64,000 nucleotides of DNA from Stylophora pistillata (taxonomy: Eukaryota): contig NW_019218343.1 of assembly GCF_002571385.2 (NCBI RefSeq), positions 7,491-71,490 on the forward strand, written 5' to 3'. A model generated the notes under the pieces. The model was not told where the DNA came from. It ran no database searches and worked only from the letters and a program-made list of their open reading frames with translations. Below are positions 1-64,000 of this stretch, piece after piece. How positions within the stretch are numbered: position 1 is the first letter of the stretch; each line of letters opens with the position of its first letter. The position numbers and the translations under genes are program-made.

Positions 1-534
1 TATAGGGAAAACTTGTCAAAAAATTACGATATTTCTGATTAAAATTTTACTCCGAGCCCCAAAGTAGACACCGATCGTAAACCGGCCAAGGTAAATATAT
101 AAACCATCTTCTGATGGTTATTCATAATCGCCTTTTTTAGATGGGATCCTATGAAACCTGTTATTGAAGAAATATTGCACTTTAATTTTTTAAGTTTAAT
201 AGTACCAATTCCAGTTCTTAAATGAGGCAGAAAAAGAGAAAAACAACAGAAAAGGAGACTCGGCATCAGCGCCGTCACGATTCGCTTCACTGTCCGAGGG
301 TGAAATGCAACAAATTTTGACAAAAAGACACTCTGATAAAACCAAACAAATGAAAGAAAAATAAAGAATTTTGTATTTTAACTGCAGTAAAATAAAACTC
401 GAGCTTTCAACAGAAAATTCGAAATAAAACCAATTTCTATTTTGCTTAACATTTCGCTTACCGCGAACAATCATTTCTGATATTGTTGTTCGTTTTTCGC
501 GTCGGATTTACTGCACAATTCCACCGGCTATGTT

Positions 535-718
535 ATAAAACAATTTGTTCATGCTTTTAGCTGTGCACTATCGCATTATGGAGCACGTGGGAAGTTTTTA
601 GAGCACTCAAGAAGCTAGAGTTGCCTCGGGCAACTCTTACGTTTCTTTCGTGCTCTCCAAACTTCGCACGTGCTCCATAACTCGATAGTGCACGCTAATG
701 CATGAACCAGTTGTTAAT
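535..718. mobile_element. MITE-like palindromic element
   Basis: AACAATTTGTTCATGC / GCATGAACCAGTTGTT termini and internal inverted symmetry (GTGCACTATCG / CGATAGTGCAC; GGAGCAC / GTGCTCC). Confidence 0.65.
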
Positions 719-1384
719 TATTAGTATGTTTCGTTGCCCCTCTCATGCTTACTTTTATGGTTGTGCAGTTTAAATTGAGATAATGTGTTTTAAAACACAT
801 TTATTTAATATACATCAGATAACTTTAAAATATCCCTTTACAATTTGAAGATGAAGGATAAGAAAATGCAAGAGAGATTATAGAATCTCTTGGAATATAC
901 CACAATCTATACATTTTTTTTTCAATTTTCTGCATCAAATAGTACATATGGATCTATGATGTCAACCCCATCTGGAGATTTCTCAAAGTAAACTAATTTA
1001 CTCAAATCATTATAAATTTTGCTGAAAATTCGACAACAAACGCTGCCGACGTTTTAGGTAACCGGGCCTTTTTCTCTTAGCATGACGTGGTCTCGCTCCT
1101 TTTCTGTCGCGTTGCTTGGCGATCTATTTAAACAACTGCTAAGAAGTACAGAAAAAGATATTTTTGTCGCGTTGTGGCATTGTTTCGGCTCCTCTTTTCT
1201 TTTGAATAATGGTGGTATGGTTGATCAACATTTTTAGCATTTATTTAGAAAATTTCGAATGGTTAATTCGATTTAAATCTCCTTAATGTTTGATGAAGCA
1301 GTGGTACCCTAGATACAAATTAGATCCTTGTCACTCTTAGGGTTGAAGAATAAAAAACTGATGCAGGAAACTGTAGATGAAGTT

Positions 1385-4300
1385 TTAGCGAACGCTTGGA
1401 GGAGGTAGTCTGACGATAAATGCCATCTGTTCTCCTGGTCTAGTGTTATGATTTAGCTCTTTTTTGTGTTCTTCATGGTCTACTTTCCGTTTTCGCTTGC
1501 CACCGGACTGCGCAGACATCTCTGCATGAGTGCGGCTGGAAGAGCTGCTGTGAAATATGTTGAACCTCCATTTCAACATTTTGTGCTGGAATGCTGCACG
1601 AACTTCACTGTTTCTCAGCACATGCAAGAGGAAAATGAGCATACCCTGAAAAAGATACGTGATTGATCAGTTCCATCTTTGAATTAGAATTTCTCGCATT
1701 ACATAGCTTTTGATTTTATTTCCTCTTGATAAAAATCTAATAAGATTAAGAGACTGTCTTCCTCGCAAAAGGCCTTTTGATCCAAGTGGACAAACGCGGT
1801 GTGAAACTTAATAAGTGGTTCACTTACTAGGCCTTTTGACTGCATGGGGTCAAGCGCGCCAGGTATTGGACCAAAGCGTTTGCAACTTATAGACATACGT
1901 ACATGTAGTTTGTACAGACCTGTGTGGAGTTAAGTATTGTAAAAACATACTGGAACTCCAACCCTGCGTCCGTGACAGCCAAGAGACCAAATATCCAAGT
2001 TAAACCCAGTAGAGGGCTTAAGATGATAAACGACTTCAGAGTTTTTCTAAAAGCAAATAAAACGCGAAACTGCTTTCAAATTACAATTTTCTTTTGGAGC
2101 TATACATTGCAATACACATTTCGCATGGGAAATTATTTTTTCTACAATAAAATGAAATCGTTCGAACTATCTATTAATTATAAATGAATAATCGAGAAGA
2201 TTCTCTCCCTTGTCGAATAACGCAGAAAGGTTCAAGGGAAAAACCCAAAACAATTTAAAATGACTTCATCCAGTTTAAGACTTCAATAAAAAAAAAAAAA
2301 AACAGACCTTCAAGTTGAATAGTTAATTTAAGATTTAAATAAATAAGAGGCTGTAATAGCGTTATTTCAAAATTCGGATATGATAATAGTGTTTCATTCA
2401 TTTTAATTAGTAAACGGCCAAGCATATTTCGAGGAAAAATTATCATTCGGTGACATTTTTCCTCTGAGAGTTGACGTAATTTACGCGATTTCAAGAATCC
2501 TTTACTTTAGTTTCCATGCTACCGCAGGCACTACAAGACATACCTCAAGGTCTTCATTTTAGAGGGATTAGGTTCATGGAGATTCCTGATCTCTCGTAAC
2601 ACCGCCATGAGTACCCCAAAGTTGATCTTAAATAAAGAAAATGCAAAACAAAGGCTCCAATCACTTGTCTATGGGGCAATCGTATAAATAAGTCACTTAG
2701 TCGGTCACCCACTCCCAGTTAATCAGTCAGTCACAATATGTTTCAACCACCATTCATTCAATCATGTTTTCATTCTCTCGTTCATTCATTCATATATTTA
2801 TTCTTCTTGTTTGTCATTTCCAGCCATTAATTAAGATAACGGTAAAAGCAGAGAGAAGAGGACTTACAACTGTCACAAGTAACACAGGGACGATGAAGGC
2901 CCAGCTCAAGTGCTTGTGGAAGGATAACCAGCAGCTGAAAGTAAGTTCAGACGACGGATCTGTTTCAAAACAGTTTATATGACGGTGTCTAATAAAATGA
3001 ATAAGTTATAATGACGAATAAAGCGCTGTGTACTTACAAGTTTTCATTTGTGTAAGTATCAAGTCCTTTTTCACCGCCTGAGCCAATTATTAGCGAAATA
3101 ACTATTGGTACGATTGGGAAACCTATGAGATAAGAAATGGAATAACAATATAATTCAATAAAAATACAGCTCAATAATTCCACAATACGATAACCTACAT
3201 GGTTAAAATATAAAAATCAGCTCAACAGGATGAAGTACAACAACAACAGAAGCAACAATAACAACAACAACACAAATAAGAAAAAAAAACAACAGTAACG
3301 ATAACAGCAACATTAACAACAACAGTGAAATCAATATGAAAGACGGCTGTAATATAAAATTACCTGCCCTCCCTGAGGGAATCAATAGATAAGTTCTATT
3401 TTACATTCAATATATATCACACAAAATACAGCCAATCAGAATACAAGAAAGCGTGTGTTTCACCCAACGTTAAGTTTTCTATTGTACTTTGTATTGCTTG
3501 TGCTTGCCTCAGCATTCTCTATCAAATGAAATCTGCAACATTTTTGAGAGTTTTGCCAAGAAATATCCCACTTTTCACTTATAGTTGATTGCAACTCGTT
3601 TGATATTCTGTGGAATACTTAGCAATTATTCCACGAGTGCGCGATGAATATCAGATGATAGATAGCTAACGAGGCACATAGGACTAAGAGGGCTGGAATC
3701 ATCTCCTATCCAACAAGCGCAATTGGATAATTGTTTTATTAAAAACCCTCCAAAAGATAGCTAAATCTTCCCATCTTAATGTTGCAAGAATAAACGGAAA
3801 GTTAAAAATATGCAAAAATACTTTTAGTTCAACTCGTCTTTATGCGCACACACTAGTATAATGGCTCAAAACCCATGATGGCTAAGGCAATGAAAATTTT
3901 TTAATCGCATCCACTGATCGAGGATGAAGTAGGACAACAACAGAAGCAAAAATAACAACAACAAAAATAACAAAAAACAACAACAACAACAACAATAACA
4001 GCAGCATTAACAACAACAGTGAAATTAATATCAAGGACAGCTGTATTATGAAATGACCTGCCGTCCCTGAAGGAATCGATAGATAAGTTCTATTTCACAT
4101 TCAATATTTAACACACAAAGTACAGCCGATCAGAATACAAGAAAGCTTGTGTTTCACCCAACTTTCCTATTGTACTTTGTATTACTTGTGCTGGCCTCAG
4201 CAATCTCTATCAAATAAAATCTGCAACGTTTTCGAGAGTTACGGCCAAGAAATATCCCACTTTTCACTTGTATTTGATTGCGACTCGTTTGATATTCTGT

Positions 4301-7300
4301 GAAATCCTTAACGATTATTCCACGAGTGTGCGTTGAATATGAGATGATAGCTAACCAACGAGGCCCGTAGAGCCAAGATAGCTGGAATCATCTCCTACAC
4401 AACAAGCGCAATTGGATAATTGATTTATTAAAAACTCTCCAAAATATAGATAAATCTTCCCAACTTTATTTTACAAGAATAAACGGAAAGTTAAAATATA
4501 CAAAAATACTATCGGTTTAACTCGTCTTCATGCGCACGCATAGTGTGATGGCTCATAACCCATGACGGCTAAGGCAATGAAAATTTTTGAATCGCATCCA
4601 CTGATCCAGTTTTTAATGATATTCGGATATCATCGTAATTATTTTCATCACCAGAGCAATGACATTGTTAAGTTTCTTACCCCAGCCAAAGAAATAGAGG
4701 TACCGCATGTTCACTGTGTTGAATACCTCTACAATCATTATGTACAAAAAAACTCCCTCTATGAGCATCCATCCAAACGCTGCCAGATAGAAGTAGTGGA
4801 GTAAAACAGCCACTAAGATGCACACGGACTGAAATGAGAGATCGGATAAGCTGATAATTAAATTCTCCAGGGAAAGATCAAGCCAGGAGACTTTGCACCA
4901 CATCTTACATCAAAAATGGTCCCAGTCTAGTTATCTTCACATGAGAAGTAATTCGTCTTCTTGAAATAGACAATAGTGAATGACTTCGGAAGTAATGAAA
5001 GCGAAACTCGCGAACTTTGCCGGAGGCTTTTCAACGATGTGAAAGGAAGAAATTTAGTTCACCTAGAAATTCGGCAGAAAAAAATTGTATCGCATTTGTG
5101 ACATGCATTTTGTTTTGGCGAGTTTGAAAGCGATATTTACTTCTAGCGTCAATTCGCCGAAATGTGCTGCAATTCATCGATCGAACAAAACAAACTGCGC
5201 GGAATTTCTTCTCTGAGGGATGAGACGACTAAGCTTACAACACATAAGATGAAATTGATTGTAAAGAACGACTAAATATGTGACTACAAATGGAACTTCT
5301 TTTCGTACCTTATTGCTGGTAGCATCGATTCCGGATAAAAATACTAGCTGAGCAAGAAACAGAGCCGTGGAAAGATTCAGCCTGACTTGGATTCCTTCGG
5401 CTTTAATTTTCCTGTTTAAAAGTATTCAACAAATTAGATAAACATGGAATTTTTACTTGGCAACCACCCAGAAGTCTACAGCAAACATTACTGAGAAGAA
5501 AGGTACATAGTGCAGAGTATGTTGATAGGTTCTTTCTCTGCTTCTCTTCCTAAGGGGGGGGNNNNNNNNNNNNNNNNNNNNNGGGGGGGGGTCACGGGCA
5601 CCCAGGAGCCCCCTGGCTACCCCCTTGACTATATCAAAGGTGATTAAAGTTAACTACAATAACTCTACTGACCTCAACTTTAGAAAAACGGAGATATTTG
5701 TCCCTATTTTGGTGGAACGATTCCTAACTAATCTTTTCCTAAAACAAATTGCTCAAACAAGATATTACCGTACAACAAAACCTCGGCGTTACTTTTATAT
5801 CTAGAAATTTTTTCTCCCTTTTTTTCAGAAACACTCACATAAATGTCACATAGACGAATATGACCAGTGCTTCCCCAACGAGGGATAAGGAGCAACCAAC
5901 GTAGGTAATAATGAGCAATGCCCTTCTGTGCTCCGGTGGAATGTTACCTTCCTGAGAATCAAAAAGAAAAAAGAAAACAGGTGGAAAATGAGATAAAAAT
6001 TACAAAGTGGTTGAGAGATTATGACTTAAAAGCTTTGGATTCGTTGGAAATTCTACTAACTCCGCGATTAGCCGTTCCAAAAGTGATGTATTGCTAAATA
6101 ACGTTCGAAACGTCAGCTTTGAAACTTTTTACGGTGGCCAATTTACTTTATCAACTCAGTTGATAAAACCAGAATTACCTTATAATTGTACCCTACCGAC
6201 GCAGCACCACAATTTCTTTAGAAACTAACCCCCTTTGTTCATTTCTCTCCACAAATAGCTTGTAAAAATGAACTATTCATAGGCCGACGAAGGGCTAACC
6301 CTCGAAACGTCAGCTTTTGTAATCGTTACGGTGGCCAATTTACCATTTCAACTTTGTTGATATATCCAAATTATTCATAGCCCGATCTGATACGAACAGA
6401 CTTGCCTTTGAAGGAATTATTAAAGTATACCTCCTGGCGAATAAAAACCAGTGACCTCCTGGCGAATAAAAACCAGTGTGATAAGAATGACCCAAAGACA
6501 AAATTCAGTAGTCACAGAGGTGGAATGGAGCAATAAGCTTAAAAAAAAATCCAAACGCAATCACGATCACTGCAAACAACCGTATACAATTAGATGCGTG
6601 CGCATAAGCGACGCACATGGCACACGATGAACTTGAAGTCTTGTAGGGAGTTTTATTTTTTTTTAGTTCCCAAGATAGCAATGACTCTTGGATGAAACAT
6701 TCACAACATCACACCTCAATGTCCTTGTATTGCATTAGAACTGCGAAATTCGTGAGGTGGTTACAACTGCAAACAGTCGAAAGCATGGAAGAATCATTCA
6801 GTACCGTGCAGCCATCACTTGACCACGAACCGCCGTTCGTGGAGCTAAAAATAATTTGATAATAAACTATGGATAAGAAAGAAGAAAGACTGAAATAGAA
6901 AAATAAAGAAAGAACCTTCCACATATACTAAATGCCCAAAATCTAACAGATGACTGAATAATTAAATTGACCTACTTGAAATCCTCCATCCAGAAGACGC
7001 ATTGCCTTTCGACAATTTTTGGATCAATCTTCAGCTACCAAAGGAAGCGTAATGACGTTATGGTGAGAAATGACTACTACACTTTCCATCTAATATAAGC
7101 CCCATTCAAATGGTCGAAATTCCTTTGCCGATAACTACATTTAAAAACACAATATAGTCTATTTTACCTCGTTGTGACTAAAATAAATGATGATTTTATC
7201 TTGAATAGTTTCATTCTGAGGAGGGTCAAGTTCAATTCCAACGACATCAGAAATCAGTGTATAGCTACAAAGATAACAAAACATACTTAAATCTTGTGTG

Positions 7301-10300
7301 TCTATTAGTATATCACTAGCTAATGACGCACGAGTCTATCTTGACATTTCTGGGCTATTTGTACCATTTCCTGTAATTTTTCCCCCCCAGAATCTATTGA
7401 AGTTAAAAAAAATAATAACAAAATGAAATACGTAAATTAAAGCTCCCCCTGAGGGGCTATTCGGCCACAGTGTAGACTAACTAAGTAGTTAAAAATCCAC
7501 ACTGGCAGAAGGCAGACCAGTGGGCCATTTACAGAACACAGCCGAGGATTTTAACTAGTGGCAACTGAGAACAAATCCAGTGATTAGCAGGGGGGAGGAT
7601 TTGAACCCGAGACACAAGTTCAGCACCCTGACCACTCGGGCACGCCGCCTCCTCTAGCTTGCAAACTGAAACCTTAAACTTGAATGGAGCTATCCACAGA
7701 TTAAGTCCCAGTGAGAGGACTGTTTGGCAGAACGGTATCTCGGCTCCTCCCATTTACGCTCTCCTTACACCTGCTATTGGAGAACTAGAATTTAAAACAG
7801 TAACTAATATCCTTTCGCCTTGCACTTAGAAACGACTCTCTTTAATGGATAATTACTAATTCTTACATGCTGCCGTTATAATTCCAAAGACTGGCTTCAT
7901 TCCTTGCTTTTCGGTGCAATATAACTGCAATAACCCTCCCTGAAGGAATGGCGAAAAAATTTAACATATTAATAAAAATTTGCATACTAATCAAAAGACA
8001 ACTTTGTTACTTTTTTAACTCCCGGTTAACTCAATAGATAGAGCGCTGGACTGTTTTGCGGGAGGTCGAGGGTTCGAGCCCTGGCCGGACCAACACTCAA
8101 GGTCTTAAAATAATTGAGAAGAATATGCTACCTTTCCTTAACATCAAAGAAATGGTTTGATATTCTAGTCTTCTCGGATAGGGACGAATAAATGGAGGTC
8201 CCGTCTCCTGCAGGGTTGGGGTAGGAGACGTTAATTTCCCACACACGAGATTACTGTGTGATGGATGTCCTCCCCTAGGGTGGGATGGGTGGGAGGGTGT
8301 ACTAGCACGAATGGTTCCAATGTTCCTTTCTAGTCCTTCCCCACTGCAAAACTTAATGCAATGAAAATGGACTAAATTAAATTAACTCCAACTGATAATG
8401 AATCTTAGCGTTCAGAAGAGACTTCATATACCTACCTGCGTCTTTAAACACTTTGTAGGTGATAATAACTTGGACCATTTTGCTCTCACTGCTGTTGTTA
8501 TTTATATAAAAACTGATCTCAACATCAGTGGAAACTCCTTTAGGTACTTTTCTCACTTTAGTATCTATGATATTTCAGTAAAAAAAAAGGAAATGAAAAT
8601 GTAGAAATTAAGTCAAATGAACTCTACAAAATTAGCTGTACATCGATGGCTATAGGACTACAGAAGAGGTGAAGTCATCCAAGATGGCAGCCAACTTGAC
8701 AGCCGCCATCCTAGAACGCCTTTCAAAACAAAGAAAAGAAAAAGTTTGAAAGTTAGCATGAAATTTCTTGCAATTTGATCCTAAGTATCCGAATGTTTCA
8801 GATAATTTTTCAGAAACACTTTCATCGAATAAACATAAAATCTAGCAGTTTCATTGAGAATGAATTCCTAGTTATTTTCTTGAGGCATACTGTTACCACA
8901 GTAACCGACTACACCCAACTCGCCCTTAAAAGAAACTTGCAATCCACAATCCTCGTGCTCAAAACATCCACTTTCCTGAATTTTTTCATCGGTAATCAAC
9001 CAAGTGTGTCATTCAAAAATTTAGAACTTTTATTAATAATAGAGAGATTGAAAGCCAAGTTTAAGTGGAGAGAAAAAGAGAAAAAAAGAAGTTTTCTTAA
9101 CAAAACAAGTTAAAAATTTAAATACCTGGCAGGTGTATTAATACTTACCAAGACCTGATCCCATATCTAGAGTGTAAGTATAATTCCCTTCTCGACAATA
9201 AGTTTGACAGCAGTTCAGGAGTGTGTCCTCGATTTGGCAGCTACCGATCGTCATTACATCATGCTCTTCACAAGACCAGGAGTATTCTAACGCCTGTAGA
9301 TGCAGCGGGAGAAGCACAAACAATTATATAGCTGATTTTGAAAAAAAAAAATCATTTGCTATTGCGAGATGGTACTTGCTAAAATGAGGTACTTTGTTTA
9401 CATTGAAATGAAAGGTGAGAAGTAATTTTGTACTTGGTTTTGGTTGGGGGGAGGGGGGTGAGAATGAAATTGATTCAGGAGTGTTGGGATATATTTTACC
9501 TGACTGTCTGAACGAGTTCCTTTACTTTGTACGCACTTTGAAAGCTAGATTAAAAAGAGAAGAGTCATTTTTTCAGTGAAGTTACGAATTAAAACATCAT
9601 ATTGGTAACTGTTCGTTAACAAGTACACAGCTAACCGCCTCCTGGTTAGCTCAATTTGTGGAGGGCTGGACTGTTGTGCGGGAGGTCGAGGGTTCAAGCT
9701 CCGGCCGGACCAACACTCAGGGTCGTAAAATAATTGAGGAGAATGTGCTACCTTTCTACAATATCAAGAAATGGATAGATATTCTAGTCTTCACCGGATA
9801 AGGACGAATAAACCGTAGGTCCCGTCTCTTGCAGGGTTAGGGGTAGGAGACGTTAATTTCCCACGCACGAGATTACTGTGTGGTGGATATCCTTCCCTGG
9901 GATGGGATGGGTGAGTATAAGACTGGCCCTGAAAAGCCCATGTGGGAGTGGTCAACCAGTATAATAAATCTCTTATTAACCAAGCTTGCTCGGGACCGTA
10001 CTGGAAGAATATCGGCCCTCGATCTTTTTTGTACGGACCGAGCGCAGCGAGGTCCGTACTGTCAAGACCTCGGGCCGATATTCTCCCAGTACGGCCCTCG
10101 CGCTTGGTTAATAAGATATATGTACTTACCAGATACTGACGGCATTGATCTGAATAATCACGAGAATTATCATGAGGCAGAGATGAATCATCTGTATCTA
10201 AGTAAAATGAATTATCGGCAATGGGGTATTTAGAGTTTGGTTTTGGATCAACCTATTTCATAATCCCTGAATGAAATTTTTCTTTATTCTCATCCTTTGT

Positions 10301-12413
10301 CTGCTTTATATTGTACTAACAGAGTAAGGAGAAGTTCTGTCTTATGGGAGTTAAATGATTAAATCCTAGAACTGAGCAATATGTAACACCAGAATTATCA
10401 TGAGATTAACATGAAAAGTGAATCATTAAAGTTTAAAAAAGTTTTGTGAGTCCAATAATCGACAAAGAACGCCATAAGGTGGTTCGTATGAGAAATTTAT
10501 GATATGCTTCCTCAGCGGTGGATCTAGGAGCAGATTTCGGGGTATTCCTCATCACCTGGCTGACACCAAAATCTTTCTAACAAATGGTCTTATCGTACTA
10601 CTCGAAATGAAACATTTAAAGTATGTTGTATTGATCTGTTTCCTAGACTATCTGTACCATATAATGTAAAATGAAACTCCATAGTTTTGTGGCAAAAGTT
10701 TAGATCCCCCCCTTCCCTTTAGCAAAAATCTGTAGCTCCGCCCTTGCACCTGAAAGCATTTTTGTTGTACTTATTTTATTTCAGAGAGAAACGACCTGAA
10801 TATTGTTTATAAAACAATAAATCTTACCATTATAGGAAAATAAATAAGGAAGTTTCCTGCTGCAGTTTAACGACTTCAGCTGCATCATAGATTTACTAAT
10901 GGCATAACAGCGGTCAAACAGCTGTGTTCTGTCCAGGAGCTCGAGGGGTACCTGGGCTGAGTTGTTAGGTGGAAGCCCCCATTGGAACGAACCTTGGCTA
11001 TCGAGTCTCAGAGCAGTCCAGAAAAAATTTGAATACGGCTGGGAATTCTTTATGAGGTCTGCTTGTGCCTCGCAGAGTTGCTCTATACTCCCAATACTTG
11101 CCAAGGGAGCGTCATTTTCTAATAGAGAGTCGTTGAGGGCCGAAATCCACGTAAAATTATATTCAATTTGCTCGTAGCTCACATAAGCGGAGCGAGTTTC
11201 TGAAAAGCAGTAGAATTTACCCCATAAGCGCGGCCTTTCCAATAGTAATATTGATGATCTGTGCAAAATAAAGGTGTTATACGTGGAGAAAACTGCAGCC
11301 GATTAGGGGGATTTCACCATTTTGTGACCATGCTAGATTTGTAGATTGATACGACACGACAGATTGTAGCAAAATCGCTGACTACATTTGTAACTCTGTC
11401 GTTGAAGAACTGCGAAATCAGTTCAATCCACATGACAATCATTAGAATGGCAGATCGTCAGTTCGCAGAGATCTATAAGTTCTGCCCATCCTCAAACTAC
11501 CTAAAAGCAACAGTTCTTTCCTTTGAATTTGGGCGGAAGAAACTAGCATGTTTTAAAAAATTAACTCCAACTTTTGACCACAGACAGTCAATTTAAAGTT
11601 CCTTTTTGAATAATCAACGAGAAACATCGATTTAATGTTCCAGTGTTTGTGTTTATTACCGTTAAAAACAGAAAATTCGAGAAAAAATGCAATAGATTTG
11701 GATTAAGGATTATAAATTGGAGCGGGTTCTTAACTAATGGGGTTTAACTGGAGTTCAAATAGTATGCAATAAGGTAACGAAAGGTAAGTGAATCAGAGCG
11801 GCGAAATACATCTTGAGGATGGTGTTGATGCAGAAAGGTAACTGAATCAGAGCGGCGAAATACAGCTTGAGGATGATGTTGATGCCGTAAAACTTCTGGG
11901 GCTTCGAGGAGAGCTTTGGTTGTACCATCACTGCCGGCGATAATGATTTTAGATTTGAACAGATCAAGTTTGAAGGCACTTGATATTTCCTGAATGACAA
12001 ATACTAGGTTTAAAGGACCAACCGTATCAAAACAAATAGTTCACTAGGGGGTTATATGTTACAATCAAAATCATTAACCAGTGACAGAGACTTACTCTTG
12101 ATAGCAGGAAAAGCGAAAAAAAATTAGGGAAAATGGATCTAGCGAAATTATTCACGAAAAAAGAAAATTTCGTTTTGCTGTATTTACACGTAGTCTAAAA
12201 TTTCGCGTTCGTTTCACGAAAAGTATGTTTCTTAATTAATTGCACTTCAGTGTTGAATCTTTAATAACCCTAGACACTCTTCGTCTTTAATTTAACGAGA
12301 AAAGCATGGAACAATATTATTAGAATTTTTCTCTTACCCTCAACGAAGTGAACTAGCAAGGCCAGTAACATTTGGAAACGCAACCGACTTGAACCCTTTC
12401 CTGTTTGATCCAT
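1385..12413 (-). CDS. Adhesion GPCR A (signal peptide, C-type lectin-like domain, Cys-rich linker, GAIN/GPS, 7TM); about 710 aa, 18 exons
   Basis: Exons 5'->3': 12413-12338, 11199-10828, 10149-10130, 9544-9500, 9293-9149, 8564-8436, 7939-7867, 7264-7168, 7034-6976, 6844-6715, 5951-5839, 5411-5309, 4828-4681, 3122-3038, 2934-2868, 2626-2544, 2046-1920, 1645-1385. All are GT-AG with continuous phase (2133 nt). Motifs: CVFW...WSSDGC...CSCNHL|TNFAVLM (GPS), TYVGCSLS (TM1), LHYFYLAAFGWMLIEG (TM3), CWLS, LLGLTWIFG (TM6), NSTQG (TM7). The four 5'-most exons are least certain. Confidence 0.9.
3228..4607. repeat. ~690-bp diverged tandem duplication in an intron of aGPCR A
   Basis: 3228-3918 and 3921-4607 are colinear. 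Both start GGATGAAGTA...CAACAACAGAAGC and end AATCGCATCCACTGATC. Confidence 0.85.
7440..7653 (-). mobile_element. tRNA-derived SINE, family 2
   Basis: The reverse complement starts GAGGCGGCGTGCCCGAGTGGTCAGGG...GGTTCAAATCC. The body is similar to 17577-17785. Confidence 0.65.
8018..8380 (+). mobile_element. tRNA-derived SINE, family 1
   Basis: tRNA-like head with A box and B box (GGTTCGAGCCC). The body is closely similar to 9636-9960. Confidence 0.75.
9636..9960 (+). mobile_element. tRNA-derived SINE, family 1
   Basis: TAGCTCAAT...GGTTCAAGCTCC head. Paralogous to 8018-8380. Confidence 0.75.
9963..10123. mobile_element. MITE abutting the donor site of the 20-nt microexon of aGPCR A
   Basis: TCTTATTAACCAAGC...CCGTACTGG...AATATCGGCCC / GGGCCGATATT...CCAGTACGG...GCTTGGTTAATAAGA inverted repeats. 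Confidence 0.75.
11783..11884. repeat. Two-copy tandem repeat of ~53 bp
   Basis: GGTAA.TGAATCAGAGCGGCGAAATACA.CTTGAGGATG.TGTTGATGC occurs twice. Confidence 0.8.
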
Positions 12414-15400
12414 CTTCTATCCGTCGGTTGAACTAAAGAGGAAACTGGTTTTATTTAAACGTATCCATAAATTAAACCCCATCCTGTCAAAAATCCATTA
12501 GCGTAACTGAGCCATTACACGTCGCGCAAAGTCTCAACTTCGATCGATCCTACTGACATCTACGGATCGATTTTCAGACAGTTTCATATCTCTAACAGAT
12601 TTGGAGATGTCATGCATAACTTGTGATAATTGTTCTCAGGAGTGAAACATTTTTAAACTTCATCTTAAAAATGAGTACTATATATATTCACAGCTTTAAT
12701 AATGTCCTCACTCATGCTACTTTCCGGGTGGCAAATTACAGGTTCTAACATTCATTTTGAAATAAATGCATTGGCATACGTTTATATAGAATACAATTAC
12801 CTCATCTAAAAGTGCTATAATAATGAGTATATTTGTAATCACAGTCATAACTACAGTCGCATGTTAAACAGTTGGCGATTTGATTAACTGAATTTTTCAA
12901 AGAAAAGCGACGGTGAACCGGCCTAAATTTTGAACGGTGACGAAACTCGAAATGTCTCCTTGAAATCTACCTGAGTTTCGAATTAAATATTCTTGACTGT
13001 ATAATATATTTATACGTGGGGCATACTTTTTCAAAGAGCTTTATGAATGTGACTCACGGAAATCCGGCATGTTGGTAACTTTAGGACTATCTGACGGTGA
13101 TAAAAATAAAGTAAGAAAAAAAACAAATAAAAAACTATAAGCTTTCCTGAATCGTCAGCCTTTCCCCTCGAAGGTCCTTAAATGAATTGTCTTAGAGCAT
13201 GTTATCACATAGATCAAAAGCTATCTACGAAAAACTGCCTTACAGCTATTTACAAAAGCTGAACCAGACGAAAATTTAATTGCCTTATGTTGTGAATCCA
13301 CAGCTCACCTGCTCGCGTTTCCATTTAGAGCTGTTGCATAACTTTATCAGCTCTTTTATGCCAGTAACCTGTGCATCAATGGGTCTACACTGGCTATTTT
13401 TTTGCATTATTATGCTAATCAATATATCCTAAGGCTAGTATAGTTTGACTTGTTCGTGATATTTCGCCGAGCAAGTACAAGGAAAAGGTACTCCTAAGAT
13501 ATCTGTTTGCATGTCGTGCTTTAAAACACATGCTTATTAACAAGCTCCAATGCAGTGTTTAGGTCTAAAGCTTCTAAACGGTTTGGCTTTTGAAAAAAAA
13601 AGATAATTATGGAAATATTAGATGATAAGGAATAAGAACAACGACAATGTTTGTGAACGCATCCTTGAACCAAGAGAATATTTGGCTCGTAATCACCTTC
13701 ATATTCGTATTCCGACGTTTCACTTATGAAAATTCTGCGTCATTTCGCAGTCTGGTGTCAATATAATTCTTACTCTATTGTGTGAACTGAAAATACAGCC
13801 ATTAACGTGCTGGTTTCTCGTTAATATTGTGAGTTCATGTTCAGAGGAACAGAATCCGGTTTATCTTGAATATTTCAATACGGTACTATTACGATTCTTT
13901 ATTTAAACACTCAATTTCCTCGAGCAATAACTCGTTTAAAATGCGAGGACGTGTAAGCAACACAGATTAATCAAATGAATTACAAAAATGACTTAAAACG
14001 AAATATAAGAAACCATTAATCATAAGGAAAAATGAAATGAAATAATGATTCTAAAGAATAGCTTTCATAAGCTTTCAAAACATCACACAAAAAACTCGAA
14101 ATTTTTAGGGAAACCACAAACATATCCGTCTTTTTGATGATGAAAAAGAGTTTTAATCTTTCAGTGGATTCAGTAAAAATTCTACCGAACGACAACACAT
14201 CTTGAAGGAATGGAAACCCACGCCCCAGTAGACTTTTAACCCACATGCAAGTTAAAAACGTGCTGTTTTAATGGATCGGTGATATCATGATCACTGATAT
14301 TTTGTAGCATTTCCTGTGGGAGGCAAGCTATATAATGATAAAGATAGTTTGATAATGACCTCCAAGCACTTGTTGACGTAGTTCAATGACTCAGCTTTCC
14401 GACGCTTAATAATAAGGCACAGAATATCATATCTTGCAAACTCTGACAACCAGGACAAACTGATATGAAGTTATGTCTTGGCAGCTTTTAGGTATCACGT
14501 AGGTAAATTTTCACTTCGAAAAAAACATACTTTCACGAGACTGGAGAAGGTTGGTTTTTTTTTACATAATGATCAAGGTCTAATCTAATTTTAAAGGTAA
14601 ATGTTTATTACCGGATTGGTAATCAGAAGAACTGAAGGCGTAAAACCTATTTCACTGTGGATATTTGATAGCGATGAGGAAAAAAAAAAACTAGATCAAG
14701 CTGCCGACCACTAAGGAAATGGGTTTTAAGTAACAAAGATGTATTTTACGATAAAAACAGTGCACCACGGTATCAAATTAAAATCGATAATTTCAAGGAA
14801 GAGTCTGATTAGTTTCCTAAGAGCAAACTCTTTTGACCTTCGATGGAAGCGCAATATAAACTTTCTTGTAATTTTCCCTTTGATAAAGTGTTTCGTCGTC
14901 AAAGAACCGACAGAGGTTAAAAAAATTGTCGAAGGACTGATAAGCCTGACTTATGCCATACACGTACGCTAAGTTCTCAGGGGTATGTGCTTCCTTCGCT
15001 GAAGTCAAATTACTTATCGTCATGCACGCAGCAGATCATCTGTGTATTGAAAAAATATTTAATAGAAATAACCATTCTTTAATTCTACTTATCAACACAT
15101 TCAACGCACACATGATCGCTAGAGAAAACCGATAAGCGGAACAAGTAAGATCATTCACGTCAATTCCATATTTACATTTTTAAAATTGTCTTTACCTTCT
15201 TTTCAGAATGACCTACTTTAAAATGAACCACGGCGTGATTTCTTGGAATAACCACGCTATTCACGGCCGCTGGCTTTGTTCATTGCGTTAAGTCACTTTG
15301 AATTACCAAATGTTTAAAAGCTGATCACGCCACGCAATTAAAAGTTTAAGGAATGTTTACAAGCCATATTTCTTGATTGGCGTGATTCGGGATTTGTTGG

Positions 15401-16440
15401 CAATCAGCCATTACGATTGAGGTTTCGCGGAGAGTTCGACTTGAACGATATTGTTTCAGAGAAACATTCAACCCTAGGATTTATTAAAAAGGAAATGCTC
15501 CACACACTATGAATACGTTTTCAAGTGAAATGGTCATGAGAAGTAAGGTAAACACCAGTTGAGGGTTTTTGTTTGATCAAAAAATTATCAGTCGAGAGCT
15601 GAAATCACAAGAAATTATTGCAGACATTACAGGGAAATTTTATATAGATGCTGCGTGTACAAGGGTTAAGGAAACCATTATATTCAATCTCTTATATTTA
15701 ATTCGTCGTGATAATAGTATTAAAAATAAGAAGCTTGAGGTAAAATCAGTAAGGAACGAGGATGGTTAAGCAGACTGGCATGGACCGGTAGCTTAGAAAT
15801 GTTTGAGTGAAGTTGGGTAAGATTTACAAACTTTGGTTTATTCATTTTGTTTGGAGATTCATAAAAATTTCCGAGATTAGATTGTTGATTATTGCAATTT
15901 ATGCAATAACTGACAACTTATAAAACTGTGGTTAATGTTGTACTGATACTTTTCTGTGTCTCTGGACGAATCTTGTTCACGAGCGTAAAAAGTCGTTTTT
16001 CTTTCGCAGCACTCGATGTTGTATTTTCATTTGCCGCCATGGATACACTTCTTGATGTTTCCCATCTTTGCCTTTTTGTTTCTAAGGCGGCTCTGATCTC
16101 TTTACTTCGCACAACATGAAACAGGAAGATGAACAAGCCCTGCCAATGGTAGATAAAAAGAAATTTCTGAGGCCAGAAACGCATGCACCTGTTTGTTGCT
16201 TAACCTTAAGGATCGTTGAACCCTGGTAAGGTTATTGTACCTTGCTCATCAGTGTCTTCACCCGTCTCTCTGAACTTTAGACTGAAATGGATAATTTTGG
16301 GGTTACTTGCGATGGACTAGGCTCTAGTCGCTTTAGGCTGAGGAAAACATGATATCAAATACAGTGGCGTGGGGCACTTACCTCCTAAAGTGTAAATTAA
16401 GTTGAAAGTGAATATTTTCATTCATCCAGGTTCAATTCAA

Positions 16441-17046
16441 ATGAGAAATTTTTAAATCTTTTTCTGGAATTTTGGTCCTAATTATTAACAGACATTTCGA
16501 CTGAAACTATCAGTCTTCGGCAGTATAGTTTGACAACAGTTGGTCAGGGTTAAAGACACACAGCCGCTTGAGAAAAGCTCCAATCTGGTGTATGTTATTA
16601 CCCGTGGTGGGGAGGGCTGCACCGAAACCCATGTGGGAGAGACTCTTCAGTCCATCAGAGCCAGGCTGAAACAACGTCAATGGCCGAACTCCAATCCTGT
16701 TCAAAATTCAGCAGTTTATTGTAAACTGAAGGACACGGGACACGTGTTGGATCTGAAGGGAGTCAAGATCCTAGATAAAGAACGAGATTGGCGAAGGAGG
16801 GAGATAAAAGAAGCGATATGGGAAAGGGTGGAGGACCGAACCCGGGACAGAATGGGGGGGGGGGGGGTCTCCGGTTCTCTCTGTCTCCCACTTGTGATCG
16901 GGCCCTCGTCTCCGTTCCCCGACCTTTGTCGCGTGATAGTGATCTACCACGTGACAAACTACACTTATGAAGACTGATGGTTTCAGTCGAAACGTCTGTT
17001 AATAATTAAGACGAAAATTCCAGAAAAAGAGTTAAAAATTCCTCAT
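16441..17046 (+). mobile_element. Degenerate Penelope-like fragment flanked by ~95-bp inverted pLTR ends, each with a decayed hammerhead, in the last intron of aGPCR B
   Basis: ORF 16540-16977 resembles GIY-YIG (NLVYVI...HVGET.Q....RL.Q...SAVY...TGH...ILDKE..W..R.IKEAI). 16441-16535 is the reverse complement of about 16953-17046. Helix II GACTGA/TCAGTC is followed by GAAAC-GTC (GAAAT-GTC in the left copy). Confidence 0.8.
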
Positions 17047-17576
17047 GTATATTTAGTTATGATGCACTGTTACTCCTACCAAAAAGACGTCATTTCTTAA
17101 CACTAAAATAAAAATGGTTACCTCCTAATCCTTCAGGAAACCTCTAAAAAAGGTGATATCGAAGATACCCGTGACTGACACATCTCAGCCATAATCTTGC
17201 CTATCGATAAATTGACTGAAGCATTTACAATTTATAAGTCTTGATAACAGTGCATTGTACATGCTCAGCATTAAACTCACTTGTAAAGAGTTAAAAATAG
17301 TAAACAAATATTGGAAGACCAGCCCAGCGTCTGTGACGGTCAGAATCCCAAAAATCCAAGTGAGGCCAAGTAATGGGAAAAGAACTACACAGGCCATTAG
17401 ACTTTTCCTGAAAGCAACACAAAGATCAAGCTGTATCGATAAAAATGTAACAACAACAGAAACAAATAACTGACACCAATAATCTGGCAATTATATTATA
17501 AGTTGAATGATACACGCATTTTCATTGGTTCTTTCTTATGATCTATTAAACGAAAAACAACACTTTCAACGCATTC

Positions 17577-17785
17577 GGAGGTAGCGTGGCTGCGTGGTGA
17601 GTGTGTCGGACTCGCAATCTACCGCTCCCGGGTTCGAGTCTCGCCCCGACCACCACCTGAATTTGTTTCACGGGTAGCTCCGAGTTCAAATTCTCGGCCA
17701 CGTTTGTAAATAGCCAACTCGTTGCCTCCGGCCAGTTGGATTCTCAACAATGTTATGTTCAATTTGAATTATTTGTTTCAGATGT
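17577..17785 (+). mobile_element. tRNA-derived SINE, family 2
   Basis: GGAGGTAGCGTGGC.GCGTGGT A box and GGTTCGAGTCT B box. The body resembles the reverse complement of 7440-7653. Confidence 0.7.
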
Positions 17786-19574
17786 TTTTCAGAGGGCCAC
17801 TAGGGAGAATAGTATTCAAAATAATTGGTGTCACCCTATTAAAATTAAGGTTATTTCTAATAATTTTTTTATTTTTTTTGTCAAATAAAACAAGAAGCTA
17901 AAATGTGGTCGTGGGTCTATCAATTAACAGATTGTCACAAAAATGTGGTATAACCAACTGTGACACACTCGGCTGCGCGCATGCGCTCCGTGTGCCACTT
18001 ATTTATTCTTACCACATTTTGACGTCATCTGTGAGCTATTGATGGACAGACGCACGGCAACATGAAACATATTTCTCAAGTCGAGAAGCCCAGCACCGAA
18101 AGGTAACAAAGTAAATTTCAAAAGAAATAAGCCACATCTTGTAAAACAAATAGCTTATAAAACGATTTGATTGTTTACTGATGTCAACTTAAAGAGACCA
18201 CTGAAAACTTATAATAAAAGAAACAAAGCGCAAATGTAAATATATGCTTCAGCCAACACACACATACACACTAAAACTTGAGTGTACGGTGCGGATTCCA
18301 CGCAAAACTCTGCTACCCCATCTAAAGCGAGTTGTACCTGCATGAATGAGTCTCTGCGGCCCCAGATACATCTTTCAGCCTCGTTATCTCCACTATGATA
18401 CGTATGAGGAGGACTAAGTTTACCTTGAAAACAAGTGCATTTCAAAGAAAGATAATGTAAATTTCCTATTTACTACTACTGATTCGCTCATCCATTTATT
18501 ACTAGTTTCGAGTGTAAACCCTTCCTCAGAGTTCTGATGAGGGGCTGACGTTTCAAACGTCAGTTTTCGGTGGCCAATCCACTTTATAACTAAGTTGATG
18601 AAATCGAATTTTCTGCAATATCCCCCACTGACGCAGCACCAGAGTTTCTCTAAAAACTTACCCCTTTTATTCTATTGTAGAAAATAACATGTTATGGAAG
18701 CTACCAAACACCGGATTCCACTTCTGACTGCAGGTTTTTTAACCTGTTAGTAAAACCCTAGTTTGTTACTATTCAAAGGCCCATCACAGCGTTCATCAAT
18801 TAAATGTGACGATCAGATCAGATTTAACCCTATACTTTTTACAAAGGATAACTGATGAATTTTTTACTCACCAAACATGCAAAAAGTACGGATCCAACAA
18901 AAGCCCAATTAAAACCAGAAGAGAACGAAAACCAACAGCTGCAAAAATAAATGAGGACTCGATTGAATCTAAAATCACTTCGATCTTTCACCTTCCCAAA
19001 AAAAGTTATGAGAAGCTCCTTCTATCTCAGTTGACGAACGATTGACATTTATGCACAATATCATGCGAGTGCGTGAGAATCGGTGACCTGTTCTCTAGTG
19101 TGTGAAATCCCAATCAGACGCTCCAGATTCGAACTCTGGTCGAGTTATTTTGTTGTGACCTTAGGCATGATACAGGGCCTCTCTCCCTCCAGGGCCCAGT
19201 TTTTCGAAAGCCGATTAGCGCTGACCAAATGTTCAATTCTAATCCAGGTTTCTATATTTCTCTGTTCAAAAGGCCGTTTTGGGTTAGTTTTACCGTACAA
19301 ATGGAATTAAACAGAATTTACTCTCAAAGCTTTCAGAGCTGAAGTCAGATTCCTCACTTACCCAGGGTTACCTTAACCCACCTTTGCCGTGTTAACCCGA
19401 CCCAGGGGTATCAGTGGTATTCACACGCCTAATCCCTTCATGCTATTCAGCGAAACTAACTTCTAAGCACTGGCACTATCAAGAGTCATGAAACAGGCAC
19501 AATAAGTTAACCTTATAATTTGGATATATCAACAAAGTTGAAGTGGTAAATTGGCCATCGTGACGATTACAAAA

Positions 19575-19608
19575 GCTGACGTTTCGAGCGTTAGCCCTTC
19601 GTCGGAGC
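19575..19608 (-). ncRNA. Hammerhead-like motif with a CCGACGA core in a short dispersed repeat (related copies at about 6100-6240, 6284-6370 and 18533-18670)
   Basis: The reverse complement reads GCU-CCGACGA-AGGGC-UAAC-GCUC-GAAAC-GUC-AGC. The copies share the downstream sequence GGTGGCCAATTTAC...TCAAC....GTTGA. Confidence 0.55.
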
Positions 19609-20837
19609 GAATAGAGGAATTGTGGGTTGTGTGTGCTTTTAAAGGCAGAAAATGGAGCTACGTTATTGGTGGGAACATAGCAACGAGAAAAACACGAATA
19701 AATTAGTGGAATGAAAAGCGTTCGTTGATCCCTGTCGGATTTAGACTGCCGGTTTGAAAGATGACCTTAACCTTACCCACGCTTGTGATAGTAAGTATTG
19801 CAAAAGAATACTTGAACACAGAAACAGCTACACCAAAGACGACATCAACAGGTTGACCAGGCTGAAAAGTGACCGTTTTGTACTACTCACACGTCATCAC
19901 GCATACTGTTGTCAATGCTCCCTTCGATGATGACAGTTATACCAAATGTACTCGCTACCACCATCGTTGAAATGCCTTAGTAAAAAATAGAATAAAAAAA
20001 AAAGCGATACAGCCTGGTGTTTGTTTTAGGCTAAATCCTACTGGTATCTAAATTGAGGTAACGTCTGAACAGAAGTGTCCCAGAAGAGAGGTTTGAATGC
20101 AATAAGACGAGGAGCGAATCAGGTTGATTTGATTTAATTTGTAATTTGGTCATCTTTAGTGGTTTAACTGATTTTAGAGGATAAGAAACCATCCAATCTA
20201 ATTCTCCAAAAGAGATAATTATAACGATGTCTCATCAGTAATAAAATGAGATTCTTTATACCCTAAGTGAGGGCATAAAAGGTCATTGTACTTGTGGTAA
20301 CATTACTGTTTAAGACTGATTTCAGAGGACAACAAATCATCCAATTTTATTCTTTGAAAGAGTTCATTAGAATGAAGTCTAGTCTGTTACAGAATGAGAT
20401 CCTTTTTACCCCAAGCGAGGGCATAGAAGAACTTTGTACTTGTGTCCACATTGAAGACCTTAACAACTTTTAAATAGAGCATCACTCCTTCAAGAACCAT
20501 CCATGCAAAAGCAACCAGATAGAAGTAATTTATTGTTATAGCGACAATGGCACACAACGTCTAGAGGAAAAAGGAAGAATATCAGAGTCAGTGTAGAGCA
20601 TATCACATCAAAAACAAAAAAAAAAAAACACGAAGAACCACCTATAACCGGGTGTGACCAAGCCGCTAGATTCCGTTTTGCATATGATTATAATAACGCC
20701 TTTAATAAAGCCCTGAGAATGGCAAGACTCTTTTTGCAGTAAATGGTTTGAACCCGGGGGTAACATGGGAAGGTGTAGGGTGTAGTCTGATCGTGCGGGT
20801 GAGTGTAGTCCTGAGAAGGACTGTTGTCGGTGGTAGT

Positions 20838-20880
20838 GACTGACGTTTCGACAACCTGTGCGGAAGTCATCATCAGAGTC
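20838..20880 (-). ncRNA. Minimal type I hammerhead ribozyme (inverted pLTR copy; sense to the aGPCR B pre-mRNA)
   Basis: The reverse complement reads GACU-CUGAUGA-UGACUUCCGCACAGGUUGUC-GAAAC-GUC-AGUC. Confidence 0.8.
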
Positions 20881-22632
20881 AAGTGAATGATTGTTGTCAG
20901 TAGAATGTTCTTATTCCAGTTCGTGTGAAATGATCGGTTGGTTTTGCCGTGATGTTATTGGCTGTAAGACTCAAGTGACGTAAGTCGGTCGTGATTGGTC
21001 TGTTTCGATCTGTCGGTAAAGTTAGGTCGTTCTTTTTCGGTCGTTTGTGATGTTTATGTCGTGAATGAGTCGTTTGTATGGAGCGGGTAGTTGTTGACAT
21101 CTGTTTAGGGGAGTCTGTTCTAAGTTAGTAAACCAGCTTTCCAGAGTCAGTCGTTGAAAATAGTCAGTGCTGTAGGTTAGGCATTGCGCAGAGTCCCAGT
21201 CAATGTTGTGGTTGGTAAGTCGATGGTGTTCAGCAATGTGATTGCTGACATCACCTTTCCTCGTCGCCCGTCTGTGTTCAGTCAGTCTTGTTGTGAGGTT
21301 TCTGCCAGTCTCACCGATGTAGGAGGCTTGGCAGTCGGAACAATTGATCTTATAAATCGTTCCCTGTCTGTTCCTCGGTTCGTCTTTGTCTTTAACGTTG
21401 GTTAGTAACTGACGTAGTGTGGTGATGGGTTTGTGGGCGACGCGGATATTGAAGGGTTACTAACCAACGTTGAAGACAAAGACGAACCGAGGAACAGACA
21501 GGGAACGATTTATAAGATCAATTGTTCCGACTGCCAAGCCTCCTACATCGGTGAGACTGGCAGAAACCTCACAACAAGACTGACTGAACACAGACGGGCG
21601 ACGAGGAAAGGTGATGTCAGCAATCACATTGCTGAACACCATCGACTTACCAACCACAACATTGACTGGGACTCTGCGCAATGCCTAACCTACAGCACTG
21701 ACTATTTTCAACGACTGACTCTGGAAAGCTGGTTTACTAACTTAGAACAGACTCCCCTAAACAGATGTCAACAACTACCCGCTCCATACAAACGACTCAT
21801 TCACGACATAAACATCACAAACGACCGAAAAAGAACGACCTAACTTTACCGACACGACTCGACAGACAGCTTATCCGACGAGAACAAATACCTTCACCGT
21901 GTTTTTACGAAGAACAACTACAACAACGACTTCATCCGACGAAACACTCACCGACCCACTACCACTACCGAAACAAACGACACCGCAACCCCTACGACTA
22001 CAGCAACCATACCGTACATAAAAGGCATGTCTGAAAACATCTCGCGCATCTTACTACCCTTCAATATCCGCGTCGCCCACAAACCCATCACCACACTACG
22101 TCAGTTACTAACCAACGTTAAAGACAAAGACGAACCGAGGAACAGACAGGGAACGATTTATAAGATCAATTGTTCCGACTGCCAAGCCTCCTACATCGGT
22201 GAGACTGGCAGAAACCTCACAACAAGACTGACTGAACACAGACGGGCGACGAGGAAAGGTGATGTCAGCAATCACATTGCTGAACACCATCGACTTACCA
22301 ACCACAACATTGACTGGGACTCTGCGCAATGCCTAACCTACAGCACTGACTATTTTCAACGACTGACTCTGGAAAGCTGGTTTACTAACTTAGAACAGAC
22401 TCCCCTAAACAGATGTCAACAACTACCCGCTCCATACAAACGACTCATTCACGACATAAACATCACAAACGACCGAAAAAGAACGACCTAACTTTACCGA
22501 CAGATCGAAACAGACCAATCACGACCGACTTACGTCACTTGAGTCTTACAGCCAATAACATCACGGCAAAACCAACCGATCATTTCACACGAACTGGAAT
22601 AAGAACATTCTACTGACAACAATCATTCACTT

Positions 22633-22675
22633 GATTCTGATGATGACTTCCGCACAGGTTGTCGAAACGTCAGTC
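22633..22675 (+). ncRNA. Minimal type I hammerhead ribozyme in a Penelope pLTR
   Basis: GAUU-CUGAUGA-[helix II GAC...GUC]-GAAAC-GUC-AGUC. The core is canonical, helix I pairs, and helix III is a minimal palindrome (ACGU). Confidence 0.8.
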
Positions 22676-25600
22676 ACCACCACCGACAACAGTCCTTCTC
22701 AGGACTACACTCACCCGGACGATCAGACTACACCTTCACAAGACTCTTTTTGTTGACTATCATTTTGTTTTCTGTTTTGTTTCTGTCAATATCATCCTTG
22801 ATTGAAGATACTTGCCAGAGAAATTCTTTCTTTACCTACCTTTGTTTGAGTGGCTTTGATACCAGTCATAAAAACTAACTGGGCGATAACCAGGCATGTC
22901 CCCAAATTCAACCGGATATGGGACTGAGACGACTCCAGGTTCCTTGGAAATAAGCATAATCACTGTATGTCAACATTATTGGATTTTGCATTATACAACA
23001 ACGAGAAAAAAAAAAATAAATAAAAGAAGAAAAAAAAAAACTAAATAGCAGAATTCGAAACAGTGTTGATAAGTCAACTAGCTTTAAAAGTAGAGAAGTA
23101 GAAAGTTGAAAAACATCATAACGCACATATGTACTGGAAGCTATTTACACTTACAGTAAAATCAAGTAGGCCAATATGGTGATTATCTCGCCGACCAAAG
23201 ACAGAGAAAGTCCAATGTAGGTTACCAACGTGAGTGAAAATTTGTGATCGTCCGAAATCTTAATAAACGAAAGAAATGATAAGCTCCTAGACTTTGTTGA
23301 GTCAAAGGTAGGCATGCTTTACAGGAGTCCAAAACTTCTTAACCATTTAACTCCTACGTGATTAACACTAAAAAATTCTCTCTATAATAGCCATTAATTA
23401 TCCAGCAAAAATTCGATGAGAATACTCAAACTTATCAGGCAGACGTTGTTATTTTGACCTCACATTGAATTCTTCAAACCAACTTACAATAAAATGTGCA
23501 GCGGCTTGTGGCGTGACACGCGTGACTGTAGTCATGCGATCGAGAAAGTCATATCATCCGTCGTGCCATGCGGCACTGGCCACTCCTGTGACTCGAAAAA
23601 CCCGAACTCGTCATTAAAAGTCTTGTTGCAGTTTTAACCCATAGTTCTGTGGTTTTATCGTCGTCACAACTCAACACGGCTAAAGGAGAGTTTTCGATTA
23701 GATCTTGGGAATTAAAGGATTAAATATGAACCAAGCGAACGCACTTTGCGATTTTGTTTGACTAATTATTGTTGTTGTCCTTGTCATTGCTATGTTCGAT
23801 AATACAAAATATACCCTCCGCGTTCCTTTAAGAAGTCCAGTTAACCATAAGCTGAAAAAAAGTTGACAAAAGAAAATCGAAAAGCCAAACCTTTGTCTCA
23901 CCCACTTCCAGTTAGACAGCAAAATTTGTCAGATGATTACAGCTGCATGTGGTGCGCTCTTTGGTTTCCTGGACCAATTTAGAACCCTTTTGGGACCACG
24001 CACCGTCAAACTTTGTGCTAAAGAATAATGATGATATCAATGATATCAATGATTGGCAGTAATAGTATTGACAATAATTATAGTAACAAATGGATCCCAT
24101 GTTGCCATGCGTGTGTTTAATAATACATCACAGATGACGTCAAAATGTGGCAAGGCCAATCGTCGTTAGTGATGATGGTGATGATAATGATGATAATGAT
24201 GATAATGATGAAATTTTTGACTGGTTGATTTTTTGTTTCTACTGCGTTGGCTGGTTGTTGGTTGACAGATCTATCTATCTATCGATCTATCTATGTATCT
24301 ATCTAGCTTTAATCGATTTAAATTCCTTTTTTCTGAAGAAGCCTTTTCTTGTTGGCGTTGCAATTGCCATTACTAAATCTTTTTTCTCTACAACGCGCCT
24401 TGGTAGAGTAGCAAACGGTGAGTAAAGCTCGTCATCTAAAGTAAGCATTCTTACCTAATCGAAAAATTCCAAAATACACAGCTTGTCTGTGTGGCTGTTA
24501 AGTTATCCTGAGAAAAAATTCGCATATAAAACACTTTGTCTTATCTATTGGTATACTGACATCAAATATTAAACAATGCTGCAAGATAACTCACTTTATT
24601 GCAAGAAAATTCTTCCAACTTTTACCTTTGTGTTAGTAAGCTTAATTACGACGTCTTCTTCAAAGCTGCCTTGAACCTCTGGTTTTACTGTACACGATAT
24701 GATCCGAGTACGTATGGTGGACTCCTTGCTAAGTGAATGAAAAAGAAGTTTCTCCCATTGACAAATACGTTTGATCCATTTATAAGAAACTGCATATCTT
24801 ATCAGTCACGTTTTGGAACAGAAAACAGAAAAATGCAATAGACGTGCTGATACACTCGTACAAACCTGTTATCGACGTTATTTGCTCCCTCAGGCATTAA
24901 ATCAGCGACGTTTTTGTACAAAATACAGACCACGTATCGCTCTAAAAGAGAAATACAATTGTCATAGTCTAAGTTAAAATATTTATGGATGCAATGCTTA
25001 AGACAAAAAATACACACCGTAAAGTGTGAGTGAAGCCGTCATCACAGAGTTTGGTTGAGATATATAATCTAGAGCTAGGTTAGGGTGCGTGTGCTTATTA
25101 AGGGAATAACTTAGAGGAACCGGAAGTTGCCGTAATGTAATTGTACACTGTATCAAAAACAATGTTTCAAACATGTTAGGCTCAGTGAAAAATAAAAAGA
25201 TATAGGCAGCCAATCGCAAAATAAATCAGGATATGCTTTATTTTTGTACATTTACAGTACTGTAACGAATATGTAAATCCAGGATAATTTCATAATACCT
25301 TGATCAAACATGCTAGAAGAAAGTGTAATAGCTCCCTCTTCTTCTCGAATAAAGCTCTCGTTAAAAGTATTTGCTTGGGACGGGAAAATGACACCACTCT
25401 TGTGATCAGTAGGAACTCTCATCAATGACATACCTTTATTAAGTACAGCAAACAAAGAAACAGATGGACAACAAAGGTGAGAGAAATCAAACCATTTTAG
25501 GGCCTCGGTTGTGATCTTGCCAGAAAGGTGATGGTAGCCCGTCAACTATGCCCGGTAAACAAACGAACATGAAACCAAGACCATTGTTGTCCGAAATGAT

Positions 25601-26009
25601 TGAGCTAAAGCCTACTTCCTCTTGTAAATAATAATATAAAAAACAAACAAGTAAAAAAAAGAAACAAACAGAAATATTAATTATAATGAGCAAAATAGCA
25701 AAGGAAAGAGTGATACCTAATTCTTTCCGTTCAATTGAAATTTCTGCCTCAGAACCATTCCGCGACGTCAAATGAAGGCTAGCATAATTCAGTGCCAAGG
25801 ATTCCAGTTTCTCAAAGCTAACAAGAATATTGACTTTGTTGTCTGAAGTGCTTGCCTTTCTAACAAGCTTAGAAGTGAGATTTATAGCATTCTGAAAGAA
25901 ATAAGACAGGAAAAGTAGAAGTTGACCGTAAAAAGGTCATTTATAAGTTATTTGCTTATTTCTGATTAATTTTTATGAGTAAAATATCTAAATATTAAAT
26001 CTACAAACT

Positions 26010-26278
26010 CGGACAAAACCTGTTGAGACACATTACAAAAATACCTATTTTTTGCACTCACCCTGACAAACATGCTTACCGTCGCAAATTCAGAGATTTT
26101 TCCCCTTTCCGATTGCAATGTTGTTTGCGGTAACACAAGAAATGCATGCTTGAGCTGTTAAGCCCCAACAACATTGTACAAGGGGTTGGGAGGGGGCCAA
26201 GTTTGTTCCTTTTGGAAACGATTGTTGCATGGCGGGAAATTAAAAATTGCACTGAAATGTCTCAACAGTTTTGTCCGG
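26010..26278. mobile_element. MITE
   Basis: Termini CGGACAAAACCTGTTGAGACA / TGTCTCAACAGTTTTGTCCG. Confidence 0.65.
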
Positions 26279-27524
26279 TGTTGTAGTGCCATGTTTCTCC
26301 ATATTCCGATGAAGTAGCCGGTAGAATTCATGGTAGTAATGGTCTTGATAAAGTGATCGGGAGCCAACAGCTTTGCCTTTCATATGCCAGGAATTGCCTT
26401 TTCTGAAACGCAAACTATCACAGTAACGGGCCAACACACGAGAAATAAATGAAATTTTGAAATTATTTAGCTCCCATATTTACAATTGTATGATCCAGAA
26501 ACAGCTGTAGTTTGTACGCTTAATAGAGCAAATATGTACGATTATACTTTCCATTTTTGAGCCTGTTTTGTAGTCGGAAATTACCTCTAAAGACGAGGGC
26601 TCACTAGCGTTGATCTTTTTCATTTCACTAGTGTATTCCTCGACCTGCAATTTTTACAAATGTAATAATACTTTACTAGCTATAAAAAAAGGCTTGGCGT
26701 AATCACTGTGGTGGCAAAAGAAGGTATGAGGGGCATTTTTAAGTCATTTTCCTGTCGCATGTAAACCAAAAGCAATGGGGATGCCTCGAGTTTTCTTCGT
26801 AACAAGGTAGTTGGAATTACATTGAGGTTTGTCATTATGCCGTCCTCGATATAATGTTGATACTTTCGCATTTCGTCACCCATCGATACTAGCGACACTA
26901 ACGTTGATAGTAAATGGGTAGACGAGTCAAAAAATAAAAGACATCAGCTTTAGTTTTACCAAACTTAGCGTGTGAGAAGCAGCAATAGTGGTGATCGTAG
27001 GGTGGGTCTTTTGAGGAGCGTAAGACGAACTCGATGACGGCAGATTCGTTGATGAGACAGATGAATACAAACTTTGTAGTGATGCTGTTGGCGAAACCAT
27101 GAGTGATGATACAGGTGATGACCGAGACGAGGATGTCAGATATGAATAAGATCTAATTCCTGTCTTTGTACTTGTTGTTGTTGTCGTTATCGTCGTCGCT
27201 GGAACTACTGTGGTTGCTGCTATTGTTGCCTCTGCCACCGTCGATGGTAATAAGACAGACGACGTTGACGTTGATGCTGCCTGTATATTGTTTGATGAGC
27301 CTAAGGGATAAACAGTAGAAAACTCAGTACCGTGATGAGTACAGAAAAACTGAACAGCAATGTCAAAATGGCATCAGTGCCAGTAGCCTTTATGTAGATC
27401 CTGGATTCTGGGTCAGTAACTTGACAAAATATTTCTTTAATCAAATATAAAACATTTTCGAAATATTAAAAAATTCTTTCTTAACTAAATCTTTACCAAC
27501 CTATGCCTGATGGCATAATTGCTT

Positions 27525-27686
27525 GGGCCCGGTTGTTCAAAGTACGGATAACGCTATCCAACGTAGAAATCGCTATCCAGCGGACAATTGTAAGTGTTAC
27601 CAAACATGCCCACATACTGCGTTATCCACCGGATAGAGATTTATCCAGTCGACAGCGTTATCCCCGGATTGGAACAACCGGGGCCA
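27525..27686. mobile_element. MITE
   Basis: Termini GGCCCGGTTGTTC / GAACAACCGGGGCC, plus internal GGATAACGCT / AGCGTTATCC. Confidence 0.7.
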
Positions 27687-29325
27687 GAATGTTAGGAAAT
27701 TGAGAATTAACGGCTACCTGTCCATCTCTAAAGCTGAGAGTTTTTCCATTTTAGGTACAAAGGCACCGGTGTATCGATCATTGATAATTTGCTTTGGTGC
27801 TGTTTTTCGATTTGCTATTTGTTTTTTGTTTTTTTGAGGGGGGTGGGTGGGTAAAATTACCAATGGCTCAAAGGAGGTAATAAAATGTAGTTCGGTGGGA
27901 TAGAAAACTATAAAAACAAGAACAAACAAATAGCGAACAAAAGCAAAAGTAGACAACAAAGCCAAAATAAAATCAAGCAACTGAAAGAAAAACAAAAACA
28001 AAAGAAACACAAAAAAATACCGAACATAGCCAATAAGAGAGAAGAGAACTTGTAGTATGAAGGCTATTAATGTTGTCAAATTGCATATTGAAGCGTTTAA
28101 CCTTAACTCACTTGCTTCAACTGGATCAGCTGTCTCACCAACTTGGCAAATATACTTTTTATGTTCCTCACAATTTTCTGCTACTAGTACATCTTGTGTT
28201 GTAAGATACAAGCATCGTTTATCAGCGCTCGATGATTGTTGTTCAGCTCTGTTGACAATCGCTTCAAAAGCTGCAGTTGGATTTACTAAAGTGCCATCGC
28301 CCCAAACAAAGTTATCTTCCGTTGTATCGTATTTGATACCAATCCAGTATTCCTCAGGGTGTTGGTGTGGTAAAAATGCAGTTCTTGCATTTTGAAGCTC
28401 AGCTAAGCTTTTGATTTTGGCGAGGAAACCACCGCTATTTTTCTGACAATTCTTCACCGCATCAGACCAACGATGAAAACTGCTTTTGCCTGTATAGGAA
28501 GCTGTCCCATTTGCTTTCTGTAGTACTGGGGAATTTAATGAAAAGAAAGAATTAATGAAACGAAGAAATACATGAGAATGAAACTGGATAAAATTGCCCT
28601 CTTATTATCTTAAAGAATCATTTAAATACTCCGTAGAGTAGGTGCGATGATTTTCAAGCTAAACAGTAACTTGAAAATCATCCTACCTGTTCATCACAAT
28701 ATTTAAAGAGGTTGGCACAATACCAGGTTATGATAACCTCAGTGGTATTGTCCAAACAAAACAGAAACAGTTTTTTATTCTTAACTACAAAAGGTTTCAA
28801 AGATTTCTACTCAAGAAATGCAGGGTATCCGGTAATTTTATCAGATTAACATTAGTGTTACGTGAGAGCCGGTGAGATGAGCGCCTTAGATAAGTGCGAA
28901 TAGTTTGCTTGATAGGGGTGAATTCCACAGTTGCTTCGTTTGCAAAAAATCTGTCGTGCAGTTAATTCGAAAGCTAGTCACCTACATTCCTAATAGGGTT
29001 TAACCTCGTCTGAACGGTAAAGAAATCTGTCTCACTCGCATTTGCGTTTCTCAGACTTTTCATGGCGTGATTTCTAGGGTCCATCAGGAGTTTAGACGTA
29101 ACGGGCTCAGTTAAGGTCAGATGGCAAACTTCTGAAGGAGTTTAAGTTGCTGGTTTTTAAAGAAAAGAATTAACATGTAAAGTTCTTTCACGAAAAGATG
29201 AATATCATTAATCCGTTGTGAAGCAGCCAGAAAGTATTTATCCTGTGAACAAACTCTCTAAGGGTATAAAATTAAATCATGCGCCTGCCGCGACACCATG
29301 CGCTAATGTAGATTATTAAAAACTA

Positions 29326-29376
<51 letters not shown>

Positions 29377-29426
29377 NTATCATCTACGGGTTTATATCGA
29401 ATTAATTTGATGGCCTGCTCCCAGTT

Positions 29427-29499
29427 GGCTTGTTAGCTCAATTGGTAGAGCGCTGCACTAGTATCGCAGAGGTCAGTGGTTCGAATCCCGTACAGGCCT
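29427..29499 (+). repeat. tRNA-Thr(AGT)-like cloverleaf embedded in a dispersed repeat (pseudo-tRNA)
   Basis: Acceptor stem GGCTTGT/ACAGGCC, D arm GCTC/GAGC, anticodon loop CTAGTAT, T loop TTCGAAT. The anticodon and T stems have mismatches. The flanks match degenerate minus-strand copies at about 50465-50660, 50975-51225 and 51510-51590. Confidence 0.6.
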
Positions 29500-29689
29500 G
29501 AAATTTTTTTCAGGTCTGATTTCCACTATTGCTCAAATAGTGCTTTACTGCGAAGGATCGTTCTTATATAAAAAATTAGTATATACTAAAACAGTGGATA
29601 GCGTTGAAGGCGCGCTCTGATTGGCTAGTCAAACTCCGAATATCCTTTGCTATTTACCTCCGAGCAACTCGAGAAAAAGTGGCGTGCCG

Positions 29690-29975
29690 GTTTGCATCCG
29701 TGACAAGCGAAGAAATCACTCAAATAACAACGAAGCAGTCCCTGAAAACACAGAGAAAGCGACTAAATTTGGATTGGCTGTGTTTAAAGGTAATGGTAAC
29801 CGGGAGTTTATCGATAAAAACCAATGAAGAAGGTGTTGTTTACAAATGCAAATTAATCTTGCACAACCTCACTTGTTTACTTGAAAATCAAAGTTGAATG
29901 GTATTTTTTACAGAATGGTTTCAAATACAGAAAGAGTTTGCAACACCATTTGAAGAAATGTCGCCACCAGGACCC
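29690..29975 (+). mobile_element. Possible Crypton/DUF3504-type (KCTD1/ZMYM-related) transposon remnant
   Basis: Frameshifted peptides RFASVTSEEITQI, EAVPENTEKATKFGLAVFK and EWFQIQKEFATPFEEM resemble the N-terminal region of Crypton-derived proteins. Recognised from memory only. Confidence 0.4.
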
Positions 29976-31849
29976 AACGGTACCTGTAGTTTGGTTGAGG
30001 GAGTGGCGACCAAGCTGTTGATTTTTTCAAAGATGGAGGCCGATGCCATGTAGATGGTAGGGAGTAGTCTACAGTAGTGGAATTCTCAATTTGGGTTGTC
30101 TTAAGATATTACGGAGTTGGGGATGAATGAATGGAGCCAATAATGGGTTCATTTCACAGAATGTTAATTTGGGTTTTCTTTAGACGGAATGTGGAAAACC
30201 TTATCAATTTGGATTGTCTCAAGGCTACATATCATGGACTTCGAGATGTTTGAATACAGACTAAAGTAGCCAAAAATAGGATGATTTCACAGAATTTTGA
30301 AACCTTTTAAATGTGGGTTTTCTTTAGATGGAATGAATTCGCAGAATGTGGGAAACCTTATCAAATAAGGTTGTCTTAAGATATCACGGAGCAATGGAGA
30401 CCAAAGAAGCCCAAAATAGGATGATTTCGCGGAATAATTTGGATTTATTAAAAACTAGATCATTGGATAATGCAATTCAAGACTCTTTATTGGCTTAGCC
30501 ATTATGGTTTATCAGCCAATATACCATAATCTATAAATATGGCGAGCGTACGTGTCAGCTTAAATTTAAAAAGGGATCTAAAAATTTAATAAAATTTAAT
30601 AACTTAATTTAACGTTTTTAATAAAACAATTATTCCACTCGCTCTTGTTGGATATGAGATGATTATAGCCAACTCGGCGCTACGCACCTCGTTGACTATC
30701 TATCATCTCATATCCAGCGCGCGCTCGTGGAATAATTGTTAATTGTTGTTATTGCGCCAGGACATGCAGGAGTGGTGAAATAAAAGTACTAATGAAGCGA
30801 GCTGGGATAAGAGTTAATCTTCGTACTTCTGTAAAAGGAATATGGACTTAAAAAAGAAAAATCAAGTCTGAATTGTCCAGATACATTTGCTTCGATTTAC
30901 TTAATTGTATTCTAAGGGAATAATAACAAGCACGGATTGATAAGAATGTACATACCAGCGAGAAACAGGATAGAAGTCAAAATCAATTGAAAGGGCATAA
31001 TGTCTTCGTCCTACGTGGATCGGTAAAGATTAATTTCGTGTCAAAACCTCAAGCTACTGAATGAGACCATCAGTTTCTGTTGTCGAGATCTTAATAGAGG
31101 AAATGGCATGCCTGCAAAACATATTTAGTTAATTATTTACCTTAACACAAAGATTGCCATCAGTAGAGAGGAGAAAACTGTGAAGCAAATTCATTAGCAT
31201 TACGTAAGAATGGCGAGTTTTGTTTCAATTCTAATAAGACGAGATCTAATAATGACTTCTTCAGTTCTTCTAACGATAACAATCCTTCTCAGAACAACTC
31301 CCACGTAGAATGGTGGGTTCCTGCACCTCGCCTTCGAGACGCAACTGGTTCGAAGCTTAAAAATGTGTACAGAGGACAAGTTTCTAAAGAACCAAGAACC
31401 AAAGACCAAGGTCTGACACTCCAAACGGCAGCATTTCCCATTTTACCACGGTCATTTTGGATTATCAACTGAGTTGATAAAACTAAATCATCCTAAAAAA
31501 TGTGACCAAGTAAGACTTGAAAGAAGTCCTTCCCCAATCCCTACCCCATACCAAGCAGCTTTCAGCATTATCTGTAATATTTATAATTTTACATTTGCAT
31601 ATATATATATATACATTTACGCATCTTAATGTTAGCGCATCAGCCTTGTAGATATGACCCACAAGTTAGTTTTAATGTCTTCTCGATTTATTCATTTATG
31701 AGGACAGCTATCATCGCAAAGTGGAGTATCCTAGCACTTTTCTAAAATTTCATCCACGTCCATTCTCGTGCTGTCGGAAATGAGGAAAAGGAGAAAGAAA
31801 CCTTGAAAAACTGAAATCATGGCAATAATTCGATTGTCTTGTCAAACAA

Positions 31850-32065
31850 TTAACACCGAGTTTGAACGTGCAAACGGATTCTATCCGTGCTAAAGTATTT
31901 GTGTGGCTACCTCTCCTATGCAAATTAGTTGTAACTCTTCAACTCGCATTTGTTAATTTTATTTTCATTTGTACCCTTGATAATGGCGTCATGAAGTCGC
32001 CGAAACGTCGGGATATTATATCGCTCGTTTTTACCTGTCTACGAATAACAACGTCTGGTAAAAAT
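31850..32065 (+). mobile_element. 3' remnant of the same Penelope-like family as the 62.3-62.8 kb copy
   Basis: Encodes [15 protein letters not shown], nearly identical to the end of the 62 kb copy, followed by a hammerhead motif. Confidence 0.72.
31974..32012 (+). ncRNA. Variant minimal hammerhead ribozyme (U3-A8 core)
   Basis: CCC-UUGAUAA-U-GGCG...CGCC-GAAAC-GUC-GGG. Helix I is CCC/GGG, helix II is GGCG/CGCC, and the core is UUGAUAA instead of CUGAUGA. Confidence 0.65.
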
Positions 32066-33941
32066 CCCTGGAACATCGATTTCCATCGGAAGAAATCTTT
32101 GGTTACTGCATACTCATTCAGCACTAACTGGTAAAACGAAAACATAATGATTCTTCCATCTTTGCACAAAGGTTGGATCGCCGAACGAAACGCCCATTTG
32201 AAAATAAAAAATATGTCAGGAAAAAAAATTATATAAAGGTTGGTGCCACACGGGACCCCCACTGAACATCGTGCTGAAGTAATTAATATCTTTGCAGGAG
32301 TTTTTTTTTTGGCACAGTAATGAACCAGAAAGTGAGAGATTTGAATCTCCGTAATAAGTAAATAAAGCTCCTAGCTGTTGCTAATCAACATATCTTTTAA
32401 TTAGGAAGGCTCTATCGTGGTTTAGTTATGGTCTAATGAATGCATTTTCTTAGCCAAAAGCGATCTTTGCAGAGATAAGCACCACCCGAGCAGTTGTAAA
32501 AATAAAACTTGAAAAAAGTTGCATGTTTTGTCTCGAAAGATAAAGGAAACCCTCACATCTAGCACTGAGAAAAAAAAAAAAAAAAAAAAACTAAACAGAA
32601 CCAAACCAAACAAAAAAACAAAACACAAAAACAAAGCAAAAGAAAAGAAAAAAATATACTCAGCTACAACTAAAATTGCCATTTCTCACCCCTCTTTGTA
32701 TTTTCTTGAGAGAGTAACTTTTCTGATGATGACTGAAACGCTTTGGAGATGTATTAATTTATGTTTCGTTATTCACTAATCCTGCATAAAATGATAAGGT
32801 TCTAGAAAGTAATACATAGATTAGCTAAATAAAACATACATTTTTAGTAATCTTTCTTCATACTGGAAACATTTGGTTCAGAGTTGTTTTAGTATTAAGA
32901 TGCTGAGATCTAAATATTAGTTTTTCATGACTCGAACCCTCAGACCCGAATTTTTATTTCATTTTAATTTTAGATCTGGATTTTTAAATTTACTAATAAA
33001 GCTGAAAATAGAGGGTAGCTTCTAAACTAAAGAATTGCGCCACGGTTTTCTTTTCCCGCTTTTCAACCATATGGCTTTTGCACATAATCAAAATTCAGAG
33101 GCACTCACCATGAAAAGACAAACAGCTTAGCATGGAAGAACCAGCTGGAGGCGTATATTGTGCTCGTGATGACTCACCCTTGAATATGATTGCTTTGGAC
33201 CTTCAGTCTAAATTTTAGAGTGGTCTCTAGGTGGTCAATCTGTACCTTTTTTTGATTTTGCAGTTCCCAACTAATACTTTAAGATCGCAAGAAAGTAAAA
33301 ATCTCCTGGTTGCCCGTTCACAAGCCAAAGTTTTAATTGCATTTCTCATTTTCCCAGTCCACATTTCTAGATTATTACCGCCTTTCCCTCCTCTCTTGTT
33401 ATTTCTTTTTCCGATTTTCACAAGAGCATCTCAACCTTACCTTGTCTCTCTCTATGATGTAGGTTTGGTAACGGTGGGTTTGCTCCGAGCGACGTCTTAC
33501 TAAATGTTTAAATTTCGTGCAACAATTTGATCTGCGCATGAAAAAAGGTCATGTTTAATTAATTAAGGACAGCTGTTTTGGTTAGTGATTACTTTTCAGT
33601 GTTTGTCTATTAACTGAGAAAGGCCTCATTATGGATTTGGGGAAAGGGGCCGGTGAAATTCTTGTAATGAACGTTCCAATGTAGGTTCCATCAGCAAATC
33701 GACTTAAAACAGGTTTGTACGGTTGGAAAACTTAAAGATATCAGTGAGCTGATGTCCTTGGAATTGGATAAGACTGGATAGTAGAGGACTAACATTCCTC
33801 CCCGTAAGGGTTCCTGACATTTTAAACACTATGTATCTTAGACTTAATTTTTCAATTTGTGTACAGTCTTTTTTCCGTGGAAAAAAGTAATCTTTGACTG
33901 CCTGAGTTAAAGACGTGTCACGTATGCTTATGACAAATAAA

Positions 33942-35100
33942 TTAAGGAGAGAGCTTCTTTCCACGATACCCACGATAAACTTCTCCTCCAGGGCAGTAGC
34001 CGAGAATGTGTTCAAAAACTGTCACATAACAGCAATTTTGTTTGGAGAGGCAAATAAAGTAACTTTTCTTCTGTGACACTTGAAATTGGTTCTTTGGCCA
34101 ATGGTCCCTGACAGTTGAAAGGTTGAAAGAGGTATGCAGGTCTGTGTAAAACGTTTTGTATGGTGGATAGCCGCGGGAATAATTATTGACCTCCGACAAA
34201 GATTATAACATTTTTAGTGAAAAAAGAGGCCTGTCTTCGCAGATGGATTTTAAACCTTCAGAAAACTTTCATTTAGGGATTTTGGAACCAGATTTACCTA
34301 GACCGTGGAAAGATAGAGGAATTTCTGATTTTAATAAAAATGATGGGATAGAAAGAAAGGTATTCATCTCCAACTGATCTACTTCAGTTGGGCGACGTTC
34401 TTTTGGTGAATAAATATGAGAACTAAAATTATTTCGCAGCCTCTGTCCTTGGAAAATCATTTTGCTGAGATGAAGGACTCACTTTAATGCGAAACTACAT
34501 TACATGACCTGTATGTTAAATTGAGATCTCAGTAAGAAGGCAGTTTCTAAATTAGGTAATTTGTCAAAACTCTTGCCATGACAGAAAATTAAGAATTCTG
34601 GCGGTACGAATCCTCAGACATTGTTTGCAATGTTTACGCTTATAGCAAAATTGTTTATCTTCAGCATATCTGAGTTATTGCACAAGAAACAATGTGCAGC
34701 AGATATGCTGCTTTACAGAGGCTTTTCTTCAAATCGATTTTCTTTTAAAAAGGATTAGTTGGACGAAATTAGTTGGACGATGTAAATAAGCATAAATGGA
34801 TTTAACTTACCCTTAGGTTTCTGGCAAAGGTAGAAAGTATTGAATTCTCTACTGACTTCTGCTGCCATAAAAGCGACAGTAAATGAATGAAGCTTGACTA
34901 ATTTCTCGGTTTCGCTCCAGATTTTCTTCAACAAATATCATTATTAAACGATTCATTAACAGGTATAACTTTTTCTTTCGGGAGAAGTCAAGTTTTGCTC
35001 AATGATTCTTGGAAAACAAGCTGGAGCCTCAATAAGGTTTTCAAGGAGATAAACAGCATCGATACTAACCTGTGACGTATATAACTCCTTATACATGTTT
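33942..35100 (-). pseudogene. Decayed reading frame, possibly protein-kinase-like
   Basis: ORFs 34269-34460 and 33942-34199 are in one frame that continues upstream with scattered stops. Fragments KLVKLHSF, FYLCQKPKGKL, ISAAHCFL, MLKINNFAIS and FVPPEFL occur in the order of kinase subdomains IV, V, VIb, VII and VIII. Confidence 0.3.
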
Positions 35101-37686
35101 TATGACTTAACTTCTTTTCGTATAAAATGTTACCGTTTGTACAGTAAATGGGTCTACTTGCCAAGCGCTTTATCTCAGCCAAATGCCGATTTCAGTGAGC
35201 CTTTTTTGAAATATTCACAACTTTTCCGATGATTTCCTGCCTAATTTGAGAAGCGCCTCAGACAAATTAATGTTTACTCAGGTTTGTTAGTGTGATTCAC
35301 CTCATCTTCATTGTCGACTTCTGGAAATTGTTTTTTGAGTGAGACTCATTATGTTCTGGGTACAAATCATGCTCAATTGTACAGTCTAAAAAAATGCATA
35401 CTGCAATCCAATCATTGTGAGTTTTCGCTGATAAAACGACTGAGTTAGGATCTACTGGAAAAAGTGAGTTTTTGCCAATAAAACTACTGTGTGGGAATCT
35501 ACTGGAAAATGTTAATCTTTTCTATTTTCAACCCCTGCCAACTGGTCTTAATAATTAGTGCTCGACTCAATAACCAAATGTTAACCCCGATCGGCCGTTG
35601 TTGAGTCTTCAGCAGTTATTATGATTACAAAGTGTTCATGACCTAGTCGTTTTCAAAAGTAAACACAGATGCAGTCGGTCAGGGTGCTATAATTGCTTCT
35701 TTTGAACGACTTTTTCAAATTAGAATGACCGTAAAATTAAAAAATTGATCAATGAAAACGAGAACGAAACATAATTTTAAATTTCACACCCTTGAAACTG
35801 CCATTTCTTTTAATTTTAGAAATTTAAATCGTTTCAATGAAAGTAACTTGCTACCTATCATCATTCTGGTAATCAAAGTGAAGAATCAAGCTCAAAGATT
35901 TACCAATGAGTATGGCTTTTAGTAAATGTAAATAACCTCCTGTTGACTTTTTCATCTTATTCAAATGAATTTCTTCTCTTCATACCCGATTCATTACACA
36001 ATCTGACTGTCACACTTAATTCGTAAAGTTCTTGTCTCTCCTAAAACTGCTGGGTAAAATTAACAATCAACACATTGTGAGCCACCGATTACTGAATGCT
36101 ACAACCGACAACGATTTGAGTAGAGTCTTTTAGAATCAAAATAAAGTAATTGAAACATAAACGAAATAGGCCATGATCTGCGGTATTAAAACAGTGGATT
36201 GAAATATTGTTACAACGGTTACCTTGCCTACCTGCAAAATTGCTTAACTACTTTTCGTCTGTCTTTTCGAAATTCACTGAGTAATAAGTTGATGAGATTT
36301 CTCTTGGCCTCGCTATGAATATGCAAGCAAGTTCTGGCGGCGCAATATCCTTTGTAATAAACTTTGTTCGAGAAGGTCTGATTTTCCTGAAAATGTCATA
36401 AAGGGGCGCACGGGCATTGATATCTAAATCTGTGACGACTTATAATTTGTTTCGCGTCTTTTGAGTTCCTCTTGATTCACTGTCAACAGAGGGCTTGATT
36501 GGTTCAAACTGAGTCCGCACTAATTGGAAAAGGTGGGTTTTGGTTAATTGACATACGTTCTTATGATACCGTTATGTACGGTTTTTTTGACATATGTTCT
36601 TATGATACCGTTTGTAATTCTTAAGGTATTTCAAAATTAGTTTTGGCGATTGTTCAGACAGTATGTGGAAGTTAAGAGTAAGGGAAATAAGTTTGGCTGA
36701 TTCTTAGAGAAAAAGCCAATCAATATTTGGTAACACATTGAAAAAAGAATGAAAAATACTATTAAGCGTCTTCTTAGTACAACTGATCCCCTCGAGCTTC
36801 AAGTGTAAAGATTGTTAGTAATTTTGAAATGGAAAATTAATGTCACTGAGCTGTTATTCTAATCGATCGAGTTCACGCACGTGCATTTTTCGCTAAAGTC
36901 AACGCTATTCAGGATCATTTTATGAGCCTATAAACCTGGCCTGAATCTTTTGTGGATTAACCCTTTGTCCTTGAATAAGGACTTTCTTCAATCACGCTGA
37001 CCAGGAAAATGTTATGGCGAATCTAACACATGCACAATTTACCCATCTCACGCCTAAAGAACTCACCAATCTCGTTTTGCAACTTATTAAAAAAAAAATT
37101 CGAGTACGTTCTATTCCACAAGATTTCGTACTTTCTTCTTGTAAATCTCGCAACTCGATTCATCTCTGCGTGCATGTCTTGACAACAAAAGCTTTTCCAG
37201 TTCACCAAACGTATACTGTAAATTGCAAGTATTACCACCGTCACTAATTCATTTTAATATTACTACTATTAAATCATGATTATAATAAAATTATCATCAT
37301 CATTATTACAGTATTACTATTATGTAGTTATCATTGCTATTTTAAAATTATCATTATTATTATCATCATTATTTTTATTCTTTGCATGTCTGTTTGCAAA
37401 GAAAATAACGATACAAATATGTAAACGAATGAACTGAGAATATCAGTCAAAGAATAAAAAACTTTATCTAAGAGAGTAAAAACTACAACTTTAATTAATC
37501 CACATAAAGGGGAATTGTAATATGTAAAGAGAAAAGGCTTGGACTTGAACCCATGCCTTAACAAGTGTCGTGTCTAATCATCAAAATAAGGCATTTTTTT
37601 AAAAGCGATTTTTGGCTCTTTGTACTTTGCATACTTTCTTTCCTTTCAGGACAAAGTAAAATTTTTAGTAGGTGTTTAACACACTT

Positions 37687-38667
37687 TTACTTTTGAAGGC
37701 CAGTCATTGTCTTCTCCTGAATTTGAACGCGATCACGTATTCTGTTTCGTCTGCAGTAGAGAACACGACGAAACTCTGCCTTGAAAGCCTCGTTAGTGCC
37801 TGCATAAATGAATGGGTTAACTGTACTAGAAAAGAACAGCAAAAAGGTGCACACAAGTTGCACATTTCGTGGCACTACACTTGAAGTAAAACGTTGTATC
37901 ATAGCTATGATCCAAAATGGAATCCAGCATAATCCAAATGCCAGGACTATAACTGCAAGAGACTTCGTAATTTTTATCTCTCTTATGCTCAAGTGGCCGT
38001 CTTGTCCTGCTCTTTGGAATGTGGTTATTATGTTCATGTTATGTTGCTTAATTGTCTCAAACACTTTGTAATAACAGAAAATAGCCAAGGTGAATGGGAG
38101 AACGAGAAATAGCGACACCACCACGCAGTAATGTGTAATTTTAGCAGCTTCAGTTGGATGAACAATAGTGCACACAGCATAGCCAGGAATAAAGCCATAA
38201 GCCGTCCAACCGGCCAGCCTGGGAATCGCAACATACCCAGCAACGAACATCCATACCGCACAAACGTAAAGCTTTGAAAGGAATGGCGTGAAAATGTGGG
38301 GATAACTGCGTGTCTTGACAATTCGAATATATCTGTTAATAGCCGCCAGGCCCATGGTGGTAGGGGAGACATACACAGAAAAAAGGGTGAAAAACGCGTG
38401 AAAATTGCACATAATTTCCCCATAGGGCCATTTCCCAGTTATCAGGACACCAACTGTTAGCAACATAACTGCGATGGAATTGAGAAGATCGCTGATTGCC
38501 AATGCAAAGACAAACACGTTGGTCGTTGTGCGAAGAGCTGGGTTTCTGCAAATCGAAATGCAAATCAGTAAGTTGCCTGTCGAACACACAATGGCCATGG
38601 TTACCAAAATCGCTGGCTCGATTACAACGAGTGCCAGAGGACGTTGTTCCATGTCTGGATACTTCAT
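37687..38667 (-). CDS. Intronless class A GPCR, melatonin-receptor-like, 326 aa
   Basis: Seven hydrophobic segments. GN (TM1), LAISD (TM2), NRY in place of DRY as in melatonin receptors, W in TM4, CWIP (TM6), NPFIY (TM7). Confidence 0.92.
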   Translation of the reverse strand: MKYPDMEQRPLALVVIEPAILVTMAIVCSTGNLLICISICRNPALRTTTNVFVFALAISDLLNSIAVMLLTVGVLITGKWPYGEIMCNFHAFFTLFSVYVSPTTMGLAAINRYIRIVKTRSYPHIFTPFLSKLYVCAVWMFVAGYVAIPRLAGWTAYGFIPGYAVCTIVHPTEAAKITHYCVVVSLFLVLPFTLAIFCYYKVFETIKQHNMNIITTFQRAGQDGHLSIREIKITKSLAVIVLAFGLCWIPFWIIAMIQRFTSSVVPRNVQLVCTFLLFFSSTVNPFIYAGTNEAFKAEFRRVLYCRRNRIRDRVQIQEKTMTGLQK

Positions 38668-39854
38668 TGACGTAAAAGTTATCAGACGAAGTGTGGTTTT
38701 TCGCTGACCTTAGCAGCTCGCAAATATCGACTAAGTTTCGTAGTCGACGGTATCGTTAATTAGATCTTCACACCTGCAGACTTAGCATATTTTTGGATAA
38801 AGAGCACTGAACTAAAAGGGGGAATTATAGTACCTGCTAAGAGTTCTAATCATGTTTGACAGGTTTGTCAGAACATTTCAAGAAAATCGTACTCTTGCAT
38901 AATGATAACAGCGACAAAGAGGACAGGAACGACAACGCTATGGTAGTTGTATTTGTCATAAGATTCGTTCAGATTTATTCGACAAATCATCTGGTATGTT
39001 AATCAGGTTGTGTAAACAAATTCCTGTATCTAACTAAACATGAAAACTTGTCTCCATCTTCCTTAATGCTATTCGGAACTAGACAAAAATTAGAACACTC
39101 CTCAGACATTGTAATAAAAAAAAGAAACAGGTTTAATCATCTAAAATAATGTTTGAAATTTGTTAAGCCTACTTTTGTTTTAATTAGCACCGTCAAGAAT
39201 TTCAAAAGCTGATGTTGCAACAACAACAAATTTAATATTTATATTGAGCATAATAAATGTAAAATATGATCAAATACGACCAACGAGTCCAAAAGAGTAA
39301 TTTTTTTTTTAATTCAGATCGAGATATATGGATAGTTTTCAAAACTCTATTCAGTTATAGTGATATCAGATACCAGGAGACTAAACCGAATTAAATGATT
39401 CCTGATGAATGATCGGCGCTAGAGAATTCGATTAAAATATTGAAGTCTTTGACTAGTTTGACGAAATAAGAGCAACAATGCTCGCGGTCGGTAAGCCACA
39501 GGTAGTCGAGGAGAGTAGTGGTTTAACGCATAACAGAAAATTTCAACTAAATCTATCTAGAATACAGCTGCAGTGCAAAAAAAAAAAAACTGACAGAATA
39601 GTAAGTAATTACTGTCGACAACGTGTGACTAATTATCCATATCATGTCGATAAGATAAGAAACGAGGTTTACATACAAAGGAAGATACATACAAACGCAG
39701 ATAATTATCAATCACTGAACTAATAGATTTTAAATTCATAAAAAAGGAAAAACTAGATATCAAAATACTTTAACTAAACGATTACAGCCAACTATAAAGT
39801 ATATTACTTCAGGTCTGTAAAATTACCAAGACTTTCGAGAAAGGGGCCTCTGGC

Positions 39855-39955
39855 TTGCTCGTCTGGGTGTGAGTAGACCCGGGTAGGACTGGAGAGGACT
39901 GATGTCGGTGTCGTGACTTCCGTTTCAACAAACTGAGCGGAAGTCATCATCAGTT
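39855..39955 (-). mobile_element. Old solo pLTR remnant related to the 20.7-22.7 kb Penelope element
   Basis: Diverged match to 20790-20875 (GGGTGTGAGTAG...GGACTG.TGTCGGTG...GTTTC.ACAA.CTG.GCGGAAGTCATCATCAG). Confidence 0.55.
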
Positions 39956-41149
39956 TCAAAACATGGAAGATCAGGAGAGACTAAAAGATCTAAGGAGGGA
40001 ATATTTAACTTATGGGTGTTTAGAAAGTTCGAAAGATTTTTTTTTCCTTCAAGGAAAAAACAAAATTTAAAATTATCATGTTCAGCAAAAGGCTCCCACG
40101 TCGCGAGATAAAACCGTCGCAGGTGTTACTCGAATCATAGATAATCAGGCATGCGCAACTCTTAAGTCTTCAACCAGCCAGCTGCACTGCACAAATAATT
40201 TTTCGGAAAAATATAATTAGAGATAAGTTTGTGATTTGCTTAGGTTGGCAGGATATACACAGACGGACTTGAGTCAATCACTCATTAACGTTTCACGTTT
40301 TTCACGTTATTGAGTCAACGGTTTTGAACATTTGGATGTCAGACGAAACATATTTTTAAAATAAAATTTATCGCTTTTTCGGGCAAAAAAAGCTCTCGTT
40401 AAGTATTCAGAAATGGGGAATAGTGTAATTATGAAATCGAGTCGGGGAGATATGCATATTCTATTCGAATCTTTTTAGATTTACCTTTTTTTTTTTTTTG
40501 TAGATGCTGGCAATTAATTTCTCAAATTCCAAGCAGGTTTGAAGTCTTAGTCGAGGGAGAGTGTTTGGTAGAAGTTTCTTTCACACTCTTTAACGATCTA
40601 CCTCCTAAATATGTATTAAAAAAAGTTGTTCAGAGAAGACCGTCTAAAGCGAAATGAATTAAGGCGAATCTCACCCTAGAAATGGGCAATTTCAGAAATA
40701 GTAAAAACTATAGTCATCCAGAGATATAAAGATGTAACAGACAGTTAAAGTGACGAGATAACATAAAGAGTGTTAAGGGGGAAATAAACAATCGGAGAAT
40801 GACGTGCACGAAACTAATCATGTTAAATGCGAAGCTCAGGATAATGAGACACAAAATTCATATTTTTGCAAGGAAATGACGGCCTTCAATTAAACCTTTT
40901 GTTTTTGCTGAGAGCGTTTTAACAACGCCTCTTATGTCTCCTTCCAATGAGAAAAACCCTGCGCAGATAAATCATACCTATCAGGAAAACGTTTCCCACG
41001 ATTTCACACGAAACGCGCCATCCTACGCAAACGGGCTTGAATCAAAGGTGGTTCGTACTATGCGAACAGACGATACATTCTTGCCGATGGCTAGTATTAA
41101 ATTTATTGCTAAATAAACATTTTTATCGGTTTCTCTGTCGTCCTGTTGT

Positions 41150-42124
41150 CTAATGACAATTACAACCCTTAATTGCAGCGTAAGCGTCGCTGATGACTTT
41201 CCGAACGGCGACTCGCTTCTCTCCGTGCCGCCAAAAATAAACAGCAAAGTTCAAAACTGCGTTCAACATCATTATTACCTCAATGAAACGCCAAACTATG
41301 GCACGAAGTACTGGGTCGACAACAATCGATTCTAAGACGAAGTAGTAGCCCATGGCTGGAGCAAAACATAAGATAAACATTGCTACTAATACGCCGAATG
41401 TTTTTGTAATTTTTCTCTCATGAACTCGTCTTCTTTCTTCTTCCGGGCTTGGATTTGGTCCGACAACGACACTTCTAAGACGACGAATACGAAAAATAAT
41501 CCTTACACAAGTGAAAAGTACAATTACACTGCTGAAAACTACTGACACGATTACCAGCGCCAGATAATCAATCATTCCTGTGAAAACACATACGCTTAAA
41601 AACACGCGAAATAGCGCGTATGTACCAAAAGCAATGACGATACGCTTTTTGGTCACCAATTGCAAATACCGCGCACCCTTAAGAATCGCTATGTAGCGAT
41701 CGATAGAGATAACAGCGATGTTCTGTAAAGTGCTATCGGCTACTAAGGTCACTATACCAGTGACGATATGTTCCAGTGAACAAGTTATCGAAGGACATAC
41801 CAGGAAGAATATAGCGTCTGATATGATCAGCGGCTGCATTACGACACCATTAAACAGGCCCACTGATGCCAAGCTTAGCAAGCACATGTTCAGAGGAGTT
41901 TGAAGAGCTGGTGTCTTGGCGTACGCTGCGATCCAGAGAGCGTTACCCATGACAGACACCACAGAAAGACCACAGGTTAGAATCACAACCAGCATCAGGA
42001 GTGGCCAGTATAGGAAACTCGGCTCAGAGCATGATGTTGAACCCGGATGCAAAGGCCAGGTACAGAGTGGCTTGCTGAAGTTCGGAACCGACATTTTGAT
42101 AGGAGTAGCGTTTAAATCACGCAT
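41150..42124 (-). CDS. Intronless class A GPCR, orphan (adenosine/amine-receptor-like), 324 aa
   Basis: GNAL (TM1), SIDRY (TM3), FILCFAP (TM6), NFAVY (variant NPxxY), seven hydrophobic segments. Confidence 0.88.
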
Positions 42125-44437
42125 TGAAATCGTTTCTCAAAGTATGTTTGTTCTCTTACAAGAAACCACAAGTTCTTTGGGTCCAAGAGACCTTCTAAGC
42201 AATGCTTCGTTTGTTTGTGAGAAATGCCAGTTGTTACGTAACTGAAGGCCCTTGAAGTGATGTTTTGGATATTGAATACTGCATCAAGGAAGCAAAAAAA
42301 ATTAAATAAAAATAAATGTTTGTCTCTATAACGGCAACTAGAATTTAAAATGATTAGATCTACACAGAATTACATTTTAGGACAAGCATTCGAGGAAGGT
42401 AACACCCAAAAATAAATAAATAACTACATAAATAAATAAATAGAGAAACACTGTCGTTGCATGTCTGCGGTTTTCGTTGAAAAGCGAAGACATAGACAAA
42501 AATAAACCTTTATAAACTTGCTTGTTTTTTTGCTATTATTGATTTTCGTCAAAAATTCAAAGTTTCGGCTTGCAAAAAGACCAGGAGAAGGTTGTGTACT
42601 TCTGTTTAAATTGCCAAAATTATTTCGGAGTCAAATGTCATTACGAAACGCAAATAAAAACATGTTTGTGGGAAATAAGTTTCAATGATGGTATTACCTG
42701 GAAAAAACCCTTTTCAGAATTCATGTGCTGGTCAGCTCTCTCAAAAATACCAAGTAAATCTTCCTCCAATTCCTGACCGGGTACAGCAAGTGAAAGGACG
42801 CCAAAAACCTCACCGAAGGATATAATCCACCCACAGAAGACCCCTAATATTCATGTTTCTAAGGGAAGGCAACTTCTGTTTTATTCAAATTCTGTTTCGT
42901 GCAAAACCGGATCCCTGCAAAAGAGGCTTTTGTGTTCTAAACTTTCACCTGTGTTGAGTACATGTATGGAAACTTTTAAAATAGAATTTAAATGCTTTTC
43001 GACACTTCGATAAGTCGCTCAAAGATCTCAAGTGCGGCGCGCAGAGTTCGGCAAAATTCTGAGCTTTTAATTTAAGATTATAGACAGAATTATAATCGTC
43101 ACAAACCACGTAATTTCGTGGCTCCAAATACTAACAGTTGTACTGTTCTTTTGTGCGCAGATCTTTTACATTTGCCTACGTAAAAACATACATACATCCG
43201 TTCATCTCATTCATGTCCAGTAACACTCGGTCGCCAAATAATTAACATAAGTCCTTCGGCTGATTGACTTTGCCCGAAATAATCAGACTCCCGATATTTT
43301 GCGGGGACTCTTTGGACGTTACAGAGAATATGGATCGCATTAAATTCTGTTGATATCATTCATCAATGCCTCGCTAGCAACATGTTCTAACAGCCTTAAA
43401 TTGAACTTTAGACACTATGAAATACAAGTTTCGAATAATTACTCTAAGAAGTAAAACAAAACTGTAATTTGAAATCAATCGCATTTACTAGGTTTATCTA
43501 AAATGCGTTCGTTATTCGTATTACATATTACAGACTTGGTCAACAGTAGAATTCTTTGTTAATACATGTACTTCAGAGCTAAATTGTTCATACTCATCGT
43601 AGCTACGAGATAAACGTGTTAATGATACATACAAGAAATTATATCAAAACATTTTGCTGAGTTTATTCTAACAGCTTCACTTGAATGACAACAATATGAT
43701 TTGATGCTCACTACACGTTGTATTTTAACGTCGGAAGGCGACAATAAAATCGAGAATTAAGTTACTTCTTGTTATATGTTGGTCTACCTGTGCCCTTTTT
43801 ACCATATAAGGAAAACTTCGTGGTGAGCTCGAGCGAGCAATAACTGAGAACGACTAACCATCACTGTTACTGTGTTTAGTGGTAGTTTATTTAATGTTAC
43901 ACTTTCGAATATATTACACTTCTCGTTATTTCATGAAAAGCATGTCGAGGTAATACATAGTTGCAATCAAAATGTTTCGTGTCTATTTAACAAATTATAA
44001 CTAATTGTGGTTTTTAGCGTTGGTCTGTTCACTTATCGACAACGACATTCGTCATCAGTCATCGAAATGTTGCAGACCACAACTTTCTGATCACTTTGAT
44101 GAAAAATATGAGTACAGACCATATATGATATGATATAAGTACAGACCACGCTAAAGCACTGGCGATTTGTTCTTTTATGACGATATGGACGCCACACTGT
44201 TTAGGCCGACCAGCGGCCGAATGAACGAATTGCGAACTGGTATAATCACGGTATCTCTTGTCGATGCAGTGGATGGAAGAGCAAATTAACGGCAATATAA
44301 AAAAAATAATAGTTATAATGCAAAAAAATAAAAAGACAACAATGAAACAAATGGGAAAGCATGTCAATCAACAGCTTAAGATGAATTGGAGGGCACTCAT
44401 ACATGAAGTCGAACAAAAATAAATCGAACAAAAAATT

Positions 44438-46171
44438 TTACTTTTTGCGTGTCGCACAAAACGAGCAGAACTCTCCTGATATAATTGAGCATAAGTCTAC
44501 AGACTCATTGACATTCCAGCAAACCACTTGATTCCATTCGCCATCATGGTCAAACACATCCATCTCCACTATTTCAGTACTGTTGTTTTCCCCCGATTCC
44601 GAGTCTTTCTTAAAAAGGGAGCAGTTTAGATACTTCAGGATGGAGAACGTCTTCGGAAACACTATACAGTCATCCTTTTTTCCTTTAGGCTGAACTGAAA
44701 TGCCAAATTTACTCCTTCGCATGAAATTCTTGAAATCCTCTCTTTCCATGATATGCCAAATCAACAAAAAATTGTTATAAACGCCACGTTTAGAATCTTT
44801 CTCTACCAGTTTCTCCATCACGGGGACTTGGTACGTTCCATCCTTTAAGGGTATTTTAAGACGCTCGATTGCCTCGATTTGGGACAAAATGTGCTCTCTT
44901 CCCTCATCGGTGTCTCTTACCATGAGAAGAAGTTCAATAAGGGTAAAAACCTGATCCTCGATGGCCTCCGGTTGCTTAAAAACTGGTTTACTGAAAGATT
45001 TACGTGGGTTCAACAAATTAGATCTCTGGAACAGGGCTGGCTCAGCAGATTGGGGGTGCAGAGAGTATTCCATAGAAACCAGTAGAGGATGTTGCATCGG
45101 TAGGTCAGAGCTGGTTTTTTCACTTTTCAAAGTTTCCAAATCCTTCCTGATCAATTCAAGGATCTCTAGGGTCTTTTGGCCAAGTTGGTGAAGCTCCCAT
45201 TTCTCCTCGCTTTCCATCAGAACGTTCAAGAACAAGGTCTTTAGCGTGTAGGTTCCAATGACTGCTTTGTATTCCATCGTGTACAGGTCCAGTTGAGACT
45301 CAAGGAAAGTTTGAATAAGATACTTCAAAACACGATAGCAACGTTTTTCGACCGAGTCGAGCGGGAGAGAGCTAAGCTTCGATAACTCCCATGTGGACTC
45401 TGATCTTCGTGAGCACGAGATCGTATTGATCGACCAGAAATCGAAGAGAAGTTGCAGAGGTTCAGAGTTCGGTGCACTATGGGGAATCTGGATGGCAAAG
45501 CAAATGTCCACTGACACAAACCTTTCTGAACCCTCAGCATCAGTAAACTTAAGGATTTGGAGGTATGTTCTACCTGAGGGGTATTTCAATCGGGCCACAT
45601 GTTGCCACATGGTGAATTTCTTAACCTGTGACTGCAATGATCGATGAATCGCTTCAGACACCATGGCGGAGATTTCATCTCTCCAAGGACTCTTGCCATC
45701 TTTAAAAATTAGTTGATTACTCCTCCTTTGTTCGTTTTCCTCTTGATCGCACCAATCAGGGCAAAGAATGTCTTCCATGAAACAGAGCTCCTTCATGTTC
45801 AAAACAAGCTTAGTCGACTGAATGTTCATGTCATAATTATCTGCACAAAAAGGTTTACCATCTTTCCACACCAATTGTTCTTGCAATTCAGTTAAAATAA
45901 AAACGTAGTCAAATTCATCCGCTTGTCCAATCTTAGTACCTTCCACCATACTCCCCCCCTGTTGGACAACAGCTTTGTGAAACAAACGGTACTTACCAGA
46001 AAGGTCCAGTAACGTACCTTGTATGATTTGGTTCAGCTCTTCTCGGATAATTTGAGAGTTTTCACCGTCTGGAAAGTTTGCTTTTGTGTCAGCGAGCCCC
46101 GTTAAGAAAAGGTCAAGCTGATTTGGGCAAGCCATGGTTACGGAGTCTTCACAAGGTATTTTTGAAGCCAT
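44438..46171 (-). CDS. cGAS-like receptor (cGLR; Mab21-fold nucleotidyltransferase), 577 aa, single coding exon
   Basis: GGSMVEGTKIGQADEFDYVF matches the hGS..EG.K....EhD signature (G73-S74, E86, D88). The third carboxylate is in VSVDICFAI (D222). Mab21 C-lobe motifs: RRSESTWE (WRLSFSxxE-like), KRCYRVLKYL, TYTLKTLFL (SYHLKT-like), W...LG, and NLL. Confidence 0.9.
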   Translation of the reverse strand: MASKIPCEDSVTMACPNQLDLFLTGLADTKANFPDGENSQIIREELNQIIQGTLLDLSGKYRLFHKAVVQQGGSMVEGTKIGQADEFDYVFILTELQEQLVWKDGKPFCADNYDMNIQSTKLVLNMKELCFMEDILCPDWCDQEENEQRRSNQLIFKDGKSPWRDEISAMVSEAIHRSLQSQVKKFTMWQHVARLKYPSGRTYLQILKFTDAEGSERFVSVDICFAIQIPHSAPNSEPLQLLFDFWSINTISCSRRSESTWELSKLSSLPLDSVEKRCYRVLKYLIQTFLESQLDLYTMEYKAVIGTYTLKTLFLNVLMESEEKWELHQLGQKTLEILELIRKDLETLKSEKTSSDLPMQHPLLVSMEYSLHPQSAEPALFQRSNLLNPRKSFSKPVFKQPEAIEDQVFTLIELLLMVRDTDEGREHILSQIEAIERLKIPLKDGTYQVPVMEKLVEKDSKRGVYNNFLLIWHIMEREDFKNFMRRSKFGISVQPKGKKDDCIVFPKTFSILKYLNCSLFKKDSESGENNSTEIVEMDVFDHDGEWNQVVCWNVNESVDLCSIISGEFCSFCATRKK

Positions 46172-46296
46172 TCTACACTGAATCGTCAGATCTAAAATAA
46201 ATTTGAATCGATAGCTTTACCTCTTGATCTTGTAATTTTAAAATTCAAACCTTTAATTCAGCCTGATAATTCCCTCGCAATTTAAAAACCGAAAGA

Positions 46297-46470
46297 AAGA
46301 ATCATCTTCACGAATCATCACTCATATGTTCAAGAATCATCACTCATATGTTTCATATGTTTGTTGTTGTTCGAAAGAAAGTTGTTGTTGTTCGAATCAT
46401 CACTCATATATTCAAGAATCATCACTCATATGTTTCATATGTTTGTTGTTGTTCGAAAGAAAGAAGTTGT
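46297..46470. repeat. Imperfect tandem repeats just upstream of the cGLR start
   Basis: GAATCATCACTCATAT occurs four times, and TTTCATATGTTTGTTGTTGTTCGAAAGAAAG twice. Confidence 0.8.
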
Positions 46471-47148
46471 CAAAAATACAAGATACAATCATTCTAAACA
46501 TTATATTGAAAAGGAAAACCTCATAAACATTTACTTTCCACGCACATAAACATACGCTTACTACTAAACTAGTTTCGTCTACCGACCTCTTCAGTTGTTT
46601 GCAATTGCGATGTATTGTTAAAAAATTCAAATCTCAGGTGAATTCATATAACATTGCACGAGGAATAACCTGGTATCTAGTTAAAGAAAGACGCTAAAGT
46701 AAAACTGATAAAACAATAACAGCGGTAAAGTAAAACTGATAAAACAAGAAGTGTAAAAAATAACAGCAGACTAGAATTCGGTTTCACTGTGCAATAGTCA
46801 TGTGATAAAGTGAAAAAAAAGAAAAAACAGTAAGAAAACGACGAAAGTAAAAAGCATTCCAATAGCACGTTTTTACCACACAAAACCTAAGGTTGTGTCA
46901 GGTCACTGAGAAAAAAAGGGTGAGAAAGGTAGAAAAACGAATCATTTTCTTTTCTAATTTCCTTCCGTTTACTCGATATTCGTTTTCCATCTTCCAGCCC
47001 TTCTCTTCCAATGGTGGAACAGTTAGAGGACTTTTTCAACGGAGAATCCATAAAAGTCAGAAATAAGTATCTCAGTTTGTAAAGAAAACCTTGAATCAGT
47101 GCCACATGTCCCTTTAGTAAAATTCTGCCACAAGAAAACTACTTCTAT

Positions 47149-47449
47149 AGGGTGTGGACAAAACCTGGCCTAGGCCATGGCCTACCCTGTGGCCTACCCT
47201 GTGGCCTACCCTGTGGCCTACCCTATGGCCTACCGGTGGTCAGATTTTTAAANTCGTTGGTAAGACAGTACTCAGGAAAACGTTGAAAGGTTTCCAGCAA
47301 TGCTATCCTTTTAAAAATCTGACCACCGGTAGGCCATAGGGTAGGCCACAGGGTGGGCCACAGGGTAGGCCATAGGGTAGGCCATAGGGTAGGCCACAGG
47401 GGACGCCACAGGGTAGGCCATGGCCTAGGCCAGGTTTTGTCCACACCCC
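47149..47449. mobile_element. Foldback/MITE-like palindrome with subterminal 12-bp tandem repeats (TGGCCTACCCTR)
   Basis: Arms at about 47149-47252 and 47309-47449 are reverse complements (GGGTGTGGACAAAACCTGGCCTAGGCCATGG...). The left arm has about 4-5 repeat units and the right arm about 7-8. Confidence 0.85.
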
Positions 47450-48159
47450 TTGTATAACGTACGTCACGTTCTGAACAATGAACTGTCGCTATACACTTGT
47501 CTCCGCGATCGACTTTTTGCTGAGTGATTACGGTGCTTAACAGAACTTGACACAATTCAGAATTTGAAAACGGCTCATATTCATTTCATCTCTTTCGCTC
47601 CCTTGATCTCTGTCAACAAATTTGAAGTTTAACAAATACTTTCGGAAGGCATTCAAGCTGCTTGCAAACGACAATTTGTTCTATGCATCAGTTGAGGTTT
47701 CTACCTCGAAAAGCCAAGCTCCGAACAATATATTTTTAAAGATTTTTTGCAGACCCTACCTTAACGTTTCTATATGATTGATGTATACCTCGTCAACTCT
47801 TGCTGTGTTCCTTTTGTTGCTTGAAACCGAAATTGATCAGTCTCAAGTCCGTTTGATGACATTGACCGTCAAAACTTATTGCTGCGTTGCGATACTTCGC
47901 CTCATTTCGCCACAGCGGACTTCACAGCTTACCACTAATCAGCAAATTGTTGGCTCTGATGTCGTTTCACTCAAAAGCGACCGTATAGTTCGCCTCAAGA
48001 TCACGTAGGATCTTTCCTTGTTGTTAAATTATTACTTCCGTACTGCGCGTGACAAGTCTATGCGCTCTACTCGGCTCCAAGCTCCCACAAACCATACGTA
48101 ACACCTTCACCAACACAATGTCACGCAACACTTCATCTTCTTATGGCGGGAATAATTAA

Positions 48160-51100
48160 ATGGCGACCAATTCGATAAGCTTGAAGTTTTTGCCTCGTCC
48201 TCTGCGAAGAGCTTTGCTTGATTTTCAAAAAGAGGGTGTTCGATTTGGAATAAGAAAACAAGGAAGGTAAAACAACCAATGAAGTTTATGAAAACCCAAT
48301 GCATATCTTAAAATGATTCAATGTTATTGCTTGTACTGAACTGTCCCGCATGAAATTATGCGTCCTAATTTAAACTGATTTAAATTACGAATATATTTTA
48401 TATAAATGTGCTTGTTAGCTTACACCGAAACTCATTTTGATTTGTGTTTATTTTTCCGTGGCTATTCACATTACAGATGTCTGATTGGAGACGAGGTATG
48501 TTCGAGTACTTTTGCTTCAAATGATGAATTAAATTGATCCCTTGTTCCATACAAATGAATCAATTACCTTGTAAATAATTAGGCGAGGGTATGCAAAAGG
48601 CTTCTTACAATTTCGATTCATCGACTGATCAAGAGTTAGATACTCTCTACAACTTCAATTCTTTGTCAAACAGATAGATTTGACAATCAAGAAATTTGCC
48701 AAGGGGACATAATTTATAGTTGGAATCAAACACTAAATTGTCTTTGCTAAAATATAGTTAGCCTTCTAACTCCTGTTAGTGACTAAGGCAGAATTTCTCC
48801 CTACGTTAGCCATACAATGTCAAGCAGAAAAGTGTTGAGAAAAAAAAAAGGGATAAGTAGTTAATCCAGTGCCAAATTCTCCAAACTAACATCACAACAA
48901 CTGTATGGCAGACAGTAAGAAGAATTATTAGGGATATCTTGGAAATGAAAGGACAGCTGATTTAAATCCATAACTGTGATTATGTCATAATATAAATTTG
49001 TGCAGATGGGACTAGGGAAAACCCTTCAAGCAATCAGTATCGCATATTATTACAAAGATGCCTGGCCACTGTTGATTGTGGTGCCATCCTCTGTCAAGTT
49101 CTCCTGGATTGATGAGATTGAGAAATGGCTGCCTGAGTTTGAACCACATGATTTGAATCTCATAAGATCAGGCTGCGATATCAGGTTTGTAATGAATGTT
49201 ATGTGAAGCAAGAAATGTCCCAGAAGCATTATGTTGTTTATTAGGTGACTCATCTGTCTTTAAAATTCATGAATGATAGAAGGATGAGAAATTCTGCTGC
49301 AGAAAAACTTCAAGGTTGTTATTAGAAAATGTAATAAGAAATTTTTTGGATGTATGATCTGAACTGAAAAGGCAGCTTAATTGAATTAAGCTTGTGTGAG
49401 GTCCATGACCCATGAGCACCCATGAGTGTATTTACCCATAAGCCCTTGCAGTAAAAAAGAAGAAGACCAGAGAATAAAGAAAGCACATGGTTCAATAGTT
49501 TCAAAGTTTATTCGGCGACTAAATGACAAAATTGGTGTTTCTGGACTTTTCGATTTTTCCACATGAAACGACGACCGTTTTCCCTTCTTTCAGCTGATTA
49601 GCCCTGCCAGAAACACCAATTTTGTTACTCGGTCACCGAATAAACTTTGAAACTATTGAACCATGTGCTTTCTTTATTCTCAGGTCTTCTTCTTTTTTAC
49701 TACAATGGCTTATGGGTAAATACACTCATGGGTGCTCATGGGTCACGGACCTCACACTTACTTTGCAAACAGGCGCATGTTGAAAGAAAATTTCCCTTCT
49801 AGGTGGGTTGGGAGGCATGCGCCCATGGGAAAAAATTAAAATAATTGAAACTCTCAGAGACAAGATTTCACGCATTCTGGGGCACTTTTGAGTACCTTTT
49901 GTAGCCACTCATTGCTTCTAGAATCAGTTAAAAAATATTTATTTTCTGTGGGTTTCCTACGGTCTGCCTTCTTTTGACAACCCTGAGAAAGACCTTGTTC
50001 CTATAGTCTTTCACCAAAATAATTTTTTTAAAAACATAAACAGCTAACTAACTGAAATAAACCAAGAAAACATACGAAAAAAAGAAAAAAGAAAGAATAA
50101 AACCTATTTAAATAAAAAGATCCTTTCTAAGAAGGTCTGTCCTGTAGTAAACAACTTTTAAAAATTAAATGTACATGTGCTTAAATCAGCACTTTTTAAT
50201 TTCTTTTTCAGTAACCTTGGAAAGGCCATGATTCATGTTGTGGGTTATGGTCTACTGAGCGTAGCAACCTCTAAGTTGTTGCTTGAAGCTCTGGAAAACC
50301 ATAAGTTGAATATTGTCATACTTGATGAATCACATTACTTAAAGAACAGGCAGTCAGTGCGCACAAAGCATCTGCTTCAAATCTGCAAGAAAGCCAAGCA
50401 TGCCATTCTGTTGAGTGGAACTCCTTCACTAGCTAGACCTAGGGAGGTTTGTGAAAGATGCTTTAGTTGGACTGTGAATGTATGAAAATCATATATGTGA
50501 ACTGCAGATTAAGAAATGAATATCAAAGTGATCTTAATTCCAATAATGAAAATTAATGGAAAGTTGTGAAATTAAAGGCCTGAAAGAAAATTCATGAATC
50601 CATGATATTGGTTCATAATAAACCTGTGAAGTGCTACATAAATGACTGTAAACATATGCCCCAGTTTGTCTGGTTGGCTGTTTTTACTTGACAACATAGC
50701 ATTGACATTTTCTTTCTTCTTTCAATGAATTAAGCTATTTCCTCAGCTGAACATTGTTTGTCCAGGCAAGTTTGGTTCCTTCAGTCATTTTGTTAAAAGA
50801 TACTGTGATGCACGGGATGTATTTTTCAGAGGGAAGAGGGGTTATGACACAAGGTAATGTTACCAATTAAGTGCACTGTATATCATCATGTAAAATTTTG
50901 CATTTTTAATGTTTTAATGTGTGACTTACAAATTCATTGATTACTTGATTGATTCATTAATTAAGATTGATTTAAATATGAAAGTGATCTTTGCAGTAAT
51001 GAACACTACTTAAGCAGTGTTGAAAATAAGGCCTGATAAAAAATTCATGCCTGAACATGATTTGAACCCACAACCTCTGTGATACCAGTGCAGTACTGGT

Positions 51101-54100
51101 ATCACAGTGTAATTTTTGTTAGCTCTACCAACTGAGCTAACAAAAATTAAGCCAACTGGGAGATGATCATTATGTTGGTTCCTAATAAACTCATGAAGTG
51201 ATGAATCAATGACTGTGATTAGTATAATTTCAGAGCTGAGCAAAGAGTTTCCAGCAATCTGATTGGTCGAGCGGTTCCTTATATGACACTATATAAACCG
51301 CTCCACGCGGTTTATATAAAATGTTAAAATAAAATGTTAATATATGTTACTAAAATGTTATGATTTTAGAAATTTCTCTGTTGTTCAGCTCTGAAATTAT
51401 GCTAAAACAATTATTTGCCTCAGGTTTGGTGAATATTGTTGAATAATCCCCTCAACTTCATCTCAGGGATTATTCGATGATATTCACCTCCCCTTCGGCG
51501 AATAATAGTTAAATATATGAAAATCATATGTGAATTGAGGTTGATGAAATGAATATGAAAGCCATCTTGGCAGCATAAATGAACACTACTTTAGATTGAT
51601 TCAGTAAGTATTCTAAATTGTTGTCAATTATACAATGAATTTTTACCCATCTGATTTAACCCTTTCACTTCTGAGATCTCTATAGTAATTCTCCTTACTG
51701 TCTGCCATACAATTCTTATAACATTAGTTCAGAGAATTTGGTATTGGATCAACTAATAATCCCCTAATTGACATTTTTCTTTATTCTCGTCACTTGTCTG
51801 CTTGATATATTGTATAATTTTTTTTTTGATATTGTAAGGAGAAATTCTGTCCTGATCTATGTTAGTCCAGTGAATCATTACAAGCTTCAAATCAAGGCAA
51901 TAAATCATGAGCAGTTTGATTTAGATTATAAACCTCTTCCTATTAACAAATTAATTTTTTTCAATCCACAATTGAATGACACTTTTCTCTTCACAGTGGT
52001 GCATCAAACCTTGATGAGCTGTATCATCTCCTGAAAACCCATGTCATGATAAGACGTCTTAAGAAAGAGGTTGGTTTACTTTATGTAGTGCATGAAATTA
52101 AACAATGTTAGAATGATACAACTACTACTACACTAGCTACTACTACTGCTACTGCTACTGCTACTGCTACTGCTACTGCTACTGCTACTGCTACTGCTAC
52201 TACAACTACTACTTATGGTAATTATGATTTTATGTGACTCTCTCCTTTTATAGTAGATTAGCAATTTCATGTAATTTTAGAATGTAAATAAGACTTAGGC
52301 TAGCCACGGTCAATGCCTAGCCTGAGTGAGTAGGATCGGCACCCAGATGTGTATACATAATTATACTGCCATGATGATGATAATAATAATGATTAGGATT
52401 ATTGCCATAGTTCACTCAATATAACGAGGTGCTTTAAGATTGAAATAAGGGATATTAGATGTTTTATTACATTTAAGCATTTTGATAGTGACGTATGCAA
52501 CCTTTAGTATTCTGTTTGAGGATTTTGCTACACAGAAATTAAGTGTAGGACTTCTATTACCAGGGTTTCATAATTATTAGGAATTGCTATTATAGGAATT
52601 TTAATTGTAAGGACTTTGGTTGTTGGATTGATTGGTTACGGCTTGCTGGCCAATCATTGTCTAGGATATCTGGGCATCCAGAAGTTTTTACTGCCATAAT
52701 AACAATGATATCAATTATAATATTAGTGATAATGATATTTGATAATTAATGTGCTTTCCACTCATAAAACTAGCTTAAAAATGAAAATCCATTAAATGAA
52801 AATACATCCTATATCCTAAAAAAATAAAAAAACTAGATTACAGAAATATGATGCAGAAAGAGGCTAATTGTAGATCAAAATCTTACCAAAATAAATGTGT
52901 CTTTAAAGTAGATTTAAAAGTGGCTTGAGTGACTGCAACTTACATGTACTTCAAAGTCTAGGTGCAGTAGATGTAAAAGATATATTCCCAACTTTTTCTT
53001 CAGTCTGGCACTCTGTTATGTAAGAAGTATACTAGCATTCAATATACACTGAGTAACTTAATTAAGGAGACTGTGAAAATTTCCCTCTTTATTTCAATAT
53101 AGGTGCTGACTCAGTTACCACCAAAGAGAAGACAAAAAGTGATTTTTGACATCTCAGAGTCCAACAGTAAATACAACACAGTGAGTCAGATTACAGGCAA
53201 CAGCTATGAATGTGCCACTGTTAACTTACGGGACTGATTAATCTGTCATCCTATTATCATTATTATAAACTTTCCTTGCATTCTGTAGAGATTAATAGGC
53301 GTATCTAAACAACGGATTAAACCAGATTACACCGCGGTCCTTAACTCTCTGACTCCATATACTCTCTTCTTCTTCTTCCTATCCTATAATAGTCTTTCAT
53401 ATATCCTGGCATACACTACACATTCTCCTGATGAAATGAATGCATGTATGGTATTGATAAATATTTCCATTCTGGAAATTTTAATTATTGCAGAGGTTAT
53501 CCTTTTTAAGTGCCTTGCAATTCCTTGTAGTTAATGCCATACTGTGCACAAAGCTGATGACAATTTTCTAATTTCTCAATTCATCTATTAACTCAACAAT
53601 ACACTGAATGTAGAAATCATGGTAATTTTTGCTGATCAACTTCTTGCCTCCTTTGCATGTTCCATACAGAATTTAATGTGTTTGGATTGACAGGGGTTTC
53701 ATTAAGGGCCTGGGCACTGGACAAATTGCTTGGTTGTGAGGACTTGGTTTGACCATCTATAGAAACATTCATATTCTTATAAAAAAGTTCCACACAAAAA
53801 TTTTTGCCTGCCTGTGAAAACTAGTTTCCCTCCTGCTGAAAACATTGATAAAACCCCTGATTGACAGCCAGAATGGTTGACCAAACATTCCTGTGCTCTT
53901 GTCCTGTTGTTGTCCAGTTGAAATATATATTCTAAATAAATACAGTCTATGTATGGGTGTGTTCCACCAAATGTTTAGGAATTGAAGCAGATCATGAAAG
54001 ACTTCAGGAAATGTTCTGCCATTATTAATGGGTCAATCGCAGATGATCAGTCAATTGAGTCACCTCTGACAGAAATCAGACGCCTATCAACGCTTGTTTA

Positions 54101-57100
54101 TCACTACACTGGCCTTGTCAAGGTAAGAAAATTCCAGAGTTTGGCTGGACTCCACTTCTATGGCGCATTTTTCCCACTCATTAACTAACTCTTTCACTGG
54201 CAAGATCTCATCAGTAATTCTCATTTCTGTCTGCCATACCATTCTTTCAGGACTTAACATTAACGGTAGCCGACTAGCCACAGAGTAGTAGAAATTCAGT
54301 TTTGGCTGGTGGTTTTCGATTTTCATTAGCCAGTTTGGCTAGTTAACAAACTGAAATTGTTGTAACACCTAAGTTGTCACTAGCCACCTGGCTAGTAAGT
54401 TGAAAAGTTAGTGTCCAGCCCTGTCTTGTGATGTTAGTTTGGAGAATTGAATTTTGGATCAACTGATAATAAGCTAAATGATACTGTATTTTTCTTCATT
54501 CTCATTACTTGTCTGCTTGATATTGTATTATTTGATCAATTTTAAGGAAAAATTGTGTCTTGATCACTCGTGGTAGTTGAAGTAGATGCGATGCATGTAA
54601 TATGTTTTAAAATCAAGGTGTGTCTGTATGCTCTCGGTTAAAGGCGTGCTAATTTGATGTGGCTTTTGTTTCTGCCATCGACTCAGCGACGCGCTACGTC
54701 ATGAAACGAACCTAACGAAGTCATTAGAATGAACAACAGTTTGAATACCGGACATACAGTGCCGCTTAAAAGTAAGTTAGCACCGTCTCGAGAGACGCGT
54801 CTCGTTTTTCTCGAGACGCGTCTCTCGCTTCTCTCATCCTTTTTCATTCTCAATACCTTGTACGCCTAATTCTTTCCTTAAGATTGGTCCAGTTCTGAAG
54901 TACATTGAAGACTTGGCTCAGGGAATGGATGGCAAATTTATTGTGTTCTTCCGTCATCGCCTTGTACGTCAAGCGATCGAGGCAAAGTTGGTGGCCTTGA
55001 AACTAAAATATATTTGCATTGCGGGTGATGTTCCATCCGGAATCAGAGGGGTAAAATATCCGTTAATACACAGTATGCTCTTGAAATTGCTCGGCACGTG
55101 TCCATGTCTGATAGCTAAAGGGCAGGATGCATCAAGAAGCAAGTCCAAGAGACTATACAATGCAACGTTTTCATGTAATCAGGGTTGTCGTTAGGCGCTG
55201 ACAGCCGGCGAATTGAAAGAGGCAGTCGCCGGCTGAATTTTCGCTGGTAATCGCTCGACAGACGAGTCTTGATTTTTTTTACAGTTTAAGTGAAAAAAAA
55301 AAATACCTTGCCGTTTGAAAACAAAAAGTTGAAATTAAATACTGAACTACATCTAAGCTACAGAATTATTAAAGGTGAAATGAAGTGTTGCTTTGAGTTC
55401 ACTGGTCTTCAATGATTTGTAGTGTCTCTCTCTGTTTCGGATCGCGATTTTGTAAACTCAAAGCTTGGTAGAGTTGGTAGTCTCGCAGACAAGATATTGC
55501 AAACGACTGGTCACAGCCTGCTGAATGGCTTCCTCAACCGCCAAGCCATTTTCTTAGCTATGCCACTGTATAACTAGACACTTTTTGTCTCCTTGCAACG
55601 TGTTTTATCGATACTTTTTTTTTTCATTATATGCATGTGTTTCCCACTCTTAGCGCTTGTCCACTTCTGTCCTATGAACCCTAACAACCAGGATGCAATT
55701 CGATGAGGTTCCCACTTTGAGCAGTAAATTGTGTTTATCTGTTACTAAAAGAATGATCTTCTCAGGAAAAAACAATCGTCAATACGAGAGAAGTGAGGTC
55801 TTTGTTTTCATGCTTTTTTGTTGTTGTTGTTTAAGGTAATGATCTATGTGTTTGTTATAGGAATTAGTTCATTCATTTCAAACCGACACACAAGTACGAG
55901 TTGCAGCCCTGTCCATCGAAGCAGCTTCTTTTGTGAGTATGAAAATTGATCTGATTTTTTCCCGATTGGTTTCCCAGAAGGGCACGGAATTTGGTGAGGG
56001 ATAATGGAAGCTATGGAAGGTCATAGGAAATAATTTTTTTGGAGAACAGCACAGCAAGAGCTGAATGTGCCGTCAAACGTTGTTCTAAAGGGTGCGAAGC
56101 CTGCATTATCCATCTCCTGAACAACGGCCTCCTTTAAGATTTATTTTGTATTTGTATTCTTTTTTTCTTTTTTTTTGTTTTTTTTTGTTTTGCTTTGTTT
56201 GTTTGTTTGTTTTTTGTCATCATTATCACTATCAAGTGGTTTTCATAATTTCTTTTTTTATTTCTATTCCTCAGGGACTCACTCTCACTGCAGCCCATCA
56301 TGTAGTGTTCGCGGAGCTTCATCACACTCCAGGTGTTATTATACAGGCTGAGGACAGAGCTCACAGGATAGGGCAGACACTACCGGTTAACATTCATTAC
56401 TTGATTGCCAAAGGGACTGTGGATGAGATACTGTGGTCGCTTATCAGACGCAAGGTACGTTTTGTGCTGCATTCAGAAGACAAATTTCCATTTAATAGCG
56501 TGAAAAAGGTGACTCTCGCTGCAGGGTTGCGTTGTTCATTGAGGTAAATGACGTTTAGCCAACAATTTTTTATTCATATTTGTAACTTTGCAGGCAGTTT
56601 TAACTGTCTCGATTTTTTTCTTCAGTCTCATATTACGCTTAAGGTAAAACCCCCCAAAACGTAAGCCCTAACAGCCTTTCGAACAGTCGGACAAAGAAGA
56701 TTGCGAGGTTTGTCTCACTAAAAGGTGATAAAATAGAAAAATCCCGCCATCATTTCAACCGACGTTATTCGGCAAAACCCAAAATAAAACTCAGCTCGGT
56801 TACTTGTGTTTTTCCTCCTTTTGCAGGTCTACGTTACTACTACCACCTTGGATGGGAAATGTAAAGATCTTGAGACAGAGGATGCAGATGAAGATCTGGG
56901 TCGGAAGTTGTCAGCATGTGCTGCATGGATCCAAGAACAAGAGGAAGGTGCTGAGGACCTGGAAGATTTCGTAATTGAGCAGGTACAAGTACAGCCTAGC
57001 ACAGCGATGAAGACTCAAATTGACTGTAGTGATTGGCTTAGTTACATTGACTGACAGGCATTGGCCATGAAAAAAGCCCCGCTGTTGTTAGCCTTTTTGC

Positions 57101-60100
57101 TCGTCGGTTTGCTGAACTTGTCTTTAATGAAACCTAAAATCCAAAAAAAAGCCCTTACTCTAAGCTACAAATTTATGAAGCCAAGAGCCTTGAACGAGAT
57201 CGAAATTGGGGAGTAATTTACCAAAAGGTGTCAAAAAGTCGTAGTCCTTCCTTTAGTTAAACGCCCTAACGGTTAAAATATTACGTCTTCCTTTGTGGTA
57301 CTGTATGATAGAGTGAACATGTGCTGTTACTCTGATTTGTAGTCTGACTATGGTTCAAATGCACTGTTCGTCTTGTAATCAAAAGCGAATATTATATTTG
57401 ATCTGCAATTTCTTTTCTTCTTTGGAGTGTTTCTGTTTTCGATATTTGCATGCACTTGTTTGAACTTGCAGCAAGATTGTTCTATCTTTGCAGCTTACAT
57501 CAAAAGCTGGCAAAAAGGATCAAGGGCAGAGAGATCTTCGTTCTTTTTTTGTCGCAACACCAGTTTCATCAAAGTCAACTTCCTTCGAAAACAGCGCTTG
57601 TAGTCACTATACGACGGTCCCTATAGACAAAAATGCAAAACTGGGTGTGACCAGGAAAACAGCGGGGGATCCAATATATGTGCTGGACAAAGAAGAAGAC
57701 GGTTTATCGACTTGGGATGGTTTGAAGAATGATGCTCCTATTTCGGCAGGTGCATATTCTACCTCGTACTGAATGTGGTGTTGTAGTTGTAGTGGTGGTG
57801 AGGGAACATCCGACGTCTCTTCCTATTGATGCTTGTTCTCTGAGATTAGATTGCCTTATATATATATTTTTTTCATTCTTCATTAGTGCCTGATTTTGTG
57901 CAAATCCCCGAGGAAAAACCTCTCAAGAAAGACACTAAGTCTTGCGCAGAAAGTCGCGAAAACTGCGAAAATCTTAGAACTGACTTCAAACCTGGTAAAG
58001 AAGCATTAAAGGAAAAAGGATGTCCACTTAAGCTAAAAACATTAAAGTTCAAGAAAGGGAGACATGGCAAGCTATCATTTGCGGAAGGCAAAACAAACAC
58101 AAAACAGTGTCAACAAAAAACCAACTGCAATAGTCTTCTGAATTCTTTCGGAAATGATCCTGAGACGGAATCACAGACACTGCGAGGCTATCTTGATAAT
58201 GAAGATGAACCTGAAATTACAAATTTAGAAGATTCACAAAATATTAGAGAGAAGTATGATTGCTTGGGTGGAGGTTTGAAGGCAAGAGACCGAGAATTTT
58301 TTACCTATTTACAAGAAGCTGATATAGAGTGTGTAGAAGTGGTCTGTAAACGGACATCAAGACTGTTACAGGACCGTCAAGGTGGCTTCAATGACAGTAC
58401 TACCGAAAGAATGAAACACAAAATAGGACGTACAGTTAATGATTCGCAAAATTCATTTGTAACAAGTCAAGGTTCCAAAGGAGGATCTCCTTCAAGAGAT
58501 TCTGGCGAACTTGACATGTTAGATCCACCCAAGGGAACGTCAGATGTAGTCAACGGGGACACTGATGGCTTGCGCGATAAAATTGGAAAGTTACAAAATA
58601 GGCAAGTAACAGACTCTTGCACAAATTCCTGTGGTCTTTATGTAGAGGAAATTGGGAATAAATCTGACATAGATTCTGCTGAGAAAAGGAAGATGCCTTC
58701 TCCCTCTGATCAAGGAAGACAAAGTCTTGAAAACGGTTCTTCCTATTTTAACATTGTTTCTTTAGAAGATGGAGCTACTGCAATTGAAGGTGTTTTGTGC
58801 GAGAGGAGTAACAACCTACGATATGGAACTAGACTGAACCAACCTTCAAAAGAGAGCCTAAGACGTGCAAGAGGCGATGTTTTCAATCCCCCAGAGAATT
58901 CATCACGAGATCATGAAAATAAGGAATGTTTGCCGATTAAAGAGGATGAAAATGCCAGTATCACTGCAGTGCCTTATGATGACGATTCATCAGATGATTT
59001 CCAAGATATCGAATTTAAAAATACTCAAGTTGCCAATCTACTGGTCGCACAGAGGCCCACCAAAAAGCGGAAGGCCACTAACAAATCGAAACAAAAGACT
59101 GCAAACCGAGGAGCCAAGACTTGTAACAAGGATAAGCAACCGCCTGCCGATTGGCCCTGTGGTGCATGTACTTTTATTAATGATGGGCAGCTTTTGGAGT
59201 GTTCCATCTGCTTCACACCTCGTGCAAATATTGACGAGACCACGAGCACTGTCGACAATGAAGATCTATGCATCAAAAGTATCGGTGGACAAGGTTATGA
59301 TGACGTTTGTATTTCAGATAAAATGGACCAATATGAAGCTGGAGTAGACTGTACAGATACCAGTTCTACCAGTGTAGATCGTGGCAGGACCAATGGAGTA
59401 GTGAAACATGAGTCATCGCAGATTTCTTTTGGCTCTGCCCAAATGACGTTTCCTATCAGCACTGGGCAGACTGAAGAACCACATGCTTCTGAAAAGACTA
59501 TTGTCCATAACTTGTCGAGTGAGTGGATGATAACACTGCCAAATGATTCAAGGACTGACAGCAAATCTTCTATCCGTGGTGCTAATTTAGCTGTTCGCGA
59601 TAGTGCTTCTAGTCATGTTGCTGCTCCTGGTTTACCTCCTTGGTCGTGCTCGGCTTGCACCTTTTTGAACTTGTTTGAAATGATTGAATGTTCAGTATGT
59701 CTGACTCCAAAACGGCGAAGCCGGAGGGTGAGTGCAAAAAAGAATCTACTTACAGTGGAAACTGGAAAGGAGGTCAATGCGTGCGAGATGACTCTAAGTG
59801 GCAAGAGGCGACGGAAAGGAAATAAGAATGTAAAAGACCATAATCCACAGGACATGGATGTAGAAGCAGGTACGGAGGCACGCTCAGCTCGTTTGGAGGA
59901 ATGTATCAACAACACAACAGCTCAACGTGATCGTGACATTTCATTGGCGGGAGATGAAGGCTTGACACCAGAACCATTGGGATCATCCCCTGTAACAGAT
60001 AGTAGCAGTCACACGCAGTATGGCCATGAAATCTTTAGAGAAGAGATTCCTGGAGAGGTCACCTCTAACCCTCGAAAGCGACTTAAGCTGGATGAGGTCG

Positions 60101-63100
60101 AAGGAGAAAGTAGCATCCGTGTTGTTTCATATGATTCAGAAATTGTGTGCAGTAACAGCACTATAAAGTGTTCGTATGCAATGTCCTCTCCTGTATCTTC
60201 ATACGAGCTAATGGCTGCCACACCCCCCGACGATAAAGGCGTAGATGTAGTTCGTCCACTCAACTGTGTTCTTTCCTCAGATGAAGAAGAACTAGAACTT
60301 AGAAACGATCATAAATCAAGGAACTGTAAAATTGAAAATAGTGATTTGGAAATGGACTGCGAACAACTTGACGTTTCAGATCATTCAGTGACTGAACAGT
60401 GCAGTGGAGTTTCTTCGACAGTTTCCTCTTATGGGAAGAGGGGTGGCCATTTGCCATCTTCCCAAAAGTCGGAAATTATCAAGGTCATGGAGGAACTTGA
60501 AGAGCTGAAGGCTGCAGCAGAAGAACTGTTTAATTCAGAATGGGAAGACGACGAGCGTTGGTGGGAAGAAGAGAGTTCCTTTGGAGAAAGTTCATTTGCC
60601 TCTAGTAGTGAAACAGTGTCAAGTAGTCCAACAGTTACAAGGCCAGGATTTACAAAGTGCTCCGAACTGTGTTCAGTCACAGAGCTTAAAAAGAAGCTTG
60701 AAGCAGATACTAAACAACTAAATGATACCCGGCGGCCCAAGACTGTTCATAAACCTCAATCTGCTAAGGGTATCCCTGAAAGTAAGGAAGCCACGCCACT
60801 AGCAAATGATCATACTTTAAGACCTGAGTTGGATCCAGGGGGGGAAGAGGAGAAAGAAGATGAAGAAGACGCCCCCCCTGAAGCGATGAAGTTGAAATTC
60901 TGTTTAAGTCGTTACACAGAACGGTTATATTTGTACTCCCAGGTTAGTCATTTATCGGTTTCTTTTTTTCTTCCTACTCTCCTTGTAACTAATACAGTGT
61001 CAGGATGATTTTTTCTACAGAGCTTCAGATAAAAGTTACGTCCAACCAGAAAAGGCAATAAGTGTGTGATTAGTAAGATTTTCTTCGATGCTTAAGGGTT
61101 ACTCAAAATATGATTATCGCAAGATACAACAGCTTCTTTAAATTCTGAAGGACGGGAGCAGTGGTAGTTTTGTAGGAAGAGCGCAAAGAAAAACAAACAA
61201 ACAACTCGAACTTGAAGAATACAAAAGTAGAGGTTTTGTTCATCTTTATCATTGTGCTGTTTGGTTTTCTGCATAGGATGGCCTTCCTCTTGGAATTAAT
61301 TTTTGCATGTCTGATGTTAAGAACTGCAACATGGAAGATTTACCCGCCATTCTTCTTCATGAAGAAAATTTAACGCAAATTAAAAGATTCCTTGAAAAAT
61401 GGAGGAGGTAAGTAAGGCTTGACTATTGATCACCAATTGTAGTTCGATTGCTTCAGTATAGCTTTGCAATAGTTACTGAATCAACCTGGATCGTGCGTAT
61501 ACAAGTATAGTGATTTGATCTAGACAAAGAGAATTGCGATATGAATGTTCTAGCAGGCTCATTATGAGTTTGTAAAATATTCAAGGTTGAAAAAGATTAC
61601 ATTTGTGGTCAGCACAAAATACAACACACTTTTCGTTGTATCTTTTTTTTTTTTCTAGGGTGGGAGAGGGGAAGAAACGAATACTCCGAAAATCAGGACT
61701 TGTGTTTGATGATCCTTTGGAAGCTTACGAGTGTGCAAGAAAGGTAACTGTGGGTTTGTTTTTCATGAAATCGTTAAACATTTGCACAAAATTTTCTCTC
61801 CCTAGTTTATTTCGTTCTCGTGATCGGAAATACACTAACTACACCCGGCAATGCGGGAAAATACTCGGAGGAGATGGTGGGTAAACGGTTGTATCCTTAA
61901 AAGGAAGACGCCTTTTGGCCGCCTTTAGTGGGTACAATGATGTTGTTGTCGTTGTTGGTGGTAATAGTAGTGCTACTGTTGTTCTTTTTACTATTCAGTG
62001 CGCAGACGCCCTTTGAAATTACTGATAATTTTGAAACCTTGAGCGAGGGCCGCCTTTTCAATAAGAATTTCTTTACTTAATCCTTCCCCTGTTATGAGAA
62101 TTGTATTTATTTACATTGAAATGAAGAACGTTTCAGTTAAAGTACTTTATTTTTGGTTTCGTTAGGGTATGTCCAGGACATCCAGCTATGTTCGACACCC
62201 TTCAAAGGTAAGGGACATATTTTTTTCAGTTCTTTTCCTTATTTTGTTAACGGTTATTTTGGCGTTGATGTTGATTTCTGATCAGTAGAGATTTGCTGAA
62301 GCAAAGGCATATAAAAAACCAGGAAAGATTTATTGCTGCCCGATGTTTCGGAATCATCATGATTCCATTATCAAGAGACTAGTTAACTAGCATGCAACTA
62401 AGGAAAGGTATGAGATAAGTATAAATTACAATAAACGGCCTAAACAAACACCTTGGCGCGGATGGAATCTGTTTGCACGTTCAGTGTTGGTTTACGCATG
62501 CGAATGTATAACATTCTTTAACGAGGCAATCAAATTTGCCGCTACATTTCGTGATGATGGGAAATTGCTCAATGAAGCGTTCAGGCATTTCACTTTTGTG
62601 TTGGAGGTTATAATGTTTGTAAATCGAAGATGACTTTCTAGTGTGCCCTTCTACGCGCTCATGTAAGTGACCACGTGTATAACCCACATACACTGCATCG
62701 CACAGGTTACATTTCAATCCATAGACGAGACATTGTAGGTTGACAATAGGGGGCTTAATCTCGTGTCGCTTAAGTTGTTGCTCGAGCTTAGGGCTTACAA
62801 ACACTGGTTGGACAGTTTAGCAGTGTTGTCGATGCTATTAGGATTTCTGTTGTTTCAGTTACAACACAAAAGTGTTTAGTGTTTTTTTATTTTTTTTTTC
62901 CATTCTCTGATTATTTCTTTGTACTTTTCTCTTCCTTTACTTGCAACCTCGCAGGAAACGCAGATTCAGGCTGTTCACAATACCGCAGAAGAAGTCGGAG
63001 GAAAGGTTCGGGTGGTAAAGAAACCCCAAGTTGTAGAAAACAAAAGGAAGAAAACCGATCACGCTAAGAACAAAACAGATGGTGCAGAGGAGGCCGAGTG

Positions 63101-64000
63101 CCCAGTACCTACCAGCCGCACACAAGTATGTGCCTCAAACAGAATCTCCGAGGATAAGACCTACACGTATCACCAGGCCGTGACGGCTGATGGGATACCA
63201 CTATGTTTGTCCTGTAAGGGCCCAGTGGAGTTCGTAGAGACACTGAGGTGTTCAGATTGGGATACCAGATTCTGTTCGCATGACTGCAAACAGGAATATC
63301 AGGTGATTGTCAATTTTTAAGGAACTTGTTTCCGCGATTTGCGCCAGTTTTTGTCAGTTGAGTTGAACATCGATGAAGCGGTGATGCCAGTTTGCGAAAT
63401 TTGTTAGAAACCAAGAGAAAATGAGGGAACAGATGGGAATGTCTGAAAAGTATTTTCGAATTCTTTGTCACTGTGAATTGTTTCTCAAGAACTACCTTGA
63501 GTTTTCCCTTCCCCTTCGGTATGGTTTTTATAGATAAGTCATTCGCCACATTCCTGTTGATAATCCAAACAACGGTTCAAGTACAACATTCATGCAGATG
63601 TCTTTGAAAACAAACAACAAACCGCGACAAAATTTGTCGTCACATGAAATTCGCACAGTCTCCACTGAGGATGTTTTGGAAGAAGAAGTGAAATGTAAGA
63701 TGAAAAGTATTTCGCTACAATATTTCCTCTCCCTATTCCATGTTGTGGAATCACAGGAAACAAAATGCAGCATTGTTCAGGTGGTAGAGGAAGCGATCTC
63801 AAGGATGATATGTCTAATTTTTTTCGCTGGTTTAATTTTTAAAAGAGTTGCTTTTAATTTAGGTACGTGGAAGTGGTACGACGGCAAGGAGAGCTTTGTT
63901 TGAAGCAGAAAGAGGAATTTGCCAGCTGTGTTCAATGGACGCCCACAACTTGTACCAAAATGTCGTCGCGTTACCTGTCAGAGATCGGCCAAAATTCTTG
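48160..64000 (+). CDS. ZRANB3: DNA annealing helicase/endonuclease ZRANB3 (SNF2 ATPase, PIP box, two NZF fingers, start of the C-terminal nuclease region); 3' end lies outside the window
   Basis: Exons: 48160-48266, 48477-48495, 49006-49184, 50212-50446, 50735-50853, 51997-52069, 53103-53180, 53979-54122, 54883-55050, 55861-55932, 56275-56454, 56827-56982, 57494-57749, 57887-60942, 61277-61407, 61659-61743, 62166-62207, 62955-63302, 63863-64000+. In frame for 1862 codons. Motifs: [54 protein letters not shown] box QRDLRSFF (57527-57550), NZF W.C..CTF.N......C..C twice, [16 protein letters not shown]. Confidence 0.95.
49394..49757. mobile_element. Foldback MITE with ~150-bp terminal inverted repeats in a ZRANB3 intron
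   Basis: 49394-49543 is the near-perfect reverse complement of 49607-49757, with a spacer of about 63 bp. Confidence 0.85.
51656..51860 (+). mobile_element. Recurrent non-autonomous element starting TTAACCCT (piggyBac-like end); other copies at about 10215-10355, 23345-23500, 48765-48950 and 54181-54585
   Basis: Shared body AGTAATTCTC...TGTCTGCCATAC...AGAATTTGGTATTGGATCAACT...TTTATTCTC.TCACTTGTCTGCTTGATAT. Confidence 0.6.
52137..52211. repeat. (CTACTG)n / (CTA)n microsatellite
   Basis: Read directly from the sequence. Confidence 0.9.
52870..53040 (-). mobile_element. LINE (L2/CR1-like) 3' remnant
   Basis: The minus-strand translation [13 protein letters not shown]...[10 protein letters not shown] resembles the L2/CR1 ORF2 tail (G.R.F...AP.LWN...FK..LKT.LF). 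Confidence 0.45.
62290..62830 (-). mobile_element. Penelope-like element 3' fragment (GIY-YIG plus pLTR hammerhead) in a ZRANB3 intron
   Basis: ORF 62481-62804 ([28 protein letters not shown]...SSIYKH). After a frameshift it ends [17 protein letters not shown]. Hammerhead-like motif at 62377-62339. Confidence 0.8.

What the first reader, a model, noticed from the sequence alone, without database searches (positions are those of the whole stretch)
44438..46171. Apparently active cGAS-like receptor with an unrecognised ~170-aa C-terminal module
Seen: an intronless 577-aa ORF with a complete NTase signature (G73-S74, E86, D88, D222) and the Mab21 C-lobe motifs. It lacks the vertebrate cGAS Zn-thumb, has an insertion of about 20 aa before the NLL motif, and continues about 170 residues past the expected end of the fold. 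This tail is not low-complexity and ends in CSFC. Known: cGLRs are animal pattern-recognition enzymes that make cyclic dinucleotides for STING, and the family is expanded in corals. Inference: the tail may be an undescribed ligand-sensing, autoinhibitory or effector domain, and the atypical residues around the active site (DICFA rather than DhhPA; RRSES rather than WRLSFS) may mean a non-standard product. I could not assign the tail to any family.
Basis: partly seen in the sequence, partly recalled or inferred. Interest (0 to 1): 0.8.

Follow-up and report, generated by a model that had tools for sequence, protein, structure and literature searches.

The report
Cnidarian cGAS-like enzyme with orphan tail
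This coral gene encodes an expressed enzyme of the cGAS-like immune-sensor family, kept from corals to jellyfish, that carries an extra 130-140-residue cysteine-rich end piece matching no described domain and so may show a new way of switching such sensors on.

Summary
The 577-aa ORF (44438-46171, minus strand) is real, transcribed and conserved. The genome is Stylophora pistillata. PolyA RNA contigs cover the whole CDS and show a spliced 5'UTR intron, so only the coding part is intronless. The GenBank model PFX16260.1 fuses this ORF to a downstream adhesion GPCR, which is almost certainly an annotation artefact. An AlphaFold model matches cGAS over residues 18-436 (Z 17). G73-S74, E86, D88, D222 and the R-x-S-x-S-x-x-E nucleotide-contact motif are invariant or nearly so in 25 orthologues, so catalysis is probably intact. 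The cGAS fold ends near residue 436-445, so the extra module is about 130-140 aa, not 170. That module is as conserved as the catalytic core in stony corals, sea anemones and a scyphozoan jellyfish. It has five invariant cysteines and is single-copy. An exhaustive profile search of 1.84 billion proteins found it in no other protein. Its fold remains unassigned: a weak fatty-acid-binding-protein match (E 1.7e-4) is not backed by Pfam or structure prediction. The core is acidic (pI about 5-6), unlike nucleic-acid-sensing cGLRs. Verdict: a divergent, probably active cGLR with an orphan C-terminal regulatory module, and a new variant of a known kind.

The parts
44438..46171 (-). Complete CDS of 577 codons plus stop, in a single coding exon
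   Evidence: ORF list. 100% match to the protein cluster of Stylophora pistillata. RNA contigs of 2.0-2.2 kb span it without gaps.
47759..48030 (-). Non-coding exon 1 (5'UTR), with two alternative donors (exon ends at 47760 or 47789). The upstream end is approximate.
   Evidence: Loose ends of RNA contigs at 46193 map to 47762-47791 and 47791-47820. AG|GTAGGG and AG|GTATAC donors are seen in the sequence. Contigs extend 220-267 nt beyond the junction.
46194..47758 (-). 5'UTR intron of about 1.57-1.6 kb. It holds an 82-bp tandem duplication and two inverted 12-bp microsatellite arrays.
   Evidence: Junction positions, acceptor TTATTTTAG, tandem repeats.
43650..44437 (-). 3'UTR of about 550-800 nt, end approximate. 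Candidate poly(A) signals at 43895 (ATTAAA) and 43667 (AATAAA).
   Evidence: RNA contigs continue colinearly past the stop codon to about 43707-43820, and depth falls below about 43750. Poly(A) signal scan.
44837..46120 (-). cGAS/Mab21-like catalytic domain, residues 18-445 (spine helix, NTase core, helical C-lobe)
   Evidence: AF2 model with pLDDT 75.9 and pTM 0.80. Foldseek against cGAS, E 8e-9. VIA Z 17.1, rmsd 3.6, 307 residues aligned, model 18-436 = mouse cGAS 145-507. Profile hits to cGLR1 8gjy (E 2.6e-7) and 7lt2. Pfam Mab-21 at 22-23 bits.
45950..45955 (-). G73-S74 of the NTase GS motif
   Evidence: Translation; invariant in 25 orthologues.
45908..45916 (-). E86-F87-D88, the first two catalytic acidic residues
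   Evidence: Translation; invariant.
45506..45508 (-). D222, the third catalytic acidic residue (SVDIC)
   Evidence: Translation; invariant.
45386..45409 (-). R255-E262 (RRSESTWE), counterpart of the cGAS WRLSFSHIE nucleotide-contact motif
   Evidence: R255, S257 and E262 invariant, R256 and W261 nearly so. In register with LRCSQSCLE of a Pfam-confirmed Mab-21 paralogue.
45677..45889 (-). Conserved insertion in the NTase core (about residues 95-165). It makes the D88-D222 spacing 133 residues.
   Evidence: Mean identity 70%, with invariant F131, D134, P138, W140, FKD156-158, R164, D165. Mostly confidently modelled.
45008..45112 (-). Residues 354-388, a family-specific insertion before the NLL motif, with a conserved HP-x-SAEPALF-x-RS core
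   Evidence: Low pLDDT at 354-364; invariant H372, P373, E377, P378, L380, S384.
44441..44836 (-). Orphan C-terminal module, residues 446-577: short helix 448-456, then a beta-rich domain 463-577
   Evidence: Lies beyond the end of every cGAS alignment. Conserved 62% on average, 40% to the jellyfish. No Pfam match. Found only in this orthogroup among 1.84e9 representatives and once in this genome.
44531..44605 (-). Variable acidic loop of the tail, residues 523-547 (net charge -9 here)
   Evidence: pLDDT below 50. 44% mean identity, but acidic in all five orthologues examined.
44456..44467 (-). C569-S-F-C572, the C-terminal CxxC. Together with C502 (44666-44668), C517 (44621-44623) and C551 (44519-44521) it makes five invariant cysteines.
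   Evidence: Column content in 25 orthologues; coordinates checked.

Best explanation
This is the Stylophora pistillata member of a single-copy orthogroup, found across Cnidaria, of divergent cGAS-like receptors (cGLRs). It is a cytosolic Mab21-fold nucleotidyltransferase that probably still makes a nucleotide second messenger, most plausibly a cyclic dinucleotide read by one of the coral's STING receptors.

Shown:
- The ORF is transcribed and spliced.
- The cGAS fold spans residues 18-436.
- All catalytic and main nucleotide-contact residues are invariant.
- A further module of about 130-140 residues, with five invariant cysteines, is conserved as strongly as the catalytic core across the anthozoan-scyphozoan split and occurs in no other protein.

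Inferred:
- Because the core is acidic (pI about 5-6) rather than basic, the activator is probably not dsRNA or dsDNA.
- The orphan tail is an integral regulatory or sensing module, possibly metal-stabilised through its cysteines. It would couple binding of a non-nucleic-acid ligand or partner to activation of the NTase.
- The slow, one-to-one evolution suggests a conserved ligand, either endogenous or a broadly shared microbial one, rather than an arms-race target.
For: - ORF and homologues: 50 relatives, nearly all full-length (41 of 50 cover at least 97% of the query) at 41-86% identity. Named sources are Oculina patagonica, Actinia tenebrosa and Sanderia malayensis.
- Invariant residues in 25 sequences: G73, S74, E86, D88, D222, R255, S257, E262, Y308.
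- Fold: Foldseek E 8e-9 and VIA Z 17.1 to cGAS over residues 18-436.
- Profile search of solved structures: best hits are cGLR1 8gjy (E 2.6e-7) and the Mab-21 protein 7lt2. The nearest ESM Atlas clusters are all Mab-21.
- Expression: polyA RNA contigs of 2.0-2.2 kb in four runs (three polyA runs of one study, plus a fourth from another study whose RNA status is only a guess by the tool), with a canonical spliced 5'UTR intron on the gene's strand.
- Tail conservation: 62% mean identity and 40% to the jellyfish, against 69% and 44% for the NTase core.
- Tail uniqueness.
- Charge: core pI 5.1-6.3. Nucleic-acid-sensing cGLRs have pI above 8.5, and acidic cGLRs are proposed to sense other ligands (Li et al. 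2023, PMC9980059).
- Downstream receptors: S. pistillata has 7 STING genes (same paper).
- Full-length model pTM of 0.80 with the tail included.
Against: - No product, ligand or STING link was tested.
- Pfam Mab-21 scores fall just under the gathering threshold (22.3-23.4 against 24.1 bits).
- The published cGLR active-site pattern is not met literally: GGS instead of [QT]GS, and 133 rather than 50-90 residues before the third acidic residue.
- The tail's fold is unresolved: pLDDT 45-80 in context and 53.6 alone.
- The docking test of tail on core gave no answer.
- Slow one-to-one evolution is unusual for immune receptors and could mean a non-immune role.
- Overall pI is only a crude proxy for the ligand-binding surface.
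Confidence: 0.55

Rival explanations
1. The tail is a diverged, shortened fatty-acid-binding-protein-like (iLBP/calycin) barrel. The enzyme would then be gated by a lipid or other small hydrophobic ligand, or targeted to membranes.
For: - Myelin P2 (FABP8) is the top solved-structure hit for the tail and aligns over nearly the whole domain in one register. E is 0.05 with the single protein and 1.7e-4 (24.5 bits) with a 7-sequence tail profile, profile positions 19-128 against chain 1-122. The Actinia tail alone gives the same hit at E 0.7.
- The N-terminal strand-helix segment (FLLIW-x5-EDFKxFMR) resembles the FABP signature.
- The AF2 secondary structure there (strand 465-474, helix 477-486) agrees with FABP strand A and helix I.
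Against: - Essentially one protein hits. Other FABPs, which are about 40-70% identical to P2 (my own knowledge), do not appear; the only other is 5bvq at E 0.5.
- The 25-sequence profile did not improve the score, and the jellyfish orthologue gives no hit.
- Pfam PF00061 gives nothing at E up to 10.
- AF2 does not build a barrel in either model, and neither Foldseek nor VIA returns any FABP or lipocalin.
- The alignment needs an 11-residue deletion and loss of the last strand.
- The same short motif also draws WD40 repeats, which suggests a generic beta-hairpin pattern.
- FABPs lack the five invariant cysteines (my own knowledge).
Confidence: 0.2
2. The tail is a small zinc- or disulfide-stabilised structural module that mediates oligomerisation or docking to a partner protein, such as an adaptor or STING-pathway component, rather than sensing a ligand itself.
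For: - Five invariant cysteines (C502, C517, C551, C569-x-x-C572) sit in a cytosolic protein with no signal peptide or transmembrane segment.
- The core lacks the cGAS Zn thumb.
- Metal-dependent folds are often poorly predicted without the metal, which fits the low pLDDT.
- Some published cGLRs carry protein-interaction domains such as ANK, TPR and death domains (PMC9980059).
Against: - There is only one CxxC knuckle.
- There is no match to any zinc-finger family.
- The prediction with a zinc ion riding along gave no usable result.
- No partner is known.
Confidence: 0.2
3. The protein is a Mab21-superfamily member with a non-immune, possibly non-catalytic scaffolding role, like MAB21L1/2, MiD51, ITPRIP or TMEM102. 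The intact motifs would then serve only nucleotide binding.
For: - MiD51 scores nearly as well as cGAS structurally (Z 15.9 against 17.1).
- The top Atlas clusters include ITPRIP and TMEM102.
- It is single-copy, has one-to-one orthologues and evolves slowly, unlike the expanded and fast-diverging coral cGLRs.
Against: - All three catalytic carboxylates, the GS motif and the R-x-S-x-S-x-x-E contacts are invariant over the anthozoan-scyphozoan divergence. Non-catalytic Mab21 proteins typically lose these (my own knowledge).
- The best sequence-profile hits are cGLRs, not MiD51 or MAB21L.
Confidence: 0.1
4. The ORF is the first exon of a larger gene, as in GenBank PFX16260.1 ('putative G-protein coupled receptor 133', 1456 aa). 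The 'tail' would then be an internal linker of a cGLR-GPCR fusion.
For: The deposited model joins residues 1-577 to exons at 41473 down to 15921. A GT lies across the last codon and the stop codon.
Against: - RNA contigs in four runs read straight through the stop codon into a colinear 3'UTR, and no joint to 41473 was seen.
- The orthologues in Actinia and Oculina are stand-alone single-exon genes of 566 and 578 aa, and Actinia has different neighbours.
- Transcript-sized Logan contigs of about 2 kb encode complete orthologues of 557-578 aa.
- All orthologues end within a few residues of the CxxC.
Confidence: 0.02

Closest known systems
Vertebrate cGAS and animal cGLRs (Mab21 nucleotidyltransferases; Pfam PF03281 + PF20266)
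   Same: Same bilobed fold over residues 18-436 (Z 17). It has the GS motif, the E-h-D pair, the third Asp, the R-x-S-x-S-x-x-E motif and the stacking Tyr (Y308), all conserved. Like most invertebrate cGLRs it lacks the Zn thumb.
   Different: - About 15% identity to cGAS.
- GGS instead of [QT]GS.
- A conserved insertion of about 40 residues in the NTase core, giving 133 residues between D88 and D222.
- A conserved insertion of about 35 residues before NLL.
- An acidic rather than basic core.
- An extra C-terminal module of 130-140 residues.
Acidic orphan cGLRs Pd-cGLR (Pocillopora) and Sp-cGLR2 (Stylophora) of Li et al. 2023 (PMC9980059)
   Same: They are coral cGLRs with low pI and an unknown, presumably non-nucleic-acid activator. 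This is the nearest functional analogy.
   Different: They are different proteins. Diagnostic motifs of this orthogroup are absent from the table of 140 tested enzymes. No such tail is described for them. Whether this protein is auto-active or makes 2'3'-cGAMP is unknown.
cGLRs fused to ankyrin, TPR or death domains, or to further cGLR domains (Li et al. 2023)
   Same: A catalytic cGLR domain with an appended module. Three such fusions are reported in S. pistillata.
   Different: The appended module here belongs to no known family and is confined to one orthogroup. It is also much older, since anthozoans and scyphozoans share it.
Human MB21D2 (orphan, conserved cGLR)
   Same: It is a conserved, slowly evolving orphan cGLR-like protein with an unknown ligand (PMC9980059).
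   Different: No specific sequence affinity was detected. Its structure did not appear among the profile hits, whereas 8gjy and 7lt2 did. MB21D2 has no comparable tail (my own knowledge, not tested).
Myelin P2 / FABP8 (intracellular lipid-binding proteins)
   Same: A weak full-length profile match of the tail (E 1.7e-4), and a similar N-terminal strand-helix signature.
   Different: There is no Pfam support and no predicted barrel. The tail is shorter by about 20 residues and has five invariant cysteines. It is treated as a lead, not as membership.

Membership tests
cGLR (criteria of Li et al. 2023, PMC9980059) | Active-site start h[QT]GS | tested here: not met
   The sequence is V-Q-Q-G-G73-S74. 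The residue before GS is Gly (Ser or Ala in a few orthologues), with Gln two positions upstream. The GS itself is invariant.
cGLR (criteria of Li et al. 2023, PMC9980059) | [X8-20] then [DE]h[DE]h | tested here: met
   Eleven residues separate S74 from E86-F-D88-Y. These residues are invariant.
cGLR (criteria of Li et al. 2023, PMC9980059) | [X50-90] then h[DE]h (third acidic residue) | tested here: not met
   The third acidic residue is present and invariant (V-D222-I), but it lies 133 residues after D88 because of a conserved insertion. The residue is met; the spacing is not.
cGLR (criteria of Li et al. 2023, PMC9980059) | Homology across both the NTase core and the C-terminal helix bundle, and predicted structural homology to known cGLRs | tested here: met
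   VIA Z 17.1, 307 residues, model 18-436 = cGAS 145-507. Foldseek E 8e-9. Profile hit to cGLR1 8gjy at E 2.6e-7.
cGLR (criteria of Li et al. 2023, PMC9980059) | [quoted passage not shown] | not testable with these tools
   This needs recombinant protein and labelled NTPs.
Pfam Mab-21 (PF03281 / PF20266) | Score at or above the gathering threshold | tested here: inconclusive
   PF03281 scores 22.3-23.4 bits against a cut-off of 24.1. PF20266 is recorded for several orthologues, marked faint for one of them, but not for this protein.
FABP / iLBP (for the tail) | Match to the family profile (PF00061) and a 10-stranded beta-barrel with a helix-turn-helix lid | tested here: not met
   There is no PF00061 hit at E up to 10 in seven tails. 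The AF2 models show no barrel, and the fold searches return no FABP. The only positive result is the P2 profile hit at E 1.7e-4.
WD40 repeat (for the tail) | Repeated 40-residue blades forming a propeller | tested here: not met
   WD40 proteins hit only through summed weak matches to profile positions 14-55. hhalign probability is 37%. A stretch of 130 residues cannot form a propeller, and Pfam WD40 does not hit the tail.
Zinc-binding domain (for the tail) | Four conserved Cys/His ligands in a known knuckle arrangement | tested here: inconclusive
   There are five invariant Cys, including one CxxC, but no zinc-finger family match and no coordinates to check the geometry.

The most novel reading that the evidence does not exclude
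The orphan Cys-rich C-terminal module is a new kind of cGLR sensor domain that binds a non-nucleic-acid ligand, perhaps a lipid or other small hydrophobic or cationic molecule, and switches on an acidic cGLR shared by corals, anemones and jellyfish. This would be an ancient, dedicated ligand-sensing domain fused to a cGLR, and a first handle on what 'acidic' orphan cGLRs detect.
Probability: 0.2. Interest if true: 0.8.

Novelty: new variant of a known kind. Interest (0 to 1): 0.55.

Why it matters
Work on cGLRs has so far assigned ligands only to basic enzymes that sense nucleic acids. What the many acidic orphans detect is an open question (PMC9980059). This orthogroup offers a tractable case. 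It is single-copy and expressed, its catalytic site is intact, its coding sequence is a single exon that is easy to clone, and it has a discrete module, conserved across cnidarians, that can be deleted, swapped or used as bait for ligands. The work also corrects a public annotation: PFX16260.1 hides this protein inside a chimeric 'GPCR 133' model. That fusion, together with the unusual motif spacing, may explain why the protein seems to have escaped cGLR catalogues. I could not verify this last point, because the catalogue tables are held only in part.

Tried and rejected
- Pfam on the tail, as three cuts and as seven orthologous tails: nothing relevant.
- ESM Atlas on the tail: no usable hit.
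- AlphaFold of the tail alone (residues 457-577, 25-row alignment): pLDDT 53.6, too poor to use. Searches with that model gave Foldseek best E 0.6 and VIA against 48,161 chains best Z 3.8, with weak ferredoxin-like similarities. None of this counts as evidence.
- Complex prediction of core 1-445 with tail 446-577 and a zinc ion: 'no answer' (ipSAE 0.01). This is evidence neither for nor against docking.
- Exhaustive HMMER search with the tail profile: beyond the orthogroup it found only WD40-repeat proteins, through summed weak repeat matches. I judge these to reflect a generic motif.
- Six-frame search of this genome: no second copy of the tail, and no PF00061 exon either. The latter is uninformative because FABP exons are short.
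- Search for this protein in the supplements of Li et al. 2023, by accession and by short motifs: not found. Three of the tables are stored truncated, so absence is shown only for the 140 tested enzymes.
- Rfam on 43300-48200: nothing.
- A literature search for cGLR plus FABP or lipocalin, and one for 8GJY: nothing useful.
- The search of earlier findings for this place: nothing on record.
- Steps left out. No FABP sequence set was available by reference, so a profile-profile test of the tail against the FABP family was not run. The two mRNA exons were not joined into a model.
Full report
**1. The observation**

The window holds a 577-codon ORF at 44438-46171 on the minus strand. It stands out as a block of higher G+C (0.43 against about 0.35 in the flanks). 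The protein is identical to a record of Stylophora pistillata. The only named member of its 90% cluster is GenBank PFX16260.1, a 1456-aa 'putative G-protein coupled receptor 133'. That model consists of residues 1-577 of this ORF joined to exons at 41473 down to 15921.

**2. Gene structure and expression**

- Twenty public runs from nine studies hold the stretch, and four of them are recorded as polyA RNA libraries.
- I laid contigs from four runs: three polyA runs of one study, and a fourth from another study whose RNA status is only a guess by the tool. In three of them, contigs of 2.06-2.25 kb cover 44212/44380-46193 without gaps. In the other run (X5) three overlapping contigs cover the same stretch. 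Further contigs continue colinearly past the stop codon to about 43700-43800. No joint from 44441 to 41473 was seen.
- At 46193 every long contig leaves the genome. The unmatched ends map to 47762-47791 and 47791-47820.
- The sequence shows two canonical donors (AG|GTAGGG and AG|GTATAC) and a TTATTTTAG acceptor on the minus strand.

The mRNA therefore has a non-coding first exon and a 5'UTR intron of about 1.6 kb, with two alternative donors, and the whole CDS lies in exon 2. The splice sites on the gene's own strand show real transcription, not DNA carry-over. The orthologues in Actinia tenebrosa and Oculina patagonica are stand-alone genes of 566 and 578 aa with an uninterrupted CDS. In Actinia the neighbours differ, with Codanin-1 downstream. 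I conclude that the GPCR fusion is an annotation artefact. Contigs cannot exclude a rare isoform. I did not build a joined two-exon model.

**3. The catalytic domain**

- Pfam gives only a sub-threshold Mab-21 hit (22.3-23.4 bits against 24.1).
- An AlphaFold2 model built from a 25-sequence alignment has mean pLDDT 75.9 and pTM 0.80.
- The model matches cGAS structures in Foldseek (E 8e-9). In VIA-align, Z is 17.1 with rmsd 3.6 A over 307 residues, and model residues 18-436 align with mouse cGAS 145-507. MiD51 follows at Z 15.9.
- A sequence profile of the family finds 'cGAS-like receptor 1' (8gjy, E 2.6e-7) and the Mab-21 protein 7lt2 first among solved structures.
- The nearest ESM Atlas clusters are all Mab-21.
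- In 25 orthologues the following are invariant: G73, S74, E86, D88, D222, R255, S257, E262 and Y308.

R255-x-S257-x-S259-x-x-E262 corresponds to the WRLSFSHIE nucleotide-contact motif of human cGAS. SVDIC(L/F)A corresponds to its SVDITLA. The human sequence is from my own memory. The register is, however, confirmed against a Pfam-verified Mab-21 paralogue of this genome (L002), which has SVDLALA and LRCSQSCLE at the aligned positions.

The real peculiarities of the core are these:
- GGS instead of [QT]GS.
- A conserved insertion of about 40 residues, which puts 133 residues between D88 and D222. The published cGLR pattern allows 50-90.
- A conserved insertion of about 35 residues (354-388) before NLL.
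- No Zn thumb.

**4. Where the fold ends**

All cGAS chains are aligned out to their own C-termini by model residue 430-436. Helices 401-420 and 422-443 are modelled with high confidence (10-residue block means 85-95). The extra part is therefore residues 437/446-577, or 130-140 aa. It consists of a short helix (448-456) and a beta-rich domain (463-577) with pLDDT 45-80.

**5. Conservation and distribution of the tail**

- Fifty relatives were found, nearly all full-length: 41 of 50 cover at least 97% of the query, and the rest are fragments. Identity runs from 86% down to 41%.
- The 41% protein comes from the scyphozoan jellyfish Sanderia malayensis. The family and its tail therefore predate the split between anthozoans and medusozoans.
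- The tail is 62% identical on average and 40% identical to Sanderia. The NTase core gives 69% and 44%.
- C502, C517, C551, C569 and C572 are invariant. An acidic loop (523-547) varies in sequence but stays acidic.
- A profile of seven tails was run through all 1.84 billion representatives. It found only two full-length clusters of this orthogroup, plus fragments.
- This genome holds one copy.

**6. What the tail is**

There is no Pfam match and no Atlas hit.

The one lead is myelin P2 (FABP8).
- E is 0.05 with the single protein, 0.05 with the 25-row full-length profile and 1.7e-4 with the tail profile. The tail-profile alignment covers almost a whole FABP.
- The Actinia tail alone gives the same hit in the same register at E 0.7. 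The jellyfish protein gives none.

Several things count against it.
- Only this one FABP appears.
- The alignment needs an 11-residue deletion and loss of the last strand.
- AlphaFold builds no barrel in either model.
- The tail-only model is poor (pLDDT 53.6). It finds nothing in Foldseek (best E 0.6) or in VIA against 48,161 chains (best Z 3.8).
- The same short motif (three hydrophobic residues, W, a hydrophobic residue, then E-x-F a few positions on) also drew WD40 repeat proteins in the large search, through summed weak repeat matches. hhalign probability for that match is 37%.

I rate true FABP homology at about 0.2 and leave the fold unassigned. The five invariant cysteines, one pair as CxxC, in a cytosolic protein suggest a metal site. 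I could not check the geometry. A co-folding test of core, tail and zinc returned 'no answer'.

**7. Likely function**

The core is acidic, with pI 5.1 here and 5.2-6.3 in four orthologues. Li et al. 2023 report that dsRNA- and dsDNA-sensing cGLRs have pI above 8.5. They also report that acidic cGLRs (Pd-cGLR, Sp-cGLR2) have negatively charged ligand grooves and unknown, probably non-nucleic-acid activators. S. pistillata has 42 cGLRs and 7 STINGs, and only ankyrin and death-domain fusions are described for it (PMC9980059). Diagnostic motifs of this orthogroup are absent from their table of 140 tested enzymes. The full catalogue is stored truncated, so I cannot say whether it lists this protein.

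My best reading, at confidence 0.55, is a catalytically competent cGLR whose orphan tail is an integral regulatory or sensing module for a ligand that is not a nucleic acid.
- Shown: transcription, the fold, intact catalytic residues, and conservation and uniqueness of the tail.
- Inferred: that a product is made, that the signal goes to STING, the class of ligand, and the role of the tail.

The rivals are set out with their tests in the Rival explanations section. They are an FABP-like lipid-binding tail (0.2), a zinc-stabilised interaction or oligomerisation module (0.2), a non-immune or non-catalytic Mab21 role suggested by the slow one-to-one evolution (0.1), and a true GPCR fusion (0.02).

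**8. Novelty and score**

The enzyme class is known, and appended domains on cGLRs are known. New here are an ancient, single-copy cGLR orthogroup shared across cnidarians, an orphan Cys-rich C-terminal domain, conserved core insertions, an acidic core, and the masking of the protein by a chimeric public annotation. I file it as a new variant of a known kind, with interest 0.55. It is a good, readily tested candidate for finding out what acidic orphan cGLRs sense, but nothing yet shows an unusual mechanism.

Noticed in passing
window 15921-46171 (minus strand): GenBank PFX16260.1 ('putative G-protein coupled receptor 133', 1456 aa) joins the whole 577-aa cGLR ORF to about 20 downstream exons of an adhesion-GPCR-like gene (41473 down to 15921). 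RNA contigs and orthologues argue that these are two separate genes.
   Followed up: partly
window 46311-46470: An 82-bp unit is duplicated in tandem inside the 5'UTR intron. A 35-nt core of it recurs at 143 or more places in the genome, mostly in arrays with a 247-bp period (a satellite). Summed RNA contig depth there is about 6,000-9,000, against 12-21 over the gene, so the satellite family is transcribed somewhere. There is no Rfam match.
   Followed up: partly
window 47166-47234 and 47328-47432: Two 12-bp microsatellite arrays (TGGCCTACCCTG and GGTAGGCCACAG) lie about 100 bp apart in the same intron. Their units are near reverse complements of each other. They create the spurious 110-aa 'WPTLWPTL' ORF at 47223-47555.
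   Followed up: no
window 47759-47791: The non-coding first exon uses two alternative splice donors 29 nt apart (AG|GTAGGG and AG|GTATAC). Both join the same acceptor at 46192/46191. Different runs show different donors.
   Followed up: partly
L002:85-1767 (G000:C235, minus strand): A second uninterrupted Mab-21 ORF of 560 aa (PF20266 at E 1e-14) is about 30% identical to this protein in the N-terminal region. It also runs about 150 residues past its Mab-21_C match, with a tail unrelated to the one studied here.
   Followed up: partly
window 57886-61008 (plus strand): A 1040-aa uninterrupted ORF upstream of the gene. Its only hit is a weak, sub-threshold RanBP-type zinc-ribbon match (21.5 bits against a cut-off of 27). 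It was not examined further.
   Followed up: no
P0050 (Oculina patagonica, same chromosome record as P0006): A 343-aa 'hypothetical protein' covers 36% of the query at 61% identity and includes part of the tail. It is either a second, truncated copy or an alternative annotation of the same locus in Oculina.
   Followed up: no
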